DNA of 64,000 bases, taken from assembly GCA_023249095.1 (NCBI GenBank), contig JAHFDK010000013.1, forward strand, positions 28 through 64,027, read 5' to 3'. Below are positions 1 through 64,000 of this stretch, piece by piece. The notes under the pieces were generated by a model that had not been told where the DNA came from, did not search any database, and saw only the letters and a list, made by a program, of their open reading frames with translations. Numbering within the stretch: the stretch's first letter is position 1; each line of letters begins with the position of its first letter. Position numbers and translations under genes: made by a program. The stretch comes from Candidatus Rokuibacteriota bacterium. GTDB taxonomy: Bacteria > Methylomirabilota > Methylomirabilia > Rokubacteriales > CSP1-6.

Positions 1-116
1 ACGAGCGCTCGGATGGCCTCGGCGACGTCTTCCCAGCGCTGGTAGCCGCGCTCGACCTCGCGCTCTGGGAGCAGCGTCTGGTCGAGGAGGATCAGCCGGC
101 CCCCGGACCATCGCAC
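1..116 (-). CDS. 5' end of a methylthioribose-1-phosphate isomerase / eIF-2B-family gene (runs off the window)
   Basis: Minus-strand translation from GTG at 116 reads 'VRWSGGRLILLDQTLLPEREVERGYQRWEDVAEAIRAL'. This matches the N-terminal signature of MtnA/eIF-2B-like proteins (W..G.L.LLDQ..LP, then AI). Only about 38 codons are visible. Confidence 0.45.
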   Translation of the reverse strand, partial: MRWSGGRLILLDQTLLPEREVERGYQRWEDVAEAIRAL

Positions 117-130
117 GGGTGCGATGGTGG

Positions 131-463
131 TTATTGTAGCGGGGTCCATGAGCACGCCTTGGATCGAGGGTGGCCTGAGAGAGGAGCGGGTGGCTCCGAC
201 ACGCCCGGTCTGGCCTTCGGCGCGTGAGATTGCAGGCGGCTCTGGATCTCGGCTTCGCCCAGGCCGGCGATCTCGACGACTTTGTTTCTCGCCTGGAGAC
301 CGCGGATCACACGGATCCACGACGGCGGAACGCCGAGGGCGCGGGCCAGCAGGGCTGCGACGGCCGTGTTCGCCGCGCCCGCGACGGGCGGCGCCGTGAC
401 GCGCAGCCGGAGTGTCGCGTCCTGCCAGCCGACGATCTCATCGCGGGCAGCCCGCGGCTGCAC
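131..463 (-). CDS. DUF167 (YggU-like) protein
   Basis: 'LRLRVTAPPVAGAANTAVAALLARALGVPPSWIRVIRGLQARNKVVEI' matches the YggU/DUF167 core (V.A.P..G.AN..l..fLa..lgv....v.i..G..sR.K.v.i). The C-terminal tail of the ORF may be over-extended. Confidence 0.65.
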   Translation of the reverse strand: MQPRAARDEIVGWQDATLRLRVTAPPVAGAANTAVAALLARALGVPPSWIRVIRGLQARNKVVEIAGLGEAEIQSRLQSHAPKARPGVSEPPAPLSGHPRSKACSWTPLQ

Positions 464-485
464 GCGGAGCGACAGCAGCGTGCCC

Positions 486-959
486 TCAGGCCTTGGCGTC
501 GTCCTTGTCCTCGCCGAACTCGGCCGACATCATCCGGTAGTAGCTCTCGAGCGTCGCGCGGAAATCCTCGATGAGCTGGCGGCGGACGCGCCGGAGCGTC
601 TGGATCTCGCTCCTGATCCTCGCCTCCTCGGCCCGGCCCTCCTCGATGATCTTCTCGCTCCGCAGCTCGGCCTCCCGCATCTGCAGCTCCGCCTCGCGCC
701 GGGCGGCCGCCTTCATCTCGTCGCCGAGCCGGTGGGTCGTGACGAGCGTGTCCTGCAGCGCTCGCTCGCGCTCGCCGAGCCCGCGCGACCGCTCCTCGAA
801 GGTCGCGACCTGCTCCTTGAGCTGCGCGTTCTCCTTGAGCACCGTTTCGTAGTCCTCGGCAACGTCGTCGAGGAAGGCGTCGACCTCGTGGGTGTCGAAG
901 CCCCGCAGCAACTTGACGGTGAACTGCTGTTGGCGGATATCCAGTGGGCTGATGCGCAT
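486..959 (-). CDS. divIVA: DivIVA-domain cell-division protein
   Basis: N-terminus 'MRISPLDIRQQQFTVKLLRGFDTHEVDAFLDDVAEDYE' is the canonical DivIVA motif, followed by coiled-coil sequence. Confidence 0.85.
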   Translation of the reverse strand: MRISPLDIRQQQFTVKLLRGFDTHEVDAFLDDVAEDYETVLKENAQLKEQVATFEERSRGLGERERALQDTLVTTHRLGDEMKAAARREAELQMREAELRSEKIIEEGRAEEARIRSEIQTLRRVRRQLIEDFRATLESYYRMMSAEFGEDKDDAKA

Positions 960-974
960 CGCGACCTCCGGCTC

Positions 975-1274
975 CTATCTTATGCTCAACGCGAAGTCTC
1001 GCAGGGAGTCGACGACCACCCACTCAGCGAGCTTGATCGCGACGATCACGACTATCGGCGACAGGTCCAGGCCCATCGTCGCCGGCAATCGGTACCGGAT
1101 TGGGCGGAGGACGGGCTCAGTCACACGATGGAGGAAGCGCACGATCGGATTGTAGGGGTCGGGGTTCACCCACGAAATCAGCGCGCGGGCGATGATGATC
1201 CAGAAGTACGCCTCGAGGACGATGGTGAGGAGCCTCGCCAGCGCCAGGATGACGTTACTCATGACGAACATCAC
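975..1274 (-). CDS. yggT: YggT-family membrane protein
   Basis: Small hydrophobic protein. 'ARALISWVNPDPYNPIVRFLHRVTEPVLRPIR' matches the YggT/Ycf19 signature. It overlaps the proC stop by 4 nt. Confidence 0.85.
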   Translation of the reverse strand: MMFVMSNVILALARLLTIVLEAYFWIIIARALISWVNPDPYNPIVRFLHRVTEPVLRPIRYRLPATMGLDLSPIVVIVAIKLAEWVVVDSLRDFALSIR

Positions 1275-2095
1275 TTCGGTCCCTGGCCGAGCTCGCGCGA
1301 GCGCTGGGTCGCCCGCTCGACCGCCTTGATGAACGTCGTGCGGATCCCGCCCTCCTCGAGCGCGGCGATGCCGGCGATCGACGTGCCCCCCGGGGAGCAG
1401 ACCATGTCCTTGACCGCGCCCGGGTGGAGCCCGGTCTCGCGCAGCAGCGTGGCGGCGCCCAGAACGGTCTGGGTCGCGAGGGTCATGGCGGTGATCCGGT
1501 CGAGCCCCATCCGGACCCCGCCGTCGGCGAGCGACTCGATCACGACGGCGATGTACGCGGGTCCAGAGCCCGACAGGCCGGTCACCGCGTCCATCAGCTC
1601 CTCGCCGAGCACGACCACGCGTCCGACCGCACTGAAGATCTCGCCGGCGGTCTCGAGGTCGTCGGCCTCGAGACCTTCGGCTTTCGCGATGGCCGTCACG
1701 CCTTCGAGGACGAGGGCCGGGGTGTTCGGCATCACCCGGATGAGGCGCGCGTCCTTGTGCAGGACCGCGCGGATCTTCGCGGTGGAGACGCCGGCGGCGA
1801 TCGAGATCAAGAGCTTCCGGCGCGTGACCGCGGGCGCGATCTCCGTCAACACCGCATCCATGATCTGCGGCTTCACCGCCAGGATCACGATGTCGGCATG
1901 GCGCATCAGCTCGGCGTTGTCCGACGAGACCTGGATCCCGTACTGGCGGTTGAGCTCCTTGAGGCGCTCGAGACGCACGTCGGTTGCGTGGATCGCCTCC
2001 GCCGGCACGAGGTTCGCCGCGAGGAGTCCTTTGATGAGCGCCTCGCCCATGTTGCCGGCGCCCACGAAGCCGACGCTACGACCCTTGATCGTCAT
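1271..2095 (-). CDS. proC: Pyrroline-5-carboxylate reductase
   Basis: 'VGFVGAGNMGEALIKGLL', 'VMPNTPALV' and 'GSGPAYIAVVIESLADGGVRMGL' are ProC motifs. I chose the ATG at 2095 (codon 164 of the 437-aa track ORF). The upstream extension is Arg/Gly-rich junk that overlaps yggS. Confidence 0.9.
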   Translation of the reverse strand: MTIKGRSVGFVGAGNMGEALIKGLLAANLVPAEAIHATDVRLERLKELNRQYGIQVSSDNAELMRHADIVILAVKPQIMDAVLTEIAPAVTRRKLLISIAAGVSTAKIRAVLHKDARLIRVMPNTPALVLEGVTAIAKAEGLEADDLETAGEIFSAVGRVVVLGEELMDAVTGLSGSGPAYIAVVIESLADGGVRMGLDRITAMTLATQTVLGAATLLRETGLHPGAVKDMVCSPGGTSIAGIAALEEGGIRTTFIKAVERATQRSRELGQGPK

Positions 2096-2133
2096 CGTTC
2101 CTCCGGTCGCCTCTGATGAGGGGGCGACCCCCC

Positions 2134-2805
2134 TCATACTCCCCCTCGGGGTCCGAAGATCGCCGTGCCGACTCGGACTATCGTCGCGCCTTCCTCGATC
2201 GCCACCTCGAAATCGCCGCTCATGCCCATCGACAGCTCGGAAAGACCGTGTTGCTCGCCGAGCTTTCGCAGCGCGCGGAACCAGACGCGCGAGGCGTCGG
2301 GCTCCTTCGCCTCCGGAGGGATCGCCATGAGACCCCGCACCGTCACGTGAGGCATGGCCGCGACAGCCTCGAGGAGCTCGCCGAGTCCGTCCGGCCCCAC
2401 GCCACCCTTGGACGCCTCGCCGCCGACGTTCACCTCCACCAGCGTGCCCACCGCGCACCCGCGGGCCCGCCCGCGCTTGTCGAGCTCCTTCGCCAGCTCC
2501 AGCCGGTCGAGCGAGTGGATCAGGTCGAAGAGCTCGAGGGCGTCCCTTACCTTGTTCGTCTGGAGATGCCCGACCAGGTGCCACGGGACGGGCCGGCCAA
2601 TCTCGGCGATCTTGCCGCGGGCCTCCTGCACCCGGTTCTCACCGAGCGCCGGCACGCCGGCCTCGATCGCCTGGCGGATCCGCCCGACGTCGACGGTCTT
2701 GGAGACCCCGACGAGGAGCACGTCCTCGGCGCGCCGGCCCGCGCGTTCCGCCGCCCGGGCGACCCGTTCACGCACGCGTTCGAGGTTGGCACGAATGTCG
2801 GTCAT
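2134..2805 (-). CDS. yggS: YggS-family pyridoxal-phosphate homeostasis protein
   Basis: 'LLVGVSKTVDVGRIRQAIEAGVPALGENRVQE', 'WHLVGHLQTNK' and 'LSMGMSGDFEVAIEEGATIVRVGTAIFG' are typical YggS/YlmE motifs. Confidence 0.9.
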   Translation of the reverse strand: MTDIRANLERVRERVARAAERAGRRAEDVLLVGVSKTVDVGRIRQAIEAGVPALGENRVQEARGKIAEIGRPVPWHLVGHLQTNKVRDALELFDLIHSLDRLELAKELDKRGRARGCAVGTLVEVNVGGEASKGGVGPDGLGELLEAVAAMPHVTVRGLMAIPPEAKEPDASRVWFRALRKLGEQHGLSELSMGMSGDFEVAIEEGATIVRVGTAIFGPRGGV

Positions 2806-2892
2806 GGGCGCAGGCTGATTCTAGCAGGGGGCTCGGGGCAGGGGGAGGCTCAGGGTGGGGGGCTTGCGGCTGAGGGGAAGGAGCGTCGTCGG

Positions 2893-3663
2893 CTAGGGAA
2901 GTGCGGCGACCGTGACGAGGCGGCCGCGATTGCCCTTGCGGTACGAGTACAGCAGCTCCGGATGGCACGCCGTGCAAAGTCGCGGATTGTCGATTGACGT
3001 CGGGGCCACCCCGGCGTCGCTCAAGAGGGTCTCGTTGGCCGCCCACAGATCGAGCATGACGTGCCCGGCGCGCGAGGGCCTGACCCACGTCGTCCAGCGC
3101 TCCCCGAACGCGCGCGCCAGCTCTGCCGTGACCGGCTCGTCGACCTCGTAACAGCACGGGCCGATTGATGGCGCAATCGCGACACGGAGCGAGGAGGCGC
3201 GTCCGCCCAGCTCTCCGATCGCCCGCACGGCCGCCTGCGTCGCGCCGCGCACCGTCCCGCGCCAGCCGACGTGGGCGAGGCCCAGGATCCGCGCTCCGGG
3301 ATCGTAGAAGACGATCGCGAGGCAGTCCGCGGTGAAGATCGCAAGCGGCACTCCGCGCTCGGCGGTGACGAGGATGTCGACCGAGCCCGCGAATCCCCCG
3401 CCCGCGGGCGCGCGCGCCGTCTCGGCGCCGTGCACCTGGCGCGCGTAGCTCACCCGGCCGATCTCGAGCCCGGCTCCGCCCAAGATCGCCGCGGCCTCAA
3501 ACCGAAACGGCGCTCTCGGCGCCTCAGGGGAAATCGGCTCGGCGAACGAAGCGATCCCCGGACAGTGCCGCGTCGTCGTCGCATGCGGCAACCCCACGTC
3601 GCTGAGCGACGGAAACGTAAAGTACTTCGCCGGCTCTCCGTGCGGACGTAGCTCCGAAGTCAT
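2893..3663 (-). CDS. pgeF: Peptidoglycan editing factor PgeF (YfiH/DUF152, laccase-domain protein)
   Basis: 'ARQVHG', 'TADCLAIVFYDP', 'GLAHVGWRG' and 'IGPCCYEV' are the YfiH/PgeF His/Cys/His signature. Confidence 0.85.
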   Translation of the reverse strand: MTSELRPHGEPAKYFTFPSLSDVGLPHATTTRHCPGIASFAEPISPEAPRAPFRFEAAAILGGAGLEIGRVSYARQVHGAETARAPAGGGFAGSVDILVTAERGVPLAIFTADCLAIVFYDPGARILGLAHVGWRGTVRGATQAAVRAIGELGGRASSLRVAIAPSIGPCCYEVDEPVTAELARAFGERWTTWVRPSRAGHVMLDLWAANETLLSDAGVAPTSIDNPRLCTACHPELLYSYRKGNRGRLVTVAALP

Positions 3664-3702
3664 CTCTTCTCGGTGTGACGCTTCTCAGCGTGACAAGCCG
3701 AC

Positions 3703-3879
3703 GGGCCGCGGGGGAGCGGGCGGGGCGGGTGGCGGGCGAGGTCGATGAGACCCGTTCCCTCCAAGCGACGACGGACGCATCCGCGCATGATGGAGCCCAG
3801 CCGCGAAGGGTTTGCGGACGCGTGCCGCGTGGTCGAGCGACCCCGCCCGCCACCCGCCCCGCCCGCTCCCCCGCGGCCC
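3703..3879. repeat. Long GC-rich inverted repeat: 42-nt arms (36 perfect, then 1 mismatch, then 5) around a 93-nt spacer, abutting the ftsZ stop codon
   Basis: Left arm 3703-3744 is 'gggccgcgggggagcgggcggggcgggtggcgggcgaggtcg'. The reverse complement of 3838-3879 is 'gggccgcgggggagcgggcggggcgggtggcgggcggggtcg'. Both were read directly from the sequence. Confidence 0.9.
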
Positions 3880-5039
3880 TAGTCCGCTTGGCGCCGGAGA
3901 AAGGCGGGGACCTCGAGGTCGCCGTCGCCGATCTCGCCCTCGGCTTCGGCCCGCGAGTCGGCGAACCGCCGTCGCCACGGCGTCGACGCCGCCGCCGGGA
4001 CCGAGCGCGAGGCGCGCGGCAGGTCGACCACCTTGCCGCCGACGCCGACCGCCTCCTTCTTCTCGGCAAAGCCCGTCGCGATCACCGTCATCCGGACCTC
4101 GTCCGAGAGCTGCGGATCGATGACAGCGCCGAAGATGATGTGCGCCTCCTCGTGCGCGGCTTCCTGGACGATCCGCGCCGCCTCCTCGACTTCGTGGATG
4201 GACAGGTCGGCGCCGCCGGTGAAGTTGATCAGGATCCCGCGCGCACCCTCGATCGACGTCTCGTCGAGGAGCGGGCTCGCGACCGCTTTCTGCGCGGCGT
4301 CGAGGGCGCGGTTCTCCCCCTTGCCGGTGCCCGTGCCCATCATCGCCAGACCCATGCCCGACATGATCGTGCGGACGTCGGCGAAGTCGAGGTTGACGAG
4401 CCCGGGCACCAGGATCAGATCCGAGATCCCCTGCACCGCCTGCTGGAGCACAGAGTCGGCCACGCGGAATGCGGCGATCAGCGGAGTGCCGCGGTCCACG
4501 ACGGAGAGCAACCGCTGGTTCGGGATCGTGATGAGCGTGTCCACGACGGCCCTGAGCGCCTCGAGCCCGGCCTCGGCCTGGAGCATCCGCTTCCGGCCCT
4601 CGAAGGTGAAGGGCTTGGTCACCACCGCGACCGTCAGGATCCCCAGATCCTTCGCGAGCGACGCGACCACGGGCGCGGCACCGGTGCCGGTCCCGCCGCC
4701 GAGCCCCGCCGTGATGAAGACCATGTCGGCGCCGCTCAGGAGACGCGTGATCTGATCGGGATCCTCCTGCGCGGCGTTCCGACCGACTTCCGGGTTCGAG
4801 CCGGCGCCCAGGCCTTGCGTGAGCTTCGTTCCGAGCTGGAGCTTGACCGGCGCCGGCGAGGCCTGCAGCGCCTGGACATCGGTGTTGGCCACGATGAACT
4901 CGACGCCCGTGAACTGCGCCGTCATCATGCGGCTCACTGCATTACCGCCGCCCCCGCCGAGGCCGAACACCTTGATCTTCGCGGCCTGCACTGGGTGCTC
5001 GAGTTCGAAGAGCGGGCGCCGCGTGCGATCCTTCTCCAT
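3879..5039 (-). CDS. ftsZ: Cell-division GTPase FtsZ
   Basis: '[17 protein letters not shown]', '[18 protein letters not shown]' and the C-terminal peptide '[13 protein letters not shown]'. Start set at ATG 5039, preceded by 'gaggaggcaga' (SD), rather than the track start at 5153. Confidence 0.95.
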
Positions 5040-5139
5040 CTCTGCCTCCTCTGGGGGTTCGCCGGAGGTCCGCCTCCGGCCGCGTGAACGGATCACGTCT
5101 GACGTGAACAGGGGCGGCTGTCGCCCGTCCCGATCCGGC

Positions 5140-6384
5140 CTAGAAGATGTCACCCAGGAATCCAGTCACGAGTCGCGTCAGCCGGCCCATCGGGGTGGAG
5201 CCCGCGGCGCCCCCCGACTCGCCCGGGGACCGGGAGTGCCTGCCGTAGAGCGCCAGGCCGACGGCGGTCGCGTAGATCGGGCTCTCGATCACGTCCACCA
5301 GTCCACCGATGCCGATGGGCACGCCGCGGCGCACGGGCTGATCGAAGATGCCCTCGGCGAGCTCGGGGACGCCTTCCATGATCGAGGTGCCGCCGGTCAC
5401 GACGACGCCGGCCGTCGCCGCGTCCTGGAAGCCCGCCCGCGCCAGCTCGCGCGCCACCAGCGTGAAGATCTCCTCCACGCGCGGCTGGATGATCTCCGAG
5501 AGAAGTTGCCGTGAGAGCTGCCGCGGCTTACGGCCGCCCACCGCCGGCACGTCGACCGTCTCCTCGGCCGGGACCAGGGCCGTCAGCGCGCATCCGTAGC
5601 GCTTCTTGATGTCCTCGGCGTCCGCCGTCGGCGTGCGCAGCCCGATCGCGATGTCGTTGGAGATGTGGTCGCCGCCGAGCGGCAGCACCACGGTGTGCCA
5701 GACGGCGCCGTTGCGCAGGAGGGCGACGTCGGTCGTCCCGCCGCCGATGTCGATCACCAGGACGCCGAGCTCTTTCTCGTCGTCGTAGAGCACCGCCTCG
5801 GCGGAGGCGAGGGGCTCGAGCACGATGTCCTGGACGGTGAGGCCCGCGCGGTTCACCGAGCGGACGACGTTCTGGACCGAGGTGACGGCGCCGGTCACGA
5901 TGTGCACCTCGACCTCGAGGCGCACACCCGACATGCCGATGGGCTCGCGGACGCCGTCTCCGTCATCGACGACGAAGCTCTGCGGCAGGACGTGGATGAT
6001 CTCGCGGTCCTGGGGCAGGTTGACGGCGCGCGCCGCCTCGACGACGCGCTCCACGTCGGCCTCGCTCACCTCGTGGTGCTTGCCGGTGATCGGCACGACG
6101 CCGCGGCTGTTGACGCCGCGGACGTGGCCGCCCGCCACCCCGGCGTACACGCCCGAGACCTCGACGCCCGCCATTTGCTCGGCCTCGGCGACGGCGGTCT
6201 TGATCGCCTCGACCGTCGAGTCGATGTTGACGACGATCCCCCGTCGGAGCCCGCGGGAGGGTGCGGTCCCGACTCCGATGATGTTCAGAACGCCCCGGGC
6301 CGCGGGCTCGGCGACGATCGCGCAGATCTTCGTGGTGCCGACGTCCAGGCCGACCGAGAGGTCCAGCGTCTTTGCGCGTCTCAT
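5140..6384 (-). CDS. ftsA: Cell-division protein FtsA
   Basis: Actin-fold motifs '[14 protein letters not shown]', '[16 protein letters not shown]' and '[19 protein letters not shown]'. Confidence 0.95.
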
Positions 6385-7232
6385 CGCGTCCCCTCCCGCT
6401 GGAAGACCACCTGATCACGGAACCGGAGGTCGACCGTTCGCACGTCCTGCGCCGCGACCTGTCCGAGGACCCCTTCGAGGCGCGCCAGACGCTCCTCCCA
6501 GTCCTCGCTTCCGAGGCGAACTTCGACGCCGTCGACCGTATAGAGGACCGGGCCCTCCCGGCGGCTCATGTCGATCTCCGAGATCTCCGCGGTCAGCCCG
6601 CTGCCGCTTCGGAGGAGCGCGCGGATCACCGCGACCGCCGCGCGGGCCTTCGGCCCGGGGGCCGTGCGCATGGACGCGAGCTCGTCGGCCGTGAGGCCGC
6701 TGATGACGGGCATCGGAGGCGCCACGGCCGCGAGCGAGGCGCCGAGCAGCCGCCCCTCCTCGTCCATCCAGTGGAGCCGCCCGCCGTGGACGAGCGTGAA
6801 CGGACGCCGCTCCTCGACGCTGATCACGACCCGGTCCGGCAGCTCGCGCACGACGTCGGCCCGGCGCACCGCTGGAAGCGATTCCACGCGGCCGGTCACG
6901 CCCGTCGTGTCGAGACGGAAGATGTTCGTCCCGCGAGGAATCGCGGCCACCGCCAGGATTTGCTCGGGTGACGTGCGGGACGCACCGCGCACCTCCACGC
7001 TCGTCACCGCGAACCGTTGCGTCGTCAGGAGCCAGTGGCCGCCGGCGACGACCGCCGCCGGGATCACGGCGACCGCCACGATGACCCCGACGAGACGCCG
7101 GAGCCGGGTGCGCCGGCTCGGACGCCGGAGCCGCGGCCGCCCCACGCGCTGTCCATCGACGAACGCCGAGCGCTCGCCCAGATCGGCGAGGACCGAGGCA
7201 CGGCTCCTCGGGGAGCTGAGGCCGCTGGGCAT
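6381..7232 (-). CDS. ftsQ: Cell-division protein FtsQ (TM segment plus POTRA domain)
   Basis: Arg-rich N-terminus, TM helix 'LVGVIVAVAVIPAAVVAGG', then a POTRA-like segment 'FAVTSVEVRGASRTSPEQILAVAAIPRGTNIFRLD'. It sits between murB and ftsA and overlaps the ftsA start by 4 nt. Confidence 0.8.
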   Translation of the reverse strand: MPSGLSSPRSRASVLADLGERSAFVDGQRVGRPRLRRPSRRTRLRRLVGVIVAVAVIPAAVVAGGHWLLTTQRFAVTSVEVRGASRTSPEQILAVAAIPRGTNIFRLDTTGVTGRVESLPAVRRADVVRELPDRVVISVEERRPFTLVHGGRLHWMDEEGRLLGASLAAVAPPMPVISGLTADELASMRTAPGPKARAAVAVIRALLRSGSGLTAEISEIDMSRREGPVLYTVDGVEVRLGSEDWEERLARLEGVLGQVAAQDVRTVDLRFRDQVVFQREGTR

Positions 7233-8111
7233 CTACTCTCCGATGATCCTGATCTCGTTCTCGAGCACGACCGAGAAGTGGCTGTTGACACGCTCCCGCG
7301 TCAGGTCCATGAGGGCCAGGATGTCCGTGGCGGTCCCGCCGCCCCGGTTCACGATGAAGTTCGCGTGCTTGGAGGAGATCTCGGCGCCGTTGACCCGTTT
7401 GCCCTTGAGGCCGCACTTCTCGATCATTCGCGCGGCGACGTCGCCCGCCGGGTTCTTCCACACGCACCCGGCGGAGGCGAGCGCCAGCGGCTGGGTAGAC
7501 TTCTTGATCTTGAGCCGCTGCTTCATCTCCTTCTGGATCTCCGCCATCGGACGGCGGTGCAGGCGCAGGCGGCAGCCGATCAGCACGGCGCCGGCCGGCG
7601 CGTTGAAGTTCCGGTACGTGTAGGTGCCCGCGGACGGTTTGTACTCGCCGAGGGTCCCGTCCGGGTGCAGATAGTAGACGGCGCTCACGAAATCGCCGAT
7701 CCAGCCGTCCGGCGTTCCAGCGTTCATGGCCAGAGCGCCGCCGATCGTGGCGGGAATTCCGACGAGGCACTCGATGCCGCCCAGATTGATGGCGGCGGCT
7801 TCTCGAATCATGGCCGAGAGGCTCACGCCCGCCCCGGCGATCGCCTCCTCGCCGTGGAACTCCGCGCGCCCGAGACAGCCCTCGAGCCGCAGGACGACGC
7901 CGCGCACGCCGCGGTCCTTGACGAGCAGGTTGTTGCCGCCTCCGATCACCGCCACCGGCAGCTGTTCACGCTCGGCGAACATGAGCGCGTGGCGGATGTC
8001 GTCGACGTCCTGAGGCACGACGAAAATGTCGGCCGCGCCGCCGATTCGGAGCGAGGTATGGAAGCTCAGGGGCTCCTTGAACCGCACTTCCCCCCGGATC
8101 TCTCCTAGCAT
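7233..8111 (-). CDS. murB: UDP-N-acetylenolpyruvoylglucosamine reductase
   Basis: '[25 protein letters not shown]', '[22 protein letters not shown]' and 'SAGCVWKNP' are MurB motifs. Confidence 0.9.
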
Positions 8112-9505
8112 GTCGACCTCCCAGTCAGCGAGTCCGCATTCAGGCGTTTCAGCAGCTCCGGGCCGAGCTGGCTCACGTCGCCGGCGCCGAGCGTGATCAC
8201 GAGGTCGCCCGTCCGGGCGATCTCGCAGAGGTGCTCGACGATGCGCAGCCGGTCGCTCCCGAGGTAGGTGGTGTCGCGATGGCCGTGCGACCGGATCGCC
8301 GCGGCGAGATCCTCGGCGGTGACGCCGGGGATGGCCGCTTCCCCGGCGGCGTAGATGTCCATCACGATCAGCGCGTCAGCCAGGTTGAACGCCGTGAGGA
8401 ACTCCTGGCGCAGGTGCAGGGTGCGGGTGTAGCGGTGCGGCTGGAACACCGTCACGACCCGGCAGTCGAACCCGGCCTTGGCGGCGGCCAGCGTCGCCAC
8501 GATCTCGGCGGGGTGATGGCCGTAGTCGTCGACCACCGTAACACCGCGGGCACGACCAAGGATCTGGAAGCGGCGCTGGACGCCCGAGAACCCGGCCAGC
8601 GCCTTCTGGATGGTGGGGAACGGGATCTCGAGATCCAGGCCGACGCCCACCGCCGCGAGGGCATTGAGCACGTTGTGGCGGCCGGGGATCTGGAGCGCGA
8701 GCTCGCCGAGCAGGCTCCCGCGCTGGAAGACCTCGAAGCGGCTCGTCATGCCCGCCAGGCGCAGGCGTCGCGCCACGAGGTCGGCGCCCGACTCCAGGCC
8801 GTACGTGATGATCCGCTTCTCGATTCTGGGAATGAGCAGCTGGATGTTCGGCTGATCGAGGCAGAGGACGGCCGACCCGTAGAAGGGGACTCTGTTCACG
8901 AACGCGACGAAGGCGTCGCGGATCGCGTCGAGACTCCCGTAGTGATCGAGATGCTCGGCGTCGACGGTCGTGACGACCGCGATCGTCGGCGCGAGCTTCA
9001 GGAACGAGCCATCGGATTCGTCGGCTTCGGCGACCAGGTACTCCCCCTGGCCGAGCCGGGCGTTCGAGCCGAGGCTCGTCACCCGGCCCCCCACCACGAT
9101 CGTCGGATCGTAGCGGCCTTCGGCGAGCACGGCCCCGACCATCGAGGTGGTCGTCGTCTTGCCGTGGGTGCCGGCGACCGCGATGCCGTACTTGAGACGC
9201 ATCAGCTCGGCCAGCATCTCGGCGCGGGGAATCGTCGGGATCTGGCGCTGGCGCGCGAGCTGGACCTCGACGTTGTCGCGCGAGACGGCCGACGAGTAGA
9301 CGACCACGTGGGCGCCCTCGACGTGCGCCGCCTGATGGCCGATGAAGATCTTCGCGCCGAGCTCGGCGAGCCGCTCGACAGCGTCGCTGCGTTTCTGGTC
9401 GGAGCCGGTCACCCGGTAGCCGAGGTTCAACAAGATCTCGGCGATCCCGGACATGCCGCTGCCGCCGATCCCGACGAAGTGGATCTGCTGGTAGCGCTTA
9501 AACAT
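8105..9505 (-). CDS. murC: UDP-N-acetylmuramate--L-alanine ligase
   Basis: '[29 protein letters not shown]', '[15 protein letters not shown]' and '[10 protein letters not shown]'. Confidence 0.95.
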
Positions 9506-10571
9506 GGGCGTGCTGGGAAATATTCAAGAGTACTCCCGTCGAGACCATCGTGACGAGCAGGGCGGAGCCGCCGAAGGAGATGAAGGGCAGGGGCAGCCCC
9601 TTCGTCGGCAACAGGCCCGTCACGACCCCAAGGTTCACGAGGGTCTGCGTCGCGATCAACACGGTGATCCCGAGCGCCAGGTAGCCGCCGAAGGGGTCGG
9701 GCGCCCGCAACCCGATCCGGAGCCCGCGCCAGACCAGAACGATGAAGAGCGCGACGATGGCCGCGGCGCCCACGAAGCCCAGCTCCTCGGCGATGATCGC
9801 GAAGATGAAATCCGTGTGCGATTCCGGGAGGTAGAAGAGCTTCTGGCGGGACGCGCCGATGCCCTGACCGAAAATCCCGCCGTTGCCGAGCGCGAGCCAC
9901 GACTGGATGATCTGGAACCCGCTGCCGCGCGGGTCCGACCACGGGTCGAGGAACGCGACGATGCGCCGCAGCCGGTACGGCGCCGCCCAGATCGCCACCA
10001 CGAGCGGCGGCAACGCGAGCGCGAGGACGAGGCCCAGGTGCCGGACTCGGCCGCCCGCGAGGAACAGGAGCGTGAACGTGAGGGTGATGAGCGTCAGACA
10101 ATTGCCGAGGTCCGGCTGCGCGAGGACGAGCGCGGCCAGAAGGCCGGCCACCGCGAGCGGCGGCACGAGCCCGCGGCGGAGCTCGGCGATCGCCTCGCCC
10201 TTGCGCGCGAGAAAGGCGGCGAGATAGAGCACGAGCGCGAGCTTGGCCAGCTCCGCCGGCTGGAACGACACGGGCCCGAGCCGGATCCAGCGGCGCGTGC
10301 CGTTGATCGCCTGACCGAGCGGCGAGACCAGCACCAGCACGAGGAGCACGCCCGCGAAGATCAGGAGCGGGAGCACGAACTCTTCCAGACGATGGTAGTC
10401 GAGGCGGATCGCCATCCATAGGCACCCGGCGCCGAGCAGGGCCCAGAACACCTGCTTCTTGAGAAAGAAGTACGGGTCGTGGAAGCGGTCGGCCGCCACG
10501 ATCGCGCTCGCGGAGTAGACCATCACCACGCCCACCGAGAGGAGGACGATCGCGATGCCGAACAGCCACAC
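9498..10571 (-). CDS. ftsW: SEDS-family peptidoglycan polymerase FtsW
   Basis: Polytopic membrane protein with '[25 protein letters not shown]', '[17 protein letters not shown]' and '[21 protein letters not shown]'. GTG start. It overlaps murC by 8 nt. Confidence 0.9.
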
Positions 10572-10605
10572 GTCGGGCGCGAGCTTCCTGGGCAGTTTAG
10601 TCGGG

Positions 10606-10637
10606 CTGGGGGGGAGCGAGCACCGCTCCTCCCCCAG
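10606..10637 (-). other. GC-rich hairpin in the 99-nt murD-ftsW spacer
   Basis: 'ctgggggggagcg' / loop 'agcac' / 'cgctcctcccccag'. The inverted repeat is near-perfect, with one bulged base. There is no U-tract. Confidence 0.4.
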
Positions 10638-10670
10638 CCCCCCCCACCGCTCGGAGGAACCCGCCAGACA

Positions 10671-12077
10671 TCAGTCGAGCCGTTCCACGAGCTTTTTGAA
10701 TACGTCACCCCGGTGTTCAAAATGATCGAACATGTCGAAGGAGGCGCACGCCGGCGAGAGCAGCACGATGTCTCCGGGCGCGGCGAGCGCGCGAGCGCGA
10801 TCGACGGCTTCCTGGAGCGACCGGCAGAACGTCACCGGGATCGTCGCGGCCGCGAGCGCGGCGCCGATCTTCTCCGCGTCCTCGCCGATGAGGAGAGCGT
10901 GGGCGACCCGCCCCCGGGCCGCGGTCGCGAGCGGGCCCCAGGCCTGTCCCTTGCCTTTGCCGCCCGCGATGAGCACGATTCGCTCCGGAAAGCTTTCGAG
11001 CGCGCGGAGGGTCGACGCGACGTTGGTGCCTTTCGAGTCGTTATAGTAGTGGACCCCCTTGAGGTCGCGGACCCACTCGATCCGGTGCGCCACGCCCCGG
11101 AAGCTCGCGACGGCCGTACGGATCGCCGCGGACGAGACGCCCGTCCAGAGCGCGCACGCCGTCGCCGCGAGGACGTTCTCCACGTTGTGCTGGCCGCGCA
11201 GGAAGATCTCCGACAGCGGGCAGATGTCCTCGACGTGGCCATTGAGCCGCGCGGCGATCCGCCCATCGCGGACGAAGACCCCGTGGGCCAGCTCGCGCCG
11301 CCGGCTGAACCACACCACCGGCGCGCGCACCCGAGATCCCAGGGCTCGCGTCGCCTCGTCGTCGGCGTTCAGGACAGCGCAATCAGCCGGCGCCTGGTTC
11401 GCAAAGATCCGGGCCTTGGCGTCCACGTACGCGGCGAACGTGCCGTGCCGGTCGAGGTGGTCCGGCGTGACGTTGAGGACCACGGCGACCCGTGGCTGGA
11501 AGGCCTCGGTGGTCTCGAGCTGGAAGCTCGACACCTCGCACACCACGAGACCGTCGGGCGGGAACGAGAGCGCGTGCGTGGAGAGCGGCGTGCCGATGTT
11601 GCCGGCGACGAGGACGGGCCGCGGCTGCTGGGCCAGCACCGCGCCGATCAGCGCCGTGGTGGTCGTCTTGCCGTTGGTCCCCGTGATCGCGATCGTGTCC
11701 GCCTCCATCGCCCGCCAGCCGAGCTCGAGCTCGCCGATGATCGGCACCTGCCGGGTGCGCGCCGCGGCGAGCTGGGCACCGTCGAGCGGGATCCCGGGGC
11801 TCACCACCACCAGCTCGGTCCCGGCGAAGGCGGCCGCCGGCTCGTCGGCGCCCGCGAGCAGACGCACGCCCAGATCGGCGAGTGCGGCCGCCTCGCGGCC
11901 GAGGGCGGCGACCGGTTTTACGTCCGTGCCGATCACATCAGCGCCGGCGGTGCGCAGGAGCCGCGCCGCGGCGACACCGCTTCGCGCGAGCCCGACCACC
12001 GTCACGCGACGGCCGGCGAGGGCCTGGAGGTAGGCCCGACCCCGGGTCACCGTGTCCACCTCGTCGAGCGAGCTCAC
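10671..12077 (-). CDS. murD: UDP-N-acetylmuramoylalanine--D-glutamate ligase
   Basis: 'VTVVGLARSGVAAARLL', 'IAITGTNGKTTTTALIG' and 'YNDSKGTNV'. Confidence 0.95.
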   Translation of the reverse strand: MSSLDEVDTVTRGRAYLQALAGRRVTVVGLARSGVAAARLLRTAGADVIGTDVKPVAALGREAAALADLGVRLLAGADEPAAAFAGTELVVVSPGIPLDGAQLAAARTRQVPIIGELELGWRAMEADTIAITGTNGKTTTTALIGAVLAQQPRPVLVAGNIGTPLSTHALSFPPDGLVVCEVSSFQLETTEAFQPRVAVVLNVTPDHLDRHGTFAAYVDAKARIFANQAPADCAVLNADDEATRALGSRVRAPVVWFSRRRELAHGVFVRDGRIAARLNGHVEDICPLSEIFLRGQHNVENVLAATACALWTGVSSAAIRTAVASFRGVAHRIEWVRDLKGVHYYNDSKGTNVASTLRALESFPERIVLIAGGKGKGQAWGPLATAARGRVAHALLIGEDAEKIGAALAAATIPVTFCRSLQEAVDRARALAAPGDIVLLSPACASFDMFDHFEHRGDVFKKLVERLD

Positions 12078-12087
12078 GCGGTCCTCC

Positions 12088-13167
12088 TTATCTGAGCTTC
12101 AAGGTCGTGAGCGCCAGCAGTGCCAACGCGAACGACACGATCCAGAATCGGACGACGATCTTGGGCTCGGGCCAGCCCGAGAGCTCGTAGTGATGGTGCA
12201 GGGGCGCCATGCGGAAGACGCGGCGCCCGGTCAGCTTGAAGCTGGCGACCTGGATGATCACCGACAGCGCCTCGACGACGTAGAGGCCGCCGATCAGCGG
12301 CAGCAGCAGCTCCGCCTTGGTCAACACCGCCAGCGTGCCGATCGCACCGCCCAGGGCCAGCGAGCCCACGTCGCCCATGAAGATCTCGGCCGGATGGCAG
12401 TTGAACCAGAGGAACCCGATCGCCGCGCCGATCAGCGCGCCGCAGAAGACCGTCAGCTCGCCCGCGCCTCTCACGTTGAGGATCTTGAGGTAGTCGGCGG
12501 CCCGGAAGTTGCCCGTGAGGTACGCGATCACACCGAACGCGGCGCCGGCCATGATGACCGGGCCGATCGCCAGCCCGTCGAGCCCGTCCGTCAGATTCAC
12601 GGCGTTCGAGGCGCCGACGATGACGAGCATCGCGAACGGGATCCAGAGCCAGCCCAGATTGACGAGCCAACCCTTGAAGAAGGGGATCGACAGCACCGGC
12701 AGCCAGGCGCTGGGCGCCTGCCAGAAGACCAGCTGCACGATCCCCAGGGACAGCACGAGCTGCGCGCTGAACTTCACCCGCGTCGCGAGGCCCTTGCGCG
12801 TGCGCAGCTTGGTCATGTCGTCCCAGACGCCGATCAACCCGAAGCCCGCCGTCGCCAGGATCACCACCCACACGTACCGGTTCCCGAGATTGGCCCAGAG
12901 CAACGTCGTCACGAGGATCGCCGTCAGGATGACGATCCCGCCCATCGTCGGCGTGCCCTTCTTGGTGCGGTGCCGCTCGGGGGTATCCTCGCGGATCGTC
13001 TCGCCGCCATGCTGCAGCACTCGAAGGCGGCGGATCAGCCACGGCCCGACGACGAGCGAGATGATGAACGCCGAGATCAGGGCCATGAACGAGCGGAACG
13101 TCAGATAGCGGAAGACGTTGAAGACGATGTGATCCTTGGCGAGCGGGACGAGGAAGTAATAGAGCAT
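12088..13167 (-). CDS. mraY: Phospho-N-acetylmuramoyl-pentapeptide transferase
   Basis: 'TKKGTPTMGGIVIL', 'NAVNLTDGLDGLAIG' and 'MGDVGSLALGGAIG'. Confidence 0.95.
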   Translation of the reverse strand: MLYYFLVPLAKDHIVFNVFRYLTFRSFMALISAFIISLVVGPWLIRRLRVLQHGGETIREDTPERHRTKKGTPTMGGIVILTAILVTTLLWANLGNRYVWVVILATAGFGLIGVWDDMTKLRTRKGLATRVKFSAQLVLSLGIVQLVFWQAPSAWLPVLSIPFFKGWLVNLGWLWIPFAMLVIVGASNAVNLTDGLDGLAIGPVIMAGAAFGVIAYLTGNFRAADYLKILNVRGAGELTVFCGALIGAAIGFLWFNCHPAEIFMGDVGSLALGGAIGTLAVLTKAELLLPLIGGLYVVEALSVIIQVASFKLTGRRVFRMAPLHHHYELSGWPEPKIVVRFWIVSFALALLALTTLKLR

Positions 13168-13176
13168 CCGGCTCCC

Positions 13177-14568
13177 TCATCGGGCCAGGCGCGCCACCAG
13201 CGCGTCCACGACCCGCTCCATGCGCATGCCGCGCGAGCCTTTCACGAGCACGACGTCGCCCGGCGCCAACCCTTTGAGGAGGTGGGCCACCGTGTCCTCG
13301 AACGTCGTGGCGTGGTGCGCCGCGGCCAGGCCCGCCGCGCGCGCGGCCTCGACGGCCAACCGCGCCAGCCGCCCCACGCCGACGAACTCGTCGGAGCCGG
13401 CCGCCACCACCGCGCGGCCCATCTCCTGGTGCGCTTCCTCGGCGATCGCGCCAAGCTCCAGCATATCGCCCAACACCACCACGAGGCGTCCCGACGGCGC
13501 GGCCGCGCGGCGCGTCGCGGCGGTCTCGAGCGCGGAGCGGACCGAGACGGGATTCGCGTTGTACGTATCGTCGAGAATACGCACACCGCCCGCGTCGCGC
13601 CACACGCAGCGACCCGCCACCGGCCGGGCCCCGGCGAGCCCGCGGGCGATTTCGTCGAGCGGCCAGCCCAGCGCCACGCCCACCGCCGCGGCGGCGAGCG
13701 CGTTCGTCACGTTGTGCCGTCCCACCAGGGCGAGCGTCACGGGTGTCCGCTCTCCCCCGCTCTCGAGCGTGAACGCGAGCGTCCGCGCATCCTCGACGAT
13801 GTCCCCCGTCGCCCGCACGTCGGCCCCGGGCGAGCGGCCGTACGTGATGACGGGCGCGCCGCTGTCTCGTGCCATGCCCGCCACCCGCGGATCGTCGGCG
13901 TTGAGCACGACCCGCCCGTCGGCGTCGACGGCGCGGACCAGCGCCGCCTTCTCGGCGCGGACGCCGTCGAGCGAGCCGAGGAACTCGGTGTGGGCGTGCG
14001 CGACCGTCGTGACGACGGCGACGGTCGGTCGCGCGAGCCCGGCCAGCGCCGCGATCTCGCCGGGATGCTGGCTGCCGATCTCGAGCACGATCGCCTGGTG
14101 CTCGGCGGTGAGCCGGAGGAGCGTCAGCGGGAGCCCCCACTGGTTGTTGAAGCTCCCGCTCGGCTTCAGCACCTGCCAGCGCATGCCGAGGACGCCGGCG
14201 ATCAGCTCCTTGGTGGTCGTCTTGCCGTTCGAGCCTGTCACCGCCACGACGGGGATGGAAAATCTCGCACGGTGGTAGGCGGCGAGCATGCCCAGAGCTC
14301 GCGTCGTGTCCTCGACGAGCACCAGCGGTACATTGGCCGGCACGTCGTCGTGGAGCGCGTGCACGACCAGGCACGCGGCACCGCGGGAGGCCGCCTCGGC
14401 AAGGAACGCGTGACCGTCGAGGCGGTTGCCCCGGATCGCGAAAAAGGCTTCGCCGACGCCGAGCGCTCGAGAGTCGACGGACACCCCGGTGACGGGCACG
14501 CCGAGGTCGCCGGCGACCAGGGCGCCCTGGCTGGCGCGGACGATGTCCTGCACGGTGAAGGGTGGCAC
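13177..14568 (-). CDS. murF: UDP-N-acetylmuramoyl-tripeptide--D-alanyl-D-alanine ligase
   Basis: 'VSVDSRALGVGEAFFAIRGNRLDGHAF', 'VAVTGSNGKTTTKELIA' and 'DDTYNANP'. I chose the GTG at 14568 (codon 96 of the track ORF). It is preceded by 'aggagcgccc' and lies 8 nt after the murE stop. Confidence 0.9.
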   Translation of the reverse strand: MPPFTVQDIVRASQGALVAGDLGVPVTGVSVDSRALGVGEAFFAIRGNRLDGHAFLAEAASRGAACLVVHALHDDVPANVPLVLVEDTTRALGMLAAYHRARFSIPVVAVTGSNGKTTTKELIAGVLGMRWQVLKPSGSFNNQWGLPLTLLRLTAEHQAIVLEIGSQHPGEIAALAGLARPTVAVVTTVAHAHTEFLGSLDGVRAEKAALVRAVDADGRVVLNADDPRVAGMARDSGAPVITYGRSPGADVRATGDIVEDARTLAFTLESGGERTPVTLALVGRHNVTNALAAAAVGVALGWPLDEIARGLAGARPVAGRCVWRDAGGVRILDDTYNANPVSVRSALETAATRRAAAPSGRLVVVLGDMLELGAIAEEAHQEMGRAVVAAGSDEFVGVGRLARLAVEAARAAGLAAAHHATTFEDTVAHLLKGLAPGDVVLVKGSRGMRMERVVDALVARLAR

Positions 14569-14576
14569 GGGCGCTC

Positions 14577-16052
14577 CTAGGTCCTCGGCTCGGACAGGAT
14601 TCGTCGCGCAACGTCGCGGTCGTCGAACGCAAGCACGTCGGCGCCGATGATCTGATAGGTCTCGTGCCCCTTCCCGGCAATGACCACCGTGTCGCCGGGC
14701 TCGGCCCAGGCGATCGCCGCCGCGATCGCGGCGGCACGGTCGGGCTCGGTTGCGTAGCGGCTCGCGGCCGGCCCGGCCCGGCGCACACCGGCCACGACCT
14801 CGTCGATGATCGCCTCCGGCCGCTCCGAACGTGGATTGTCGGAGGTCACCCACACGCGGTCGCAGAGGCGCGCGGCGATCCCGCCCATGATCGGCCGTTT
14901 GCCGCGGTCGCGGTCGCCGCCGCAGCCGAAGACGACCCCGAGCCGCCGGCGAGTGAGCTTCCGCGCCGTGGTCAGCACGCGCTCGAGGGCGTCGGGGGTG
15001 TGGGCGTAGTCGACGATCACGAGGAACGGCTGGCCGGCCCGCACCTGCTCGAAGCGCCCCGGCACGGTGCCGACCGCCGCGAGGGCCTGCGCGATGGCGG
15101 GCGGCTCGAGGCCCAGCGCGAGCCCGGTCGCCACGGCTCCGAGCAGGTTCATCACGTTGTGCTCGCCGATCAGCGGCGACGTGAGCCCGACGCGGCCGCG
15201 CGGCGTCTCGACCGTCATGCGGATGCCTTCGAGCGACGAGGCGTGCTCGACGGCTCGGACACGCGCGGAGGCGCCGAGCCCGAAGGTGAGCGCGGCCAGG
15301 TCGAGCCCGCTGACCATCGTCGCCCCCGCCGGATCGTCCCCGTTGACGACGGCGGTGCGGGTGGGCTTGGGCGACCCGGCGAGGAGCTCGAACAGCCGGC
15401 GCTTGGCGAGCCGGTAGCTCTCGAGCGTTCCGTGGAAGTCGAGGTGATCCTGCGTGAGATTCGTGAACACCGCCACATCGAACGCGAGGCCGTCGGCGCG
15501 CGCGAGCGCGAGCGCGTGCGACGACACTTCCATCGCGACGCCCCGGACGCCGCCGTCGCGCATGTGCGCGAGCATCGATTGGAGGTCGAGCGCCTCCGGG
15601 GTCGTCTGGCCGGCCGGTCGCGTTTCATCGCCCAGCACGTACTGGATCGTGCCGATCACGCCGGTGGCGAGGCCGCGGGCGCGCAACAGCGCCTCGATCA
15701 GATACGAGGTCGTCGTCTTGCCGTTGGTCCCCGTGATGCCGACGAGCGTGAGCTGTCGCGACGGATGGCCGTAGAACGCGCCGGCGAGTCGGGCGAGCGA
15801 CACCCGGACCGACGGCACGAGCACCTGGGCGACGGAGAGCCCGGCGACCGGCTCACCCTCGGTGACGACGACCGCCGCCCCCCGCCGCACGGCATCCGGG
15901 ATGAAGTGGCGCCCGTCCTGCTTGAACCCGGGGACCGCGACGAAGCACCCGCCCGGCTCGACGCGGCGCGAGTCGCCGGCGATGGACGAGACCGACCGTG
16001 GCGGCTCGCCGATCACCCGCTTCTCCGGGAGCGCCGCGAGCAGCTCGCTCAT
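14577..16052 (-). CDS. murE: UDP-N-acetylmuramoyl-L-alanyl-D-glutamate--2,6-diaminopimelate ligase
   Basis: 'GITGTNGKTTTSYLIE', 'DYAHTPDALE' and 'FGCGGDRDRGKRPIMG' (the DNPR-type 'SDNPRSE' region suggests a DAP-type enzyme). ATG 16052 with upstream 'gggagg' is preferred over ATG 16073. Confidence 0.9.
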   Translation of the reverse strand: MSELLAALPEKRVIGEPPRSVSSIAGDSRRVEPGGCFVAVPGFKQDGRHFIPDAVRRGAAVVVTEGEPVAGLSVAQVLVPSVRVSLARLAGAFYGHPSRQLTLVGITGTNGKTTTSYLIEALLRARGLATGVIGTIQYVLGDETRPAGQTTPEALDLQSMLAHMRDGGVRGVAMEVSSHALALARADGLAFDVAVFTNLTQDHLDFHGTLESYRLAKRRLFELLAGSPKPTRTAVVNGDDPAGATMVSGLDLAALTFGLGASARVRAVEHASSLEGIRMTVETPRGRVGLTSPLIGEHNVMNLLGAVATGLALGLEPPAIAQALAAVGTVPGRFEQVRAGQPFLVIVDYAHTPDALERVLTTARKLTRRRLGVVFGCGGDRDRGKRPIMGGIAARLCDRVWVTSDNPRSERPEAIIDEVVAGVRRAGPAASRYATEPDRAAAIAAAIAWAEPGDTVVIAGKGHETYQIIGADVLAFDDRDVARRILSEPRT

Positions 16053-16074
16053 GGCCGTGCCCCTCCCCCCCATC

Positions 16075-18042
16075 TCACCGCTCGCCTCGCGCCGCGCGCG
16101 TCAATGTGAGGCGGGCGACCGCGCCCGGCTCGAGCGGCTCACCTGGCGCCGGCACCTGGCGAACCACGCGTCCCTGCCCCGCGAGCCGGACCTCGACCCG
16201 GAGTGGCTCGAGGGCTCCGAGCGCCTGGCGCAACGTCTTCCCGGTGAGGTCGGGCATCCGCCTCGTCCCATCGGGCTCCACCACCTCCGGAGCCGTGCTC
16301 ACCAGTCTCACCCGCGCCGGGGCGACGGCCTCGGCACCCGTGACGATCTGCAGCGGCTGGGCGTCGCGCGGCGGGACCTCGAGGTAGCGGAGGATCTCGC
16401 GGCCGATCGCGTTGAAGATCGGCGCCGCCGCCTCGCTGCCCCACTTCTCGTTCTTGGGCTCGTCGAGCATGACGAGCATGGCGAACCGAGGCTCGTCGGC
16501 CGGGGCAAAGCCGACGAACGACAGGACCCCCGGCGCGCGCGAGTAGCGCCCGGTCGCCGGATCGAGCTTCTGGGCCGTGCCGGTCTTGCCCCCGACCGCG
16601 TACCCGGGGATCGCCGCGAAGCGTCCGGTGCCCGCGTCCACGACCCGGACGAGCAGGCGCGAGAGCGTCCGCGCGGTGTCCGGCGAGATGACCTGGCGGA
16701 CGGCCTTGGGCTCGAAGCGGCGCGTCTCGCGGCCCTCGGCGTCGAACGTCGACCGCACCAGCCGGGGCAGCATCAGCGTACCGTCGTTGGCGATCGCGCC
16801 GAACGCCGCGACGAGCTGGAGCGCCGTGACCGAGATTTCCTGGCCGATCGACATCGTCGGCAGCGACAGGAGCGACCACCGCTGCGGGTCGCGCAGGAGC
16901 CCCCGGCTCTCGCCGGCGAGGCCCACGCCGGTCGTCGCGCCGAAGCCGAAGGCCTTCATGTACCGGTAGTAGCGCTCGCGGCCGAGCGCGAGCCCGACCT
17001 TGATCGACCCGATGTTCGACGAGTTCTGCAGGACCTCGGCGAACGTGAGCCATCCGTATTTCTTCCAGTCGTGGATCGTCGTCCCGGCGAGCGTGATCGC
17101 GCCGTTCTCGCCGTTGATGCGGTCGTCGGGCCGGACGACGCTTTCTTCGAGCGCTGCCGCGGCGAGGATCGCCTTGAACGTCGAGCCCGGCTCGAAGGGG
17201 TCGGTCACCGCGCGATTGCGCCAGTGGTCCGCCGACGGCACGTCGAGGAAGGTGTTCGGGTTGAACGTCGGGCGGATCGCCATCGCGAGGATGTCGCCCG
17301 AGCGCGGTTCGAGCACCACCACCATCGCGGCCTTCGCGTGCGTCCGCCGGTAGGCGGCGTCGATCTCTCGCTCGGCGATGTACTGGATCGTGCTGTCGAT
17401 CGTCAGCATGACGCCGTGGCCGGGCAGCGGTGGTCGGAGCAGGTGTTGAGTCGCCACCTCGCGGCCGAGCGCGTCCCGTCCGGCGATCGCCTTGCCGGGC
17501 ACACCGGCCAGCTCCGCGTTGAAGGCCCGCTCAATGCCCTCGAGCCCGCCTTCGACGCCCTCGAACCCGACGACGTGCGCCGCCAGCTCGCGATTCGGAT
17601 AGAGCCGGAGCGGCTCGGGGAGGAAGCCGAGCCCGGGCTCGCGGAGGGTCCTGACCTGCTCGGCGATGGTGGGCGGGAGCTTCCGCCGGAGCCATACGAA
17701 GGGGCGGGCGCTCGTCAGCGCGGCGTGAACCTCCGGCTCCGACAGGCCGATGACCGGCGCCAGGCGCGCGGCGATGCGGACCGGGTCGCCGACGCTGCGC
17801 GGCTGGACGAACAGCGACTCGGTCGCCGTCGACGTCGCGAGCGCGGCGCCCCGGCGGTCGACGATGGGCCCCCGCTGCGCGCGGAGCACCACCGTGCGCG
17901 AGTACTGGCGCTCAGCGAGCTGCGACAATTCACCGTGCTTGACGATCATCAGCCAGGCGAGACGACCGGTGAGGCCTCCGAACGCGAGGGCGAGGATCGC
18001 CGCCAGCACGAGCACCCGCGTCCGGACGGCGGCGTCCTTCAC
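16075..18042 (-). CDS. ftsI: Peptidoglycan D,D-transpeptidase FtsI (class B PBP)
   Basis: TM anchor 'VLVLAAILALAFGGL', dimerisation domain, then transpeptidase motifs 'STFK', 'SSN' and 'KTGTA', plus a C-terminal PASTA-like tail. The GTG start at 18042 overlaps the ftsL stop (GTGA). The 821-aa track ORF is over-extended. Confidence 0.9.
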   Translation of the reverse strand: MKDAAVRTRVLVLAAILALAFGGLTGRLAWLMIVKHGELSQLAERQYSRTVVLRAQRGPIVDRRGAALATSTATESLFVQPRSVGDPVRIAARLAPVIGLSEPEVHAALTSARPFVWLRRKLPPTIAEQVRTLREPGLGFLPEPLRLYPNRELAAHVVGFEGVEGGLEGIERAFNAELAGVPGKAIAGRDALGREVATQHLLRPPLPGHGVMLTIDSTIQYIAEREIDAAYRRTHAKAAMVVVLEPRSGDILAMAIRPTFNPNTFLDVPSADHWRNRAVTDPFEPGSTFKAILAAAALEESVVRPDDRINGENGAITLAGTTIHDWKKYGWLTFAEVLQNSSNIGSIKVGLALGRERYYRYMKAFGFGATTGVGLAGESRGLLRDPQRWSLLSLPTMSIGQEISVTALQLVAAFGAIANDGTLMLPRLVRSTFDAEGRETRRFEPKAVRQVISPDTARTLSRLLVRVVDAGTGRFAAIPGYAVGGKTGTAQKLDPATGRYSRAPGVLSFVGFAPADEPRFAMLVMLDEPKNEKWGSEAAAPIFNAIGREILRYLEVPPRDAQPLQIVTGAEAVAPARVRLVSTAPEVVEPDGTRRMPDLTGKTLRQALGALEPLRVEVRLAGQGRVVRQVPAPGEPLEPGAVARLTLTRAARGER

Positions 18043-18425
18043 TGGGCCGGCGGCCTCGGCGCGACGAGAGACGCGGCGCGACTGCGGTCCGCCGTCAGGC
18101 CCGTCCCGCCGGTCACGTATTCTTTCGCCAGCCGGATCTGATCCCGTGCGGGTACGACGAGGCCGATCTGCCGTGCGCGCGCCTCGAGGCGGCCCGGCGA
18201 CCGGAGCGTGGCCACCTCGATCTCGAGCTGGCGGATCCGCTCGTGGGCGCGCCCGCGCTCGCTCCGGAGCGCGTCGAGCCGGTACGCGAGATGGACCTGT
18301 TCGATTCGTACGCCGGCGACGGTGAGGGCGCCGGCCGCGAGCAACGCCGCGGTGGCGAGGGCCACGACGAGCGAGCGGCGCACACGTCGGTCGGGTTCGT
18401 GATGAAGTCGCTGGTCCTTCGTCAT
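18039..18425 (-). CDS. ftsL: Cell-division protein FtsL-like
   Basis: Small bitopic protein with TM 'LVVALATAALLAAGALTVAG' followed by a coiled coil 'LAYRLDALRSERGRAHERIRQLEIEVATL'. It holds the canonical position between rsmH and ftsI. Confidence 0.7.
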   Translation of the reverse strand: MTKDQRLHHEPDRRVRRSLVVALATAALLAAGALTVAGVRIEQVHLAYRLDALRSERGRAHERIRQLEIEVATLRSPGRLEARARQIGLVVPARDQIRLAKEYVTGGTGLTADRSRAASLVAPRPPAQ

Positions 18426-19282
18426 GGGAGCCGCTCCAGCACGCGCAGCTTCGCGCTCCTGGCGCGGGGGTTCTCCCGCACCTCGTCGTCCGCGGGCTGG
18501 CGGGGCGACGGCTCGAGCTCGGCGAACCCCGCCGATTCAAGAGCTCGGAACGTCTGCTTCACGATGCGATCTTCGCCCGAATGAAACGCGATGACACCCA
18601 ACCGGCCACCGGCCGCCAGCAGCGCGGGCGCCTGGGCCAGCGCCTGGCGGAGCGCGCCGGGCTCGTCGTTGACCGCCATGCGCACCGCCTGGAACGTGCG
18701 CGTGGCGACGTGGAGGCGGCGAGGCCACGCCGCGCGGGGCACCGCGGCGCGGACGGCGGCCACGAGGTCGCCCGTCCGCGACAGGGGTCGACGGCGCACG
18801 ATCGCCCGCGCGATACGCCGGGCGTGCGGCTCCTCCCCGTACTCGAAGATGACCCGTGCGAGCTCCGCCTCGGGGAGCCGGTTCACGAGCGCGGCCGCCG
18901 GCTCGCCGGCCCGGGGATCCAGACGCATGTCGAGGGGCTCGTCACCCTGGAAGGAGAATCCTCGTCCCGACTGCTCGAATTGCCAGGAGGACACACCGAG
19001 GTCCAGGAGAATCGAGCGGGTGCTGTCGATCCCGTGCGCGCCGGCGGCCTGCGCGAGGTCGCGGAAGCTCGAGCGCGCGAGCCGGACGCGGTCGCCGAAC
19101 GACGCCAGACGCGCGCCCGCCCGCGCGAGTGCCTCGGGGTCCACGTCCAGGCCGAGGAGGCTCACCGAGGCAGCGCTGGCGCTCAGGATCGCCTCCGCGT
19201 GACCGCCCATCCCCACCGTCGCATCGATCACCCATCCCTCGCCGCGCGGGCGCAGGAGAAACGCGACCTCGTCGGCGAGCAC
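18422..19282 (-). CDS. rsmH: 16S rRNA (cytosine1402-N4)-methyltransferase
   Basis: 'IDATVGMGGHAEAIL', 'GLDVDPEAL', 'LLDLGVSSWQF', 'RGFSF' and 'IAFHSGEDRIVK'. The start is uncertain (see finding). The only canonical start is the GTG at 19282. Confidence 0.9.
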   Translation of the reverse strand: MLADEVAFLLRPRGEGWVIDATVGMGGHAEAILSASAASVSLLGLDVDPEALARAGARLASFGDRVRLARSSFRDLAQAAGAHGIDSTRSILLDLGVSSWQFEQSGRGFSFQGDEPLDMRLDPRAGEPAAALVNRLPEAELARVIFEYGEEPHARRIARAIVRRRPLSRTGDLVAAVRAAVPRAAWPRRLHVATRTFQAVRMAVNDEPGALRQALAQAPALLAAGGRLGVIAFHSGEDRIVKQTFRALESAGFAELEPSPRQPADDEVRENPRARSAKLRVLERLP

Positions 19283-19296
19283 CGGAACGTGAACCG

Positions 19297-19737
19297 CTAC
19301 ACTCCCAGGCTCGACAGCCTTTCGAACAGCGACGGCAGCCGTTCCTGACGCGTGCGCTCGTACTCGTCAAACCGGCTGCGATCCCACACCTCGAACTGCG
19401 GCAGCCCTCCACCCACCAGGGTGACGTCCTTCGAGAGCCCGGCGTGCTCCCGCGCATCCGGCGGAATCAGCACGCGTCCCGCCGCGTCGAGCGCCACGTC
19501 CTTCGCGCGCGAGATGTAGAGCCGGCCGAGCTCGCGCACCTCCGGATTGAAGATCGACTGCTCGCGCAGCTTCGTCTCGATCCGCTGCCACTCCTCCAGG
19601 GGGTGCACCTCGAGGCAATGATCATTCGGCACGACGACCAACGCGCCGTCGTACTGCGCGAGAGCGTCTCGAAATCTCGCGGGCACGCTCAAGCGCCCCT
19701 TCGGATCGATCGTGTGCTGGTAGCGGCCTCTAAACAT
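19297..19737 (-). CDS. mraZ: Transcriptional regulator MraZ
   Basis: 'MFRGRYQHTIDPKGRLSVPARFR' and a second SpoVT/AbrB-like half 'ALDAAGRVLIPPDAREHAGL'. Confidence 0.95.
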   Translation of the reverse strand: MFRGRYQHTIDPKGRLSVPARFRDALAQYDGALVVVPNDHCLEVHPLEEWQRIETKLREQSIFNPEVRELGRLYISRAKDVALDAAGRVLIPPDAREHAGLSKDVTLVGGGLPQFEVWDRSRFDEYERTRQERLPSLFERLSSLGV

Positions 19738-19760
19738 ACATCGGCTCGACGAGACGTCCC

Positions 19761-19790
19761 CTCCACTTCATCCCACTTCATCCCACTTGA
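19761..19790 (-). promoter_or_regulatory. Three tandem 10-bp direct repeats containing GTGGGA/GTGGAG: putative MraZ operator
   Basis: The minus strand reads 'tcAAGTGGGAtgAAGTGGGAtgAAGTGGAGggga', 24-53 nt upstream of the mraZ ATG and just downstream of the putative -10. A fourth 'AAAGTGGGAaa' lies at 19894-19906. Confidence 0.6.
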
Positions 19791-19797
19791 GACGAGA

Positions 19798-19826
19798 CAT
19801 TAACGTCACCTGGAAGGTCGTGTCAA
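19798..19826 (-). promoter_or_regulatory. Putative sigma70-type dcw promoter (Pmra)
   Basis: Minus strand: TTGACA (19826-19821), 17-nt spacer, TTAATG (19803-19798). It lies in one of the few AT-richer stretches of the window. Confidence 0.45.
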
Positions 19827-19960
19827 GGGGAAAACTTACGATTTTTCAGGAGGATTAGAACCACGAAGGGTTCAGGCGACGGGTGGTGTCCTGTTTCCCA
19901 CTTTGACCCCCCTGATGGGGCCTCTAGGCTAGGGGCGGGGCAGGATCAACTTGCCGAAGG

Positions 19961-20518
19961 TCAGCGATTTCGAAGCCGCACACGCGTCGAGAAGGCCGTC
20001 ACCGAGGTGCGCTCGACCACATCCCAGGCGGCCTCGGTCACGACCGTGATCACCACGGTCCGGATCTCGTCCGGGACCTGGGTGGGTCCGCCCGCGGCGT
20101 CGAGGTACCCGAGCGCGAAGCCGCGGACCCCGTCGATAATCGGCTGGGCGCCGCCTCCCGCGTCGCGGCGCAGCGTCGTCCCCGTGAGGCGCCAGGTGAT
20201 CGTCTCGCCGTTGCCGGCGATGACGCCGTCGCCGTCGAGGTCGTGGTGCAGGACGATGAGTGTCGGCTCGGCGACCGAAATCGCGGCGAACGTCGCGGGC
20301 CACGGGCCGAGACCGGCGGTCCGGATCTCCCCCGCCAGACGCTCGACGGCGACGCGCGCGCTCTGCTGGGATTCGGCGCGCGACGCACCGACCGCATAGA
20401 CGTGCAGACCCTGCTGGAGAGCAGTGAACACGGCGGCCGAGACGACGCCGAAGATGGCCATGGCGACGAGCAGCTCGGCGAGGTGCACGTGGGCAGCGTC
20501 CCCGGGGAGCGCGCGCAC
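19961..20518 (-). CDS. Pseudopilin-like protein (GspJ/PilW-like N-terminal helix) with a degenerate prepilin motif
   Basis: 'HVHLAELLVAMAIFGVVSAAVFTALQQGLHVYAVGASRAESQQSARVAVERLAGEIRTAG' resembles the prepilin-type N-terminal methylation helix plus the PulJ-like region. The start is uncertain (GTG 20518 or GTG 20488). The track start at 20620 would overlap the divergent gene. Confidence 0.6.
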   Translation of the reverse strand: MRALPGDAAHVHLAELLVAMAIFGVVSAAVFTALQQGLHVYAVGASRAESQQSARVAVERLAGEIRTAGLGPWPATFAAISVAEPTLIVLHHDLDGDGVIAGNGETITWRLTGTTLRRDAGGGAQPIIDGVRGFALGYLDAAGGPTQVPDEIRTVVITVVTEAAWDVVERTSVTAFSTRVRLRNR

Positions 20519-20601
20519 GTCAATGTCCAACGTCGGAGACACGCGACATATCGATACATGGTGAGTTGACGTGGATCCGCTCACCGGCCTACCTTCTGCC
20601 G

Positions 20602-21150
20602 ATGGCGAGCGTGCTGCCATCGCTCGTTCTGGCTCTCGGATTCGTCGTTGCCGGATGCGTCAGCCTGACGCCGCAGCAACAGGACCGGGTGGCCGAGGTC
20701 CAGCGCTTCGCCGACGCGACGACGACCGCCTATGATCTTCCCCGCATTCGCCTCACGATCGAGCCGGCCACGAACCTGGGCATCGGCGCGCGATATCGGC
20801 AGGGCAACTTCTACGTCAACGTCAGGATGCTAGGCTCGCCACACCTGATCGCGCTCGTCGCTCACGAGCTCGCGCACTACGTCCTCGGTCACGACGCGGT
20901 CATCACCCTCGTCTCGCAAGCCGAATGGCAGCGCGCGCAGGAGCAGCGCGAGCTCGACGCCAACGCCAAGTCCGTGGAGATCCTGATGCGCGCCCGCGGG
21001 ATGGGACAGCAGGAGGCCGTGCAGGCGGTGATCGAGAAGTTGCGCGCGGTCCAGCGCGCCGTCGACCGCGGCGGCCCGATCACGCCGGGGCATCGCACGC
21101 CCGCCGAGGAGATCGCAGACCTCGTCGCGCGCTTCCCGGACAGCCGCTGA
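20602..21150 (+). CDS. Small lipoprotein with an M48-like HExxH zinc-peptidase motif
   Basis: Signal peptide and lipobox 'MASVLPSLVLALGFVVAGC'. Also 'LIALVAHELAHYVLGHD' (HExxH...H). Start moved to ATG 20602. Confidence 0.7.
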   Translation: MASVLPSLVLALGFVVAGCVSLTPQQQDRVAEVQRFADATTTAYDLPRIRLTIEPATNLGIGARYRQGNFYVNVRMLGSPHLIALVAHELAHYVLGHDAVITLVSQAEWQRAQEQRELDANAKSVEILMRARGMGQQEAVQAVIEKLRAVQRAVDRGGPITPGHRTPAEEIADLVARFPDSR

Positions 21151-21185
21151 GCTGGCTGGATCGGGACGCGCGCGAGGAGCTCGAG

Positions 21186-21422
21186 CTATGGCAAGCGCAC
21201 GACCGTCCAGCCGCGGGTCTCGACCTCGGCGTCCTCGATGCGACGTCCCCGGCGGCCGAACCGACGACGCTCCATCGCGGGCGGCGCCTCGTGCCGGCGG
21301 CGACGCTTCACGACGCGCCGGTCGAGGATCACCTCGACACCCCGCTCTTGCCCGAGCACCACGCGCAGGGAGTCGTAGAGCTCTCGCCGCTCTTGCGACA
21401 CGATGAACAGAAGGCGCTCCAT
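21186..21422 (-). CDS. Small Arg-rich hypothetical protein (paralog of 35574-35837)
   Basis: The 78-aa sequence 'MERLLFIVSQERRELYDSLRVVLGQERGVEVILDRRVVKRRRRHEAPPAMERRRFGRRGRRIEDAEVETRGWTVVRLP' shares FIV..., VEV.LDRR, ERR and RR blocks with the second copy. It lies 10 nt downstream of the amidase gene. Confidence 0.6.
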   Translation of the reverse strand: MERLLFIVSQERRELYDSLRVVLGQERGVEVILDRRVVKRRRRHEAPPAMERRRFGRRGRRIEDAEVETRGWTVVRLP

Positions 21423-21432
21423 GGCGCGCCCC

Positions 21433-22845
21433 CTAGTCCAGCACCGGGCGGTGTTGGGCCCACGGACGGGCGCGCTCGAAAGCCGCCGAGGCCCGCAGCA
21501 CGGTCGCGTCGTCGAATCGCCGGCCGACGATCTGGAGCCCGATCGGAAGGCCGTCCTTCGTGAACCCGCACGGCACCGACGAGGCCGGCTGCCCCGTCAT
21601 GTTGAACGGGTACGTGAACGGAATCCACGCGTACGCGTCGACCGGCTTGCCCGCGATCTCCGTCGGGTTGTCGAGCCCCACCGGGAACGGCGGACACGCG
21701 ATCGTGGGCGTCAGCAGGAGATCGTACTTCGCGAAGAACGCGCGCGGATGCTCCCACCACGCGAGTCGATCGAACCACGCCTGCACGTACTTCGTCGGCG
21801 CGTTCTTGAGTGACGTCTCGATGATCCGGTAGAGCCCGGGCTCGATGTCGCCGCGCCGATCGAGGTACGGCGCCATCCGCGTGGCAATGCCGCCGCAGAA
21901 GATCTCTTCCCACGCCTCGCGCGGCGATGGCCAGCCTGGCTTCACGTCCTCCAGGCGGCAGCCGAGGTCGCGGAATACCCCGGCCGCCTTCGCGCACGCC
22001 GCGCGCACCTCCGGGTCCACCGCGTCCGCGAAGCCGAGGTCGTCGGTGTACGCGACGCGCAGCCCCTTGACGTTCCCGCGAAGCGCCTTCACGTAGTCCA
22101 CGCGCGGGCCGGGCAGCGAGTACTGGTCGCGCTCGTCGGGGCCGGCGCAGACGGTCAGCATCAGCGCGGCGTCCGCCACCGTGCGGGTCAACGGACCGAT
22201 GTGCGAGAGGCTCCACGCGCCGCTCACGGGATACGTCGGAATGCGCCCGTAGGAGGCCTTGTGGCCGAAGATCCCGGCGCACGAGGCGGGAATGCGGATC
22301 GAGCCGCCGCCGTCGGTGCCGATGTGGAGGGGCCCGAGACCCGCGGCGGCCGCCGCGGAGGCGCCTCCGCTCGAGCCGCCCGGAGTCCGTTCGAGATTCC
22401 ACGGGTTGCGGGTGATCCCGAAGACCAGGTTGTGGGTCGCGCCGAGCCAGCCGAAGGTCGGCGTGTTGGTCTTGCCGAGCATGATGCCGCCGGCCGCCTT
22501 CATCCGCTCGACCATCGGCGCGTCCTCGGTCGGTACATGGTCGCGATAGAGCGGGGTGCCGAAGGTCGTCCGCACACCCCTGGTGATGACGAGGTCCTTC
22601 ACCGAGAACGGGACGCCGTGGAGTGGGCCCAGCCGCGCGCCTCGCTTCATGAGGGCTCGCTCGGCGGCCTTCGCCTCTCGCCGCGCCTGCTCGTCGGTCA
22701 GCGTCACGAACGCGTTCAGCCGGGGGTTGATCTGGTCGATGCGATCGAGCACCGCGCCGATGACCTCCACCGGGGACACCTGCTTTTTCCTGATCAGCGC
22801 CGCCAGCTCGGTCGCCGGCAGCCAGGCGAGCCTCGCGTCAGCCAT
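21433..22845 (-). CDS. Amidase-signature family amidase (GatA-like)
   Basis: 'GGSSGGASAAAAAGLGPLHIGTDGGGSIRIPAS' is the amidase signature with the Ser-cisSer-Lys context. Confidence 0.9.
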   Translation of the reverse strand: MADARLAWLPATELAALIRKKQVSPVEVIGAVLDRIDQINPRLNAFVTLTDEQARREAKAAERALMKRGARLGPLHGVPFSVKDLVITRGVRTTFGTPLYRDHVPTEDAPMVERMKAAGGIMLGKTNTPTFGWLGATHNLVFGITRNPWNLERTPGGSSGGASAAAAAGLGPLHIGTDGGGSIRIPASCAGIFGHKASYGRIPTYPVSGAWSLSHIGPLTRTVADAALMLTVCAGPDERDQYSLPGPRVDYVKALRGNVKGLRVAYTDDLGFADAVDPEVRAACAKAAGVFRDLGCRLEDVKPGWPSPREAWEEIFCGGIATRMAPYLDRRGDIEPGLYRIIETSLKNAPTKYVQAWFDRLAWWEHPRAFFAKYDLLLTPTIACPPFPVGLDNPTEIAGKPVDAYAWIPFTYPFNMTGQPASSVPCGFTKDGLPIGLQIVGRRFDDATVLRASAAFERARPWAQHRPVLD

Positions 22846-22901
22846 GTGCGGGCCTCCTTGTCGCGTGGTTTCTGGTCACCGTGGCGCCGCGAGCGGCACG
22901 C

Positions 22902-23801
22902 TCAGCCGGCGCCGCGGAGACGAGGATCGAGCGTGTCGCGAAGCGCGTCGCCGAGCAAGTTCGAGCCGAAGACGGCGAGGCTGATCGCGATCCCTGGGAA
23001 CAGCACGAGGTGCGGCGCCTTCTGCGCGTATTCGGCGGCCGAGACCGACAGCATCCGGCCCCAGGAGGGGTAGGGCTCCGGGACCCCGAGCCCGAGGAAC
23101 GACAGCGTCGCCTCGACGAGGATCGCGCTCCCGAGCTGCGCCGTGCAGAGGACGATGAACGGCCCCATCGTGTTCGGCAGGATGTGGCGGAACGCGATCC
23201 TCAGGTGCCGGACGCCGAGCGCGCGCGCCGCCTCGACGTATTGCATCTCGCGGATCGACAGCACGCTCGAGCGGATCACGCGGGCCGCCCGGGGGATGAT
23301 CGGGATCGAGATGGCGATGATCACGTTGTGGAGCGCGGGCCCGAGGGCGGCCGACATCACCAGCGCCAGCACGAGCAACGGCAGCCCCTGCAGGATGTCC
23401 AGCACCCGCTGGGTCACGAGGTCGGTCTTGCCGCCGATATAGCCGGACAAAAGCCCGATGATTCCCCCGAGCACCGAGCCCATCAGCGTGGAGGCGACGC
23501 CGACGATCAGCGAGACGCGCGCGCCGTGGACGATCCGCGAGTAGATGTCCCGCCCGAGGTGATCGGTGCCAAGCCAGTGCTCCGCGGTGGGCGCGCCCAG
23601 AGTATAAGCCGCGTCGGTGGCGATGGGATCGTGCGTCTGCAGGAGCTCCGCGAAGACCGCCGTCAGAAGCATCGCGAGGATCACCGCGCCCCCGGCGGTG
23701 CCGAGCGGCTTCTTCCGCGCGAAGCGCGCGAGGACCGTCCACGTCCCGGCGCGCGGTCGGGTGCCCGCCGGGACGGCGATCTCGGCCGGCCTAACCGCCA
23801 T
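22902..23801 (-). CDS. ABC transporter permease (DppC/OppC-like)
   Basis: Six-TM protein with the BPD-transporter EAA loop 'YVEAARALGVRHLRIAFRHILPN'. Confidence 0.9.
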   Translation of the reverse strand: MAVRPAEIAVPAGTRPRAGTWTVLARFARKKPLGTAGGAVILAMLLTAVFAELLQTHDPIATDAAYTLGAPTAEHWLGTDHLGRDIYSRIVHGARVSLIVGVASTLMGSVLGGIIGLLSGYIGGKTDLVTQRVLDILQGLPLLVLALVMSAALGPALHNVIIAISIPIIPRAARVIRSSVLSIREMQYVEAARALGVRHLRIAFRHILPNTMGPFIVLCTAQLGSAILVEATLSFLGLGVPEPYPSWGRMLSVSAAEYAQKAPHLVLFPGIAISLAVFGSNLLGDALRDTLDPRLRGAG

Positions 23802-24744
23802 AGCGGACCCGCGGGTCGAGGACGCCGTACAGCATGTCCACGAGCAGGTTGGAGAGGATCACGACGATGGCGATGAACATGACGAGGTTCTGGACGATGG
23901 GATAGTCGCGCCAGAGGATCGCCTGGACCAGGAACCGCGCGACGCCGGGCAGGTTGAAGACGGTCTCCGTGACCACGAGGCCGCCAATGAGAAACGCGAA
24001 CTCGATGCCGATGACGGTGACGACCGGGAGCAAGGCGTTCTTGAGCGCGTGGCGCCAGATGACGATACGCTCGGTCTGGCCCTTGGCCCACGCCGTGCGG
24101 ATGTAGTCCTCGCGCATCACCTCGAGCAGCGACGAGCGGGTGATGCGCATGATCAGCGCCGAGGACCGGTAGCCGACGGCGAGCGCCGGCAGCAGGAACT
24201 GCACGGCGTGCAGCTTGAAGTCCTCCGTTGGCCCCACGTAGGTGAGCGGCGGGATCCATGCGAACCATGTGACCAGGCCGAGGATGATCACCATGCCGAG
24301 CCAGAACGCGGGCATCGCGAGCCCGGCGAGACTGAACACGCGCAGCACGTAATCGAGCGCCGTGTCCTGACGCACGGCGCTGACGACGCCCGCGGGCACG
24401 CCGATCAGCACCGCGAAGAGGGTGGAGAGCGCGGCCAGCTCGACCGTCACCGGGACGAGCGGCCGGATGATCTGCCAGGCGGGCTGGTCGTACCGATAGG
24501 ACTTGCCGAGGTCGCCGGTCACGAGCTGGCGGAGCCAGTCGAGGTACTGGACCCAGTAGGGCCGGTCGATCCCCAGCTCCTTCATGATCGCCTGCTTCTC
24601 GGACGGGCTGACGTAGCCGGCCGTCGAGAAGAGAATGTCCACGATGTCGCCGGGCGCCAGGCGCAGCAGCGTGAAGATCACCATCGACATGCCCAGCAGC
24701 GTCAGGAGCGCGATGACGAGTCGCTGGACGACGTAGGTCTTCAC
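23791..24744 (-). CDS. ABC transporter permease (DppB/OppB-like)
   Basis: 'MKTYVVQRLVIALLTLLGMSMVIFTLLRLAPGD' and the EAA loop 'DYIRTAWAKGQTERIVIWRHALKNALLPV'. Confidence 0.9.
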   Translation of the reverse strand: MKTYVVQRLVIALLTLLGMSMVIFTLLRLAPGDIVDILFSTAGYVSPSEKQAIMKELGIDRPYWVQYLDWLRQLVTGDLGKSYRYDQPAWQIIRPLVPVTVELAALSTLFAVLIGVPAGVVSAVRQDTALDYVLRVFSLAGLAMPAFWLGMVIILGLVTWFAWIPPLTYVGPTEDFKLHAVQFLLPALAVGYRSSALIMRITRSSLLEVMREDYIRTAWAKGQTERIVIWRHALKNALLPVVTVIGIEFAFLIGGLVVTETVFNLPGVARFLVQAILWRDYPIVQNLVMFIAIVVILSNLLVDMLYGVLDPRVRYGG

Positions 24745-24766
24745 GCGCTCGCCACCGCGCTCGGGC

Positions 24767-26434
24767 TTACTTGTCGCTCCACACTTCCTGCATCCGGCCG
24801 AAGTTGTAGATGGACTGGTGCGGGATCAGGTTCTTCACGTGCGGCCAGACGGTGAAGAAGTCGATCTTCCAGTCCAGGATCGGCCGCGCGGCGTCGGCCT
24901 CGAGCTTCTTCTGGATCGCGACGTTGAGCGCCAGCCGCTTTTTCGGGTCGAGCTCCTGCGACTGCGCGTCGAACATCTTCATGACTTCTTCGTTGCAGTA
25001 CTGACTGTAGTTGCGCGGGGAGCCGCACGCGTAGTTCTCGTAGTAGTTCGCATCGGGGTCGTCGGGGCCGATGCCCGTCAGGTTCGCGCCGATCTGATAG
25101 TCGCCGCGGGTCGCCATCGCGTGCCACTGCGCCGTCTCGATCTGCTTGAGCGTGGCGTCGATGCCGATCTGCTTCAGCTCGTTGATGACGAACGACGCCA
25201 TGTCCACGTAGATCGCGATCGCGCGCGTGACGATCTCGACCTTGATCGGCTTCTCGGGCGAGAAGCCCGCCTCGGCCATGAGCTTCCGGGCCAGCGCCTT
25301 CTCGTCCGCCGGCTTGGCCCCGTAGCCGGGGAGTCCGACGAGATCCTTCTCCCCGAGCCCCCAGAAGCCCCACGGCTTGGGCGCGAGCCCCGCGCCGACC
25401 ACCGCGCCGCCCTGATGCACCGCCTGGATCAGCGCCCGGCGGTCGATCGCGTGGCTCACCGCGAGCCTGATCTTGAGATTGTCGAAGGGCGGTTTCTTGA
25501 CGTTCATGATGATGTTGTCGGTGACGTTCTGGCTGTAGGGCGTCACCACGAGCTGCGGCACCGCCTTCTTGAGCTGCTCGGCGGCGGTCTTGGTGGTCTC
25601 GCCCGGGAACGTGACGTCGAGCTTGCCCGCCTGCATGGCGGCCTGCCGTGTGCCCCGCTCGACGATGACGAAGTACTTGAGCCCGGCGAGATACGGGCGT
25701 CCCTTGACGAAGTAGTCGGGGTTCTTCACGAACTCGACGTACTCGCCCTTCCGCCACTCCTTGAGCTTGAACGGCCCGGTGCCGACGCAGGTAGTCCGGT
25801 AGTTGGCGGGCGGCAGGTGGGCGGCGTAGACCGGCGTGTAGCCGGAGGCGAGCATCAGCAGGAGCGAGGGCTGCGGCTTCTTCAGGCGGAACACCGCCGT
25901 GTGCGTGTCCGGCGTCTCGATCGCCTCCACGTTCGCGTACCAGTCTTTCCGGGGATTGATGCGGAGCTTGGCGGGGGCGTCGGCGGCCTCGCGGAGCACG
26001 TCGAAGGTGAACTTCACGTCCTTGGACGTGAACGGCTGGCCGTCGTGCCACTTGACGCCCGTGCGGAGGAAGAAAACGAGGTTGCGGTAGTTGTCCTGCC
26101 ACGACCACTTCTCGGCCAACTCGCCGATGATCGTGTCCACGCTCTCGGTCTTCTTCAAGGGATCGAACAGCACCAGGTTGCTCAGGCAGGGCATCACCGG
26201 CCACACGCTCGAGATCGTGGAGGTCTCGTGGATGGCGAAGCCCTGGGACAGGTCTTCCCGCAGCATCATGTTGAGGACGCCGCCCGACTTTGGAGTCTGC
26301 GACGCTTGGGGTGTCTGCGACGGCTGGGGGGTCTGCGACGTTGGGGGAGTCTGGCTCGCCGCCGGAGCGGTGAGCGCAACGGCGACGAGGACGATGACAA
26401 CAGTCGAGAACAGCGTGAAGCGCACGCGCGACAT
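24767..26434 (-). CDS. ABC transporter substrate-binding protein, family 5 (peptide/nickel type)
   Basis: Signal peptide 'MSRVRFTLFSTVVIVLVAVALTAPAAS', an SQTPxx linker, then SBP_bac_5-like sequence ('WHDGQPFTSKDVKFTF', 'GTGPFKLKEW'). Start moved to ATG 26434, preceded by 'gggagg'. Confidence 0.9.
   Translation of the reverse strand: MSRVRFTLFSTVVIVLVAVALTAPAASQTPPTSQTPQPSQTPQASQTPKSGGVLNMMLREDLSQGFAIHETSTISSVWPVMPCLSNLVLFDPLKKTESVDTIIGELAEKWSWQDNYRNLVFFLRTGVKWHDGQPFTSKDVKFTFDVLREAADAPAKLRINPRKDWYANVEAIETPDTHTAVFRLKKPQPSLLLMLASGYTPVYAAHLPPANYRTTCVGTGPFKLKEWRKGEYVEFVKNPDYFVKGRPYLAGLKYFVIVERGTRQAAMQAGKLDVTFPGETTKTAAEQLKKAVPQLVVTPYSQNVTDNIIMNVKKPPFDNLKIRLAVSHAIDRRALIQAVHQGGAVVGAGLAPKPWGFWGLGEKDLVGLPGYGAKPADEKALARKLMAEAGFSPEKPIKVEIVTRAIAIYVDMASFVINELKQIGIDATLKQIETAQWHAMATRGDYQIGANLTGIGPDDPDANYYENYACGSPRNYSQYCNEEVMKMFDAQSQELDPKKRLALNVAIQKKLEADAARPILDWKIDFFTVWPHVKNLIPHQSIYNFGRMQEVWSDK
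26285..26356 (-). repeat. Four tandem 18-nt units encoding the hexapeptide repeat SQTPxx
   Basis: Plus strand has 'gtctgcgacgcttggggt / gtctgcgacggctggggg / gtctgcgacgttggggga ...'. The protein reads 'SQTPPT SQTPQP SQTPQA SQTPKS', directly after the signal peptide of the binding protein. Confidence 0.8.
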
Positions 26435-26671
26435 GGGCACCTCCCGCATCAATTGGGCGAGTCGGAGTTTACGTGAAAACGCCGGAGCCGACAAACCGGT
26501 TTCCGCCCCCGCGCGGGGCAGCGCGTGTGGCCCCACGCGACGCGCTCCCGCCGCCGATCGAGCCGGTTTCATATTCGAGCGCCGGCTCTGCCGGCGCCGC
26601 CGAATCCTGGGGGATGCCCGGCTCGGGTTGACCGGTGGGGGGCGTCGGCGGGGCGCCGCTCCCCCCCGATG

Positions 26672-27940
26672 TCAAACCAGCCGCAACAGGAGGTGGACCG
26701 CGTAGAGCAACCCGCCCGCCAGTCCGCCGACGACCGTGCCGTTGACGCGAATGTACTGGAGGTCGTCGCCGGCGTGGTCCTCGATGAGTCGCACCGCGCC
26801 TTCGGGGCCGAGGGCGCGCACGCCGTTCTCGATGAACTCGGCGAGCCGCTGGTGGTGGCGCTCGACCGCCTCGATCGCGCGCGCTTTCACCCATTGGTCG
26901 AGCTGTTGGCGGAGGTCCTCGTCGTCGGCCAGCGCCCGGCGGGCGCGCTCGAGCCGCTCCACGATCCAGACGCGGACCTCGGAGCGCGGCCGGTCGAGGT
27001 CGGCGAGCAGCGTCCGGTGCAGCGCCGCCGCCGCGTCCTCGAGGACGCGCGTCGCGACGGGTGTCGCCAGCAGGTCGCGCTTCGCCGCCTCGACGCGCGC
27101 CGCCAGACGCGCGTCCGCGCGCAAGCGTGCGGGAAGGTCGCCGACCGCCTCGGCGAGTCGCTGGCGCAGCGGATGGTCTGGATCCTGGACGACCTGGCGG
27201 AGTCCCGTCTGGATCGCCGCGAGGACGCGGTCGCGATCGATCAACCCGAGCAGGCTTGCCACGCCGAGCCAGAAGCGCGGAGACGTGCCCATCCGCTCTC
27301 GATAGCGCGCGAGGAGATCGCTCACCAGCTCGCCGACCGTCGACCGGAACGCGGGCCGGTCGAGCGCCTCCGCGACTGCGCCGGCCAGCGCCGTCACGCC
27401 CCGCTGGTCCCACCCGTGGCGGCGTGCCAACTCGAGCGCCGCGGCGAGCGCCGGGGCCAGCGGCCGGTCGAGGAGGAGATCGCGCAGACGCGTGACCAGG
27501 TCGCCCGCCGCCTTTGGCGACAGCTCGGCCGCGAGCCAGCGGGCCAGCTCGCGCGTGGCCGTGTCGAGGTCGCGCGTGGTGAGTCGCTCGACGGCCCGGG
27601 CGATCATGGACGCGACGTCCACACGAGCGACTTCCTGCGCGACGTACTCCTTCGTGAGCACGCGGCTTCCGACCATCGTGCCGACGCGCGCCGCCATCAG
27701 CTCCCAGTTGGCCGGGATGAGCGCGGTGTGCGGGATCGGTAGGCCGAGCGGCCGCCGGAAAATCGCCGTGACCGCGAACCAGTCGGCGAGCCCGCCGACG
27801 ATGCCCGCCTCGGCGATCGCCAGGATCCAGCCGCCCCACCACGTCCCGCGGATGGGAAAGACCGCCACTGCCAGAGCGGCGGCGGCCAGCAGCACGCCGA
27901 GCGCGAGTCGGCGCTGACGCCGGGGCGCGCATCCGGTCAC
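26672..27940 (-). CDS. DUF445-family membrane protein
   Basis: 'GGLADWFAVTAIFRRPLGLPIPHTALIP' and the C-terminal 'DLQYIRVNGTVVGGLAGGLLY' are DUF445 (YjiN-like) signatures. The GTG start at 27940 overlaps the upstream stop (GTGA). The 823-aa track ORF is over-extended. Confidence 0.75.
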   Translation of the reverse strand: MTGCAPRRQRRLALGVLLAAAALAVAVFPIRGTWWGGWILAIAEAGIVGGLADWFAVTAIFRRPLGLPIPHTALIPANWELMAARVGTMVGSRVLTKEYVAQEVARVDVASMIARAVERLTTRDLDTATRELARWLAAELSPKAAGDLVTRLRDLLLDRPLAPALAAALELARRHGWDQRGVTALAGAVAEALDRPAFRSTVGELVSDLLARYRERMGTSPRFWLGVASLLGLIDRDRVLAAIQTGLRQVVQDPDHPLRQRLAEAVGDLPARLRADARLAARVEAAKRDLLATPVATRVLEDAAAALHRTLLADLDRPRSEVRVWIVERLERARRALADDEDLRQQLDQWVKARAIEAVERHHQRLAEFIENGVRALGPEGAVRLIEDHAGDDLQYIRVNGTVVGGLAGGLLYAVHLLLRLV

Positions 27941-29667
27941 GGCACGTACTGGCTGCCCGGGCGCCGGCGTCGCGACGGAAGAAGAATCCGGTGCTGCTTG
28001 ACGTCCCAGACGCCGCGCGGCGAGAGCCGCACGGCCGGGAGAAAGTCCGCCGCAAGAAAGAACAGCGTGTAGAGCGGCTCGTGGTGTGGGTAGCCGCGCT
28101 CGACGAGGTGCCGGCGCAACTCGTCTTCCTGCCCGGCTGCCTCGTCGACCGTGTTGCGCGTCATGATGCCCCCGAGCGGCAGCGGCAGCTCGTAGGCGAT
28201 TCGGTCGCCGTCGACGAGGACGATCCCTCCGTGAAGGTCGAGGAGCCGGTTGACGGCCCGCGCCATCGCCTCCGGCCGGCGACCGAGTGCCAGGATGTTG
28301 AAGTCGGTGCTGGTCGTGGTCGCGAAGCCGTCGAGCCGCTCGGCGAAGCCCGCGACGACCCCCGGCGCGACCCAGCGTCCTGCGCGATCCAGGAGGGCCG
28401 CGTGGAGATCGCCCGGCTCCATCGGTCGCTCCTCCAGTCGGCTGATCACCGCGCTGACCAGCTTGATGACCGGGTAGCGCTCGCGGGCGGGCAGCTCGAA
28501 GTCTCCGGGGCCCGCCCGCCACCGCACCGCGAGCCGCGCCTCGGCGGACGTGAATACTCGCCGCCACGGAGGCTCCGGCACGCGCGCGAGCAGCCGGCCA
28601 CCGGCGGCGACCACCTTGCCGCGCGCGATCACCGTTGCTGGCCGCGGCGCGGAGAGATCCTCGAGCAGGCAGATGTCGGCGTAGCGACCGGGCGCCACGC
28701 CCCCGACGTCGGCGTCGAGCCCGTAGTAGGTCGCCGGGTTCAGGGTTGCCATGCGATACGCGTCGACGGGCGCCACGCCCCGCTCGAGCGCCACGCGGAT
28801 CAGATGGTCGACGAACCCGTGAGTCCGGATGAACGCGGGCATCGAGCCGTCGCTCGTGAGCATCAGCCGCGACGCGAGCGCCGGCGCCGTCTTCAAGGCG
28901 TCGAGCAGTCCGACGAGATCGGGGCGGAGGGACGACTCGCGCAGCATCACCGCGATGCCCTGACGCGCGCGGTCGAGCACCTCCTGGGCGGTGATCGGCT
29001 CGTGGTCCGAGGTAAAGCCGGCTGCGGCGATCGCGGCGATCTTCTCCGCCGACGCGCCAGCCGTGTGGCCCTCGACCCGTCTGCCGCGCGCGAGGGCGAG
29101 CCGTCGGAGCAGCTCGGGGTCGCCGCGCCAGGCGTCCGGCCATCGCGTCACCTCACCGATCGCGATCGCGCTCGGATGCGCCATCGCCCGCGCGAGCGCC
29201 GTGAGGTCGAACCGCCGCCATTCGCCCGGCGCGCGGCTCTGGGCGTGCGGACGGATCATCCAGTAGAACCGGAGGGGCGATGCGCGCAGCGCGTCGGCCA
29301 CCCGCCGGAACGCGGCCAGGCCGCCCAGCTCCCAGAACTGGAGCGTGTCCGCGACGACCGCCGTCGTGCCGAGCGGTAGGACGAAGCGCGCGAGCGCGGC
29401 CGGCGTGGTCAGGGTCGCCGGGTGCACGTGCGGATCGATGTAACCGGGCACCAGGACCTGCCCCCGCGCGTCCACCACGCGCGTGCGCGGGCCGACCATG
29501 TCGTCGCGGGCGCCGACGTACGCGATCCGCTCGCCTTTGGCGGCGATGCCGGCCGGATAGATCTCGCCGGTGTAGACGTTGAGCAACGATCCGCCGCGCA
29601 CGTAGAGGTCGGCGTGGGCGGCGCCGCGAGCGACGTCGGTGAGGCGCCGGCGCTCAGCGATGGTCAC
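27937..29667 (-). CDS. Amidohydrolase, adenine-deaminase-like
   Basis: 'DLYVRGGSLLNVYTGEIY', 'VDARGQVLVPGYIDPHVHP' (metal-binding HxH), and a length and C-terminal domain typical of Ade-family proteins. The exact substrate is not inferable. Confidence 0.65.
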   Translation of the reverse strand: MTIAERRRLTDVARGAAHADLYVRGGSLLNVYTGEIYPAGIAAKGERIAYVGARDDMVGPRTRVVDARGQVLVPGYIDPHVHPATLTTPAALARFVLPLGTTAVVADTLQFWELGGLAAFRRVADALRASPLRFYWMIRPHAQSRAPGEWRRFDLTALARAMAHPSAIAIGEVTRWPDAWRGDPELLRRLALARGRRVEGHTAGASAEKIAAIAAAGFTSDHEPITAQEVLDRARQGIAVMLRESSLRPDLVGLLDALKTAPALASRLMLTSDGSMPAFIRTHGFVDHLIRVALERGVAPVDAYRMATLNPATYYGLDADVGGVAPGRYADICLLEDLSAPRPATVIARGKVVAAGGRLLARVPEPPWRRVFTSAEARLAVRWRAGPGDFELPARERYPVIKLVSAVISRLEERPMEPGDLHAALLDRAGRWVAPGVVAGFAERLDGFATTTSTDFNILALGRRPEAMARAVNRLLDLHGGIVLVDGDRIAYELPLPLGGIMTRNTVDEAAGQEDELRRHLVERGYPHHEPLYTLFFLAADFLPAVRLSPRGVWDVKQHRILLPSRRRRPGSQYVP

Positions 29668-29703
29668 GACTGAAGATTATAGACGGTCGCGTACAATCGA
29701 CGT

Positions 29704-30132
29704 GTGAGCCGTGCGATCGTCGTCAACAGCGCCGTGCGCGTGCCCGAGGGGGCACTCCACGTCCGCGCTGTGCGCGCCTCGGGCCCCGGCGGTCAGAACG
29801 TCAACAAGGTCGCGACCAAGGTGGACCTGCGCGTCGACCTTGATGCCGTCGAAGGCCTCTCGGAGGCCGCGCGCTCGCGTCTGACGACGCTCTGTCGTCA
29901 TCGGCTCGACGCCGGCGGTCGACTGATGGTCTCGAGCCAGGCCACGCGCAATCAGGCGCGGAATCTCGAGGACGCTCGCGACCGGGTGCGCGCCCTGGTC
30001 GCCGCCGCCCTGCGCGAGCCCCGGCCGCGCCGAGCGTCCGCGCCTTCCGCCGGCGCGCGCCAGCGGCGGCTCGACGCGAAGAAACGGCGGGGCGCGCTCA
30101 AGCGCGAGCGCACCCGACGCGGGGGATGGTAG
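29704..30132 (+). CDS. arfB: Alternative ribosome-rescue factor ArfB (peptidyl-tRNA hydrolase, GGQ)
   Basis: 'RASGPGGQNVNKVATKVDLR' and the basic C-terminal tail 'RRLDAKKRRGALKRER'. GTG start. Confidence 0.85.
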   Translation: MSRAIVVNSAVRVPEGALHVRAVRASGPGGQNVNKVATKVDLRVDLDAVEGLSEAARSRLTTLCRHRLDAGGRLMVSSQATRNQARNLEDARDRVRALVAAALREPRPRRASAPSAGARQRRLDAKKRRGALKRERTRRGGW

Positions 30133-30199
30133 CGCGAGCCGCAGGACGTCGGGGGACTGGGGCCCCACCGTCCGAGGCGAGCCTATGGACTGACGAGGC

Positions 30200-30466
30200 T
30201 CAGCGCCTGGGGGCGCGGCCGGCGCGATAGGATGCGGCGCCGGCGCGGACGCCGACCTTCACACTGCGGCTCAGCAGCGCCGCCTGGGCCACCGCCTGGC
30301 GCACCTGGGGCTCAGCGCGGCGCATCGCGCGCTCGACCTCGACGCGCGTCCGCCGCTCGATCCGTTTCATGCGCCGGCGCGCCTCGCCCCGCGCCCGGTT
30401 GGCCTGGGTCTTCAGGGTCTTGAGGTGCTTCTGAAGCGCCTTCATCTGCCGCTCGAGATTCGTCAT
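30200..30466 (-). CDS. Small basic coiled-coil hypothetical protein
   Basis: The 88-aa sequence 'MTNLERQMKALQKHLKTLKTQANRARGEARRRMKRIERR...' lies 31 nt downstream of the oxidoreductase gene on the same strand. I recognise no family. Confidence 0.45.
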   Translation of the reverse strand: MTNLERQMKALQKHLKTLKTQANRARGEARRRMKRIERRTRVEVERAMRRAEPQVRQAVAQAALLSRSVKVGVRAGAASYRAGRAPRR

Positions 30467-30497
30467 CGCGTCCCCTTCCCGTCACGCAATCGCGCCC

Positions 30498-33400
30498 TCA
30501 GAATCCGAGCGCGCGGACCTCGTCTCGGAAGCGCTGGACGTTGCGGAGCTTGATCTCCTCGTAGCCGCGGATCAGGTCGGGCAGGCTCGCGAGCTTGACG
30601 GCGCGTTCGTAGCGCTCCGGCGAGAGGCCGACGAGCGCTTTCTCGACGAGCGCGCGATACTCCCCGGGGAGCTGGCGCTCCACACGCCGCATCGCCGCGA
30701 AACCGAACGGGTCGAGCCAGGTGCCGCGCAGCGCTTTCATCCCGGCAAGCACGCCGAAGATCGGATCGAACCACGTGCCGAGCCGAATCTTCCGTGTGAC
30801 GCCAAGGGCGCGGAGGAAGGGCGGGTGCAGGTTATAGTGGAGGGTGACGCCGCCGGGGAACTCGGTGGCCAGCGCGCGCGCGATGTCCGTCTTGCGATGT
30901 AGACGCGCCACCTCGTATTCGTCCTTGTACGCCATCAGCTTGAACAGATGGCGGGCGACCGCCTCGGAGAAACGCGACTCCTCGGGCATGGCGGCGGCTT
31001 CCGACTCGCGTACGCGCTGCACGAAGTGGAGATACTGCCGCGCGTACGCCGCATTCTGGTAGGCGAGCAGCTCGGGCACGCGCACCTCCAGGAGGCGCCG
31101 GAGCTCGCCGGTGGCCCCGACTGCTTCCACGAGCTGCCGCGCCTCCGCGGAGAGCTCCGGCGCCGCGTCGACGGCGCCCAGGCGGTGCCGCGTGACCGTG
31201 CGCACCCAGGCGGGGTCGACGACGAGCAACCGGCCCGCGCGGAACGCGTGGCTGTTCATCGGCACGGAGACGCCGTTCAGAACGATCGCTTCCTCGATCG
31301 CCTCCGCGCTCACGGGGAGGGCGCCGGCCTGCCAGGCGGCGCCCAGCACGATCATGTTGGCGGCCATGTGGTCGTCGAAGAGCGTCTCGGCCAGCCCGAG
31401 CGCGTCGAGGTAGAGGTTTTCGTCCTTGCGTGTGACCCGGTTGATCGACGTGATGAGTCCGTTCGTCTCGGGGAACTCGACCGTCGTCGACGTGACCATC
31501 GCGCCGGTCGGCACCTGGCTGGTCGAGACGATCGCGATCGTCCGCTCGGGGCGAGCGTGATCGAGGTTCTGCGGTGAGGTCGCGACGAGGATGTCGAATC
31601 CGAGATAGCAGTCCGCGGACCCGGCGGCGATCTTGTTCGAGACGTCGGAGCTGCGGTCGAAGATCTTGAGGTGCGAGACGACCGGCCCGCCCTTCTGGCT
31701 GAGACCGGTCTGGTCGAGGCCGCGGACGTGCTTGCCGTCGAGGAGCGCGGCGGTGCCCAGGATCTGGTTCACGGTCACCACGCCGGTGCCGCCGATGCCC
31801 ATCATGAAGATATTGGCGTCGCCCGGTACCTTGAGCTCGGGCTCGGGCAGCGCCCGCTCGACCTTGAAGACGCGGCGCTCCTTCTTCCCGGGGTCGACGA
31901 GCGGCACCACGGTCAGGAACGAGGGACAGTCCCCCTTCAGACACGAGTAGTCCTTGTTGCACGACGATTGGTGAATCTGCGTCTTCCGTCCGAATTCGGT
32001 CTCGACGGGATGCACCGAGAGGCAGTTGCTCTTCACGCCGCAGTCACCGCAACCCTCGCAGACCGCCTCGTTGATGACGACGCGCATTGCCGGGTCGGGG
32101 AGCCGGCCGCGCTTGCGCAGCCTGCGCTTCTCCGCGGCGCACCGCTGGTCGTAGACGAGCACCGTGACGCCCGGAATATCGCGGAGCAGCCGCTGCGCCT
32201 CGTCGAGCCGGTCACGGTGCCAGACCTCAACGCCGGGCGGCCATACCGTGCCCTTCGGATACTTGTCCGGCTCGTCGGTCATCACGATGATGCGCTTGAC
32301 GCCCTCGGCGGCGAGCGAGCGCGTCAGCTCGGGCACCGGCATCGCGCCGGCGGCGTCCTGGCCGCCCGTCATCGCCACCGCCGAGTTGTAGAGGATCTTG
32401 TAGGTGATGTTGGCGCTCGACGCGACCGCCTGGCGGATCGCCAGCGAGCCGGAATGGAACAAGGTGCCGTCGCCGAGATTCTGGAAGAGGTGCTTCGTCT
32501 CGGTGAATGGCGCGATGCCCACCCACTGAACGCCCTCGCCGCCCATGTGGGTGAGCCCCATCGTCTTGCGGTCCATCAAGAGCGCCATCCCGTGGCAGCC
32601 GATGCCGGCGCTGGCGATCGAGCCCTCCGGGAGCACGGTCGAACGGTTATGCGGGCAGCCCGAGCAGAAGTAGGGCTGACGCACCAGCGTGAGCGGCGCG
32701 GGCCGCTGGCGCAGCGCCTCGAGGAGCGCCACGCGCGCCGTGATCGACTCGAGGTGGATGCGTCGCTCGAGGCGCGAGGCCACGATCTCGGCGATCCGGT
32801 CGGCGTCGAGCTCGCCGTCGGCGGGCACGAGCGGCCGGTCGTGCTCGTCGGACTTGCCGATTACCAACGGGCGCTCGGCCTGGTTGTAGAGGATGTCGCG
32901 GATGAAGAGCTCGCAGAACGCCCGTTTTTCCTCGACGACCAGCAGTTCCTCGAGACCGCGGGCAAACTCGCGGACCGTGCCCGGCTCCATCGGGAACAGC
33001 ATCTCGATCTTCAAGAGCCGGATGCCGTACTGTCGGAGCGCCGCGTTGTCGAGCCCAAGCTCGGCGAGCGCCTCGCAGAGGTCGTGGTAGGTCTTGCCGG
33101 GCGCGGCGATGCCGAGCCAGGCATTCGGCGTGGGGAGCGTGACGCGATTGAAGCGGTTCGCCGCCGCAAATGCCTTGGCGGCCTCGAGCCGCCCGTAGTG
33201 GATCTCGCGCTCGGTCTCGAGCCCCCACGGCGGCATCAGCAGCGGATTCTGTCGCGCCTGCCAGGGCCGCCCCTCGTAGACGAACCCAGGGTCGGCGACG
33301 GCGATCCGGTCCGGCGCCACCTCGGCGGTGGCGATTTCATCGGCGACGTTGGTCACGATCTTGACGCCCACCCAGAGCCCGGAATAGCGAGAGAGCTCGA

Positions 33401-33962
33401 AGCCGAGCCGGCCGAGGTCGAGGATTTCTTGCGCCGAGCCGGGAAAGAGCACCGGGAAGAGCGCGTCGTAGAAGGCGACCTCCGAGTGCGACGGAATCGT
33501 GGACGACTTGGAGAGCGGGTCGTCCCCGCCCAGCGCGAGCACGCCGCCATGACGCGCGACGCCCGCGAAGTTCGCGTGCTTGAAAATGTCACCGGTGCGG
33601 TCGACGCCGGGCCCCTTGCCGTACCACATGCCGAGAACGCCGTCGTACTTCGGCTGCGGGAACAGGTTGGCGAGCTGGCTGCCGTAGACCGCCGTCGCCC
33701 CGAGATCCTCGTTCACACCCGAGAGGAAGACGACGTTGTGCTCGCGGAGCAGGGCGGGGTTGCGCTCGAGCGTGAGGTCGAGACCACCGAGCGGGGAGCC
33801 CCGATAACCGGAGATGAGCGTGGCGGTATTGAGCCCACGGCGTTTATCGGCTCGGTGCTGATCGAGCGGCAAGCGCACCAGCGCCTGGATGCCAGAGAGA
33901 AGGATGAGCCCTTCTTCCTGACGGTACTTGGCGTCCAGGGTGAAATCACGCTTGATCGCCAT
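30498..33962 (-). CDS. Indolepyruvate:ferredoxin oxidoreductase family protein (fused alpha/beta)
   Basis: 'YRQEEGLILLSGIQALVRLPL', 'ISGYRGSPLGG', the TPP motif 'GIGCHGMA' and the ferredoxin-type motif 'CEGCGDCGVKSNC'. ATG 33962 is preceded by 'gagaggaga'. The 1251-aa track ORF is over-extended. Confidence 0.9.
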   Translation of the reverse strand: MAIKRDFTLDAKYRQEEGLILLSGIQALVRLPLDQHRADKRRGLNTATLISGYRGSPLGGLDLTLERNPALLREHNVVFLSGVNEDLGATAVYGSQLANLFPQPKYDGVLGMWYGKGPGVDRTGDIFKHANFAGVARHGGVLALGGDDPLSKSSTIPSHSEVAFYDALFPVLFPGSAQEILDLGRLGFELSRYSGLWVGVKIVTNVADEIATAEVAPDRIAVADPGFVYEGRPWQARQNPLLMPPWGLETEREIHYGRLEAAKAFAAANRFNRVTLPTPNAWLGIAAPGKTYHDLCEALAELGLDNAALRQYGIRLLKIEMLFPMEPGTVREFARGLEELLVVEEKRAFCELFIRDILYNQAERPLVIGKSDEHDRPLVPADGELDADRIAEIVASRLERRIHLESITARVALLEALRQRPAPLTLVRQPYFCSGCPHNRSTVLPEGSIASAGIGCHGMALLMDRKTMGLTHMGGEGVQWVGIAPFTETKHLFQNLGDGTLFHSGSLAIRQAVASSANITYKILYNSAVAMTGGQDAAGAMPVPELTRSLAAEGVKRIIVMTDEPDKYPKGTVWPPGVEVWHRDRLDEAQRLLRDIPGVTVLVYDQRCAAEKRRLRKRGRLPDPAMRVVINEAVCEGCGDCGVKSNCLSVHPVETEFGRKTQIHQSSCNKDYSCLKGDCPSFLTVVPLVDPGKKERRVFKVERALPEPELKVPGDANIFMMGIGGTGVVTVNQILGTAALLDGKHVRGLDQTGLSQKGGPVVSHLKIFDRSSDVSNKIAAGSADCYLGFDILVATSPQNLDHARPERTIAIVSTSQVPTGAMVTSTTVEFPETNGLITSINRVTRKDENLYLDALGLAETLFDDHMAANMIVLGAAWQAGALPVSAEAIEEAIVLNGVSVPMNSHAFRAGRLLVVDPAWVRTVTRHRLGAVDAAPELSAEARQLVEAVGATGELRRLLEVRVPELLAYQNAAYARQYLHFVQRVRESEAAAMPEESRFSEAVARHLFKLMAYKDEYEVARLHRKTDIARALATEFPGGVTLHYNLHPPFLRALGVTRKIRLGTWFDPIFGVLAGMKALRGTWLDPFGFAAMRRVERQLPGEYRALVEKALVGLSPERYERAVKLASLPDLIRGYEEIKLRNVQRFRDEVRALGF

Positions 33963-34044
33963 GGAGTCTCCTCTCGAGGTGCTGACCGTATGATACGAGC
34001 GGCCCTGATGAGGCGCAAATCTGATTGGGCCAGGAGTCATCTCG

Positions 34045-34479
34045 ATGATCGTGATCAGGCCCTGCCGTGTCGAGGAGTGTCCGGCGGTGTTGGCCCTCTG
34101 GGAGCGCGCCGGCGCCATTCCGAGCCCGACCGATACGCTCGAGGAGCTCCGGCGGCTGGTCCGGGCGCATGGCGACGGTTTCCTCGTCGCGATCCAGCAG
34201 GGCGCCATCGTCGGGAGTGTGATCGGGGGATGGGACGGCTGGCGCGGCAACATTTATCGCCTGGCGGTCGCACCGGAGGCGAGGCGCGTCGGCCTGGCGC
34301 GAAGGCTCGTCCACGAGGCCGAGCTCGTCTTGACGATGAAGGGCGCACGCCGGATGTCGGCGCTCGTCGAGCGCCACGAAGCCCATGCGGTCGGCTTCTG
34401 GGACGCGCTCGCGGAACGCGGCTGGCAGCGAGACGAGCGGATGACGCGCTACATCAAGCCGGCGCAATCCGATTCGTAG
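34045..34479 (+). CDS. GNAT-family N-acetyltransferase
   Basis: 'IYRLAVAPEARRVGLARRLVHEAELVL' is the acetyl-CoA-binding motif A (Q/RxxGxG/A type) in a protein of about 144 aa. Confidence 0.8.
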   Translation: MIVIRPCRVEECPAVLALWERAGAIPSPTDTLEELRRLVRAHGDGFLVAIQQGAIVGSVIGGWDGWRGNIYRLAVAPEARRVGLARRLVHEAELVLTMKGARRMSALVERHEAHAVGFWDALAERGWQRDERMTRYIKPAQSDS

Positions 34480-34518
34480 TTCCTTGACACCACTCTGGGC
34501 ATCGACTGAGATGGACCG

Positions 34519-35004
34519 GTGGACCGCGATGCCCTGAAGCGCCTCCTCAGCGAGGCGCGCCGCGCAACGCACGCGGAGGCTGGCACGGTGTATCTCCGCG
34601 AGGGCGACCAGCTACACTTCGCGGCCGTGCAGAACGACGTCCTGGCGCAGCGGGTTGGCGCGGCCGAGGCCGAGGGTCGCCTCACGGCGGGCCCGCTGGA
34701 TCTCAACACGCCGAGCCTGGCGAGCTACGTGATGCTCACGCGGGCCGTCGTCAACATCCCCGACGTCTACGAGATCCGCCCGGAGCGGCCCTATGAGTTC
34801 GACCGGCGGATGGACGCGACGCACGGCTACCGGACGCGGTCGATGCTCGTGATGCCACTCCGCGACGGCCGGGGCACGATAGTCGGCGTGGTCCAGCTTA
34901 TCAACGCTCGAAACGAGGCTGGCGAGATCGTCGCGTTCGACGCGGGCTGCGAGGACCGACTGGCGGCATTATTGACCGGCTTCGCCAAGGCGGGTGGATC
35001 GTAA
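34519..35004 (+). CDS. Stand-alone GAF-domain protein
   Basis: 'GTVYLREGDQLHFAAVQND', 'SMLVMPLRDGRGTIVGVVQLINARNE' and 'FD' are typical of the GAF fold. No output domain is present. Confidence 0.7.
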   Translation: MDRDALKRLLSEARRATHAEAGTVYLREGDQLHFAAVQNDVLAQRVGAAEAEGRLTAGPLDLNTPSLASYVMLTRAVVNIPDVYEIRPERPYEFDRRMDATHGYRTRSMLVMPLRDGRGTIVGVVQLINARNEAGEIVAFDAGCEDRLAALLTGFAKAGGS

Positions 35005-35007
35005 GGC

Positions 35008-35478
35008 TTAGACGCCGCGCCAGAGGCCGCGGCCGGCGTCGCGGGCCTCGCGCTGTAGCTTCACGAAGAGCTCCTGGTGCCTGACGTTCGGGGGGACGGT
35101 CATCACCTGGGCGTAGCCCAGGCGCAGCAACTCGGCGTTCACCATCACGTCGTCGACCCAGACGTAGGCCAGGAGCCGCCCGTACTGGTCCCGCGTCCGG
35201 ACGTCCAGCTCGAGCCGCACGCGCCTGCCCCCCACCAGGCGCCTGTTCGTCTCGGCCGCCTCGCGACCTCCGGGTTCCTCACCTTTGGTCGGGTGGTGTA
35301 TCTCCGGCGTGTTCATGCCGATGTAGCGGATCTTCTCCACGCGGTCGCCGAGCTTCACGTAGATCGTGTCGCCGTCCACGACGCGGATCACAGTGCCTTC
35401 GACCGGCTGGCCCTGGGCGGCCGGAGCCAGGACGAGGAGCGGCAGAAGCATGAGGGGAAGGTGCCGCCGGAGCGCCAC
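35008..35478 (-). CDS. Secreted thermonuclease (staphylococcal-nuclease fold)
   Basis: Signal peptide 'LPLMLLPLLVLAPAAQG'. Also 'VIRVVDGDTIYVKLGDRVEKIRYIGMNTPE', 'GREAAETNRRLV' and 'DQYGRLLAYVWVDDVMVNAELLRLGYA'. Confidence 0.85.
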   Translation of the reverse strand: MALRRHLPLMLLPLLVLAPAAQGQPVEGTVIRVVDGDTIYVKLGDRVEKIRYIGMNTPEIHHPTKGEEPGGREAAETNRRLVGGRRVRLELDVRTRDQYGRLLAYVWVDDVMVNAELLRLGYAQVMTVPPNVRHQELFVKLQREARDAGRGLWRGV

Positions 35479-35573
35479 GCCGCCACGGTGTCACCCCGAG
35501 TCGGCGGGTGTCAAACTTTAGATACGCTAGGACCCGGCGCGAGCGGGCCTCGACGACCTCCGCTACAACAATC

Positions 35574-35837
35574 CTACTCGACGCGAAACATGGCGTAGCC
35601 GAGTGACCTGAGCTGAGTGTCGACGAACGGCTGATGGCGCCGCGCGGTGCCTCTGCGCTCGACGGTGTCCCGGTCGCCATTTACGACCCGGCGGTCGCGA
35701 CCGGATCGGCGGTCCAGGAAGACCTCGACGTTTTCCTCGGACGCGAACTGTCTTGCGAGGTATTCGCACAGGCTGGTCTGGTCGCGCGCCACGATGAAGT
35801 AGTGTCGGGTCATAACGGCCATAGGAGTATCTTCCAC
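35574..35837 (-). CDS. Small Arg-rich hypothetical protein (paralog of 21186-21422)
   Basis: 'MTRHYFIVARDQTSLCEYLARQFASEENVEVFLDRRSGRDRRVVNGDRDTVERRGTARRHQPFVDTQLRSLGYAMFRVE'. The start may be an internal Met (MAV.. or MTR..). It lies 16 nt downstream of the NYN gene. Confidence 0.6.
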   Translation of the reverse strand: MEDTPMAVMTRHYFIVARDQTSLCEYLARQFASEENVEVFLDRRSGRDRRVVNGDRDTVERRGTARRHQPFVDTQLRSLGYAMFRVE

Positions 35838-35853
35838 GAAACAGTCTTGAGGG

Positions 35854-36393
35854 TCAAGGTCGGCGGAGCCGTCCGAGGGCGCGCCGGGCTCTCCGGGCCT
35901 TTTTGGAAAGACGACGGGGGTTGCCGCGCTTGTCCAGTACGGGCTCGGCGTCTGAGTCGGCGTCTTTTGCCGCGGGGTTGGCTGCAGCGGGGTCTTCCGT
36001 TGGCGCGGACGGGCTGCCGTGGAGTGGCAGCGCTTCCAGAAATTGGTCGGCCGTCAGGGCGGCGCAGCCGGCCCGGCGGGCCGCGTCCTGGATCTTCCGG
36101 TCGGAGCTGACGACGACCGCGCCGCTCTTCCACTGGCGCGCGAGTCGCATGAGCTCGTCGTCGGCCGTCAGCGGCGGCCGCGAGAAGATCACACGGATCC
36201 GGCCCGCTGACGGGGCGCCGCCGGAGACTCGCGCGCCGTCGAACACGACCGTGAACTCGTCGCGTGGCCCCCGGCGAGCCCGCGCCAGCAGGTGCAGGAG
36301 CGCCCGGCGTCCCGCCTCGAGGCTCTCGGCCTCGCGAGCCCGGAGCTCCGGGCTCCGGCGGATGACGTTATAGCCATCGATGAGCCAGCGCAT
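35854..36393 (-). CDS. YacP-like NYN-domain protein (predicted RNase)
   Basis: 'MRWLIDGYNVIRRSPEL', 'FTVVFDG' and 'VVVSSDRKIQDAARRAGCAALTADQF' match the YacP/Rae1-type NYN pattern. The basic C-terminal tail is Arg/Lys-rich. Alternative GTG start at 36414. Confidence 0.7.
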   Translation of the reverse strand: MRWLIDGYNVIRRSPELRAREAESLEAGRRALLHLLARARRGPRDEFTVVFDGARVSGGAPSAGRIRVIFSRPPLTADDELMRLARQWKSGAVVVSSDRKIQDAARRAGCAALTADQFLEALPLHGSPSAPTEDPAAANPAAKDADSDAEPVLDKRGNPRRLSKKARRARRALGRLRRP

Positions 36394-36403
36394 CGGAGCC
36401 GGA

Positions 36404-37573
36404 TCACCCCCCACGCCGATAGCAGAGCTTCGTTCCTTCTTGAAGGCCGAGGCTCACGAGGCGCAGAACGCGGCGGGGATATAGAAGCCAGGACGGAGTC
36501 ATGGGATAGTGCCGCGCCAGGACGTGTCGCTGTGGGAAGCCGAGCTCCGCCAGGTACGCTGCTTTCCCAATCACCCCAGGGATCGAGAGCGCCACCAGCA
36601 GCTCGCCAGGAGTCTCCACTCCTCTTCGCCTCGCGACGAGGCGAATGAACGCCCGCTCCAGCGGGCCGAGGGCAGGCAGCGCTCCGCGCACCGCGTCCGG
36701 CAGCTCCAGACGACCCAACAGCCTGTCGAGGACAGAGACGGCGTAAGCGAGGGGTCGCAAGGCCCCCGAGGCTCGAGCTTGCCCCAGCAGAGACGGCCAG
36801 GGCGCCGCCCGCAGCACGAGGGCGAGGTCAACCAGCCAGATCAGACGAGAGTATGAATGCTTGAGCGCGTGCACGACAAGCTGGAGCCGCAGGTGGACCG
36901 GTGAGAGGACGAGCGTCGTCGTGTCGCCTGGCTCCAGTGGCGTGGCCTCGCGCCAGAGGGCGGCAGGGTCCAGGCGAAAGGCGCGCGCCTTGCGGCCGAC
37001 CCATTCGCTCCCGACGATCTCCGTGTGGAGGTCGAACGAGACCACGCCTCGAGAGAAGAACGGAGATGACGGCGAGACGGGCTCGTAGCCGCGGTGCCGC
37101 AGCCATCCGGTTACCGAGGGCAGGTCCGACGGGCGCAGGAGCAGATCGATGTCGCCCAGGGGGCGCAGGCCCACGTGACCCCGATACTCGTCGTCGAGCA
37201 ACGCCGCACCCTTCAACACGATCACCTGGCGGCGGTTTTGGCGCAACATCGCGCGCAGCGCCGCCAGCTCGGACAGGGCCGACATGTTGCTGGCGGCGAC
37301 AGCCCGCGTCGCGGCACGCCAGCGATCGAGGTGTGGGACCAGACCCTCGTGCTGTGCCAGGCCCTCGAGCGCTCGGGCGACGAGTCCTGTGACCCCCTCG
37401 CGCTCCGCCTGCTCGAGGAGCGCGGACCATTGCAGGCCGCCGCGGAGAAGCCCGACCAGCTCGTCCTCGATGCTAGCGCCGAGGAACCACCGGACGGCCC
37501 CCACGAGCACCTGCGTCTCGCGCGAGAGCGCGATCTCGGCTGCGGGCAAGACCGCTCCCCTCACTCCCTGCAA
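36404..37573 (-). CDS. Uncharacterised nucleotidyltransferase family protein (NTP_transf_5-like)
   Basis: 'VIVLKGAALLDDEYRGHVGLRPLGDIDLLLRPSDL' and 'DLHTEI' match the family that accompanies HPrK-like kinases in lasso-peptide clusters. The start codon is uncertain (TTG 37573 or GTG 37564). Confidence 0.65.
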   Translation of the reverse strand: MQGVRGAVLPAAEIALSRETQVLVGAVRWFLGASIEDELVGLLRGGLQWSALLEQAEREGVTGLVARALEGLAQHEGLVPHLDRWRAATRAVAASNMSALSELAALRAMLRQNRRQVIVLKGAALLDDEYRGHVGLRPLGDIDLLLRPSDLPSVTGWLRHRGYEPVSPSSPFFSRGVVSFDLHTEIVGSEWVGRKARAFRLDPAALWREATPLEPGDTTTLVLSPVHLRLQLVVHALKHSYSRLIWLVDLALVLRAAPWPSLLGQARASGALRPLAYAVSVLDRLLGRLELPDAVRGALPALGPLERAFIRLVARRRGVETPGELLVALSIPGVIGKAAYLAELGFPQRHVLARHYPMTPSWLLYPRRVLRLVSLGLQEGTKLCYRRGG

Positions 37574-38514
37574 TGCTCGAGGATCGCCGCCTGCACCGCG
37601 GGTAGTCGAGACAGATCGCGGCGGAAGGCGAGCCGGTAGACGAGCGAGGGGCGCGCCGCGACGCGGCCGATCGAGTCGAACTCGTCGCGCAGACGGGTTC
37701 GGTCGTCGAGATCCAGCCGGTAGGTGTGCTTGACGAGCTCGATGAACGCTTCACGCGGCGCGAGGGCCGTGATGCTGACGGCGCAAGGGCGCGCGGTCGG
37801 CTCCGGGTGGCCGAGGACGTACATGCGTCGCACGGGCACGGGCTCCCGGCTGAACGGCCACGGGCCCCCACCGACGGAGATCTGCTGCTTGCCGCCCTGC
37901 GGCGCGACCTCGTGCACCGCGAGGCCACCGGTCCCGAGCGCCGCCAGCACGTCGGGCCACAGCCGGATCTCGGGGTAGCTGGGAACGCCCGCCAGCGTGC
38001 TGCCGTCCTCGACGAGCAGGAGGCCGTCGTCCGTGAGGAGCGGGAACGATCGCCGCACGAAGCTCGTGCTCAGCGTCGACTTGCCCTGGCCGGCCGCGCC
38101 GAGAAAGGCGATGGCGCCGTGCGGGGTCGCGATGGCGCTCGCGTGCAGGACGAGCCGGCCCCGCTGGCTCAGCGCAAGAGGCAGCACCTGGGCCAGGAAG
38201 AGATGCGCGACGAGCCGCCCCCGCGTGCCTCGCCGCGGGACACAGCGCACCTGCTGCCCGTCGCGCGACACCAGGAAGACGGCGCGACCGGGAAACCTCA
38301 CGAGGAAGCCCGATCGACAGCGGCCGATGGTCAGGGAGATCGTCCCATTCGGCAGGCGAAGCGTATGGCGACGACCGATCAATCGTTCCCTGATCGGGCC
38401 GCGACGCCGCTCGAGCACGCAATCGAGCGGCTTGCCGGCGACCTCAGGGAGCCCCGGCAGCGGCACGTTGCTCGCGACGACGAGCCCGAACGCGGAATAC
38501 GCGGTCACGCCCAA
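37561..38514 (-). CDS. HPr-kinase-C-like serine kinase (lasso-cluster type)
   Basis: 'LVLHASAIATPHGAIAFLGAAGQGKSTLSTSF' (P-loop) and 'LLTDDGLLLV' resemble the HprK C-terminal domain. The N-terminus 'AYSAFGLVVASNVPLPGL' is typical of the RiPP-associated subgroup. Confidence 0.7.
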   Translation of the reverse strand: MGVTAYSAFGLVVASNVPLPGLPEVAGKPLDCVLERRRGPIRERLIGRRHTLRLPNGTISLTIGRCRSGFLVRFPGRAVFLVSRDGQQVRCVPRRGTRGRLVAHLFLAQVLPLALSQRGRLVLHASAIATPHGAIAFLGAAGQGKSTLSTSFVRRSFPLLTDDGLLLVEDGSTLAGVPSYPEIRLWPDVLAALGTGGLAVHEVAPQGGKQQISVGGGPWPFSREPVPVRRMYVLGHPEPTARPCAVSITALAPREAFIELVKHTYRLDLDDRTRLRDEFDSIGRVAARPSLVYRLAFRRDLSRLPAVQAAILEHCRE

Positions 38515-39672
38515 CTACACCGCGTAGCGCGAGACGACCTCGGTGACGAAGGCGGCGGCTTCGGCGGGCGACTGGAAGATGGCTGGGTGGCGACGATGGA
38601 CCTCGCGCTCGATGTCGCCCAGGGCCCGCCGACCATCGCAGAGCTCGAGGACGGACCGGCGCGCCTGGCCCCAGGGAGAGAGCCGCGGCACGAACTGGAG
38701 ATCGGTCCGCTCCAGGTCTTCTTTGCAGAGGAGCATTCCCTGGAAGGTGGAGTGAGCGAACCGCCCTTTGCTCGCCGGGTCTGGTCCGCGCCCGGCGCGA
38801 CCGTCCCTTACGTCGACGGTCCAGCTCACGACGCCGGCGGCGGGAAGGATCCGCAGCCTCACGCCGATCTGGTCGTGCTCTTCGAGCGCGACCGGGCGGG
38901 CGATCGGAAAGAAAACCTGTCTCCGGAAGATCGGCCGCGCCGCGAGCGGGGAGTTGGTCAGGGTGACGCTCGGCGAGAGCTGCGCCTCGAACCAGCCGCC
39001 GATCCCGTGAAGGGCCCCGGGCCGCCCCGCCACGAGGACGACCTCGGCGCCCAGAGCGGCCGTCGACGCCGTCGAGAGCCTGACCGAGATCGCCCGCGCC
39101 GGAGCTCCGAGCATGTGTGCCGGGTCGAACCTGGCCGGATAACCGGTGTTCGCGGCGATCGCGAGCGCCGGGTGGAAGTCGTAGCCGGCGGGCGTCCGCC
39201 CCCAAAAATCCACCTGCCCGAAGAGCTCGCCACTTTCCACGGGCGCCACGACCAGCCCGATCTCGCCAGGAATCATCACCCCGTCCGGCTTCAGGAAACG
39301 CGCCCGAGCGTCTGCAAAGTACTCGAGGATGCCCGACTCGAAGCCAAAGCGCCCGATCTGGTCGGCGAGGACCACGTCGACTCGCTCTGGCAGCTCCACG
39401 CGGGTCGAGAGTCCCTTGATGTGCGTGATGCGATCCTGAAATCCGTTGACCCAGGCGATTTCCCGGGCGAGGCCGATAATCGGCCCCTCGTCGACAGCGT
39501 AGACACGCTTGGCCCCGGCGCGGCAGGCCATGAGTCCGAGAATCCCGGTGCCCGCGCCGAGATCCAGCACCACGTCGCCGGGCGTGACAACTTCATCGAT
39601 CGCCTGCCGGAAGGCGGACACGCGGACCGCGTCGGCGAGATATTGACGATGCTCGTCGAGGACGAGCGACAT
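38515..39672 (-). CDS. Class I SAM-dependent methyltransferase of PRMT type with a C-terminal PqqD/RRE-like segment
   Basis: 'DAVRVSAFRQAI', 'VVLDLGAGTGILGLMACRAGAKRVYAVD', 'VDVVLADQIGRFGFESGILEYFADARARFLKPDGVMIP' (PRMT motifs I, post-I and a double-acidic loop as D...E). The C-terminal 'RLSPWGQARRSVLELCDGRRALGDIEREVHRRHP...AAAFVTEVVSRY' resembles the helical part of PqqD. Confidence 0.75.
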   Translation of the reverse strand: MSLVLDEHRQYLADAVRVSAFRQAIDEVVTPGDVVLDLGAGTGILGLMACRAGAKRVYAVDEGPIIGLAREIAWVNGFQDRITHIKGLSTRVELPERVDVVLADQIGRFGFESGILEYFADARARFLKPDGVMIPGEIGLVVAPVESGELFGQVDFWGRTPAGYDFHPALAIAANTGYPARFDPAHMLGAPARAISVRLSTASTAALGAEVVLVAGRPGALHGIGGWFEAQLSPSVTLTNSPLAARPIFRRQVFFPIARPVALEEHDQIGVRLRILPAAGVVSWTVDVRDGRAGRGPDPASKGRFAHSTFQGMLLCKEDLERTDLQFVPRLSPWGQARRSVLELCDGRRALGDIEREVHRRHPAIFQSPAEAAAFVTEVVSRYAV

Positions 39673-39709
39673 CAGACCGCCGGCACCGGCATGCTGGCGC
39701 GCCGCTCCA

Positions 39710-39865
39710 TCAGAGGCACGCCATCATCATGGGGCCCCCGTCGCCGAGGCTCGCCGTGCCCGAATGCGTCAGCTTCTCGACGGGTCCGTACTCGATCAAT
39801 CGGGGCTTCACGTAAGGCTTCTTCGAGGGTCCGAGCGTCACGTCCTGAGTCGGCTCCTCCTTCAT
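39710..39865 (-). CDS. Lasso-peptide precursor (51 aa): leader of 34 aa plus predicted core SGTASLGDGGPMMMACL
   Basis: 'MKEEPTQDVTLGPSKKPYVKPRLIEYGPVEKLTH|SGTASLGDGGPMMMACL'. The leader fits YxxPxLxxxGxxxxxTx exactly (Y-17, P-14, L-12, G-8, T-2). Asp sits at core position 8. A strong SD 'gaggag' lies 5 nt before the ATG, 17 nt after the cyclase stop. In the track it is the last 51 codons of the 373-aa ORF 39710-40831. Confidence 0.75.
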   Translation of the reverse strand: MKEEPTQDVTLGPSKKPYVKPRLIEYGPVEKLTHSGTASLGDGGPMMMACL

Positions 39866-39882
39866 AATGTCTCCTCGTTGGC

Positions 39883-41772
39883 CTACGCCGCGCGTGACGC
39901 GGGAAACATGGTCCTGTACCACTGTTCTGTCGCGAGGATCATCCAGAGGGGTCCAAGACATCCGCGGTCGCCACGATGCAGGCGCCGGTACATCTCCCTG
40001 ACCCGCTCGCCGCGCACGAACCCGTCGGCCTCCAGGCGGAGCCGGGCGAACGCCTCGGCGGCGCCCTCGCGCTCGAGCGACGCAGCGTAAAGGTACGTGA
40101 AGTCGCCTTTGGTCGTGCGGCGTGCCACGGAGGAGGGAAGAAGATCTCCCGCCGCTCGGCGCAGGATGAACTTCGTCTCGGTGCCGCGCCAGCGCTGCTC
40201 CTCGGGCAGCGCCAGGGCGAACTCGATGAGCCGCCGGTCGTTGAAGGGGAACCGGCTCTCCATGGACCGGCGCCTCTCGAACCGGTCCACCATTTCGTAC
40301 TCGGCGGCGCTCCAGCCGCTCTGCAGCTGGCGGTGGATGGCGCGCTGGGCGAACGTCGGGAACCGAGGCGTGGCGACGTCCCGCGCGAGCCGTTCTTGGA
40401 GGCCGACGCGCCGGGCGAAGTCGGGCGCGATCCAGTCCGGGACGTCCCAGCTTCGGAAGCGCCGCACGAGCCGTTTGGCCGGGCGCGGAGCCAGCGGCAT
40501 CACACACCATCTGATTGCATCCGCCAGGCCGACCGGCGGGCCGCCCAGCAAATTCAAGGAGCGAATATCGTCGCGGACCCGGCGCGCGAGCGCGACCAGA
40601 CGCACCCGGCGGAGCAGATCGGCGCAGTGAGCAGTGTCGCCGGTAAGCCACTCGTCGCCGCCGTAGCCCCAGAGTGCGGTCCGGGCGCCACGTCGATGCG
40701 CCTCGGTGAGCAGGAGTCCCCAGGGGTGCGTGTTGGGGAGATCCGGAAAGTCCCGCAGGTCGGCGACCTGCTCGGCCAGCGAGGGCGAGACCGCGTCGTC
40801 GGCCCTCACGTGGCGCACCGGCAACTCCCACATCCTCGCAACGTCGTCGACCCAGCCTCGCTCGTCCGCGTCCGCGTGCGTGAAGTCGAGGGAGTACGCC
40901 TCGAATCCCCGTCCGGGTGCGTGGCCGTCACGAGCAAGCCGGGCGGCGACGCCGACGATCGACGAAGAGTCGAGCCCCCCGCTCAGGAACACCGCGACGG
41001 GGGTGACGCTCCGGAGCCGACAGTGCACCGCCTCGCGGAAGATCTCGATGAAGTGCTCCGCGTACTCGTCGTCCGAGCGATACCGGATCTCGCGGCGCGG
41101 ATCGACGTCGAAGTAGCGCGCCGTGCGGACGCGACCGTCCTCGACGATCAGGACGTGGCCCGGCGCCAGGCGCAGGATCCCACGATAGAGGGTCTCCTCG
41201 AGGTCGACGAGGCGACTGCTCAAATACTCACCCACGACCCCCTCGTTCGGTTCTGGGCCGAGCGGCAGGTTGTCGAGCAGCTGGCGCAGCTCCGAGCCCC
41301 ACATGAAGGTCTGGCCGTGGGTGCAGTAGTAGAACGGCCGGATCCCGAGGGGGTCGCGGGCGCAGAAGAGCCGGCGGCGCCGGCGGTCCCAGATCGCGAA
41401 CGCGAAGTCGCCGACGATCCGTGAGGCGCAGCCGTCGTCCCAGAGGGCGTAGGACTGCAGCACGAGCTCGGCGTCGGTGTCAGTCCGGAGATGGACGCCC
41501 GCGGCTCGCAGCCATGCGGCGAGCTGAGCACGATTGTCGACCCGGCCGTCGAGCACGAGGCAGAGGGTTTCGCTCTCGTCGAGCAACGGCTGCTTCTCAC
41601 CCAGCGACTCCGGCGTCGTGCGCGAGATGCGGTGCCCGAGGCCCGCAGACCCGTCCGTCCAGTAGCCCTCGCCGTCCGGGCCGCGGTGCGCGACCGCCGC
41701 AGTCATCTTCCTGAGAAGCGTGACGTCGACCGGACGACCGTGGGGGGCGTACACGCCGGCGAGACCGCTCAC
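39883..41772 (-). CDS. Lasso-peptide cyclase (asparagine-synthetase B homolog, C protein)
   Basis: 'DGRVDNRAQL', 'GDFAFAIWDRRRRRLFCARDPLGIRPFYY' and the PP-loop 'VFLSGGLDSSSIV'. The N-terminus 'VSGLAGVY' lacks the Cys nucleophile, as in lasso cyclases. The GTG start at 41772 overlaps the B2 stop (GTGA). Confidence 0.9.
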   Translation of the reverse strand: MSGLAGVYAPHGRPVDVTLLRKMTAAVAHRGPDGEGYWTDGSAGLGHRISRTTPESLGEKQPLLDESETLCLVLDGRVDNRAQLAAWLRAAGVHLRTDTDAELVLQSYALWDDGCASRIVGDFAFAIWDRRRRRLFCARDPLGIRPFYYCTHGQTFMWGSELRQLLDNLPLGPEPNEGVVGEYLSSRLVDLEETLYRGILRLAPGHVLIVEDGRVRTARYFDVDPRREIRYRSDDEYAEHFIEIFREAVHCRLRSVTPVAVFLSGGLDSSSIVGVAARLARDGHAPGRGFEAYSLDFTHADADERGWVDDVARMWELPVRHVRADDAVSPSLAEQVADLRDFPDLPNTHPWGLLLTEAHRRGARTALWGYGGDEWLTGDTAHCADLLRRVRLVALARRVRDDIRSLNLLGGPPVGLADAIRWCVMPLAPRPAKRLVRRFRSWDVPDWIAPDFARRVGLQERLARDVATPRFPTFAQRAIHRQLQSGWSAAEYEMVDRFERRRSMESRFPFNDRRLIEFALALPEEQRWRGTETKFILRRAAGDLLPSSVARRTTKGDFTYLYAASLEREGAAEAFARLRLEADGFVRGERVREMYRRLHRGDRGCLGPLWMILATEQWYRTMFPASRAA

Positions 41773-42278
41773 GGCGCGCGCTCGCGGGGGGCGATGGTTG
41801 CGGACGTGGGCAGCCAGGAGGGCATGCGGACGAGCACGGCGTAGCTCGCGGGCCCGGGGTCCGCGCCGACGACGGCCCCGCCGAGCTCCACCCAGGCGTG
41901 GCCCTCGAGCGGCCCGCGGGCCTTCGTGACGCCAACGACCAACTGCGCCGGCAGCCCGCGTCGCTTGAGGAGCGACAAGACGACCAGCGCCTTCGCGAGG
42001 CACGTGGGCCTCGGCCGCCAGCAGCGGGCGGCGACCTCCACGAGCCAGGCCGTGCGCGGCGCGCCACGGGGATAGTCCTCGGCGCAACGACGGCGTGCCG
42101 GGGACAGCGCCTCGACAAGAGCGAGCGCTCGCCGGAGTCCGACGAGCCGCAGACCAACGCTGACGGGCGGCAGGAGGACCAGCGCGCGGGCGAGGAGCGC
42201 CCAGTCGTCTCGCGGAAGTCTCGCAACGCCGAGGAGCGCACGCGTGAACCGGGCGCTACGCGGACTTCGCGGCGACAC
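41769..42278 (-). CDS. Lasso-peptide leader peptidase B2 (transglutaminase-like Cys protease)
   Basis: 'RPTCLAKALVVLSLLKRRGLPAQLVVGV' and 'EGHAWVELGG' give the Cys/His pair of the Transglut_core3 family. Confidence 0.8.
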   Translation of the reverse strand: MSPRSPRSARFTRALLGVARLPRDDWALLARALVLLPPVSVGLRLVGLRRALALVEALSPARRRCAEDYPRGAPRTAWLVEVAARCWRPRPTCLAKALVVLSLLKRRGLPAQLVVGVTKARGPLEGHAWVELGGAVVGADPGPASYAVLVRMPSWLPTSATIAPRERAP

Positions 42279-42549
42279 GCGTCAGTCCTTTCGCGCACAG
42301 ATGGTCGACGAGCTCGAGTAGATCACGTTCGAGCACGGCGGGAGCGGCGTCGTACTCCGAGCGCAGCACCGCGAATACCGTGCCGAGGGATCCGTGATCT
42401 TCGATGAGCCGCCAGGTTCGCGCGCCCACGTCGTCGAGCCCGAAATAGACTCCCGTCTCGAGATTGAGGATCACAATCTCGCCGTCCAGCTCGCGGAACG
42501 TGATGTCAGGATTGATCGTCACCACGGAGGCCAGCGTGGACCTGCTCAT
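42256..42549 (-). CDS. Lasso-peptide B1 protein (PqqD-family RiPP recognition element)
   Basis: 'ITFRELDGEIVILNLETGVYFGLDDVGARTWRLIEDHGSLGTVFAVLRSEYDAAPAVLERDLLELVDHLCAKGL' is a canonical PqqD/RRE. ATG 42549 (SD 'gaggaa') is preferred over ATG 42585. Confidence 0.8.
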   Translation of the reverse strand: MSRSTLASVVTINPDITFRELDGEIVILNLETGVYFGLDDVGARTWRLIEDHGSLGTVFAVLRSEYDAAPAVLERDLLELVDHLCAKGLTRVAAKSA

Positions 42550-42569
42550 TGGCACCGTTCCTCGCACCG

Positions 42570-42598
42570 AATCTTCCACACTCATGGATTGAAATCAA
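42570..42598 (-). promoter_or_regulatory. Candidate promoter of the lasso operon
   Basis: Minus strand: TTGATT (42598-42593), 17 nt, AAGATT (42575-42570). This would place the upstream ATG 42585 inside the spacer and supports the 42549 start. The match is weak. Confidence 0.3.
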
Positions 42599-42750
42599 GG
42601 GAGCGCGCGCCACCGTGTCATCGGCATCTCGTGTATGGCACGATGGGCAGACTGTGCAGGGCGGGAGGATCACGCGCATCGTTGAGCCCGGGCTCGGTCC
42701 GCAGGGGCGGTCCGCGTCGTGGACGTGTGGAGCGATTTGATGGCCACGCC

Positions 42751-44367
42751 ATGACGGCGCCAACGCGATGGCCCGAGGCCCGCGCGACGCGTGGGCTCGT
42801 CGCCACGCCGCACGCGCTCGCCTCCGAGGCCGCATTGGCGGTCCTGCAGCGCGGTGGCAACGCCGTGGACGCGGCCATCGCCGCCGCGACCACCGTCGCC
42901 GTCGTCTACCCGCACATGAACGGTGTGGGTGGTGACAGCTTCTGGTTGATCTACGACGGCCGGCGTCACACGCTCCGCGCGCTGAACGCCGCAGGTCGCT
43001 CGGCCGCGGCCGCCGACCTCGACACCTACCGCGCGCGGTTCGGTTCGGCGATCCCCGTGCGCGGCGGGGCGGCGGCGCTGACCGTTCCGGGGGTCGTATC
43101 CGGCTGGTGGGAGGCTCACGTCCTGAGCCGCGACGTGCTGGACTCACCGATCGACTGGCACACCCTCCTCGAGGACGCGATCGCCCACGCCCGCGACGGC
43201 TTTCCGCCGTCGCCGGGCCAGCGGCGTGAGACCGCGGACGCCGCCGACCTCTTCGGCGGCGCGGCGCCCGCCGAGTTGCGGGCCCCGCTCTGGCGCATCT
43301 ACCATCCCGCGCTCCTGGCGCGCGAGCGCTTCGTGCAGGCGGACCTCGCGACGACCCTCGAAGAGATCGCGCGGGGTGGCGCCGACGCGTTCTATCGCGG
43401 CCCGCTCGCCAGGCGGATCGCGCTGGGCGCGGCGGCTGCCGGCAGCCCGCTGACGGGCGACGATCTGGCCCGGCACCAGGCCGAGTGGGTGGACCCGCTG
43501 CGCGTTCCTTACCGGGGCGGCGAGGCGGTGAGCTGTCCGCCGCCGACCCAGGGCTTCGCCGCGCTCGCGATTCTGTCGTTGCTCGAGGGCTTCGACGTCT
43601 CCGCCCTCGGCGAGGCCGACTACGTCCACCTCGTCGTCGAGGCGACGAAGCTCGCGTTCGAGGACCGCGACCGTTACCTCGCCGACCCGACGTTCTCCGC
43701 GGTACCCGTCGAGCGCTGCCTGGATCCGGCGCGCCTCGCCGAACGCCGCCGGGGGATTTCGCGACGGGTGGCGATGCGCGCGGCCGGCGCGCCCGCGAGG
43801 GGCGACACGATCGCCATCGTCACGGCCGACGCACACGGGAATGCGGTGTGCCTGATCCAGAGCCTCTACTGGGAGTTCGGCTCGGGGGTGATCGCCGGGG
43901 ACACCGGCGTGCTCCTGCAGAACCGGGGCGCGTTCTTCTCGCTCGACCCGGCGCACGTGAACCGACTGGCGCCACGCAAGCAGCCCGCGCACACGCTCAT
44001 CCCGTCGATGTATCTGGTGGACGGCCGCCCGCGCCTCGTCTACGGCACGATGGGCGGCGAAGGGCAGCCGCAGACACAGGCGGCGCTCGTGACGCGGATG
44101 GTCGATCGGGGCCTCGGCCCGCAGGCGGCGGTCGAAGCTCCGCGCTGGCTCTTCGGGCGCACGTGGGGCGAGGCGACGCAGTCGCTCAGGCTGGAGGCGC
44201 GGTTCGGTGACGAAGTGACCCAGTCGCTCCGGGAGCGCGGTCATGACGTGAGCGTCGTCGAGGACTGGAGCGATCTGATGGGCCATGCCCAGGTCATTCG
44301 TGTCGATCCCGACGGGCTCAGCGGCGGCTCCGACCCGCGCGCCGACGGCGCCGCGCTCGGAGTTTGA
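42751..44367 (+). CDS. ggt: Gamma-glutamyltransferase family protein
   Basis: 'GGNAVDAAIAAATTVAVVYPHMNGVGGDSFWLIYD', the nucleophile context 'RGDTIAIVTADAHGNAV', and 'GTMGGEGQPQTQ'. Start moved to ATG 42751. Confidence 0.9.
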   Translation: MTAPTRWPEARATRGLVATPHALASEAALAVLQRGGNAVDAAIAAATTVAVVYPHMNGVGGDSFWLIYDGRRHTLRALNAAGRSAAAADLDTYRARFGSAIPVRGGAAALTVPGVVSGWWEAHVLSRDVLDSPIDWHTLLEDAIAHARDGFPPSPGQRRETADAADLFGGAAPAELRAPLWRIYHPALLARERFVQADLATTLEEIARGGADAFYRGPLARRIALGAAAAGSPLTGDDLARHQAEWVDPLRVPYRGGEAVSCPPPTQGFAALAILSLLEGFDVSALGEADYVHLVVEATKLAFEDRDRYLADPTFSAVPVERCLDPARLAERRRGISRRVAMRAAGAPARGDTIAIVTADAHGNAVCLIQSLYWEFGSGVIAGDTGVLLQNRGAFFSLDPAHVNRLAPRKQPAHTLIPSMYLVDGRPRLVYGTMGGEGQPQTQAALVTRMVDRGLGPQAAVEAPRWLFGRTWGEATQSLRLEARFGDEVTQSLRERGHDVSVVEDWSDLMGHAQVIRVDPDGLSGGSDPRADGAALGV

Positions 44368-44372
44368 TGGAC

Positions 44373-44399
44373 ATGGGGGGCCCCGACAAGGCCCCCCAT
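44373..44399. terminator. Perfect 10-bp-stem hairpin between convergent ggt and the cytochrome gene
   Basis: 'atggggggcc' / loop 'ccgacaa' / 'ggccccccat', 6 nt after the ggt stop. There is no T-tract, so it is intrinsic-terminator-like rather than canonical. Confidence 0.5.
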
Positions 44400-44490
44400 A
44401 CCCCCAACGCTTGGCGCGCGCTCAACCCTCAGAGCGCCTCCCGCTCGGGCCGTCCCGGCGAAGGCGTGGCGCGCCCCGTTGGCGCCCACG

Positions 44491-45711
44491 TCAGCTCAGC
44501 GGAAGCTCGCGCTCGAAGACGCTGAAGGGCGAGCGGCGCGCGGCCTCGAGCGCTTTCCTGATCTGCGGCTCGCCCCGCCCGGCGCCCTGCCGCAGCAGTG
44601 TCTCGAAGAACCCGACGTAGAACGCGTCCGGCTCGACGACCACGGCCAGGCGCGCGCGCATCCCCGGACCCGGAACCTTCATCCGATAAGCCAGGGTCAC
44701 GCTCTGCCCGGGCCGGAGCCGCGTGTCGAACGCTTCGCGCGACAGGTCGAGGGCCACCTCGCGCCCGACGATTTTTTCCTGCCGGCTTCCGGCCAGCACC
44801 TGCCCCGCCCCGTCCACCAGCTCCGCGCTCAGGACGACCCGCGGCGTGACGTAGGTCGGAAACGCGTGGCCAACGCGCGTGCTGGTCACGCGTAAAGTGA
44901 CGGCCGCGACGTCGCCGGGACGGTAACGCGCGGCCCCCGCCGCCGCGGTGATCGTGAGCCCCGAGCGCACCATGTCGGCGTCGTGGATGCCGCGCCACAG
45001 ATGCCGCCGCTCCGGCATGTGGCAATCCTGGCACTGGACGCCCTCACGGGCGAACCGGCTCGCCTTCCATTCGTTGTAGGTGTTCTCGAGCAGCTTGCCG
45101 TTCAGCGCGAACCCGTCGGGTGCGAACTGGTGACAGCTGCCGCAGAACTCGGACTTGAGGAAGGCGGGCGTGCGCGTGACCCCGTCGTGAGGCAGCGTCT
45201 GCCGTGGGACGCCGCTCGCGATCGAGCCGTCACGCCGGGGCGGGCCGAAGCGCTGATGGCCCCGCACGTGGCAGCCGGCGCACGGCACGCCCTTGGCGCG
45301 GAGCGAGCCGTCGTGCGCGGGGTTGGGCCGCACCTCGTTGCCCTCAGCGACCAGCGGCGATTGCTCGGCGAGCGGCGCGTGACACGTGAGACATCCGAGC
45401 GCCGACCGCGGATCGCCCTCGAGCATCTCCACGAGCTGACCCTCGAGGCCCGGGCCCGTCGCCGCGGCATGCGTGCTCTCGCGCCAGTCGGCGAACTGCG
45501 CGGAGTGACAGGTCCCGCACGCCTCGGGGTGGAGCGAGGCCTCCAGCGGCGAGAAGCGCGCGGGCGGCGGGCCTTGAGGCGCCAGCGGCGGGCGCCAGTG
45601 CCGCCGGAGAAAGTCCTGGATCGCATCGGCGCCGACGGCGGCGGTGCCGAGCAGCACGGCCAGCGTCGCCGCGCCCGCGGTGCGAAGGGGCAGTCGCATC
45701 GACGGAAGCAT
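44491..45711 (-). CDS. Secreted pentaheme c-type cytochrome
   Basis: Signal peptide, then five CxxCH motifs (CGTCH, CLTCH, CAGCH, CGSCH, CQDCH) in the first 260 or so residues, followed by a heme-free C-terminal domain of about 140 aa. Confidence 0.85.
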   Translation of the reverse strand: MLPSMRLPLRTAGAATLAVLLGTAAVGADAIQDFLRRHWRPPLAPQGPPPARFSPLEASLHPEACGTCHSAQFADWRESTHAAATGPGLEGQLVEMLEGDPRSALGCLTCHAPLAEQSPLVAEGNEVRPNPAHDGSLRAKGVPCAGCHVRGHQRFGPPRRDGSIASGVPRQTLPHDGVTRTPAFLKSEFCGSCHQFAPDGFALNGKLLENTYNEWKASRFAREGVQCQDCHMPERRHLWRGIHDADMVRSGLTITAAAGAARYRPGDVAAVTLRVTSTRVGHAFPTYVTPRVVLSAELVDGAGQVLAGSRQEKIVGREVALDLSREAFDTRLRPGQSVTLAYRMKVPGPGMRARLAVVVEPDAFYVGFFETLLRQGAGRGEPQIRKALEAARRSPFSVFERELPLS

Positions 45712-45779
45712 GATAGCGCGGGCCGACTGCGGTACAGTATGGCCGCGCAGTCATCCTGACCGCTTCCTGGAGAATCGTC

Positions 45780-48335
45780 GTGGATCCGTACCGTTTGCCG
45801 CGGGATGTGCGACCGACTCGTTACGAGCTACGGCTCGAGCCCGACCTGACGACGCTCACCTTCGCGGGCGAGCAAACCGTCACGCTCGAGGTCGCGGAGC
45901 CGACCTCGCAGATCGTCCTGAACGCGGTCGAGCTCACGATCGACGAGGCGACGATCACGAACGCGCGGGGCGACTCGCGCCGGGGTACCCCTGTCGCCGA
46001 CGAGCCGGCGGAGCGCTGCCGGCTCACGTTCCCGTCGACGATCGAGCCGGGCACGTGGCGGCTGCGCCTGGCGTTCAGAGGGACCCTGAACGACAAGCTC
46101 CGAGGCTTCTACCGGTCGAGCTACAAGGACCCGAACGGCGAAGTGCGGCTCATGGCCGCCACGCAGTTCGAGGCGACCGACGCCCGCCGCGCGTTTCCGT
46201 GTTGGGACGAGCCGGACTTCAAGGCCGTGTTCGCGGTGACGCTCGTGATCGACCCGAAGCTCACCGCCGTGTCGAACACGGCCGTCGTGGGCGAGCGGGT
46301 CGAGGGCGGACGCAAGATCGTGGCCTTCGCGGATTCGATGAAGATGTCCACCTACCTCGTGGCGTTCGTTGTCGGCGAGCTGGAGGCGACCGACCCCGTC
46401 CTGGTGGGCAAGGCGCCCGTGCGCGTCTGGTGCGTGCCCGGCAAGCGCCGGCTTGCCGCCTTCGGTCACGAGATCGCGGTCGCCTCGCTCCGCTTCTTCG
46501 AGAACTATTACGGCCTGCCGTACCCGGGCGACAAGCTCGATTTCCTGGCGATCCCGGACTTCGCGGCCGGGGCGATGGAGAACCTCGGCGCGATCACCTT
46601 CCGCGAGACGGCGCTCCTGGTGGACGAGCGCGCCGCCTCGCACAGCGAGCTCGAGCGCGTCGCCGACGTGGTCGCCCACGAGAACGCGCACATGTGGTTC
46701 GGCGACCTCGTCACGATGACATGGTGGAACGGCATCTGGCTCAACGAAGCGTTCGCCACGTTCATGGAGATGCTCGCGGTCGACGCCTGGAAGCCCGAGT
46801 GGCAGCGCTGGACAACCTTCGGCGTCTCGCGCGCCGCCGCCCTCTCGGTCGACGGGCTGCACTCGACGCGGCCGATCGAGTTCCACGTCGACGCGCCCCG
46901 CGACGCCGACGCGATGTTCGACGTGCTGACGTACGAGAAGGGCGCGTCGGTGCTCCGGATGCTCGAGCAGTATCTCGGCCCGGCGGTCTTCCGCGACGGC
47001 GTCCGCGAGTATCTCCGGCGGCACGCCTACGCCAACGCCGACACCGGCGACCTCTGGGCCGCGCTGGGCCGCGCCGCGCGCCAGCCGATCCCGGCGGTGA
47101 TGGACGGCTGGATCTTCCAGCCCGGCTATCCGCTCGTGAGTGTCCGGCTCGAGGGGGGCCAGCTCGTGCTGAGCCAGCAACGCTTCACGTACCTGCCCGA
47201 GCCCCTTCCCGGGTCGATGCCCGCGGCGCAGGATCAGCTCTGGCAGGTCCCGGTGCAGGTGCGGATCACCGCGGCCGGGCGCTCGGCGACCGAGCGTCGG
47301 CTGCTCGCAGGGGCGGAAACGCGGCTCCCGGTGCCCGAGCGTGTTGACGCGGTCCTCGTCAATGATGGCGGCCACGGATTCTATCGCGTTCGCTACAGCG
47401 GCGAGCTCCTCGGGCACCTCCTGGACGCCCTGCCCGAGATCGCCGCGATCGAGCGGTTCAACGTCGTGAACGACGCGTGGGCCGTGACCGTGGCGGGCCT
47501 CATGGCCCTTCCCGATTACCTCGAACTGACCGCGCGCTTCCGCGACGAGCGTGACCGGAACGTATGGGCGGTCCTGCTCGCGTCGTTCGCCACGCTGAAC
47601 CGCATCGTCGAGCCCCGGCACCGGCCGCAGCTCGCCGCGCTCGTCCGCGGCCGCGCGGCGCGCGCCTTCGCGACTCTGGGCTGGACGGTGCGGCCCGGGG
47701 ACGACGAGCTGACGCGCCAGCTCCGGGGCGATCTGCTGCGCGCCCTTGGGGTGCTCGGCGACGACCCCGCCGTGCAGGCGCGTGCCGCCGAGCTCTACGC
47801 GGGGACGGCGGGCACGGTCGATCCCAACGTGCTCCCGGCCCTCATCGGCGTGCTCGCCCACGCGGGCGACGCCGCGCGCTATGACGAATTCCTGCAGCGA
47901 TTCCGATCGGCATCCACGCCGCAGGAGGAGCAGCGGTACCTCTACGCCCTGGCCGCCTTCCGGCAACGCGAGCTGATCGCGCAGACGCTGGCGCGCACGA
48001 TCGACGGGGAGTTCCGGACCCAGGACGCGCCGTTCGTGGTGCGGTCACTGCTGATGTCCGTCTACGGGCGCGAGCTCGCCTGGGAGTTCGTCAAGGCGAA
48101 CTGGGACACGATGGAACGGCAGTACCCGAAGCACGGGCTCCGGCGCCTGGCCGAGGGCGTCATTGGTCTCGCCACGCCCGAGCTGGAGCGCGACGTGCAC
48201 GCCTTTTTCGAAGCCCGCCGGCCCGAGTTCGGCGGCAAGACGCTCGAGCAGTACCTCGAACAACTCCGTATCGCCGTGCAGTTGCGCGAACGCGAATCCA
48301 CCGCGCTCGCCACGTACCTCGCGCGATTCGGCTGA
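45780..48335 (+). CDS. pepN: M1-family aminopeptidase N
   Basis: 'GAMEN' exopeptidase motif ('AAGAMENLGAI') and 'VVAHENAHMWFGDLVTMTWWNGIWLNEAFA' (HExxH-18-E). GTG start. Confidence 0.9.
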   Translation: MDPYRLPRDVRPTRYELRLEPDLTTLTFAGEQTVTLEVAEPTSQIVLNAVELTIDEATITNARGDSRRGTPVADEPAERCRLTFPSTIEPGTWRLRLAFRGTLNDKLRGFYRSSYKDPNGEVRLMAATQFEATDARRAFPCWDEPDFKAVFAVTLVIDPKLTAVSNTAVVGERVEGGRKIVAFADSMKMSTYLVAFVVGELEATDPVLVGKAPVRVWCVPGKRRLAAFGHEIAVASLRFFENYYGLPYPGDKLDFLAIPDFAAGAMENLGAITFRETALLVDERAASHSELERVADVVAHENAHMWFGDLVTMTWWNGIWLNEAFATFMEMLAVDAWKPEWQRWTTFGVSRAAALSVDGLHSTRPIEFHVDAPRDADAMFDVLTYEKGASVLRMLEQYLGPAVFRDGVREYLRRHAYANADTGDLWAALGRAARQPIPAVMDGWIFQPGYPLVSVRLEGGQLVLSQQRFTYLPEPLPGSMPAAQDQLWQVPVQVRITAAGRSATERRLLAGAETRLPVPERVDAVLVNDGGHGFYRVRYSGELLGHLLDALPEIAAIERFNVVNDAWAVTVAGLMALPDYLELTARFRDERDRNVWAVLLASFATLNRIVEPRHRPQLAALVRGRAARAFATLGWTVRPGDDELTRQLRGDLLRALGVLGDDPAVQARAAELYAGTAGTVDPNVLPALIGVLAHAGDAARYDEFLQRFRSASTPQEEQRYLYALAAFRQRELIAQTLARTIDGEFRTQDAPFVVRSLLMSVYGRELAWEFVKANWDTMERQYPKHGLRRLAEGVIGLATPELERDVHAFFEARRPEFGGKTLEQYLEQLRIAVQLRERESTALATYLARFG

Positions 48336-48342
48336 GGGGATC

Positions 48343-48867
48343 ATGCGACGACTGGTTGGGACGATCGCCGTGGCTCTCGCAGGACTCTTCACCCATGCGG
48401 CGGGCGCGTGGGGCCAGCACGACCACGGCGGCGGTCAGGCGCAGGGGCATCAGGCGGCGCAGGCGTGCGCGATCGAGTTCGAGCAGGTCGTCGGCGAGGG
48501 CCGCGGTTTCGGCATGGCGTTCGTGGCCGATCAGAACGGCTACCCCGGCCCCATGCACGTGCTCGAACTGAAGGACCGGCTCAAGCTGACCGCGGACCAG
48601 GAAGCGAAGATGCGGGAACTGATGCACGCGATGTTCGCCGAGTCGAGGCCAAAGAGCGCGCGTTTGCTCGAAGCCGAAGCGAAGCTCCGGCATCTGTTTG
48701 CCGGGAGCGCGGCCGACGACGCGGCGTTGCGCACGGCCGTCGGCGAGGTCGAGCGCGCTCGGAGCGAGGTTCGACTGGTCCATCTCCTGACACACCTCAA
48801 GACGCGCGACCTCCTGACCGAGGACCAGCGGCGGATCTACCACCAGGCCCGCTGGGGCGGGCGCTAG
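48343..48867 (+). CDS. Periplasmic Spy/CpxP-family (LTxxQ) protein with a His-rich N-terminus
   Basis: Signal peptide 'MRRLVGTIAVALAGLFTHAAGA', 'QHDHGGGQAQGHQ', and two LTxxQ motifs ('LKLTADQ', 'LLTEDQ'). Start moved to ATG 48343. Confidence 0.7.
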   Translation: MRRLVGTIAVALAGLFTHAAGAWGQHDHGGGQAQGHQAAQACAIEFEQVVGEGRGFGMAFVADQNGYPGPMHVLELKDRLKLTADQEAKMRELMHAMFAESRPKSARLLEAEAKLRHLFAGSAADDAALRTAVGEVERARSEVRLVHLLTHLKTRDLLTEDQRRIYHQARWGGR

Positions 48868-49155
48868 CCGGCGTCGGGTGAATAGCGGAGGACGCGCACC
48901 TTCTCCATCGTGATCAGGCCGCCCTTCATGAGGCGGTCCACCTCCGGCAGCACGGCGTCCAGGTGCTCTTGTGTTCGCCGTATGGATCACGGAGTTGGCG
49001 CCGAAGCCCGCGACGCCCCTGATGATGGTCGCGCCGGCCAGCCCCTTGGCCCTGAAAAGCTCCAGGAGCGCGGCGGCGAGCGGGCGCTTGCCGGCGCGGT
49101 CGGACTCACCGAGAAACACCCGCATCAAGACTTGCTCGCCTTCGATCTTCCGCAT
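48864..49155 (-). pseudogene. DUF190 (CrcB-associated) gene disrupted by an internal deletion and frameshift
   Basis: From ATG 49155 the frame reads 'MRKIEGEQVLMRVFLGESDRAGKRPLAAALLELFRAKGLAGATIIRGVAGFGANSVIHTAN'. The family-like C-terminus 'QEHLDAVLPEVDRLMKGGLITMEKVRVLRYSPDAG*' continues in a different frame from about 48973. The usual segment of about 17 aa between the two parts (I.L..DLP.V.E.VD) is missing. Confidence 0.55.
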
Positions 49156-49157
49156 GG

Positions 49158-49547
49158 CTATACCCGTACGCCGACGACCAGCCGCCCCACGGCGATCCCC
49201 AGGAAGCACATCGCCAGACAGAGCGCCGTCGTCGCCAGGACGTTGGTCCACGCCTGACCCCAGGCACCGGCCGCCACCAGCTGAACGGTCTCGTAGCTGA
49301 ACGACGAGTATGTCGTGAGGCCGCCCATGATGCCCATGGTCAGGAACAGCCGTGTCGCTTCCGGCATGACCAGCGTCGTGGTGCCGATCTGTTGGATGAG
49401 ACCGATGAGGAACGAGCCGACGATGTTCACGATCAGCGTGCCGTAGGGGAAATCGGCGCCGAGCCATCGGGCCGCGAAGCCGGAGGTCACATAGCGGAGT
49501 CCCGTTCCGATCGCGCCGCCCAGACAGATCAAGAGGAAGCGCTCCAC
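49158..49547 (-). CDS. crcB: Fluoride channel CrcB/FluC
   Basis: 'LLICLGGAIGTGLRY', 'YGTLIVNIVGSFLIG' and 'GIMGGLTTYSSFSYE'. GTG start at 49547. The 149-aa track ORF is over-extended. Confidence 0.85.
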   Translation of the reverse strand: MERFLLICLGGAIGTGLRYVTSGFAARWLGADFPYGTLIVNIVGSFLIGLIQQIGTTTLVMPEATRLFLTMGIMGGLTTYSSFSYETVQLVAAGAWGQAWTNVLATTALCLAMCFLGIAVGRLVVGVRV

Positions 49548-49551
49548 GAGG

Positions 49552-50217
49552 TCAGGCGATCGCGATCGGCGCGTCGACGTACACCGTGTACGTGCGCGGC
49601 CGGCCACGCTCGGCGTCGTTCTGGTCCACGTACATGATGGAGGTCCGGCCGCGGATCTCGCGCGGCAGGATCGCGACCCGGACGAAGCTCGTCGGCTCGT
49701 CCTTCGACGCGACGGCGAACACGGGCTCGCGACCGCTCTCGAACCAGGCGCCGCCGGGCATCACCCTCCGCGCGGGCGCCTCGCCCACGGTGACGTCGAG
49801 CACGCCGGCGATCAAACAGCGGATGCCACCGCCCCGGTGCCGGTGCGGCAGCGCGACGCCGCCCGGCGCGAAATCGACGCGATCGGCGCGCATCAAGTAC
49901 TCCACGCGCGGGTCGAGGTCGATCGTGTGCTCGAGGAGGACCTTCGCCGCGCTCCCGGGCCCGCCGACCGGCGCCGCGCCGCGGATCAGCTCGTAGCGCA
50001 GCACGGTGGCGCCCCCGCCCTCCGCGCCGACCTCGCAGGCTCCCGCACCGTGCCAGACCTGATCCTCGAGAACAGGCACCTCACGCGCTCCGGTCACCAC
50101 GAGCGCGCCGCGTCGCACGTAGAGCACGCGGTTCAGCGCAAGCAGCGAGCACCGTCCAGAGGCGCCCAGCGTGTCCTCGCACAGGCGCAAGGCATATCCG
50201 GAATTCTCGGACGCCAT
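49552..50217 (-). CDS. Cupin-domain protein
   Basis: 'FAPGGVALPHRHRGGGIRCLIAGVLDVTVGEAPARRVMPGGAWFE' fits the cupin_2 two-motif pattern. ATG 50217 or 50226. The 415-aa track ORF is over-extended. Confidence 0.6.
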   Translation of the reverse strand: MASENSGYALRLCEDTLGASGRCSLLALNRVLYVRRGALVVTGAREVPVLEDQVWHGAGACEVGAEGGGATVLRYELIRGAAPVGGPGSAAKVLLEHTIDLDPRVEYLMRADRVDFAPGGVALPHRHRGGGIRCLIAGVLDVTVGEAPARRVMPGGAWFESGREPVFAVASKDEPTSFVRVAILPREIRGRTSIMYVDQNDAERGRPRTYTVYVDAPIAIA

Positions 50218-50263
50218 GGGCGTCATTGTACGCTGCGCGCGCTCCGTGATACGTTGCGGGGCG

Positions 50264-52237
50264 ATGAGAGCCTTGATGCTCGGGCTCCTGATTGCGAGCG
50301 CCTGGCTCGCCGTTCCCCGCAGCACCGCGGCGTTCTCCATCCAGGAAGCGATCCTCCGCGTGAAGCCGGGGGTGGTGCTCATCACGGCCGAGGTGCGCGC
50401 GGACGTGACGCTGAACTGCGGGCGCGGGCCCGTCACCGTCAGCCCCGCGCCGTTCATCGAAACGGGCACCGGGTGGTTCGTCGACGGCCGCGGCTTCCTC
50501 GTCACGAATGCGCACGTGGTGGACCCCGCGTACCGGATGCCGCCGTGGGTGACGCACGAGCTGAAGAAGAAGGCGATCGAAGAGGCCTGCGTCGTGCCGC
50601 AGCTCCGCGCGCGGGGGCTCATGCGTGGTGAACGGCTCGACCTCGAGGAGGAGATCCGCCGAGAGGCGACGAGCCGGGCGCTCGCGAGCGCCAAAGTCGA
50701 GGCCCAGCCCCAGATCACCGTCCTGCTCTCGAACGGGATGAAGCTCAAGGCGGAGGTCAAGAAGTTCAGCCCCCTGCTCTTGCTCGACAAGGCCGGCAAG
50801 CCGCTCCCCGGCTCGGGACGCGACCTGGCGCTGCTCCGCGTGCCCGACGGCGACGGCGTCTATCCTGCGATCGGGCTCTCGACACGCGACCCGCAAATCG
50901 GAGATCCGATCCACATCCTCGGCTTCCCGGGCGTTGTCTCCTCCCACGAGCTCCTCAATCAGAGCTCCACGCTCGAGGCGTCGGTCACGAACGGCGCCGT
51001 GTCCGGTATCAAGCAGGACCAGATCGGCCAGGATCTCGTGCAGACCGACGCATCGGCCGCGCACGGAAACAGCGGCGGGCCGGGTATCGGTGACGACGCC
51101 GGGGTCGTCGGCGTGATGGTGGCGGTCACGCTCTCGCCGTCGGGCGGCGCCATCGTGCAGGGGTTCAACTTCCTGATTCCCGCCAAGGACGTCGCCAGAT
51201 TCTTGCAGGGCACGGAAGTCACGAAGCCCGGCGACAGCAAGTTCAACCCGGTGTGGGCCGCAGGCATTGAGCTGCTCCTGGACCAGCGCTACAAGGCGGC
51301 CGTCGTGAAGATCTCCGAGGCCAACAAGCTGGTGCCGAATCTCCCCGACGTCAAGCGCGCCCTGGCCGAAGCCCAGGACAAGGTGAAGAATCCGCCGCCC
51401 CGACCATTCCCGTGGGCCTGGGCGACCTTCGGCGTGACCCTGCTGAGCGTCGGCGCCTACGGTGGCATTTGGGGCAAGCGCTGGTGGAAGAATCGCTTTC
51501 GCGTCATGCCGGCGCAGGTGATCGCGTTCCTCGAGAAGGGGCTCAACCCCGTCCTGCTGGACGTGCGGACCAAGGACGACTTCGAGACGAGCCCCCTGAA
51601 GCTGCCGGGCTCGATCCGGTTCGAGCCCGGAGAGGCCGAACGCGCCCCGGTCAATTTCGAGCCCAGTCAGCTCATCGTTGCCTACTGCACGAGCCCCGAA
51701 GAGCAGCAGAGCGCGCGGGTGGCGCAGATTCTCCGCCAGCGAGGCTTCAAGAACGTGCGAATCCTCAAGGGCGGCCTCGGCGGTTGGACCAACGCCCGAC
51801 TGCCGGTCGAGGCGAAGTCCGCGCTGCCCTCGATCGGGCTCGAGCTTTACAAGAATCTCTCGCTCGGCGACGTCGAGCGGCGGCGATTCAAACCGGGCGA
51901 CGTCATCTTCAAGGAGGGCGACGATTCGCGGGGCGAGGCGTACGTGATTCACGCGGGGACGGTCGAGATTCGTCGGAGCTTCGACGGCGCCGAGAAGGTG
52001 CTGAACCGGAGCGGTGAGGGCGAGCCCCTCGGGGAGATGGGGATCCTGCGCGGACGGGCCCGGCGGTCGGCGACCGCGGTCGCGTCGGAAGACGTCGAGC
52101 TGCTCGTCATCAAGGAGGAGCGGCTCGAGTGGCTCATCCGGAACCGGCCCCAGCTCACCGCCGAGCTCCTGAAGCGTCTCTCGAACCTCGTCGTCGCCAC
52201 CGACCAGGAACGGGCGCAGGCCGGGAACGTCAGATGA
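50264..52237 (+). CDS. Multidomain protein: secreted trypsin-like Ser protease, one TM helix, rhodanese domain, cyclic-nucleotide-binding domain
   Basis: Signal peptide 'MRALMLGLLIASAWLAVPRSTAA'. Catalytic triad contexts 'VTNAHVV', 'DLALLRV' and 'GNSGGP'. TM helix 'WAWATFGVTLLSVGAYGGIWG'. Rhodanese region 'VLLDVRTKDDFE...IVAYCTSPEEQQSARVAQILRQRGFKNVRILKGGLGGW'. cNMP region 'FKPGDVIFKEGDDSRGEAYVIHAGTVEI...GEPLGEMGIL...RSATAVA'. Confidence 0.8.
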   Translation: MRALMLGLLIASAWLAVPRSTAAFSIQEAILRVKPGVVLITAEVRADVTLNCGRGPVTVSPAPFIETGTGWFVDGRGFLVTNAHVVDPAYRMPPWVTHELKKKAIEEACVVPQLRARGLMRGERLDLEEEIRREATSRALASAKVEAQPQITVLLSNGMKLKAEVKKFSPLLLLDKAGKPLPGSGRDLALLRVPDGDGVYPAIGLSTRDPQIGDPIHILGFPGVVSSHELLNQSSTLEASVTNGAVSGIKQDQIGQDLVQTDASAAHGNSGGPGIGDDAGVVGVMVAVTLSPSGGAIVQGFNFLIPAKDVARFLQGTEVTKPGDSKFNPVWAAGIELLLDQRYKAAVVKISEANKLVPNLPDVKRALAEAQDKVKNPPPRPFPWAWATFGVTLLSVGAYGGIWGKRWWKNRFRVMPAQVIAFLEKGLNPVLLDVRTKDDFETSPLKLPGSIRFEPGEAERAPVNFEPSQLIVAYCTSPEEQQSARVAQILRQRGFKNVRILKGGLGGWTNARLPVEAKSALPSIGLELYKNLSLGDVERRRFKPGDVIFKEGDDSRGEAYVIHAGTVEIRRSFDGAEKVLNRSGEGEPLGEMGILRGRARRSATAVASEDVELLVIKEERLEWLIRNRPQLTAELLKRLSNLVVATDQERAQAGNVR

Positions 52238-53453
52238 CGCCGCGCTCGCGGAGCCCCGTCATTTCGGCGTTCGAGAGCCCGAGCTTCCCGCCGTAGATCT
52301 CCTCGTTGTGTTCTCCGGGCCTGGACGGCCCGGCGCCCTTGATCTGTCCCGGCGTCAGCGACAACCGCGGGACGACTCCCGGCATCACGATCTGGCCCAG
52401 CAGCGGCAGCGCGACCGAAACGATGTTGCCCCGGGCGCGCACGTGCGCATCCTCGAAGAGGTCGCGCACGCTCGCGACGAGCGCGGACGGCACCTCCGCC
52501 GCCTCGAGCGCCGCGAGCGCCCTCGCCGCGTCGCGTTCGGCGACCCACGCGCCGACGAGCTCGTCCACGACCGTCCGGTGCTCGAGCCGCGCCGGCGTCG
52601 TCGCCATGCGCGGATCGCCCGTGAGGTCGGGCCGACCCAGCGCCTGGAGGAGGCGGACGAACATCCGATCGTTCGTGCACGCGATCGCGATCCATCGTCG
52701 GTCGCGGCTCAGATAGTGATTGTGCGGCACCGCGCTCTCGGTCCCCGAACCAATCCGCTCCCGTACGTCGCCGGTCCCGCCGTAGACCGCGATCGCGTCG
52801 TCGAGCACGCGGAGCACCGGCTCGTACAAGGCCAGATCGACGACCTGACCTTCGCCGGTGCGCTCGGCGTGGCGCAGCGCCACGAGCGCGCCGAAGGCGC
52901 CGAACACGCCCGCGAGGTAGTCGGGAACCGTCGGCGTCCCCGGCGACACGGGGGCGCGGTCCGGGTACCCGGAGAGGTACGCGAGGCCGCCGACCGCGGC
53001 GGCGATGCGTCCGAATCCGGGACGCTCGCGGTTCGGCCCGGTCTGGCCGAACGCCGAGATTCGCACCATGACGAGTGAAGGCCGGACCCGCGAGAGCTCG
53101 TCCCAACCGAGATTCCACCGCTCGAGCGTTCCGGGTCTGAAATTCTCGGTGACCACATGCGCGGCAGCGACCAGCCGCTGGATCAGCGCCTGGCCCTCAG
53201 GATCCCTGAGATTGCACGTGATCGACTTCTTGTTGCGCGCCTCGACGAACCACCAGTACGAGTCGCCGCCCGACGGCGCGACGGTGCGGCCCAGGCGCCG
53301 CAGGTCGTCGCCGACGCGCGGCTGCTCCACCTTGATCACGTCCGCGCCGAACTCGCCGAGCAGCGTCGCGCAAATTGGTGCCGCCAGGTAGGTCGCCAGA
53401 TCGAGGACACTGACGCCGTCGAGCGCGGCGCGGGAGTCGGCCACGCCGATCAT
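52230..53453 (-). CDS. Family III CoA-transferase (CaiB/BaiF)
   Basis: 'LDGVSVLDLATYLAAPICATLLGEFGADVIKVE' and the overall length and pattern of the family. Confidence 0.9.
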   Translation of the reverse strand: MIGVADSRAALDGVSVLDLATYLAAPICATLLGEFGADVIKVEQPRVGDDLRRLGRTVAPSGGDSYWWFVEARNKKSITCNLRDPEGQALIQRLVAAAHVVTENFRPGTLERWNLGWDELSRVRPSLVMVRISAFGQTGPNRERPGFGRIAAAVGGLAYLSGYPDRAPVSPGTPTVPDYLAGVFGAFGALVALRHAERTGEGQVVDLALYEPVLRVLDDAIAVYGGTGDVRERIGSGTESAVPHNHYLSRDRRWIAIACTNDRMFVRLLQALGRPDLTGDPRMATTPARLEHRTVVDELVGAWVAERDAARALAALEAAEVPSALVASVRDLFEDAHVRARGNIVSVALPLLGQIVMPGVVPRLSLTPGQIKGAGPSRPGEHNEEIYGGKLGLSNAEMTGLRERGVI

Positions 53454-53525
53454 CTTACCCCGCTCGTGCTAGGATCGGCCGGGCCGGGCGCGGATCGCCA
53501 CGCCTCTCGGCCCGAGAGGACACCG

Positions 53526-54500
53526 ATGAAAGCGATGCTTGCGCGCGCGTGGGGTGAGCCCGCAACGCTCGAGTACGCGGATGCCCCCGTGCCACGGCCG
53601 AACGCCGGCGAGGTCGTCATCGAGGTGCGGGCGATCGGTTGCAATTACCCCGACATCCTGATCGTCCGGGGCAAGTATCAGCACCGTCCGGAGCTCCCGT
53701 TCAGCCCGGGCTTCGAGGTGGCCGGGATCGTCCGTGGCGTCGGAGCCGGCGTCACCGAGGTCGGCCTCGGCGAGCGGGTCTTCGCGACGATGGCATGGGG
53801 TGGATATGCGGAAGTGGTGGCCGTCGATCAGCGCCACGTCTATGCCCTTCCCGACTTCATGACCTTCGAAGAGGGCGCCGTCTTCGGCCTCGCGTACCAG
53901 ACCGCGTGGTGCGGCCTCGTCCACCGCGCCGCGCTCCGGCGCGGCGAGACGCTGCTCGTCCATGCCGCCGCCGGCGGGACCGGGCTCGCGGCGGTGCAGC
54001 TCGGGCGAGCGCTGGGCGCAAAGGTCATCGCGACGGCCGGATCGACGGCGAAGCTCGAGATCGCGCGGGCCAACGGCGCTGACGTTTGCATCGACTACCG
54101 GACCGAGGCGTGGGTCGAGCGGGTGCGGCGGGAGACCCACGGCGAGGGCGCCCACGTCATCTTCGATCCGGTCGGCGGCGACGTCTTCGACGGCTCGACA
54201 CGGTGCATCGCCTTCGAGGGCCGGCTGCTCCTGATCGGCTTCACCGGCGGCCGCATCGCGGAAGCCGCCACCAACCGGGTGCTCCTGAAGAACTTCAGCG
54301 TGGTCGGCGTGCACTGGGGCCTCTACCGCCAGCGCGACGCGACGACGGTGCGGCGATGGATGGTGGAGCTCCTGAAGCTCGCCGATGCGCGCCAGCTCAA
54401 GCCCGTCCTCTGGCGGTCGTTCCCGCTGCAGGGGGCGCCGCAGGCCCTCGCCGCTATTGCCTCGCGCGAGAGCTACGGCAAGGTCGTCCTGATTCCGTGA
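53526..54500 (+). CDS. qor: NADPH:quinone oxidoreductase (MDR/zeta-crystallin family)
   Basis: 'GEVVIEVRAIGCNYPDILIVRGKYQ' and 'LLVHAAAGGTGLAAVQLGRALGAKVIATAGS'. Start moved to ATG 53526. Confidence 0.85.
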   Translation: MKAMLARAWGEPATLEYADAPVPRPNAGEVVIEVRAIGCNYPDILIVRGKYQHRPELPFSPGFEVAGIVRGVGAGVTEVGLGERVFATMAWGGYAEVVAVDQRHVYALPDFMTFEEGAVFGLAYQTAWCGLVHRAALRRGETLLVHAAAGGTGLAAVQLGRALGAKVIATAGSTAKLEIARANGADVCIDYRTEAWVERVRRETHGEGAHVIFDPVGGDVFDGSTRCIAFEGRLLLIGFTGGRIAEAATNRVLLKNFSVVGVHWGLYRQRDATTVRRWMVELLKLADARQLKPVLWRSFPLQGAPQALAAIASRESYGKVVLIP

Positions 54501-54928
54501 TCAAGCTCCTCGTGAAGCGCCTCGACCCGTTCGTGGCGCTGCCGGCGTACGCACACGAAGGTGATGCGGGGCTCGACCTCCACGCCGCCCACGACGTCAC
54601 GCTCGAGCGCAAGGGCCGCGCGCTCGTCGCCACCGGCCTGGCGGTCGCGATCCCCGCCGGGTTCGCAGGGCTCGTGTTGCCGCGCTCCGGCCTCGCCAGG
54701 ACGCACGGTGTGACGGTCCTCAACACGCCCGGGCTGGTCGACTCCGGGTATCGCGGTGAGCTGAAGGTCCTGCTCGTCAACCACGGCGAGACGCAGGTCA
54801 CGTTGCGGCGCGGCGAGCGAGTTGCCCAGCTCGTCATCCAGCGCGTGGAGCGGGCGGAACTGGTCGAGGTCAGCGAGCTGCCGACGAGCGAACGCGGCGC
54901 CGGCGGCTTCGGGTCGACGGGCGCCTGA
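54497..54928 (+). CDS. dut: dUTP diphosphatase
   Basis: 'AYAHEGDAGLDL', 'LVLPRSGLA', 'GLVDSGYRGEL' and 'ERGAGGFGSTG' are dUTPase motifs 1-5. The GTG start overlaps the qor stop (GTGA). Confidence 0.9.
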   Translation: MIKLLVKRLDPFVALPAYAHEGDAGLDLHAAHDVTLERKGRALVATGLAVAIPAGFAGLVLPRSGLARTHGVTVLNTPGLVDSGYRGELKVLLVNHGETQVTLRRGERVAQLVIQRVERAELVEVSELPTSERGAGGFGSTGA

Positions 54929-54964
54929 GAAGCGCGCCGGGCGCGCCTGAGAAGCGCGCCGGGC
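54921..54964. repeat. Perfect 22-bp tandem duplication spanning the dut stop codon
   Basis: 'gcgcctgagaagcgcgccgggc' occurs twice back to back (54921-54942 and 54943-54964). It contains the palindrome 'gcgccgggcgc'. Confidence 0.85.
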
Positions 54965-54994
54965 CGCGCCGGGGGTACGAAGGGGGCGGGGACT

Positions 54995-55168
54995 TCAGTA
55001 CCCACCCCCGGAGGAAATTTCGCAGCGTGCGCCGCGCCATACCCCGCCGGACCGCTCGCACTCCTGCTGCGCGGTCGCCGCCGGTGGCGTCGCCACACGG
55101 TCCGCGCAGCCAGCGAGATCTAGGACCAACAGCAAGGACCCGAACACCGTTCGCGTCGCCTTGCCCAA
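54995..55168 (-). CDS. Possible small lipoprotein (57 aa)
   Basis: From TTG 55168 the sequence is '(M)GKATRTVFGSLLLVLDLAGC|ADRVATPPAATAQQECERSGGVWRGARCEISSGGGY', with a classic n/h-region and lipobox L-A-G-C. The rest of the 150-aa track ORF overlaps the cyclase gene. Confidence 0.4.
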   Translation of the reverse strand: MGKATRTVFGSLLLVLDLAGCADRVATPPAATAQQECERSGGVWRGARCEISSGGGY

Positions 55169-55185
55169 ACGCCCCTCGTCGAGAG

Positions 55186-57321
55186 TCAATGCTGATCCTC
55201 CGGTGTCGCCTCCCGCCCGCGCGCCACGTAGTCGGCGACGACGGGCGCCGAGTCCTCGTCCAGCGAGGTGAACTGTACGCCAGCGGCCTCGCCGCGCCGC
55301 GAGACGATCGTGCCCTCGGCGACGATCCGGCGCGGCAGGCCGCCGCCTTCGAGCCGGATCTGAATCTTGCAGCCGACCTCCCACTCCGGCGGGACGCCGG
55401 CCAGCGCCAGCCCGCCCTCGCCGATGTCCACGGTGCGCACGCGGCAAACCCGCCCCTCACCGAGCGCGGTGAGCGTCGCGAGCGCCTGGAGCGCCGCGCG
55501 CGGGTGCTGGCGGACGCTGGCCGGCACGACGCCGTAGATCTTCACGGGCCGCGACTTGCCCTTGACGGTGACATCCCCCAGCACGCGGATCGGGAACCGG
55601 CCCTTCACGTGCTCGTAGGTGTACTCGCTGATGATGATCGACGCACCGTGGTCCTTCGTGGCGGACTCGAGCCGCGAGGCAAGGTTGACGTTGTCGCCGA
55701 GCGCGGTGTACTCGAAGCGCTGGCGTGAGCCGAGCGTGCCCACGAGCATCTCGCCCGTGTTGATGCCCACCCCGATGCGGATGGGCACGCCGAGCTTTTC
55801 CTGCCATCTGGCGGAGACGGCGAGCGCCCGCTCCTGAAACTCGAGGCCGGTCCGGATCGCGTTCAGCGCGTGCTCGGGATCCTCGAACGGCGCGTTGTAG
55901 AGCGCCATGATGCCGTCGCCCATGTATTTGTCGACCGAGCCTCGGTGCTTGAAGACGATCTGGGTCATCTCGGTCAGATACTCGCCGAGCATTTCCTCGA
56001 CCTGCTCCGGCTGAAGCCGCTCGGAGATCGACGTGAAGCCGCGAATGTCGGAAAAGAGCACCGTGGCCACGCGGCGGCGGGGGCCGAGGCTTTGCTCGTC
56101 GCGGGCGCGCACCAGCGCGCGCAGGACGTCGGGCGAGAAGAACGGTGACAGCCGGCGCTTGTAGAGTTGCGCGTGCACGAAATTCTCGACGACCGTCGCG
56201 CCGTAGCCGAGGACGAGGGCGAACGTACAGGCCACACCGCGCATCCAGACGTCGGCGAGCAGGAAGCCGGCATACGCGAGCAGGAAGCCTACGACGAACA
56301 GCACGACCGTGACCACCAGCGCGCGCAAGGCGTGGAGGCGGACGACGAGCGCCGATCCGGCCAGCGCGGCGACGACTGCGAGCGCGGTCGACAGAGGCTT
56401 CGGCACCTCGCGAATCGGGTCGCCCCGGATCAAGGTCTCGAGCGCGTTGGCGTGAATCTCGACGCCCGGCATGTCGCCGCCGCGGGCGAACGCCGTCGCG
56501 AAGACGTCATGCTGCACCTCGCTCGTGGAGCCGATCAGAACGATCTTGGCGCGGAACAGTCCCGGGGTCTCGCCTCTCACGACACGGTAGTACGGCACCC
56601 GCTGAAACGTCCTGGGCCCGCCGCGGAAGTTGACGAGGACCTCCTCGGCGTCGGGTAGTGGCCTCGTCGCGAGCCCCGCGGCACTCACCTGCCGATGGAG
56701 TTGCGCGTCGAACGCAAGCAACCATTCGTAGCCCTTCACTGGGTCGGGCACGGGCACCCGAACGGGGATCCGACGGACGTGGCTGTCGGGATCGGGAACG
56801 ACGGTCAGGGGGGCGACGGCGGCGGCGCCCTTGCGGATGACCGGCAGCGGCATGTTGGAAACCTCGCGCTTCGCGCCCAGGACCTTGCCGCCCACCGAGA
56901 CAAGGGGCTGGTCATCCTGCGCGCCGGCGAGACCGAGCACGACGTTGCCGGCGCGCGCGACCGCCGCGCCAAGGGCCTCGTCGTCCTTGGGTCCGAACAT
57001 CGAGTCGCTGTCGAAGATGATGTCGAGACCGATGACGAGCGGCCGGTCGGCGCGGATCCGGTCGATGAGCTGGCCGTGCAGCGCGCGGGGAAATGGCCAC
57101 TGGAGGCTCAGCTCCTGGAACGACGACTCGTCGATCGTGACGATGACGATCGGCGCGGTGGGCGGGCGGGCGCCGCGGAGCTCGAAGAGCTGGTCGAACC
57201 ACAAGTACTCCCACCGCTCGATTGGCCCCACGAGCACGAGCGCCACCACGAAGAGGGCGGCGCCGATGCCGCAGAGCTGCTTCCGGAGCAGATCCGTCAG
57301 ACGAGCCCCAACGCGCCCCAT
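55186..57321 (-). CDS. CHASE2 sensor, class III adenylate/guanylate cyclase, C-terminal PilZ domain
   Basis: CHASE2: 'IVIVTIDESSFQELSLQWPFPRALHGQLIDRI..PLVIGLDIIFD', followed by TM helices. Cyclase: 'VATVLFSDIRGFTSISE', 'KYMGDGIMALYNAP', 'IGINTGEMLVGTLGS', 'YTALGDNVNLASRLE'. PilZ: 'RQHPR' (RxxxR) and 'DIGEGGLAL' (DxSxxG-like). Confidence 0.85.
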   Translation of the reverse strand: MGRVGARLTDLLRKQLCGIGAALFVVALVLVGPIERWEYLWFDQLFELRGARPPTAPIVIVTIDESSFQELSLQWPFPRALHGQLIDRIRADRPLVIGLDIIFDSDSMFGPKDDEALGAAVARAGNVVLGLAGAQDDQPLVSVGGKVLGAKREVSNMPLPVIRKGAAAVAPLTVVPDPDSHVRRIPVRVPVPDPVKGYEWLLAFDAQLHRQVSAAGLATRPLPDAEEVLVNFRGGPRTFQRVPYYRVVRGETPGLFRAKIVLIGSTSEVQHDVFATAFARGGDMPGVEIHANALETLIRGDPIREVPKPLSTALAVVAALAGSALVVRLHALRALVVTVVLFVVGFLLAYAGFLLADVWMRGVACTFALVLGYGATVVENFVHAQLYKRRLSPFFSPDVLRALVRARDEQSLGPRRRVATVLFSDIRGFTSISERLQPEQVEEMLGEYLTEMTQIVFKHRGSVDKYMGDGIMALYNAPFEDPEHALNAIRTGLEFQERALAVSARWQEKLGVPIRIGVGINTGEMLVGTLGSRQRFEYTALGDNVNLASRLESATKDHGASIIISEYTYEHVKGRFPIRVLGDVTVKGKSRPVKIYGVVPASVRQHPRAALQALATLTALGEGRVCRVRTVDIGEGGLALAGVPPEWEVGCKIQIRLEGGGLPRRIVAEGTIVSRRGEAAGVQFTSLDEDSAPVVADYVARGREATPEDQH

Positions 57322-57412
57322 CCCCGCAACTCTATGCTAGGCCTGTCTGGCTCGCTACAGCCATTCGGCCGTCGGGGACACTGCGGAGCCCGGCTCAGCC
57401 TTCCTCCTGAGC

Positions 57413-58021
57413 TCAGTGTCCGCGATACCCCACGAGACCCGCGTCGAGCGATCGGCGGTCGACCCGTGACAGGGTCCGGATCATGCCGGCGGTGAGAAGC
57501 CGTGCGTGCGGAACGCCCAGCAGACGCTCGGGTATCCACCAGAGATCGGCGGTCATCCAGCCCGGGTGCTTCCGGTCGAAGCGCGCCAGATTGACCGGGC
57601 GCGAGTAGGCGCGCAGGGTCCGCTCGCCGCGCAGGTTGATGTAGCCCTCGAAGTAGCTCATCACCAGCTCCCGCACGCTCCGGTAGACGGGCTCGCGGTA
57701 GCGCAGACCCGAGAAGTTCGATTTCGCGATTGCGCCCCAGTGGCCGCGCAGCCTGTACACGGTGATCACGTGGTCGGTGTCTTGCACGGCCTCCAGATCG
57801 AGGAGCAGCGGTGGAAACCCGAGCGCACGGAGAGCGGCCGCGGCGAAGACAGCGCCCTCGAGATAGTGAGCGGTCCCGTGGCGCAGCACGCGTCTTGGTG
57901 ACCAGGCCGTGGTGGCGATGTGGTAGGGCATCGCCTCGAGCGCTCGCTGGATCCCGACGGGCGTCATGAGCGAGCGGAGCGCGCGCCACTCTCGCGGCGT
58001 GAAGCCGAACTCGCGACTCAT
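57413..58021 (-). CDS. Conserved hypothetical protein
   Basis: 'SPRRVLRHGTAHYLEGAVFAAAALRALGFPPLLLDLEAVQDTDHVITVY..GHWGAIAKSNFSGLRYREPVYRSVRELVMSYFEGY'. It looks like a conserved globular family, but I cannot name it with confidence. ATG 58021 chosen. Confidence 0.5.
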   Translation of the reverse strand: MSREFGFTPREWRALRSLMTPVGIQRALEAMPYHIATTAWSPRRVLRHGTAHYLEGAVFAAAALRALGFPPLLLDLEAVQDTDHVITVYRLRGHWGAIAKSNFSGLRYREPVYRSVRELVMSYFEGYINLRGERTLRAYSRPVNLARFDRKHPGWMTADLWWIPERLLGVPHARLLTAGMIRTLSRVDRRSLDAGLVGYRGH

Positions 58022-58277
58022 CTCTTCCGGCCTCCGAGTGGCCGCCCATCGTAGCACCGACCCGGCGCCGGCATCGTCTCGCCCTTCCCCGACGCAGGGC
58101 CGCTGGCGGGCCATGACACTGGGCTCCCAAACGTCCAGCGCCGCACTGTCACGCAGGTGACGCTGTCCGGGATCTTGCGACGCCGAGCCGACGCAGAACC
58201 ACAGGTATGGGGACAGGGCAACTCAAGAACAATCACGGGTTACGAGAGCGGCACGCGTTTTGCACCGCGCCGGCACA

Positions 58278-58459
58278 TGATCAACATTCACCGATTTCGA
58301 CGGCTCATAGGTGCTGCCGCACACTTGTGTCAGGTCGAGGCGGATCTCGTCGCGGCGGGCTACCCGGAGCTGGTCGGGAAGCTCGACGACATTCGCACCA
58401 AGATCGATCTGGAGATCTGCTGCCTCGAAGGCAGGAGCGAGCTGAGCCGGTCGTACTGA
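58278..58459 (+). CDS. Possible small ORF (60 aa) in an otherwise non-coding, lower-GC region
   Basis: 'MINIHRFRRLIGAAAHLCQVEADLVAAGYPELVGKLDDIRTKIDLEICCLEGRSELSRSY'. The 3' two-thirds have GC-rich third positions like real genes here. I recognise no family and see no clear SD. Confidence 0.3.
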
Positions 58460-58764
58460 CAACCGACGCACAGCGCCGAGCCGTCCCCGGGCCAAAACAC
58501 GATTGGCGTCACCGCGATCCGCAGCGGACTGATTGACAGCCGCGTCGCGCCACTAAATAGTCCACCCACAACCATCCGACCTGGCGCGACATCGAAAATC
58601 ACCCGGTCTGGGACGTGGACCGGAAATACAAGCCCATCAACTCTGTCGCCCCGTATTCGCACCTGTACGGCTGGCCTGCGCCCCCCGGACGAACGGATCC
58701 AGAGGCGATCCTCGGAGCTAGGCAGGGTTTTCCCGGGCTCCGGGATCGCCGCGGCTGGCGCGGC

Positions 58765-60369
58765 TCAGTACGACCAGGAGAGCATCAGCGTGTAGACGTT
58801 GCGGGTGTAGTCGAACACCGCGATGTTCGAGATGTTCATCGTCCTCTGGTACTCGGCGACCAGCGTGAAGCTATGGGGCAGGGGCAGCTCAGCACGCACG
58901 ATGTTGGTGATTTCTTGGTCCTGCCGTCGCGTCGTGCCCGGGGCCGTGGTGGGCAGCAGGCTGTTCTTGTACTGGTAGTTGCGGAAGTGGACGTCGAGGT
59001 CGTACTTGAGCCGGATGGCGAGCCAGGGCAGCGTGTACTGGCCGCCGGCGAGAACCCGGTTGCCCACGTACTCGTAGTTCTGTCCGACCGTGTCGTCCCA
59101 GTCGAACTGGTAGCCGAGCTTCACGTAGTGCCGGTCCTCCGAGAAGCGGACGAGCTGGGTCGCGCCGATCATCCAGTTGTTGGCGTCTCGGTTCTCCTCG
59201 GGCAGGTTGTCAATCACCTGGTTGAAGTTCTTGTTCTGATACCGCGCGAAGAGCTGGGTCAGGTACCGGTCGCTCTCGACGAGGCTGGCGAAGGCGCTCC
59301 CCGTATGCCGGAGCACGAACCACTTCTGGTCGAGGAAGAGCGCGTCGAACGCGTACTGCCCGCCGACGAGCAGCGGCATGTTGGCGACCGCGGTGCGGTA
59401 CGTGGCGCCCACGTTCCCCAGGTGGCTCATGATGTTGAACGACGGCAGGTCGTTGTTGTACGTGGTGAAGAACGAGTAGCCGATCGTCGCTTCCCACTGA
59501 TCGGTCCGGAGCCAGGCGTAGTCCGCGCGCAGTCCGAAGAGCTCGCCGCTCGACGTGGCCTTCACCCGCCGGAGCGCGGCGACGAGCGGCTCGCTGCTGT
59601 CGGCGTTCGGGATGACGGCAACGTCGTCGTCGTAGAAGAAGCCCAGACGCACCTCGGCCGACAGCCGGCGCTGGCCCTGGCGAGCGGCGACCATGGAATC
59701 GCGCAAGCGCTCGGCGGGCCCGGTGAATGCCGAGGCCGGCGCCGCCCGGATCGCCTGATCGATTTCGGCGGCCGCCTGCCCGGGCAGGCCGAGGACGCCG
59801 AGCGCGAGCCCGGAGTAGAACTTCGTCAGCTGCTGGAGGTCCGCATTGCTCGTGCGACCGGCGCGAAAAGCGTCGAGCGCGCCGCGATAGTCCTTCTTCC
59901 GGTAGCGCAGGAAGCCGACGTAGTACCCGAGGCCGTCGAGCGTCGGCTGTCTCCGAAACGCCTCCTCGAGCAGGGGCTGCGCCCGGTCGTACTGCTGCTG
60001 GGCGAAGTAGGCGAGCCCGAGTTGGAAGGCGATCGCCGGATCGGTCCGTGAGCGTGCCCGCGCCTTTTCCAGGAACGGCGCGGCCTGCGCCGGCTGGTCC
60101 TTGGCCATCAGCACGATGCCCGTCAAGTAGAGGGCTTCGCCGTGGTCGGGCTCCGTCTCCAGGGCCTTGCGGAGATTGGCGAGCGCCTCGTCGTACTTGC
60201 CATCCGAATATTCGAGCACGGCCTGGGCGACGTAGACGTCGGCCTCCGTGCTCTGAGCGAAGCCGTGCGTGGCAAGCCACAGCGGTGTGACAAGCACGAT
60301 GACAAGCGACAGACAAGACAGGCGCACCGAGCTCGGGGGCCGCCAGCGACTCGGACGGAGCGCGATCAT
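58765..60369 (-). CDS. Outer-membrane protein: N-terminal TPR repeats plus C-terminal beta-barrel
   Basis: A signal peptide precedes TPR-like repeats ('GKYDEALANLRKALETEPDHGEALYLTG', 'QQYDRAQPLLEEAFRRQP', 'KDYRGALDAFRAG'). After these comes alternating amphipathic beta-strand sequence ending in 'YTLMLSWSY' (terminal aromatic). Confidence 0.7.
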   Translation of the reverse strand: MIALRPSRWRPPSSVRLSCLSLVIVLVTPLWLATHGFAQSTEADVYVAQAVLEYSDGKYDEALANLRKALETEPDHGEALYLTGIVLMAKDQPAQAAPFLEKARARSRTDPAIAFQLGLAYFAQQQYDRAQPLLEEAFRRQPTLDGLGYYVGFLRYRKKDYRGALDAFRAGRTSNADLQQLTKFYSGLALGVLGLPGQAAAEIDQAIRAAPASAFTGPAERLRDSMVAARQGQRRLSAEVRLGFFYDDDVAVIPNADSSEPLVAALRRVKATSSGELFGLRADYAWLRTDQWEATIGYSFFTTYNNDLPSFNIMSHLGNVGATYRTAVANMPLLVGGQYAFDALFLDQKWFVLRHTGSAFASLVESDRYLTQLFARYQNKNFNQVIDNLPEENRDANNWMIGATQLVRFSEDRHYVKLGYQFDWDDTVGQNYEYVGNRVLAGGQYTLPWLAIRLKYDLDVHFRNYQYKNSLLPTTAPGTTRRQDQEITNIVRAELPLPHSFTLVAEYQRTMNISNIAVFDYTRNVYTLMLSWSY

Positions 60370-60443
60370 CAGGTCGAGGTCACGTCGCGTCCGCGCCTTC
60401 CGGAAATCTCCTCATAGGATCACACCTTTTAGCCGTCTTCCTC

Positions 60444-60472
60444 TTGACAGTTTAGAACAATGACGCGATCAT
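60444..60472 (+). promoter_or_regulatory. Candidate sigma70-type promoter of the FecR-like gene
   Basis: TTGACA (60444-60449), 17 nt, GATCAT (60467-60472), in an AT-richer divergent intergenic region 38 nt upstream of the ATG. Confidence 0.4.
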
Positions 60473-60510
60473 CCTCCGCTACTGTATTTCTAAAAACGTG
60501 AGGCTCCCGA

Positions 60511-62151
60511 ATGGTCAGATGGCGGAGACAGGGTCTGGCGTGGCTTGTTCTCGCCATCTACCTGCTCCCCGCGCCCGCGCTCGCGCAAAGCACGAAGGCC
60601 GGCGTCGTTACGACGCTCGAAGGTAACGTCACCGCCCTCCGTGCGGTCGCCCACCAATCCGTTCTCCTCAAGTTCAAGGACGACGTCTTCCTGCAGGACC
60701 GTGTCGTCACCGGCGAGCAGGCGTTCGCTCGCCTCCTGCTCGGCGGCAAGGCCGTCATCAGTATCCGCGAGCGCTCGGCGGTCACCATCACCGAGGTCCC
60801 CGGGCGCTCCACCGTCGAGATCGAGTCCGGGAAGATCGCGCTCAGCGTCGCCCGGGACCGCATGCTCCCGGGCGAGATCATCAACATCAAGACCCCGAAC
60901 GCGATCGCCGGCGTCCGCGGTACGGTCGTCGTCGCCCAGGTTACCTATCGCCTGGGCCAGCCGTTCACCAACCTGTGGGTCCTGCGCGGCATCATCGACG
61001 CCATCCATACCAACGTCACAGGCGCGCCGCTCAGCCAGCCGGTGCCCGTGGGAGAAAAGGAGTCGTTCAACGCCGACCAGGCGACGGCGACGAAGGGCGC
61101 GTTCACGCTGGAGGAGGTCGGTACGATCGTGCAGGGCCTCCAGCCACAGCAGACGCAGGATGTCGGCAGCGCCAGTCAGAGTCCCGCCCGCCTCGAAGCA
61201 GTCAACACCGCCTTGGCGCTGCTCGGCGCTCTTTTGGGCTCGGGCGGAGAGCAGCAGATGGCGCTGTTGACGGGCCCGCCCCCGCCGATCCCCGCGACCG
61301 AGACGACACCGGAGCAGACGGTCACCGTGGCGCCGATCACGTCGCTGAGCAACCCGATGACCGAACAAGTGCTCTCGGATCAGCAGAAATGCAGTCAGGG
61401 CGACGCAGGGGCGTGCGCGGCACTGGGACTCCCTCTCGCTCCGGGGACCCAATCTCCCTCTCCGGTGACACCTCCGCGACCACCAGCCGACACGTCGGTG
61501 CCGCGCGCCGAGAACGGCAGCGTCATCGACACGAATTCGAAGGGACTCCTGGACACTGCGCTCCTCGACGCCACCGCGCTGCTGATCGCCTTGACGGGGA
61601 ACGGCACGCGGCTGCAGACGAGCGGCAACAGCATCGACCTGGCGAACAACGCGCGCCTGCAAAGCACCAACGCACCCGAAGGACTCATCAGGCTCGAGAA
61701 CCAAGCGCGGATGGACGTGCTGGCCGGCCATCTCGTGAACGTTTCGGCCAGCCGGCTAAACGTCGCCGGTGACCTGGTGCGGATGGGCAACAATACGGTC
61801 CTGAACGTGGGCAACCAGGTCTTCAGCGGCGTGCTTCTCAATGTCCTCAACGGCGGCATCGTCAACATCAACGGAGCCCTCGTCAGCTTCACCGGGATCA
61901 ACGCGGCCATCAACGTCACGAACACCTTCACCCCGACGTCGTTCATCGCCGGTATTCCCGTCTCCATCGCCCTAGGCGCGAACGTCCGCATCGGCGCGGG
62001 GGCGCTGACCGGCCTCAACAGCAACGGGAACATCATCAGGATCAACGGCACGCCGCTGCCGACCGCGGCGACGGCGGCCTCCGGCATCACCGGCAGTCTC
62101 ATCAACGTCGGCGCCAACGGGACCGTCAGGATCGTCGGCACCCCCAACTGA
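60511..62151 (+). CDS. Secreted FecR-domain protein with a Pro-rich linker and a repetitive beta-helix-like C-terminus
   Basis: Signal peptide 'LAWLVLAIYLLPAPALA'. FecR-like region 'GVVTTLEGNVTALR...FKDDVFLQDRVVTGEQAFARLLLGGKAVISIRERSAVTI...IKTPNAIAGVRGTVVV'. The C-terminus is rich in N/G/V/L short repeats ('LNVGNQVFSGVLLNVLNGGIVNINGALVSFTGINAAINVTN'). Confidence 0.75.
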   Translation: MVRWRRQGLAWLVLAIYLLPAPALAQSTKAGVVTTLEGNVTALRAVAHQSVLLKFKDDVFLQDRVVTGEQAFARLLLGGKAVISIRERSAVTITEVPGRSTVEIESGKIALSVARDRMLPGEIINIKTPNAIAGVRGTVVVAQVTYRLGQPFTNLWVLRGIIDAIHTNVTGAPLSQPVPVGEKESFNADQATATKGAFTLEEVGTIVQGLQPQQTQDVGSASQSPARLEAVNTALALLGALLGSGGEQQMALLTGPPPPIPATETTPEQTVTVAPITSLSNPMTEQVLSDQQKCSQGDAGACAALGLPLAPGTQSPSPVTPPRPPADTSVPRAENGSVIDTNSKGLLDTALLDATALLIALTGNGTRLQTSGNSIDLANNARLQSTNAPEGLIRLENQARMDVLAGHLVNVSASRLNVAGDLVRMGNNTVLNVGNQVFSGVLLNVLNGGIVNINGALVSFTGINAAINVTNTFTPTSFIAGIPVSIALGANVRIGAGALTGLNSNGNIIRINGTPLPTAATAASGITGSLINVGANGTVRIVGTPN

Positions 62152-62206
62152 CGCGTCTCGGCCGAGCGTCATTCCTTCGGTTAGAATCGTGTCGGGAAGG
62201 GGGCGT

Positions 62207-62620
62207 ATGTCGACTGTCATCCGATCGCTGATGGTGGTCGCGTTCTCACTCGCCGTCATTCCGGCCGTGGTGTTGGCGCAGCAGCGGCCGCAGCCGGTCC
62301 CGGCTCAAACCACGCAGCAGCCGCCGGCGCGTCCGGCGATCCCGGCGCCCGCGGCCGACACGGCCGAGATCAAGCTGGACGAGTCCACGACGCTGAAGGC
62401 CGCCGCGCTCGAGGCGCGCATCTCCGCTGTGGTGGCCAACTTCGCGCTGTTGCAGCGGCAGGCGCAGGATCTCCAGCAGGAGATGACGAAAATGCTGGAG
62501 GAGCGCAAGACGCTGATCCAGGACGCGGGCAAGAAGGCCACCGTGGATGTCAAGGATCCCAACGAGTGGGCCTTCGACAACACGGGCCAGCGCTACCTGA
62601 AGGTGCGCCGTCCGCAGTGA
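62207..62620 (+). CDS. Secreted hypothetical protein (Pro/Gln-rich linker plus coiled coil)
   Basis: Signal peptide 'MSTVIRSLMVVAFSLAVIPAVVLA', 'QQRPQPVPAQTTQQPPARPAIPAPA', then a helical region. ATG 62207 follows 'ggaaggggg'. Confidence 0.5.
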   Translation: MSTVIRSLMVVAFSLAVIPAVVLAQQRPQPVPAQTTQQPPARPAIPAPAADTAEIKLDESTTLKAAALEARISAVVANFALLQRQAQDLQQEMTKMLEERKTLIQDAGKKATVDVKDPNEWAFDNTGQRYLKVRRPQ

Positions 62621-62760
62621 CCGTGCCAGCGTGGCGCGGGAATTCCCCGCCGGTGACGTGGAGCGGCAACGCCGGCGAGAGTCTCGAGGGCTAACGCGGC
62701 CTCCGACCATACGATGCAGCCGCGCGAGTCAAGGGCACACGCCTTGCACCCAGCCTGGGC

Positions 62761-63156
62761 GTGTCCCGCTCTCTCGGCCTCGCGCTCATCGTCGCCTCAA
62801 TCGCCGTCGCCGGCTGCGCCGGGACCCGGGTGGGTCACGCTGGGCGGCTCCCCACCGGCGATCGACTGGTGACCGTCGTCATCAGCGAGGACCGCGAGGC
62901 CGTCGACCGTGAGTGCGGCTTCCCTCTGTCTGTCGGCCCGATCTATGGGTGCCAGACGTCACACGCGGTCGCTCTGCCCGATGGCCGCACGGCGCGCTCC
63001 ATCAAGGTCGTCCGCTACACGGACGTGCTGCCCTCGATGATGGCCTTCGAGATCGAGATCCACGAGTTCTGTCATGCGATCGCCGCGCTGCAAACCATCG
63101 ACGATCCCTGCCACGCGGAGAACAACGGCCTGCTCCGGACGTCCCGGCGCCGCTAG
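62761..63156 (+). CDS. Small lipoprotein with an HExxH-like motif
   Basis: Lipobox 'LGLALIVASIAVAGC' and 'FEIEIHEFCHAIA' (H-E-x-x-H). GTG start. It overlaps the convergent tupA stop by 4 nt. Confidence 0.55.
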   Translation: MSRSLGLALIVASIAVAGCAGTRVGHAGRLPTGDRLVTVVISEDREAVDRECGFPLSVGPIYGCQTSHAVALPDGRTARSIKVVRYTDVLPSMMAFEIEIHEFCHAIAALQTIDDPCHAENNGLLRTSRRR

Positions 63157-63989
63157 TCCTTGCCCCCGACCTCGTCCTCTTTCATGCCGGCGACGGGCAC
63201 GAACAGGGGCTGGCCGTACTTGTCGACGCCGAATGTCTTGATGATCTTCTGAACGTCGGACGAGACCATGAAGTCGGCGAAGACGTTGCCGCCCACCGTG
63301 TTGATTCTGGGGCCGTTGCTCGGATTGACCTCCATGACGGAGTAGATGTTGAGGAGGGGCCTGTCGCCTTCGAGCAGGATCGGCAGGCGCACCCGCCGCT
63401 GGAACGCCAGGTAGGTCCCGCGGTCGGTCAGCGTGTAGGCCTTCCGGTCGTCGGCGATGCCGAGCGTCACGCCCATCCCCTGCCCGGACTCGATGTACCA
63501 CCCCGCCTGGGGCTCGACACCGGCCAGCTTCCAGAGCGCCCTTTCGAGAGTGTGGGTGCCCGAATTGTCGCCCCGCGAGACGAAGCGCGAGCCGGTCGCG
63601 GCGATGGCCTGCATCGCGTCCGCCGCCTTCTTCGTCCCCTTGACCTTCGCCGGGTCGGCGGCCGGTCCGATGATGACGAAGTCGTTGTACATGACGAGCC
63701 GCCGGTTCAGCATCTTGCCGTCCGCGACGTATTTCTTCTCGAGCCCGGGCGCATGCGCGAGCACGACGTCAGCCTCGCCACGCGCCGCGAGCGCGAGCGC
63801 CTGGCCCGTGCCCACCGCGATCGTCTTGACGCTGTAGCCCGTCTGGCGCTCGAACATTGGGACCAGGACGTCGAGCAATCCCGAATCCTGGGTGCTCGTG
63901 GTCGTCGACAGGATGACCGGGGGCCGCTGCGCCTCGGCGGGCAGCGGGAGGATCGCCAGGACGAGCGCGGTCAGGAGCGCGTGGAGCAT
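63153..63989 (-). CDS. tupA: Tungstate/molybdate-type ABC substrate-binding protein (TupA-like)
   Basis: Signal peptide, then 'VILSTTTSTQDSGLLDVLVPMFE' and 'SRGDNSGTHTLE', which match the TupA anion-binding signature (TTTS...SGT). Confidence 0.8.
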   Translation of the reverse strand: MLHALLTALVLAILPLPAEAQRPPVILSTTTSTQDSGLLDVLVPMFERQTGYSVKTIAVGTGQALALAARGEADVVLAHAPGLEKKYVADGKMLNRRLVMYNDFVIIGPAADPAKVKGTKKAADAMQAIAATGSRFVSRGDNSGTHTLERALWKLAGVEPQAGWYIESGQGMGVTLGIADDRKAYTLTDRGTYLAFQRRVRLPILLEGDRPLLNIYSVMEVNPSNGPRINTVGGNVFADFMVSSDVQKIIKTFGVDKYGQPLFVPVAGMKEDEVGGKD

Positions 63990-64000
63990 CAGTCCCCTGA

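Follow-up and report, generated by a model that had tools for sequence, protein, structure and literature searches.

A predicted Rokubacterial lasso-peptide cluster from a widespread family with a paired kinase and PRMT-fold methyltransferase

The stretch of DNA analyzed here (64 kb, referred to as the window) carries on its minus strand, at positions 36404-42585, what is, judged by sequence, a genuine seven-gene lasso-peptide cluster with the order B1-B2-C-A-MT-K-N (Table 1). The predicted cluster is one member of a large and widespread lasso family, in which a kinase (K) is paired with a methyltransferase (MT) of the PRMT fold. Our overall reading, to which we give a probability of about 0.6, is that these seven genes specify a phosphorylated and methylated lasso peptide, while the adjoining NYN/YacP gene and a gene for a small Arg-rich protein (Rrich) lie outside the pathway. 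The source organism is an uncultured soil bacterium (Rokubacteria); the window is collinear with a Candidatus Rokuibacteriota MAG at 95-97% DNA identity, and protein identity to AR22 is 94%.

Table 1. Coordinates of the cluster genes, the parts of the precursor and the Arg-rich gene in the window
Feature	Description	Length	Position	Strand	Basis
B1	PqqD-type RiPP recognition element	109 aa	42256..42585	-	Pfam PqqD
B2	Transglutaminase-like leader peptidase	169 aa	41769..42278	-	Transglut_core3, NF033537
C	Asn-synthetase-like lasso cyclase	629 aa	39883..41772	-	Asn_synthase, GATase_7
A	Precursor	51 aa	39710..39865	-	NF033521
A leader	MKEEPTQDVTLGPSKKPYVKPRLIEYGPVEKLTH		39764-39865	-	Part of precursor
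A core	SGTASLGDGGPMMMACL plus stop		39710-39763	-	Part of precursor
MT	SAM methyltransferase, type-I PRMT fold		38515..39672	-	Profile and structure model
K	P-loop kinase, HPrK/PEPCK superfamily	317 aa	37561..38514	-	Weak profiles and fold
N	NTP_transf_5 nucleotidyltransferase-like protein, accessory member	389 aa	36404..37573	-	PF14907
Rrich	Small Arg-rich protein gene, ninth ORF		35574-35837	-	

Gene content and distribution of the family

An earlier, sequence-only reading of this DNA had proposed a lasso cluster with the order B1-B2-C-A, and family models match all four genes. B1 scores 58.2 bits against Pfam PqqD (cut-off 23.4), its top NCBIfam matches being lasso_PqqD models, and B2 reaches 78.3 bits against Transglut_core3 and 74.7 bits against NF033537 lasso_biosyn_B2 (cut-off 33), with CLAKAL and GHAWVE motifs in its translation. 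C, which starts with GTG and contains SGGLDSS, matches Asn_synthase (168.5 bits) and GATase_7 (107 bits), and among NCBIfam models it fits the lasso cyclase lass_lactam_cya best, at 446 bits, under the 525 "exception" cut-off. Overall, the HMM comparison suggested earlier bears out the B1, B2 and C calls. The precursor matches NF033521 lasso_leader_L3 with 21.7 bits (cut-off 19) and has AGGAG 6 nt upstream of its ATG. The earlier assignments of N to the NTP_transf_5 nucleotidyltransferases and of its neighbor to the YacP/NYN proteins likewise hold, at 150.4 bits (PF14907) and 80 bits (NYN_YacP), respectively.

All nine minus-strand ORFs named in that reading are present, and their tight coupling was reproduced: B1 and B2 overlap by 23 nt, the B2 stop and C start share 4 nt (GTGA), C-A and A-MT are spaced by 17 and 37 nt, the MT stop directly adjoins the K start (gap 0), K/N and N/NYN overlap by 13 and 11 nt, and NYN-Rrich are 16 nt apart. 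The cluster lies between genes for SNase, GAF, GNAT and indolepyruvate-oxidoreductase-like proteins and genes for GGT, a multihaem cytochrome and an M1 peptidase. As had been stated, the flanking genes encode neither an exporter nor an isopeptidase, and no ABC ATPase homolog was detected across the whole 64 kb window; exporter absence is common in the family, and an exporter of the ABC-2 type is frequent among relatives.

The family is large, with 1441 sequence clusters at 50% identity (E <= 1e-30) in one search and more than 1900 matches in another, and loci with MT and K span Rokubacteria, Acidobacteriota, Nitrospira, Binatia, Thermoleophilia and Proteobacteria, the set of B1, B2, C and A with a PRMT-fold MT and an HPrK-like K being retained in dozens of species from many phyla. 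Full-flank loci, defined by 5 kb or more on each side, number 49; among these, MT and K occur together in 49/49, C and B1 in 48 each, N in 19, an ABC-2 pair in 9-11 and NYN in two; MT and K lie within 400 nt of each other in 58 of 83 loci. The sequence-only reading had called the tailoring set unusual, and the breadth of the family is absent from it. Its view that a combination with PRMT-like and NYN proteins was undescribed stands for the methyltransferase, since no report of a PRMT-type enzyme in lasso or any other RiPP biosynthesis turned up in the searchable literature, but is not supported for NYN, which probably lies outside the set; nor was a published account of the MT-K lasso family found there.

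The same reading placed all nine genes in one operon. That they form one functional unit, to which NYN/YacP and Rrich would contribute tailoring, immunity or regulation, we consider highly improbable. The tight spacing on a single strand speaks for such a unit, as does the same N/NYN/Rrich adjacency at L007-L009, the three nearest Rokubacteria loci; the minus strand from N to Rrich showed no terminator-like site, which together with the N/NYN overlap makes co-transcription in the source organism likely. The comparative data, however, oppose membership: NYN and Rrich are missing from 47/49 full-flank loci, and they accompany the cluster in only 4/83 MT loci, all of them closest Rokubacteria relatives. 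At locus L006, two unrelated metabolic genes (methionine-synthase-like and ADH/enoyl-CoA-hydratase) separate N from an NYN-Rrich-response regulator-SNase block ~4 kb downstream, and in the window a paralog of Rrich stands alone at 21186-21422. NYN/YacP proteins are general RNA-metabolism factors. The two genes are thus probably co-transcribed, lineage-specific neighbors rather than pathway members; the span proposed earlier, which began at 35854, in fact left Rrich outside.

Precursor, kinase and methyltransferase

The window precursor has the leader motif YxxPxLxxxGxxxxxTx, with Thr(-2) in the leader and Asp8 in the core, and across the family the leader is conserved as [KR][KR]xYxxPxL[VI]EYGx[VI]xKLTx, with Lys(-4) in 68/81 precursors and [KR][KR] (-19/-20) in about 85%. 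The 34 close homologs retain [ST]G[TS]xxxG[DE][GA]GPMMMx(1-2)CL and have Thr or Ser at core position 3 in every case; this conservation is lost in the wider family, where all 80 unique cores have at least one Ser/Thr within residues 1-8. Family cores have a Gly/Ser/Thr-rich ring of 8-9 residues closed on Asp/Glu and a tail that is usually Met-rich. A C-terminal Cys-Leu ends 61 of the 80 unique cores (76%), with exactly one Cys in each of these, compared with 0/46 published precursors; the Cys-Leu end and Met-rich tail had gone unmentioned in the earlier reading. Arg and Lys are both missing from 30/80 unique cores, and neither occurs in the core of the window.

K has the Walker A motif GAAGQGKST, and G139, G142, G144, K145, S146 and T147 are invariant. 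Its designation as HPr-kinase-like stands at the level of the superfamily, as the top PDB folds for its AF2 model (pLDDT 94) are PEPCK, of the same P-loop superfamily, and its relatives carry precomputed Hpr_kinase_C/ScmC matches; K itself matches HprK_rel_A/B weakly (E 2e-7 and 1e-6) and falls short of the threshold for Pfam Hpr_kinase_C (E = 0.035).

The PRMT-type assignment of MT was strongly confirmed, both by the family profile (E ~1e-39 against PRMT6, PRMT1 and CARM1) and by its AF2 model (pLDDT 83.5; Foldseek TM 0.77-0.83 to PRMT6 and Hmt1). The PRMT fold covers residues 7-278, with motif I as VLDLGAGTG, and is followed by a conserved tail (residues ~330-385) that had been described as RRE-like, an unproven label; the model gives three helices and no beta-sheet, hhalign of the tail with B1 returned a probability of 0.7%, and PqqD matches of MT tails are weak and confined to 3/17. 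The double-E loop is changed to D104...E112, the second Glu being displaced by one position, the THW loop gives way to I248-x-R250, and several Arg and His residues are invariant. A canonical-like E104/W250 state occurs in only three distant loci, none with an adjacent lasso cluster.

Proposed pathway and the target of the methyltransferase

We infer the mechanism of K and MT as a whole, including the sites of phosphorylation and methylation. B1 would bind the conserved leader, and K would phosphorylate a ring Ser/Thr of the linear precursor, most likely Thr3 in the window by analogy with BsfK, which phosphorylates ring Ser3 aided by B1 (PMC10368454). When present, N may decorate the phosphate, as PsmN is reported to do in attaching a hexose to phosphoSer (PMC9266682). 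MT would methylate a non-arginine site in the tail, with the invariant Arg250, in place of the THW-loop Trp, possibly anchoring the C-terminal carboxylate; B2 would cut after Thr(-2)-His(-1), and C would form the Ser1-Asp8 isopeptide ring.

The window core has neither Arg nor Lys, and MT appears to use its PRMT fold on something other than arginine, sulfur being the likeliest target. S-methylation of Cys16, and possibly of Met, is our tentative best guess, at somewhat less than even odds. Met or Cys is found in 73/75 MT-linked cores versus 0/8 kinase-only cores (Fisher p ~1e-9, phylogeny uncorrected), a correlation confounded by shared ancestry and a small comparison group (n=8), and the cores of two MT-less relatives (L087, L090) are sulfur-free. 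Two MT-linked cores have neither Met nor Cys, and 19/80 cores are without Cys-Leu while MT retains D104 and R250 in most; therefore, Cys cannot be the sole target of MT. We know of PRMT-fold enzymes only as N-methyltransferases, and of no S- or O-methylating homolog.

Retention of MT beside cores without Cys-Leu would be explained if MT were a C-terminal carboxyl O-methyltransferase, since a C-terminus is present in every precursor; the product would be a methyl ester like that of lassomycin, here on Leu17. Cys-Leu-COO- would be recognized via Arg250, which takes the place of the THW Trp, and other invariant arginines, by a PRMT fold convergent with LasF/StspM, and methyl esterification of the C-terminus is well established for lasso peptides, taking place before the linear precursor is cyclized (PMC9266682). 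We nevertheless judge this unlikely: the invariance of Cys and the tracking of Met/Cys content by MT would be left unexplained, the conserved Asp104 and Glu112 would be poor electrostatic neighbors for a carboxylate acceptor, and the known lasso carboxyl methyltransferases belong to other families. That K and MT share a site is very unlikely, whether by O-methylation of the phosphate or by its elimination and subsequent Cys attack to give a ring-to-tail thioether, although MT and K co-occur in 100% of full-flank loci from abutting genes, the invariant MT Arg/His could bind phosphate, PsmN sets a precedent for phosphate decoration in kinase-type lasso peptides, and a single invariant Cys cannot make an intramolecular disulfide. 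The cluster has no conserved lyase, neither variant explains the Met enrichment, and to our knowledge methyl-phosphate esters on peptides are without precedent. The true PRMT fold with its acidic loop kept (D104, E112) would also suit an Arg/Lys N-methyltransferase, acting on the leader (at the frequent Lys(-4) or the [KR][KR] pair) or on a cellular protein, such as the producer's own target modified for self-protection, in a window without a dedicated immunity or export gene. The chance of this is remote, since it is hard to see why a leader that is then discarded would be methylated, MT has lost the THW loop and has a shifted second-Glu spacing, and both the strict MT-K adjacency and the precursor-linked sulfur correlation suggest action on the core peptide.

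Relation to known systems

The Bsf cluster of Bradymonas sediminis resembles the window in its split B1/B2, C, HPrK-like kinase and NTP_transf-type N, and neither precursor has a C-terminal Ser (PMC10368454). Stimulated by B1, BsfK phosphorylates its linear precursor at the third ring residue, a position held in the window by Thr3 and kept as Thr/Ser among the 34 closest precursors; the likeness of K to BsfK is one of description. The Bsf system departs from the window in its Ile(-2), in encoding a McjD-type ABC exporter and in the absence of a methyltransferase. The paeninodin and pseudomycoidin types (PadeK, ThcoK, PsmK/PsmN) also combine a lasso cluster with an HPr-kinase homolog, and for pseudomycoidin the phosphate is decorated by a nucleotidyltransferase-like protein (PsmN) comparable to N of the window. 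However, their kinases have an obligatory C-terminal Ser target, whereas MT-family cores mostly end in Cys-Leu; their cores are acidic and without Met or Cys, and their clusters have a McjD-type exporter and no PRMT-like MT.

With the eukaryotic type-I PRMTs (PRMT6, PRMT1/Hmt1, CARM1), MT shares the Rossmann and beta-barrel domains and SAM motif I, but it differs from them in Asp104 for the first Glu, the shifted second Glu, Ile-x-Arg250 for THW, the extra three-helix tail and a cognate peptide that is often Arg-free. The role proposed for MT, methylation of the tail or C-terminus, has counterparts in the O-methylation of lassomycin and by StspM, and in longipeptin A, which bears an S-methyl-Met sulfonium (PMC10664482) that was shown chemically on a tail Met and for which LopH is the candidate enzyme. 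StspM is mitomycin-O-MT-like and LopH is MTHFR-regulatory-domain-like; both are unrelated to PRMT, and both lack the coupling to a kinase that marks the MT-K pair of the family described here.

Gene content and distribution of the cluster

Nine head-to-tail open reading frames (ORFs) on the minus strand encode a PqqD-type RRE protein (B1), a leader peptidase (B2), a lasso cyclase (C), a precursor (A), a PRMT-fold methyltransferase (MT), a kinase of the HPrK/PEPCK superfamily (K), an NTP_transf_5 protein (N), an NYN/YacP protein (NYN) and a small Arg-rich protein (Rrich). An earlier sequence-only reading had described a nine-gene lasso operon with an unusual tailoring set, and this observation is largely confirmed: the nine ORFs and the junction spacings were recovered on recheck, but the start given for the operon, 35854, leaves the ninth gene outside. 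The lasso assignment is secure, as B1, B2, C and the precursor all match lasso or family models, namely PF05402 (PqqD) for B1 (58.2 bits, cut-off 23.4), NF033537 (lasso_biosyn_B2; 74.7 bits, cut-off 33) and PF13471 (Transglut_core3; 78.3 bits) for B2, PF00733 (Asn_synthase; 168.5 bits) and GATase_7 for C, and NF033521 (lasso_leader_L3; 21.7 bits, cut-off 19) for A. The top NCBIfam model for C is also a lasso cyclase (446 bits, under its strict cut-off of 525). N matches NTP_transf_5 (150 bits) and the eighth ORF NYN_YacP (80 bits), and the ninth matches no family model. The window leader fits the motif YxxPxLxxxGxxxxxTx with Thr(-2) present, and from this follows the predicted core SGTASLGDGGPMMMACL, whose putative ring-forming pair is Ser1 and Asp8. 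An AGGAG lies 6 nt 5' of the precursor ATG, the GC content of the cluster (0.68-0.71) is the same as that of its flanks, and a promoter and terminator scan returned nothing informative.

Coordinates, gene junctions and conservation of the features discussed (L-numbers are relatives' loci in other genomes; counts refer to loci with at least 5 kb on both sides of the MT gene)
Feature	Coordinates	Junction with next gene	Full-flank loci
Nine ORFs	window 35574-42585 (-)		
B1		23-nt overlap with B2	48/49
B2		4-nt overlap (GTGA) with C	at least 37/49 (sensitivity-limited)
C		17-nt gap to A	48/49
A (51 aa)		37-nt gap to MT	
MT		gap 0 to K	
K		13-nt overlap with N	49/49
N		11-nt overlap with NYN	19/49
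NYN		16-nt gap to Rrich	2/49
Rrich	window 35574-35837 (-)	95-nt gap to SNase	2/49
ABC-2 exporter pair			9-11/49
Any ABC ATPase			25/49
Rrich paralogue (78 aa)	window 21186-21422 (-)		
Flank: GGT, multihaem cytochrome, M1 aminopeptidase	window 42745-48335		
Flank: SNase, GAF, GNAT, indolepyruvate-oxidoreductase-like gene	window 30498-35478		
169 nt of N missing in MAG AR22	window 36512-36680; L007 ~10381-10382		
In-cluster ABC-2-type pair	L001:10228-11814; L004:11857-13439		
Cluster of Alteraurantiacibacter aquimixticola SSKS-13 (L075)	NZ_SSHH01000004.1 190763-211845		
S74-fused precursors	L087:6550-6975; L092:4431-4856; L093:2143-2559		
Second, Lys/Arg-rich precursor	L021:~13809; L033:~14089		

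MT belongs to a large family with >1,900 word-index matches and 1,441 representatives at 50% identity (E <= 1e-30), at least 150 of which are full-length (about 380 aa), and a scan of species-representative genomes gave 80 loci. In the nearly identical Candidatus Rokuibacteriota MAG AR22, the MT protein is 94% identical and the DNA is 95-97% identical, with collinearity over 30-47 kb. The family also occurs in Acidobacteriota (Terriglobia, Vicinamibacterales, Bryobacterales), Nitrospira, Binatia, Thermoleophilia, Burkholderiales, 'delta proteobacteria', Methylomirabilota and Sphingomonadales. From the co-occurrence of the window proteins, mapped onto all loci by phmmer and counted in the 49 full-flank loci, we take B1-B2-C-A-MT-K to be the functional cluster and N to be an accessory gene. 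The window cluster is nothing out of the ordinary within its lasso subfamily, which is large, conserved and apparently uncharacterised. The flanking genes on both sides keep their synteny in L006-L009 and L072, so that the lasso cluster occupies a fixed chromosomal site in this Rokubacteria lineage.

The unusual character claimed for the tailoring set holds for the PRMT-type methyltransferase and not for NYN and Rrich, which accompany the cluster in only two of the 49 loci, are separated from it in L006 by a Meth_synt_2 gene and an ADH/ECH gene that lie between N and an NYN-Rrich-response regulator-SNase block, and include one member, Rrich, with a paralogue elsewhere. No loci other than L006-L009, from Rokubacteria, have NYN, Rrich and SNase in company with the cluster. 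The Rrich paralogue (phmmer E = 3e-6), which has no NYN or lasso genes nearby, has the pattern ...FIV...VEV.LDRR...RR in common with Rrich, and the two appear to form a small family in this genome. We conclude that NYN and Rrich are lineage-specific neighbours, probably co-transcribed with the cluster in the window.

Neither a McjD-type exporter nor any other ABC ATPase homologue was found anywhere in the 64 kb window; because the absence of an exporter is common in the family, it is no special trait of this cluster. ABC-2-type pairs (ABC_tran plus ABC2_membrane), which are not of the McjD type, lie inside the cluster in L001, L004, L012, L014, L046, L050, L051, L056, L065 and L080, and a fused ABC_membrane/ABC_tran exporter type occurs in L087, L092 and L093. 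A related cluster is present in the cultured Alteraurantiacibacter aquimixticola SSKS-13, with B2, C, MT (36% identical, R250 retained), K, PqqD, an ABC gene and the predicted core GSAGPNGDVMGTFMAMP, and this strain offers a practical experimental entry point.

The methyltransferase and the kinase

The assignment of MT as PRMT-type was borne out by a profile of 44 family members, which matches PRMT6, PRMT1, PRMT2, PRMT3, PRMT8 and CARM1 with E values of ~1e-39 to 1e-32 over MT residues 7-278, and by a structural model (pLDDT 83.5) that superposes on PRMT6 and yeast Hmt1 with target-normalised TM scores of 0.77-0.83. MT thus has the PRMT Rossmann and beta-barrel fold, with SAM motif I present. 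The two-Glu double-E loop and the THW loop of type-I PRMTs are both altered: in the HMMER alignment to PRMT6, Asp104 replaces the first Glu, the column of the second Glu is occupied by Ala or Ser and preceded directly by Glu/Asp112, and the THW position reads Ile248-x-Arg250. Asp104 and Arg250 occur together in all 53 MTs that are linked to a precursor with a Cys-Leu terminus. Trp or Tyr at position 250 is confined to the most distant homologues, and the combination E104/W250 was seen at three loci, none with an adjacent lasso cluster. The NTGYP motif (MT 175-179) is invariant at Cys-Leu loci and altered in 5/9 other loci, an association too weak and too phylogeny-confounded to build on.

The tail of MT, which had been read as RRE-like, is conserved and forms only three helices in the model (residues 330-385, helices within 333-381). 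An RRE is a winged helix with a three-stranded sheet and three helices that is detectable with PqqD models; here, hhalign of the tail against B1 gave a probability of 0.7%, Pfam PqqD (PF05402) gave marginal matches in 3/17 tails (best E 0.011) and PDB PqqD a marginal one (E 0.13). The RRE identity of the tail is unproven and we do not endorse it. Some clusters carry two PRMT-like MT genes, arranged MT-K-MT in L004/L005 and MT-MT-K in L043 and L091, and also present in L048, which suggests that methylation may take place more than once or at more than one position.

The weakest family call of the cluster is that of K, for which Hpr_kinase_C stays below threshold (E = 0.035) and HprK_rel_A/B match weakly (E ~1e-7). 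Its homologues carry precomputed Hpr_kinase_C and ScmC matches (PF07475/PF27840), and the Walker A residues are invariant in the family. The confident AlphaFold model of K (pLDDT 94) finds PEP carboxykinases (PEPCK) as top match in a fold search and not HPr kinase. HPr kinase belongs to the same P-loop superfamily as the PEP carboxykinases, and the modelled fold supports the assignment at superfamily level only. In L022, L023, L024, L069, L075, L087, L088, L092 and L093 a small PqqD gene lies directly 3' of K, in addition to the B1 beside B2. Such K-PqqD pairs may mean that the kinase has a leader-binding protein of its own; in the window there is a single PqqD gene. In MAG AR22 the N gene lacks 169 nt (about residues 298-354), a loss that would put the gene out of frame. 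It stems either from an artefact of the assembly or from decay of N in that sister strain; the latter, if real, would fit N as an accessory gene.

Precursors, proposed pathway and possible methyl acceptors

Scanning for the leader motif yielded precursors from 76 loci, with 80 unique cores and the strongly conserved leader [KR][KR]xYxxPxL[VI]EYGx[VI]xKLTx. Asp/Glu stands at position 8 only in 59 cores and at position 9 only in 16, all 80 have at least one Ser/Thr within the first eight residues, and Gly and Met make up 21% and 10% of residues, respectively. Cys-Leu ends 61 of the 80, each with exactly one Cys, and the penultimate residue is Cys or Met in 68. In the 34 closest precursors the core pattern is [ST]G[TS]xxxG[DE][GA]GPMMMx(1-2)CL; Thr/Ser at position 3 is found in all of them and is not so conserved across the whole family. 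The window core ends in ACL and thus has no C-terminal Ser as phospho-acceptor.

Two further precursor types were observed. Peptidase_S74 is a self-cleaving intramolecular chaperone domain, and in L087, L092 and L093 a precursor of ~140 aa with normal lasso leader and core is fused to it, the predicted core stopping just before the autocleavage motif S-D-x-R-x-K-x-N-I (as in SGSGTGADGGLIVGMQMV|SDRTTKENIV). For a lasso precursor, a follower domain that removes itself seems an unusual feature. L021 and L033 encode, besides the MT-linked precursor, a second one whose tail is free of sulfur and very rich in Lys/Arg (such as GYGSGQPDNPIAAARRRKKKKSK) and that adjoins a second kinase copy.

The most likely order of action is B1, K, N, MT, B2, C. 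B1 would bind the leader, upon which K, by analogy with BsfK, would phosphorylate a Ser/Thr in the ring segment of the still linear precursor, for which Thr3 is the leading candidate in the window. The phosphate may then receive a further group from N, as is reported for PsmN. The PRMT-fold MT would then methylate the tail, B2 would remove the leader and C would close the Ser1-Asp8 ring. The calculated monoisotopic masses are 1579.650 for the lasso core ([M+2H]2+ 790.832), 1593.666 with CH2, 1659.617 with HPO3, 1673.632 with both and 1821.669 with HPO3 and hexose.

As to what MT goes with, kinase homologues were sampled at 37-45% identity. The cores of the MT-less clusters L087 and L090 have no Met or Cys, and the tails in the MT-bearing clusters L089, L091, L092 and L093 contain Met or Cys. 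With six published paeninodin-type precursors added to the MT-less group, Met/Cys is present in 73/75 MT-linked unique cores vs 0/8 kinase-only cores (Fisher p ~1e-9, uncorrected for phylogeny, of which the correlation is not independent). These counts and the invariant single Cys point to sulfur as what accompanies MT. Cys cannot be the sole target, since two MT-linked cores are sulfur-free and 19/80 lack Cys-Leu while most of their enzymes keep the signature residues. The acceptor that we favour, at somewhat less than even odds, is the Cys16 thiol and/or a Met sulfur. The acidic loop that MT retains might help by stabilising a nascent sulfonium or by deprotonating a thiol, and Arg250 in place of the THW Trp could fit recognition of an anionic group, for example the terminal carboxylate beside Cys.

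Methylation of the C-terminal carboxylate itself ranks second to a sulfur acceptor and is considered unlikely. The constant company of the kinase would suit a methylated phosphate or a coupled K/MT site, which we regard as improbable. Canonical arginine methylation of the core was rejected, as 30/80 family cores, that of the window included, have neither Arg nor Lys; methylation of an Arg/Lys in the leader, where basic residues are conserved, or in another protein is given a very small chance, and some other acceptor takes up the remainder. A disulfide of Cys16 was discarded because each Cys-Leu core has exactly one Cys; a lanthionine-type crosslink was also considered, for which the clusters have no conserved lyase.

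The most far-reaching interpretation, with a probability of about 0.4, is that a eukaryote-type PRMT fold has been recruited by bacteria for peptide tailoring and has given up arginine for sulfur (S-methyl-Cys, possibly a Met sulfonium), always together with an HPrK-like kinase, in a new and very widespread lasso subclass. Its members would be phospho- and methyl-modified peptides with thioether-rich tails ending in Cys-Leu, from uncultured soil and groundwater phyla, and if the sulfur reading is true they might act as ligands of Cu(I) or soft metals and not as antibiotics of the classical kind.

Relation to known systems

Lasso peptides are a well-known class, and tailoring by kinases and nucleotidyltransferases has already been described; the interest of the window cluster lies in a PRMT fold that appears repurposed and in the invariant Cys-Leu at the end of the precursor. 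Within the literature searched, the PRMT-fold MT is a new enzyme family for lasso/RiPP tailoring, and it opens a concrete way to new chemistry of the PRMT fold with a substrate other than arginine. The scale is that of at least 1,400 sequence clusters at 50% identity with strict kinase coupling and a Cys-Leu plus Met-rich tail signature, which points to a large unexplored natural-product group in phyla nearly without cultured members (Rokubacteria, Acidobacteriota, Nitrospira, Binatia). Among 46 published lasso precursors from a 2023 paper, none has the Cys-Leu terminus, and thus none the signature of one invariant Cys in a C-terminal Cys-Leu with a Met-rich tail. No description of a PRMT-type methyltransferase in a lasso or RiPP cluster was found in the open-access and bioRxiv literature; a 'PRMT' text match in LassoPred proved to be the file extension.prmtop. 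S-methyltransferases are described as uncommon in RiPP biosynthesis, and no PRMT-type enzyme is listed in a review of RiPP methyltransferases from 2024 (PMC11285071).

Compared with type-I PRMTs, MT has the same fold and SAM motif I and differs in the double-E and THW loops, and the arginine substrate of those enzymes contrasts with a window core without Arg or Lys. A chemical precedent for lasso S-methylation is longipeptin A, in which a Met close to the C-terminus is present as S-methyl-Met sulfonium; its candidate enzyme LopH has a fold other than the PRMT fold of MT (PMC10664482). Paeninodin/pseudomycoidin-type systems have a C-terminal Ser acceptor and a McjD-type exporter, both absent in the window, and an HPr-kinase homologue; for K the Hpr_kinase_C match stays below threshold and the fold agrees at superfamily level. 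For the nucleotidyltransferase, PsmN is reported to add a group to the phosphate (PMC9266682). The proposed parallel for K is BsfK, which phosphorylates Ser3 of a precursor without C-terminal Ser and is stimulated by B1 (PMC10368454), and the candidate site of this kind is Thr3 in the window core and Thr/Ser in the 34 closest precursors.

Follow-up and report, generated by a model that had tools for sequence, protein, structure and literature searches.

The 51-codon open reading frame that lies between a lasso cyclase gene and a methyltransferase gene in the window (the whole 64,000-nucleotide stretch of DNA analysed here) is very probably a genuine lasso peptide precursor gene, with a leader/core boundary predicted after His34. 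Taken by itself, the precursor is an ordinary, profile-detectable lasso precursor of class II-type, with split B1 and B2 proteins. Its relatives form a large, uncharacterised clade of predicted lasso peptides with the taxonomic labels Methylomirabilota/Rokuibacteriota, Acidobacteria and Nitrospiraceae, marked out by a tail that is rich in Met and ends in Cys-Leu. This tail signature co-varies with the presence of a PRMT-fold methyltransferase that lacks the THW loop, which suggests an undescribed lasso tailoring step.

Precursor gene and biosynthetic operon

The lasso cluster, which belongs to a Rokubacteria/Methylomirabilota genome, occupies approximately 6.2 kb of the minus strand, where seven genes are tightly packed in the order B1-B2-C-A-MT-K-NT (A, precursor; MT, methyltransferase; K, kinase; NT, nucleotidyltransferase). 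Judged from profile matches and motifs, the full lasso machinery is identified: a PqqD-like RiPP recognition element, a transglutaminase-like cysteine protease and an asparagine synthetase homologue without Cys2. B1 (42256..42585, minus strand, 109 aa) is the discrete PqqD-like recognition element, with a match to Pfam PqqD (E 1e-15) and to the NCBIfam lasso_PqqD models, the latter at scores under their "exception" cutoffs. The predicted leader peptidase B2 (41769..42278, minus strand, 169 aa) matches Pfam Transglut_core3 (E 5.6e-22) and passes NCBIfam NF033537, lasso_biosyn_B2, with 74.7 bits against a cutoff of 33; both the CLAKAL and the HAWV motifs are present. The asparagine-synthetase-like cyclase C (39883..41772, minus strand, 629 aa), whose GTG start overlaps the B2 stop, contains Asn_synthase (E 4e-49) and GATase domains, and its N-terminus, VSGLAG, lacks the catalytic Cys2 of the amidotransferases. 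Its best NCBIfam match is lass_lactam_cya (E 2e-131), where it scores 439.6 bits against a strict "exception" cutoff of 525; formally, it passes the generic asparagine synthase model.

The precursor gene A runs on the minus strand from an ATG at 39865 to a TGA at 39712-39710. Its 51 codons translate as MKEEPTQDVTLGPSKKPYVKPRLIEYGPVEKLTHSGTASLGDGGPMMMACL, which we divide into a leader of 34 codons (MKEEPTQDVTLGPSKKPYVKPRLIEYGPVEKLTH, 39764..39865, minus strand), assigned from its match to NCBIfam NF033521 and from the register of conserved residues, and a core of 17 codons (SGTASLGDGGPMMMACL, 39713..39763, minus strand), with a predicted Ser1-Asp8 macrolactam followed by the tail GGPMMMACL. The cyclase stop codon TAG (39885-39883) is separated from the precursor ATG by 17 nucleotides (39882-39866, GCCAACGAGGAGACATT). 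Read directly from the sequence, these include a Shine-Dalgarno element, GAGGAG, at 39876-39871 on the minus strand and the spacer ACATT at 39870-39866. The start codon, the Shine-Dalgarno element with its 5-nt spacer, the distance from the cyclase stop and the peptide itself are thus exactly as the initial annotation had given them. A purine-rich equivalent of the Shine-Dalgarno element (GGGGAG, GAGGAA, AAGGAG, AGGGAG, GGAGAG) is retained in seven orthologous loci.

A mechanically called open reading frame of 373 aa (39710-40831) shares its frame with the precursor. The GC content by codon position is 0.58/0.45/0.88 in the 51 precursor codons, in agreement with the neighbouring genes, as against 0.86/0.72/0.53 in the 322 codons upstream when these are read in the frame of the 373-aa ORF. 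Judged by this difference, the 373-aa ORF is coding in its terminal 51 codons only; the remainder is an out-of-frame shadow of the cyclase gene. The initial annotation had described an unannotated precursor hidden in a spurious reading frame. The spurious nature of the long frame is borne out by the third-position values of 0.88 and 0.53, while the concealment belongs to the mechanical ORF track. "Unannotated" has to be withdrawn, since the exact 51-aa product is already recorded among the gene calls of the protein collection, with NCBI, Logan and ENA as its sources. Each related contig inspected likewise has its small orthologous ORF among the gene calls. One relative, P0190 (Methylomirabilota), carries the name "hypothetical protein", and another, P0236 (Nitrospiraceae), is called "lasso RiPP family leader peptide-containing protein" by NCBI. 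For some orthologs the called start is misplaced upstream into the cyclase overlap (P0027 with 83 aa, P0030 with 70 aa), an artefact of the same kind as the 373-aa track ORF.

Cleavage after His34 would place Tyr, Pro, Leu, Gly and Thr at positions -17, -14, -12, -8 and -2, and the leader fits the pattern YxxPxLxxxGxxxxxTx at every position, as first reported. The peptide passes NF033521 (lasso_leader_L3; "lasso RiPP family leader peptide-containing protein") by a match to residues 18-36 that scores 21.7 bits, the cutoff being 19. That model covers a leader motif of 20 residues only, and the Met-rich/Cys-Leu core of the subfamily lies outside it. The bare leader pattern matched six times in the six-frame translation of the 64-kb window, compared with 2.3 times in shuffled sequence, and with about 2.3 chance occurrences per window it was rejected as stand-alone evidence. 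Among the ORFs of the cluster, the motif is found in the 51-codon ORF only. The significance of the precursor comes from its position, its profile match and its conservation rather than from the motif alone.

A scan of the lasso cluster for promoters and terminators gave no signal beyond that expected from shuffled sequence. The spacer between A and the methyltransferase gene was also considered as the site of a regulatory hairpin, as occurs in some lasso operons, and this was rejected; the folding energies of this spacer in the window and in four orthologous loci are no more favourable than those of shuffled sequences (z-scores -0.7 to +0.6).

In the proposed pathway, the YxxPxL region of the 34-residue leader would be bound by the PqqD-like B1, and B2 would cut after Thr-2/His-1. 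The cyclase C would then join the amine of Ser1 to the side chain of Asp8, forming an eight-residue ring through which the tail GGPMMMACL would be threaded. The predicted neutral monoisotopic mass is 1597.661 Da for the linear core and 1579.650 Da for the dehydrated core; a methyl group would add 14.016 and a phosphate 79.966. The products of the MT, K and NT genes downstream of A probably decorate the peptide.

Conservation of the family and the predicted product

A search with the single window sequence recovered 34 small proteins with 57-90% identity in the best local alignment. In this set no variation is seen at M1, Y18, P21, L23, G36, G41 or G44 or in the segment EYGPVEKLTH, and hardly any at D42; EYGPVEKLTH is unchanged across 33 close relatives. 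A profile that included three distant members retrieved 787 proteins at E ≤ 0.01, so that the family has at least 787 relatives. The residue statistics below are from 125 small proteins of the profile search, and core compositions are from 109 unique cores.

The strict leader pattern, including Thr-2 in register, is present in 124 of 125 relatives, and residue -1 is H, Q, R or A in the 124. Core position 8 is acidic in 119 of 124, the other five having the acidic residue at position 9. Conservation of Thr-2 and of the acidic ring residue, on which the initial annotation had staked its reading, is therefore nearly complete. Among the unique cores, position 8 is Asp in 98 and Glu in 7, with an acidic residue at position 9 in the remaining 4. 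Residue 1, which had also been proposed for comparison, is mostly S, T or G (52, 26 and 25 of the 109 cores), and A also occurs. We know of no characterised lasso peptide with Thr at core position 1. The C-terminus is Cys-Leu in 120 of 124 relatives, exactly one Cys occurs in 105 of the 109 unique cores, and Met accounts for more of the tail residues than any other amino acid (282 of 1,063). The Ser1, Met run, single Cys and terminal Leu that had made the window core look unusual are consequently the signature of a large family.

Close relatives were found by a genome scan in five Candidatus Rokuibacteriota MAGs (AR22, AR27, AR28, AR31 and AR34). These genomes share the gene order B1-B2-C-A-MT-K-NT with about 80 metagenome contigs, and in every case A lies between C and the methyltransferase gene. 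The scan also returned a match in the Alphaproteobacteria (L012), which was discarded as a chance EYGPVEKL in unrelated sequence with no lasso context. Clusters with a more distant methyltransferase, about 60% identical, still have a homologous precursor in this position; examples are L013, L015 and L017, with the predicted cores ...LTQ|GASGAVGDAGVMNMPPCL, ...LTQ|SGASAGTDGIRMMVACL and ...LTR|GGAASVSSDHGANMMSTMPCL, respectively; one methyltransferase at about 60% identity is labelled Acidobacteria (P0161). Relatives as distant as about 40% identity are still found in this slot. A small ORF between the cyclase and the next gene had been expected of homologous clusters if the precursor were real, and it is present in every related locus with enough sequence to be informative. 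In a codon comparison of eight orthologues, dN/dS was 0.08-0.36 in 24 of 27 pairs, and the three exceptions all had dS < 0.1. The first interpretation of the ORF as a genuine lasso precursor is upheld by the NF033521 match, the B1/B2/C operon, the conserved slot and purifying selection.

The form of the product is less certain than the identity of its gene. In lasso peptides with an eight-membered ring, the plug is usually Phe, Tyr, Trp, Arg or His. The window tail GGPMMMACL contains none of these and no Lys; its only possible steric plugs are Met12-14 and Leu17. With Met and Leu as the only larger side chains to hold an eight-membered ring, a labile or tailoring-locked lasso is a real possibility, and the precursor could be genuine while its product is not a stable threaded lasso: it could be a branched-cyclic lariat or a heat-labile lasso, or it could need tailoring (methylation or phosphorylation) as a lock. 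The wider family agrees with the window peptide in this respect, 86 of 109 unique cores being without an aromatic residue and 83 without Arg or Lys. On the other hand, B1, B2 and C are conserved with the same type of tail in hundreds of clusters, which argues for a functional canonical product. Across the family, the tails show constraint on the Met run and on their length, which is 9-10 residues in 79 of 109 cores, and this also counts against an unthreaded product. We consider an unstable or unthreaded product unlikely, while giving it more weight than any other departure from the canonical lasso.

A different boundary is a good deal less probable. If cleavage occurred after Ser35, a seven-membered ring would be formed between Gly1 and Asp7. 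Gly36 is more conserved than residue 35, with Gly at core position 2 in 98 of 109 unique cores and S, T, G or A at position 1, and Gly is the commonest first residue among known lasso peptides. Against this, only a cut after His34 puts Tyr, Pro and Leu at -17, -14 and -12 and Thr at -2; after Ser35 the Thr would move to -3. For BsfA, the same -17/-14/-12 register rule was applied first and borne out by biochemistry afterwards (PMC10368454). The boundary after His34 and the Ser1-Asp8 ring thus continue to be the preferred prediction.

That the ORF arose by chance or belongs to a non-coding gap between cyclase and methyltransferase, with the true precursor elsewhere, is scarcely credible: the bare leader pattern does give about two chance matches per 64-kb six-frame translation, but the third-position GC content, the conserved Shine-Dalgarno element, dN/dS values well under 1, the NF033521 match and conservation down to about 40% identity, always in the same slot, are against it, and the cluster holds no other candidate.

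Tailoring enzymes and their relation to the tail

The gene directly following A encodes a candidate tailoring enzyme of 385 aa (38515..39672, minus strand), a SAM-dependent methyltransferase of PRMT fold with a C-terminal three-helix domain. By sequence, its closest solved structure is PRMT6 (E 9e-30, residues 7-278, spanning the Rossmann and beta-barrel domains). The AlphaFold model (pLDDT 81) gives target-normalised Foldseek TM-scores of 0.75-0.83 to PRMT1, PRMT2, PRMT6 and PRMT8, and the enzyme is accordingly modelled as the two-domain PRMT fold, Rossmann plus beta-barrel. SAM motif I is intact (VLDLGAGTG). The THW loop is missing, with P-I-x-R in its place, and the double-E loop is altered: an invariant Asp104 stands in place of the first Glu, and the second is shifted by one residue and is variable, being Gly in some subgroups. 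Since the enzyme has no THW, an altered double-E loop and, in most clusters, a core without Arg, it is not a canonical arginine methyltransferase and should not be filed as one. The resemblance to PRMT1, 2, 6 and 8 extends to the Rossmann and beta-barrel domains, SAM motif I and the acidic first position of the double-E loop; unlike these proteins, the window methyltransferase has no THW and carries some 60 additional aa that form a C-terminal helical domain.

To the eye, this C-terminal domain looks PqqD-like, which made it a candidate RiPP recognition element. The C-terminal 99 aa had no Pfam match even at E 10, however, and an hhalign comparison with B1 gave a probability of 0.2%. A dedicated model of the C-terminus has three confident helices and weak strands. 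Its best Foldseek match had an E value of 0.58, and PqqD (3g2b, 5sxy) and B1 with leader (6jx3) appeared only among the non-significant matches.

More than 1,900 proteins belong to the methyltransferase family. The methyltransferase gene directly follows that of the precursor in all of the unique Cys-Leu clusters whose context was informative (50 of 50). In four clusters it is absent and the kinase gene directly follows A; the tails in these four (...GPTKKP, ...ITAFKPGK, ...GVPRQGKSKK and ...SFQTIETRHH) contain neither Met nor Cys. In the ...GPTKKP cluster (L062/L063), the last 12 leader residues (LVEYGPVEKLTH) are of the Rokubacteria type and the core has the same start, SGT. The methyltransferase is kept in some clusters whose core does not end in Cys-Leu: four of these cores end in MMR[I/L/V], one in GMQ and one variant, seen on 31 contigs, in PMMMP. 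An Arg-specific activity on the penultimate residue of the MMR[I/L/V] subgroup was considered and rejected, as no canonical double-E loop has been regained there and the second position is Gly.

The co-variation of methyltransferase and tail is the main evidence that the enzyme acts on the Met/Cys-Leu tail. This would most likely be its substrate, and the leading candidates for the reaction are S-methylation of Cys16 and formation of a methyl ester at the carboxyl group of Leu17.

The kinase gene K (37561..38514, minus strand) encodes a putative HPr-kinase-like peptide kinase of 317 aa. Its matches to the NCBIfam models HprK_rel_A and HprK_rel_B are weak, that to HprK_rel_A (E 2e-7) being far under the cutoff, and residues 124-163 contain an exact H-x14-G-x2-G-x-GKS-x15-DD motif, the catalytic motif of HPrK-like lasso precursor kinases of the ThcoK/PsmK/BsfK type. 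In BsfK this motif is needed for activity, as determined by mutagenesis, and BsfK phosphorylates Ser3 (Thr being accepted) of a linear lasso precursor of the Gly1-Asp8 type in a B1-stimulated reaction (PMC10368454). Lasso kinases described earlier act on a C-terminal Ser (PMC8498205). Because members of the window family end in Leu and have no C-terminal Ser, their kinase must use a different site, for which Thr3 is the best guess. Ser or Thr occurs within core positions 3-5 in all 109 unique cores, and at position 3 exactly in 79 of them. By analogy with BsfK, K would most likely phosphorylate Ser or Thr at core positions 3-5, which in the window peptide would be Thr3. The last gene, NT (36404..37573, minus strand, 389 aa), encodes an NTP_transf_5 nucleotidyltransferase (Pfam PF14907, E 8e-44), which may elaborate the phosphate placed by K. 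Members of this family also occur beside the kinases of the pseudomycoidin and bsf clusters.

Relation to known lasso systems and significance

Among characterised systems, bsf comes closest to the window cluster; the paeninodin/pseudomycoidin and lassomycin clusters are more distant analogies. The cluster of Bradymonas sediminis FA350 contains A, B1, B2, C and D, the kinase BsfK and the nucleotidyltransferase BsfN (PMC10368454). It shares with the window cluster the split B1 and B2, a YxxPxL leader, a predicted ring from residue 1 to Asp8 and a nucleotidyltransferase, as well as an HPrK-like kinase with the H...GxxGxGKS...DD motif, a kinship judged from the motif only. Core residue 3, the target of BsfK as Ser and accepted as Thr, is Thr3 in the window peptide. 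The precursors differ at position -2 and at the C-terminus, which are Ile and Asp in BsfA; the window peptide has Thr-2, a Met run and a Cys-Leu end. In gene content, bsf has an ABC exporter and no methyltransferase, whereas the window cluster has the PRMT-fold methyltransferase and no exporter.

In the paeninodin and pseudomycoidin systems of the Firmicutes an HPr-kinase homologue likewise tailors the lasso precursor, and in pseudomycoidin biosynthesis a PF14907-type nucleotidyltransferase adds hexose to the phosphate (PMC8498205). These kinases target a C-terminal Ser, in contrast to the Leu end of the window family, and the gene order differs, with A placed after C in the window cluster.

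SAM-dependent methyltransferases are found in lasso clusters of the lassomycin type, where the methyl-esterified C-terminal aliphatic residue of lassomycin is reportedly Ile. StspM-type enzymes are isoaspartyl-O-methyltransferase-like, and the window methyltransferase differs from them in having the PRMT two-domain fold. StspM itself is a C-terminal carboxyl O-methyltransferase that works on the C-terminal end of the linear precursor (PMC8498205).

Lasso clusters are routine in soil MAGs, and standard profiles and gene callers detect the window precursor. In the open-access literature we found no description of a Met-rich/Cys-Leu subfamily or of a lasso cluster that encodes a PRMT-fold enzyme, and for lasso peptides of Rokubacteria only generic counts of biosynthetic gene clusters. 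What appears to be new is the conserved Met-rich/Cys-Leu tail together with the co-varying PRMT-fold methyltransferase, beside a kinase and a nucleotidyltransferase.

We tentatively propose, as a possibility that falls short of a favoured conclusion, that the family is a large lasso clade in which a PRMT-fold methyltransferase, having lost the arginine pocket, modifies the Met-rich/Cys-Leu tail, and whose tails perhaps bind Cu(I). If so, lasso peptides would gain a new modification introduced by a PRMT-like enzyme, for instance S-methylation of Cys or a methyl ester on Leu, and the PRMT fold a new class of substrate. With tails rich in Met and Cys, some of them containing MGMGMGM, the peptides may be Cu(I)-binding lassos rather than antibiotics. 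The cluster, at about 6.2 kb, is suited to reconstitution in a cell-free system or in E. coli.

The value of these observations is at the level of the family, an abundant and well-conserved lasso subfamily that appears to be unstudied and comes from soil phyla for the most part uncultured. The subfamily bears on the question of how a lasso is held with only Met and Leu as plugs, and if the methyltransferase does modify the tail, it would add both a new lasso tailoring chemistry and a non-arginine substrate for the PRMT fold.

Start assignment and the leader pattern

In some public gene calls, orthologous precursors are given upstream starts within a frame that overlaps the 3' end of the cyclase gene, as in the related precursors P0027 (83 aa) and P0030 (70 aa). 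The mechanical 373-aa ORF at 39710-40831, of which only the last 51 codons constitute the precursor gene, is caused by the same over-extension. The eight-residue leader pattern EYGPVEKL is not specific on its own. A match on an alphaproteobacterial contig (L012, 8001-8045) falls by chance in an unrelated frame; its surroundings contain no lasso genes, and it was rejected as a relative.

Gene content of the clusters and their surroundings

The Rokubacteria-type cluster of the window (36404-42585) contains no ABC exporter. An ABC_tran and ABC2_membrane pair is found near the HPr-kinase-like and nucleotidyltransferase genes in clusters with more distant methyltransferases (L013, 9228-10814; L015, 10857-12439; L017, 10319-11947). 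In the L015 groundwater cluster, B1 and B2 are additionally separated by an inserted OMP beta-barrel gene (3497-4267), and the kinase gene is followed by a second, paralogous PRMT-like methyltransferase gene (9292-10452); L016 shows the same arrangement.

In the window, a gamma-glutamyltranspeptidase gene (42394-44367, plus strand) diverges from B1, and genes for NYN/YacP and SNase-like nucleases (35854-36414 and 35008-35478, minus strand) lie downstream of the nucleotidyltransferase gene. All three keep their synteny with the lasso cluster in the Rokubacteria loci L001 and L004; no evidence assigns them to the pathway. The 406-aa ORF at 44491-45711 (minus strand), with five CxxCH motifs, is probably a multihaem c-type cytochrome and appears to be unrelated to the lasso cluster.

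Variation in precursor cores and tails

In one orthologue, TGSAALGNAGPMMMTCL (L039, about 6301-6456, contig Ga0184633_10000280), the ring-forming Asp8 is replaced by Asn in an otherwise intact cluster. The substitution may mark a natural D8N variant or a precursor that no longer functions, or it may stem from a sequencing error. In distant members of the family the tail is long and carries repeats of the MGMGMGM type, as in GGAGSVTDGGMMGAGMRMGMGMGMRCL (L089, 4614-4748; L094, 2498-2626; L070, 6150-6275); these repeats resemble the Met-rich motifs with which copper-handling proteins bind Cu(I).

The variant precursor P0033 (L008, 4663-4761), found on 31 contigs, ends in GPMMMP without the terminal Cys-Leu. 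Its gene is nevertheless followed immediately by that for the methyltransferase, which is at odds with a simple model in which this enzyme needs Cys-Leu. The methyltransferase gene is itself absent beside two close relatives of the window precursor (L062, 1403-1501; L063, 2936-3034) and beside those in L083, L085 and L087, and in all five the precursor gene is followed directly by the kinase gene. The L062 and L063 precursors share the leader end LVEYGPVEKLTH and the core start SGT with the window precursor. Tails in the methyltransferase-free relatives have neither Met nor Cys (for example, SGTGRPGDGGPTKKP), and it looks as though the enzyme and the tail motif have been lost together naturally.
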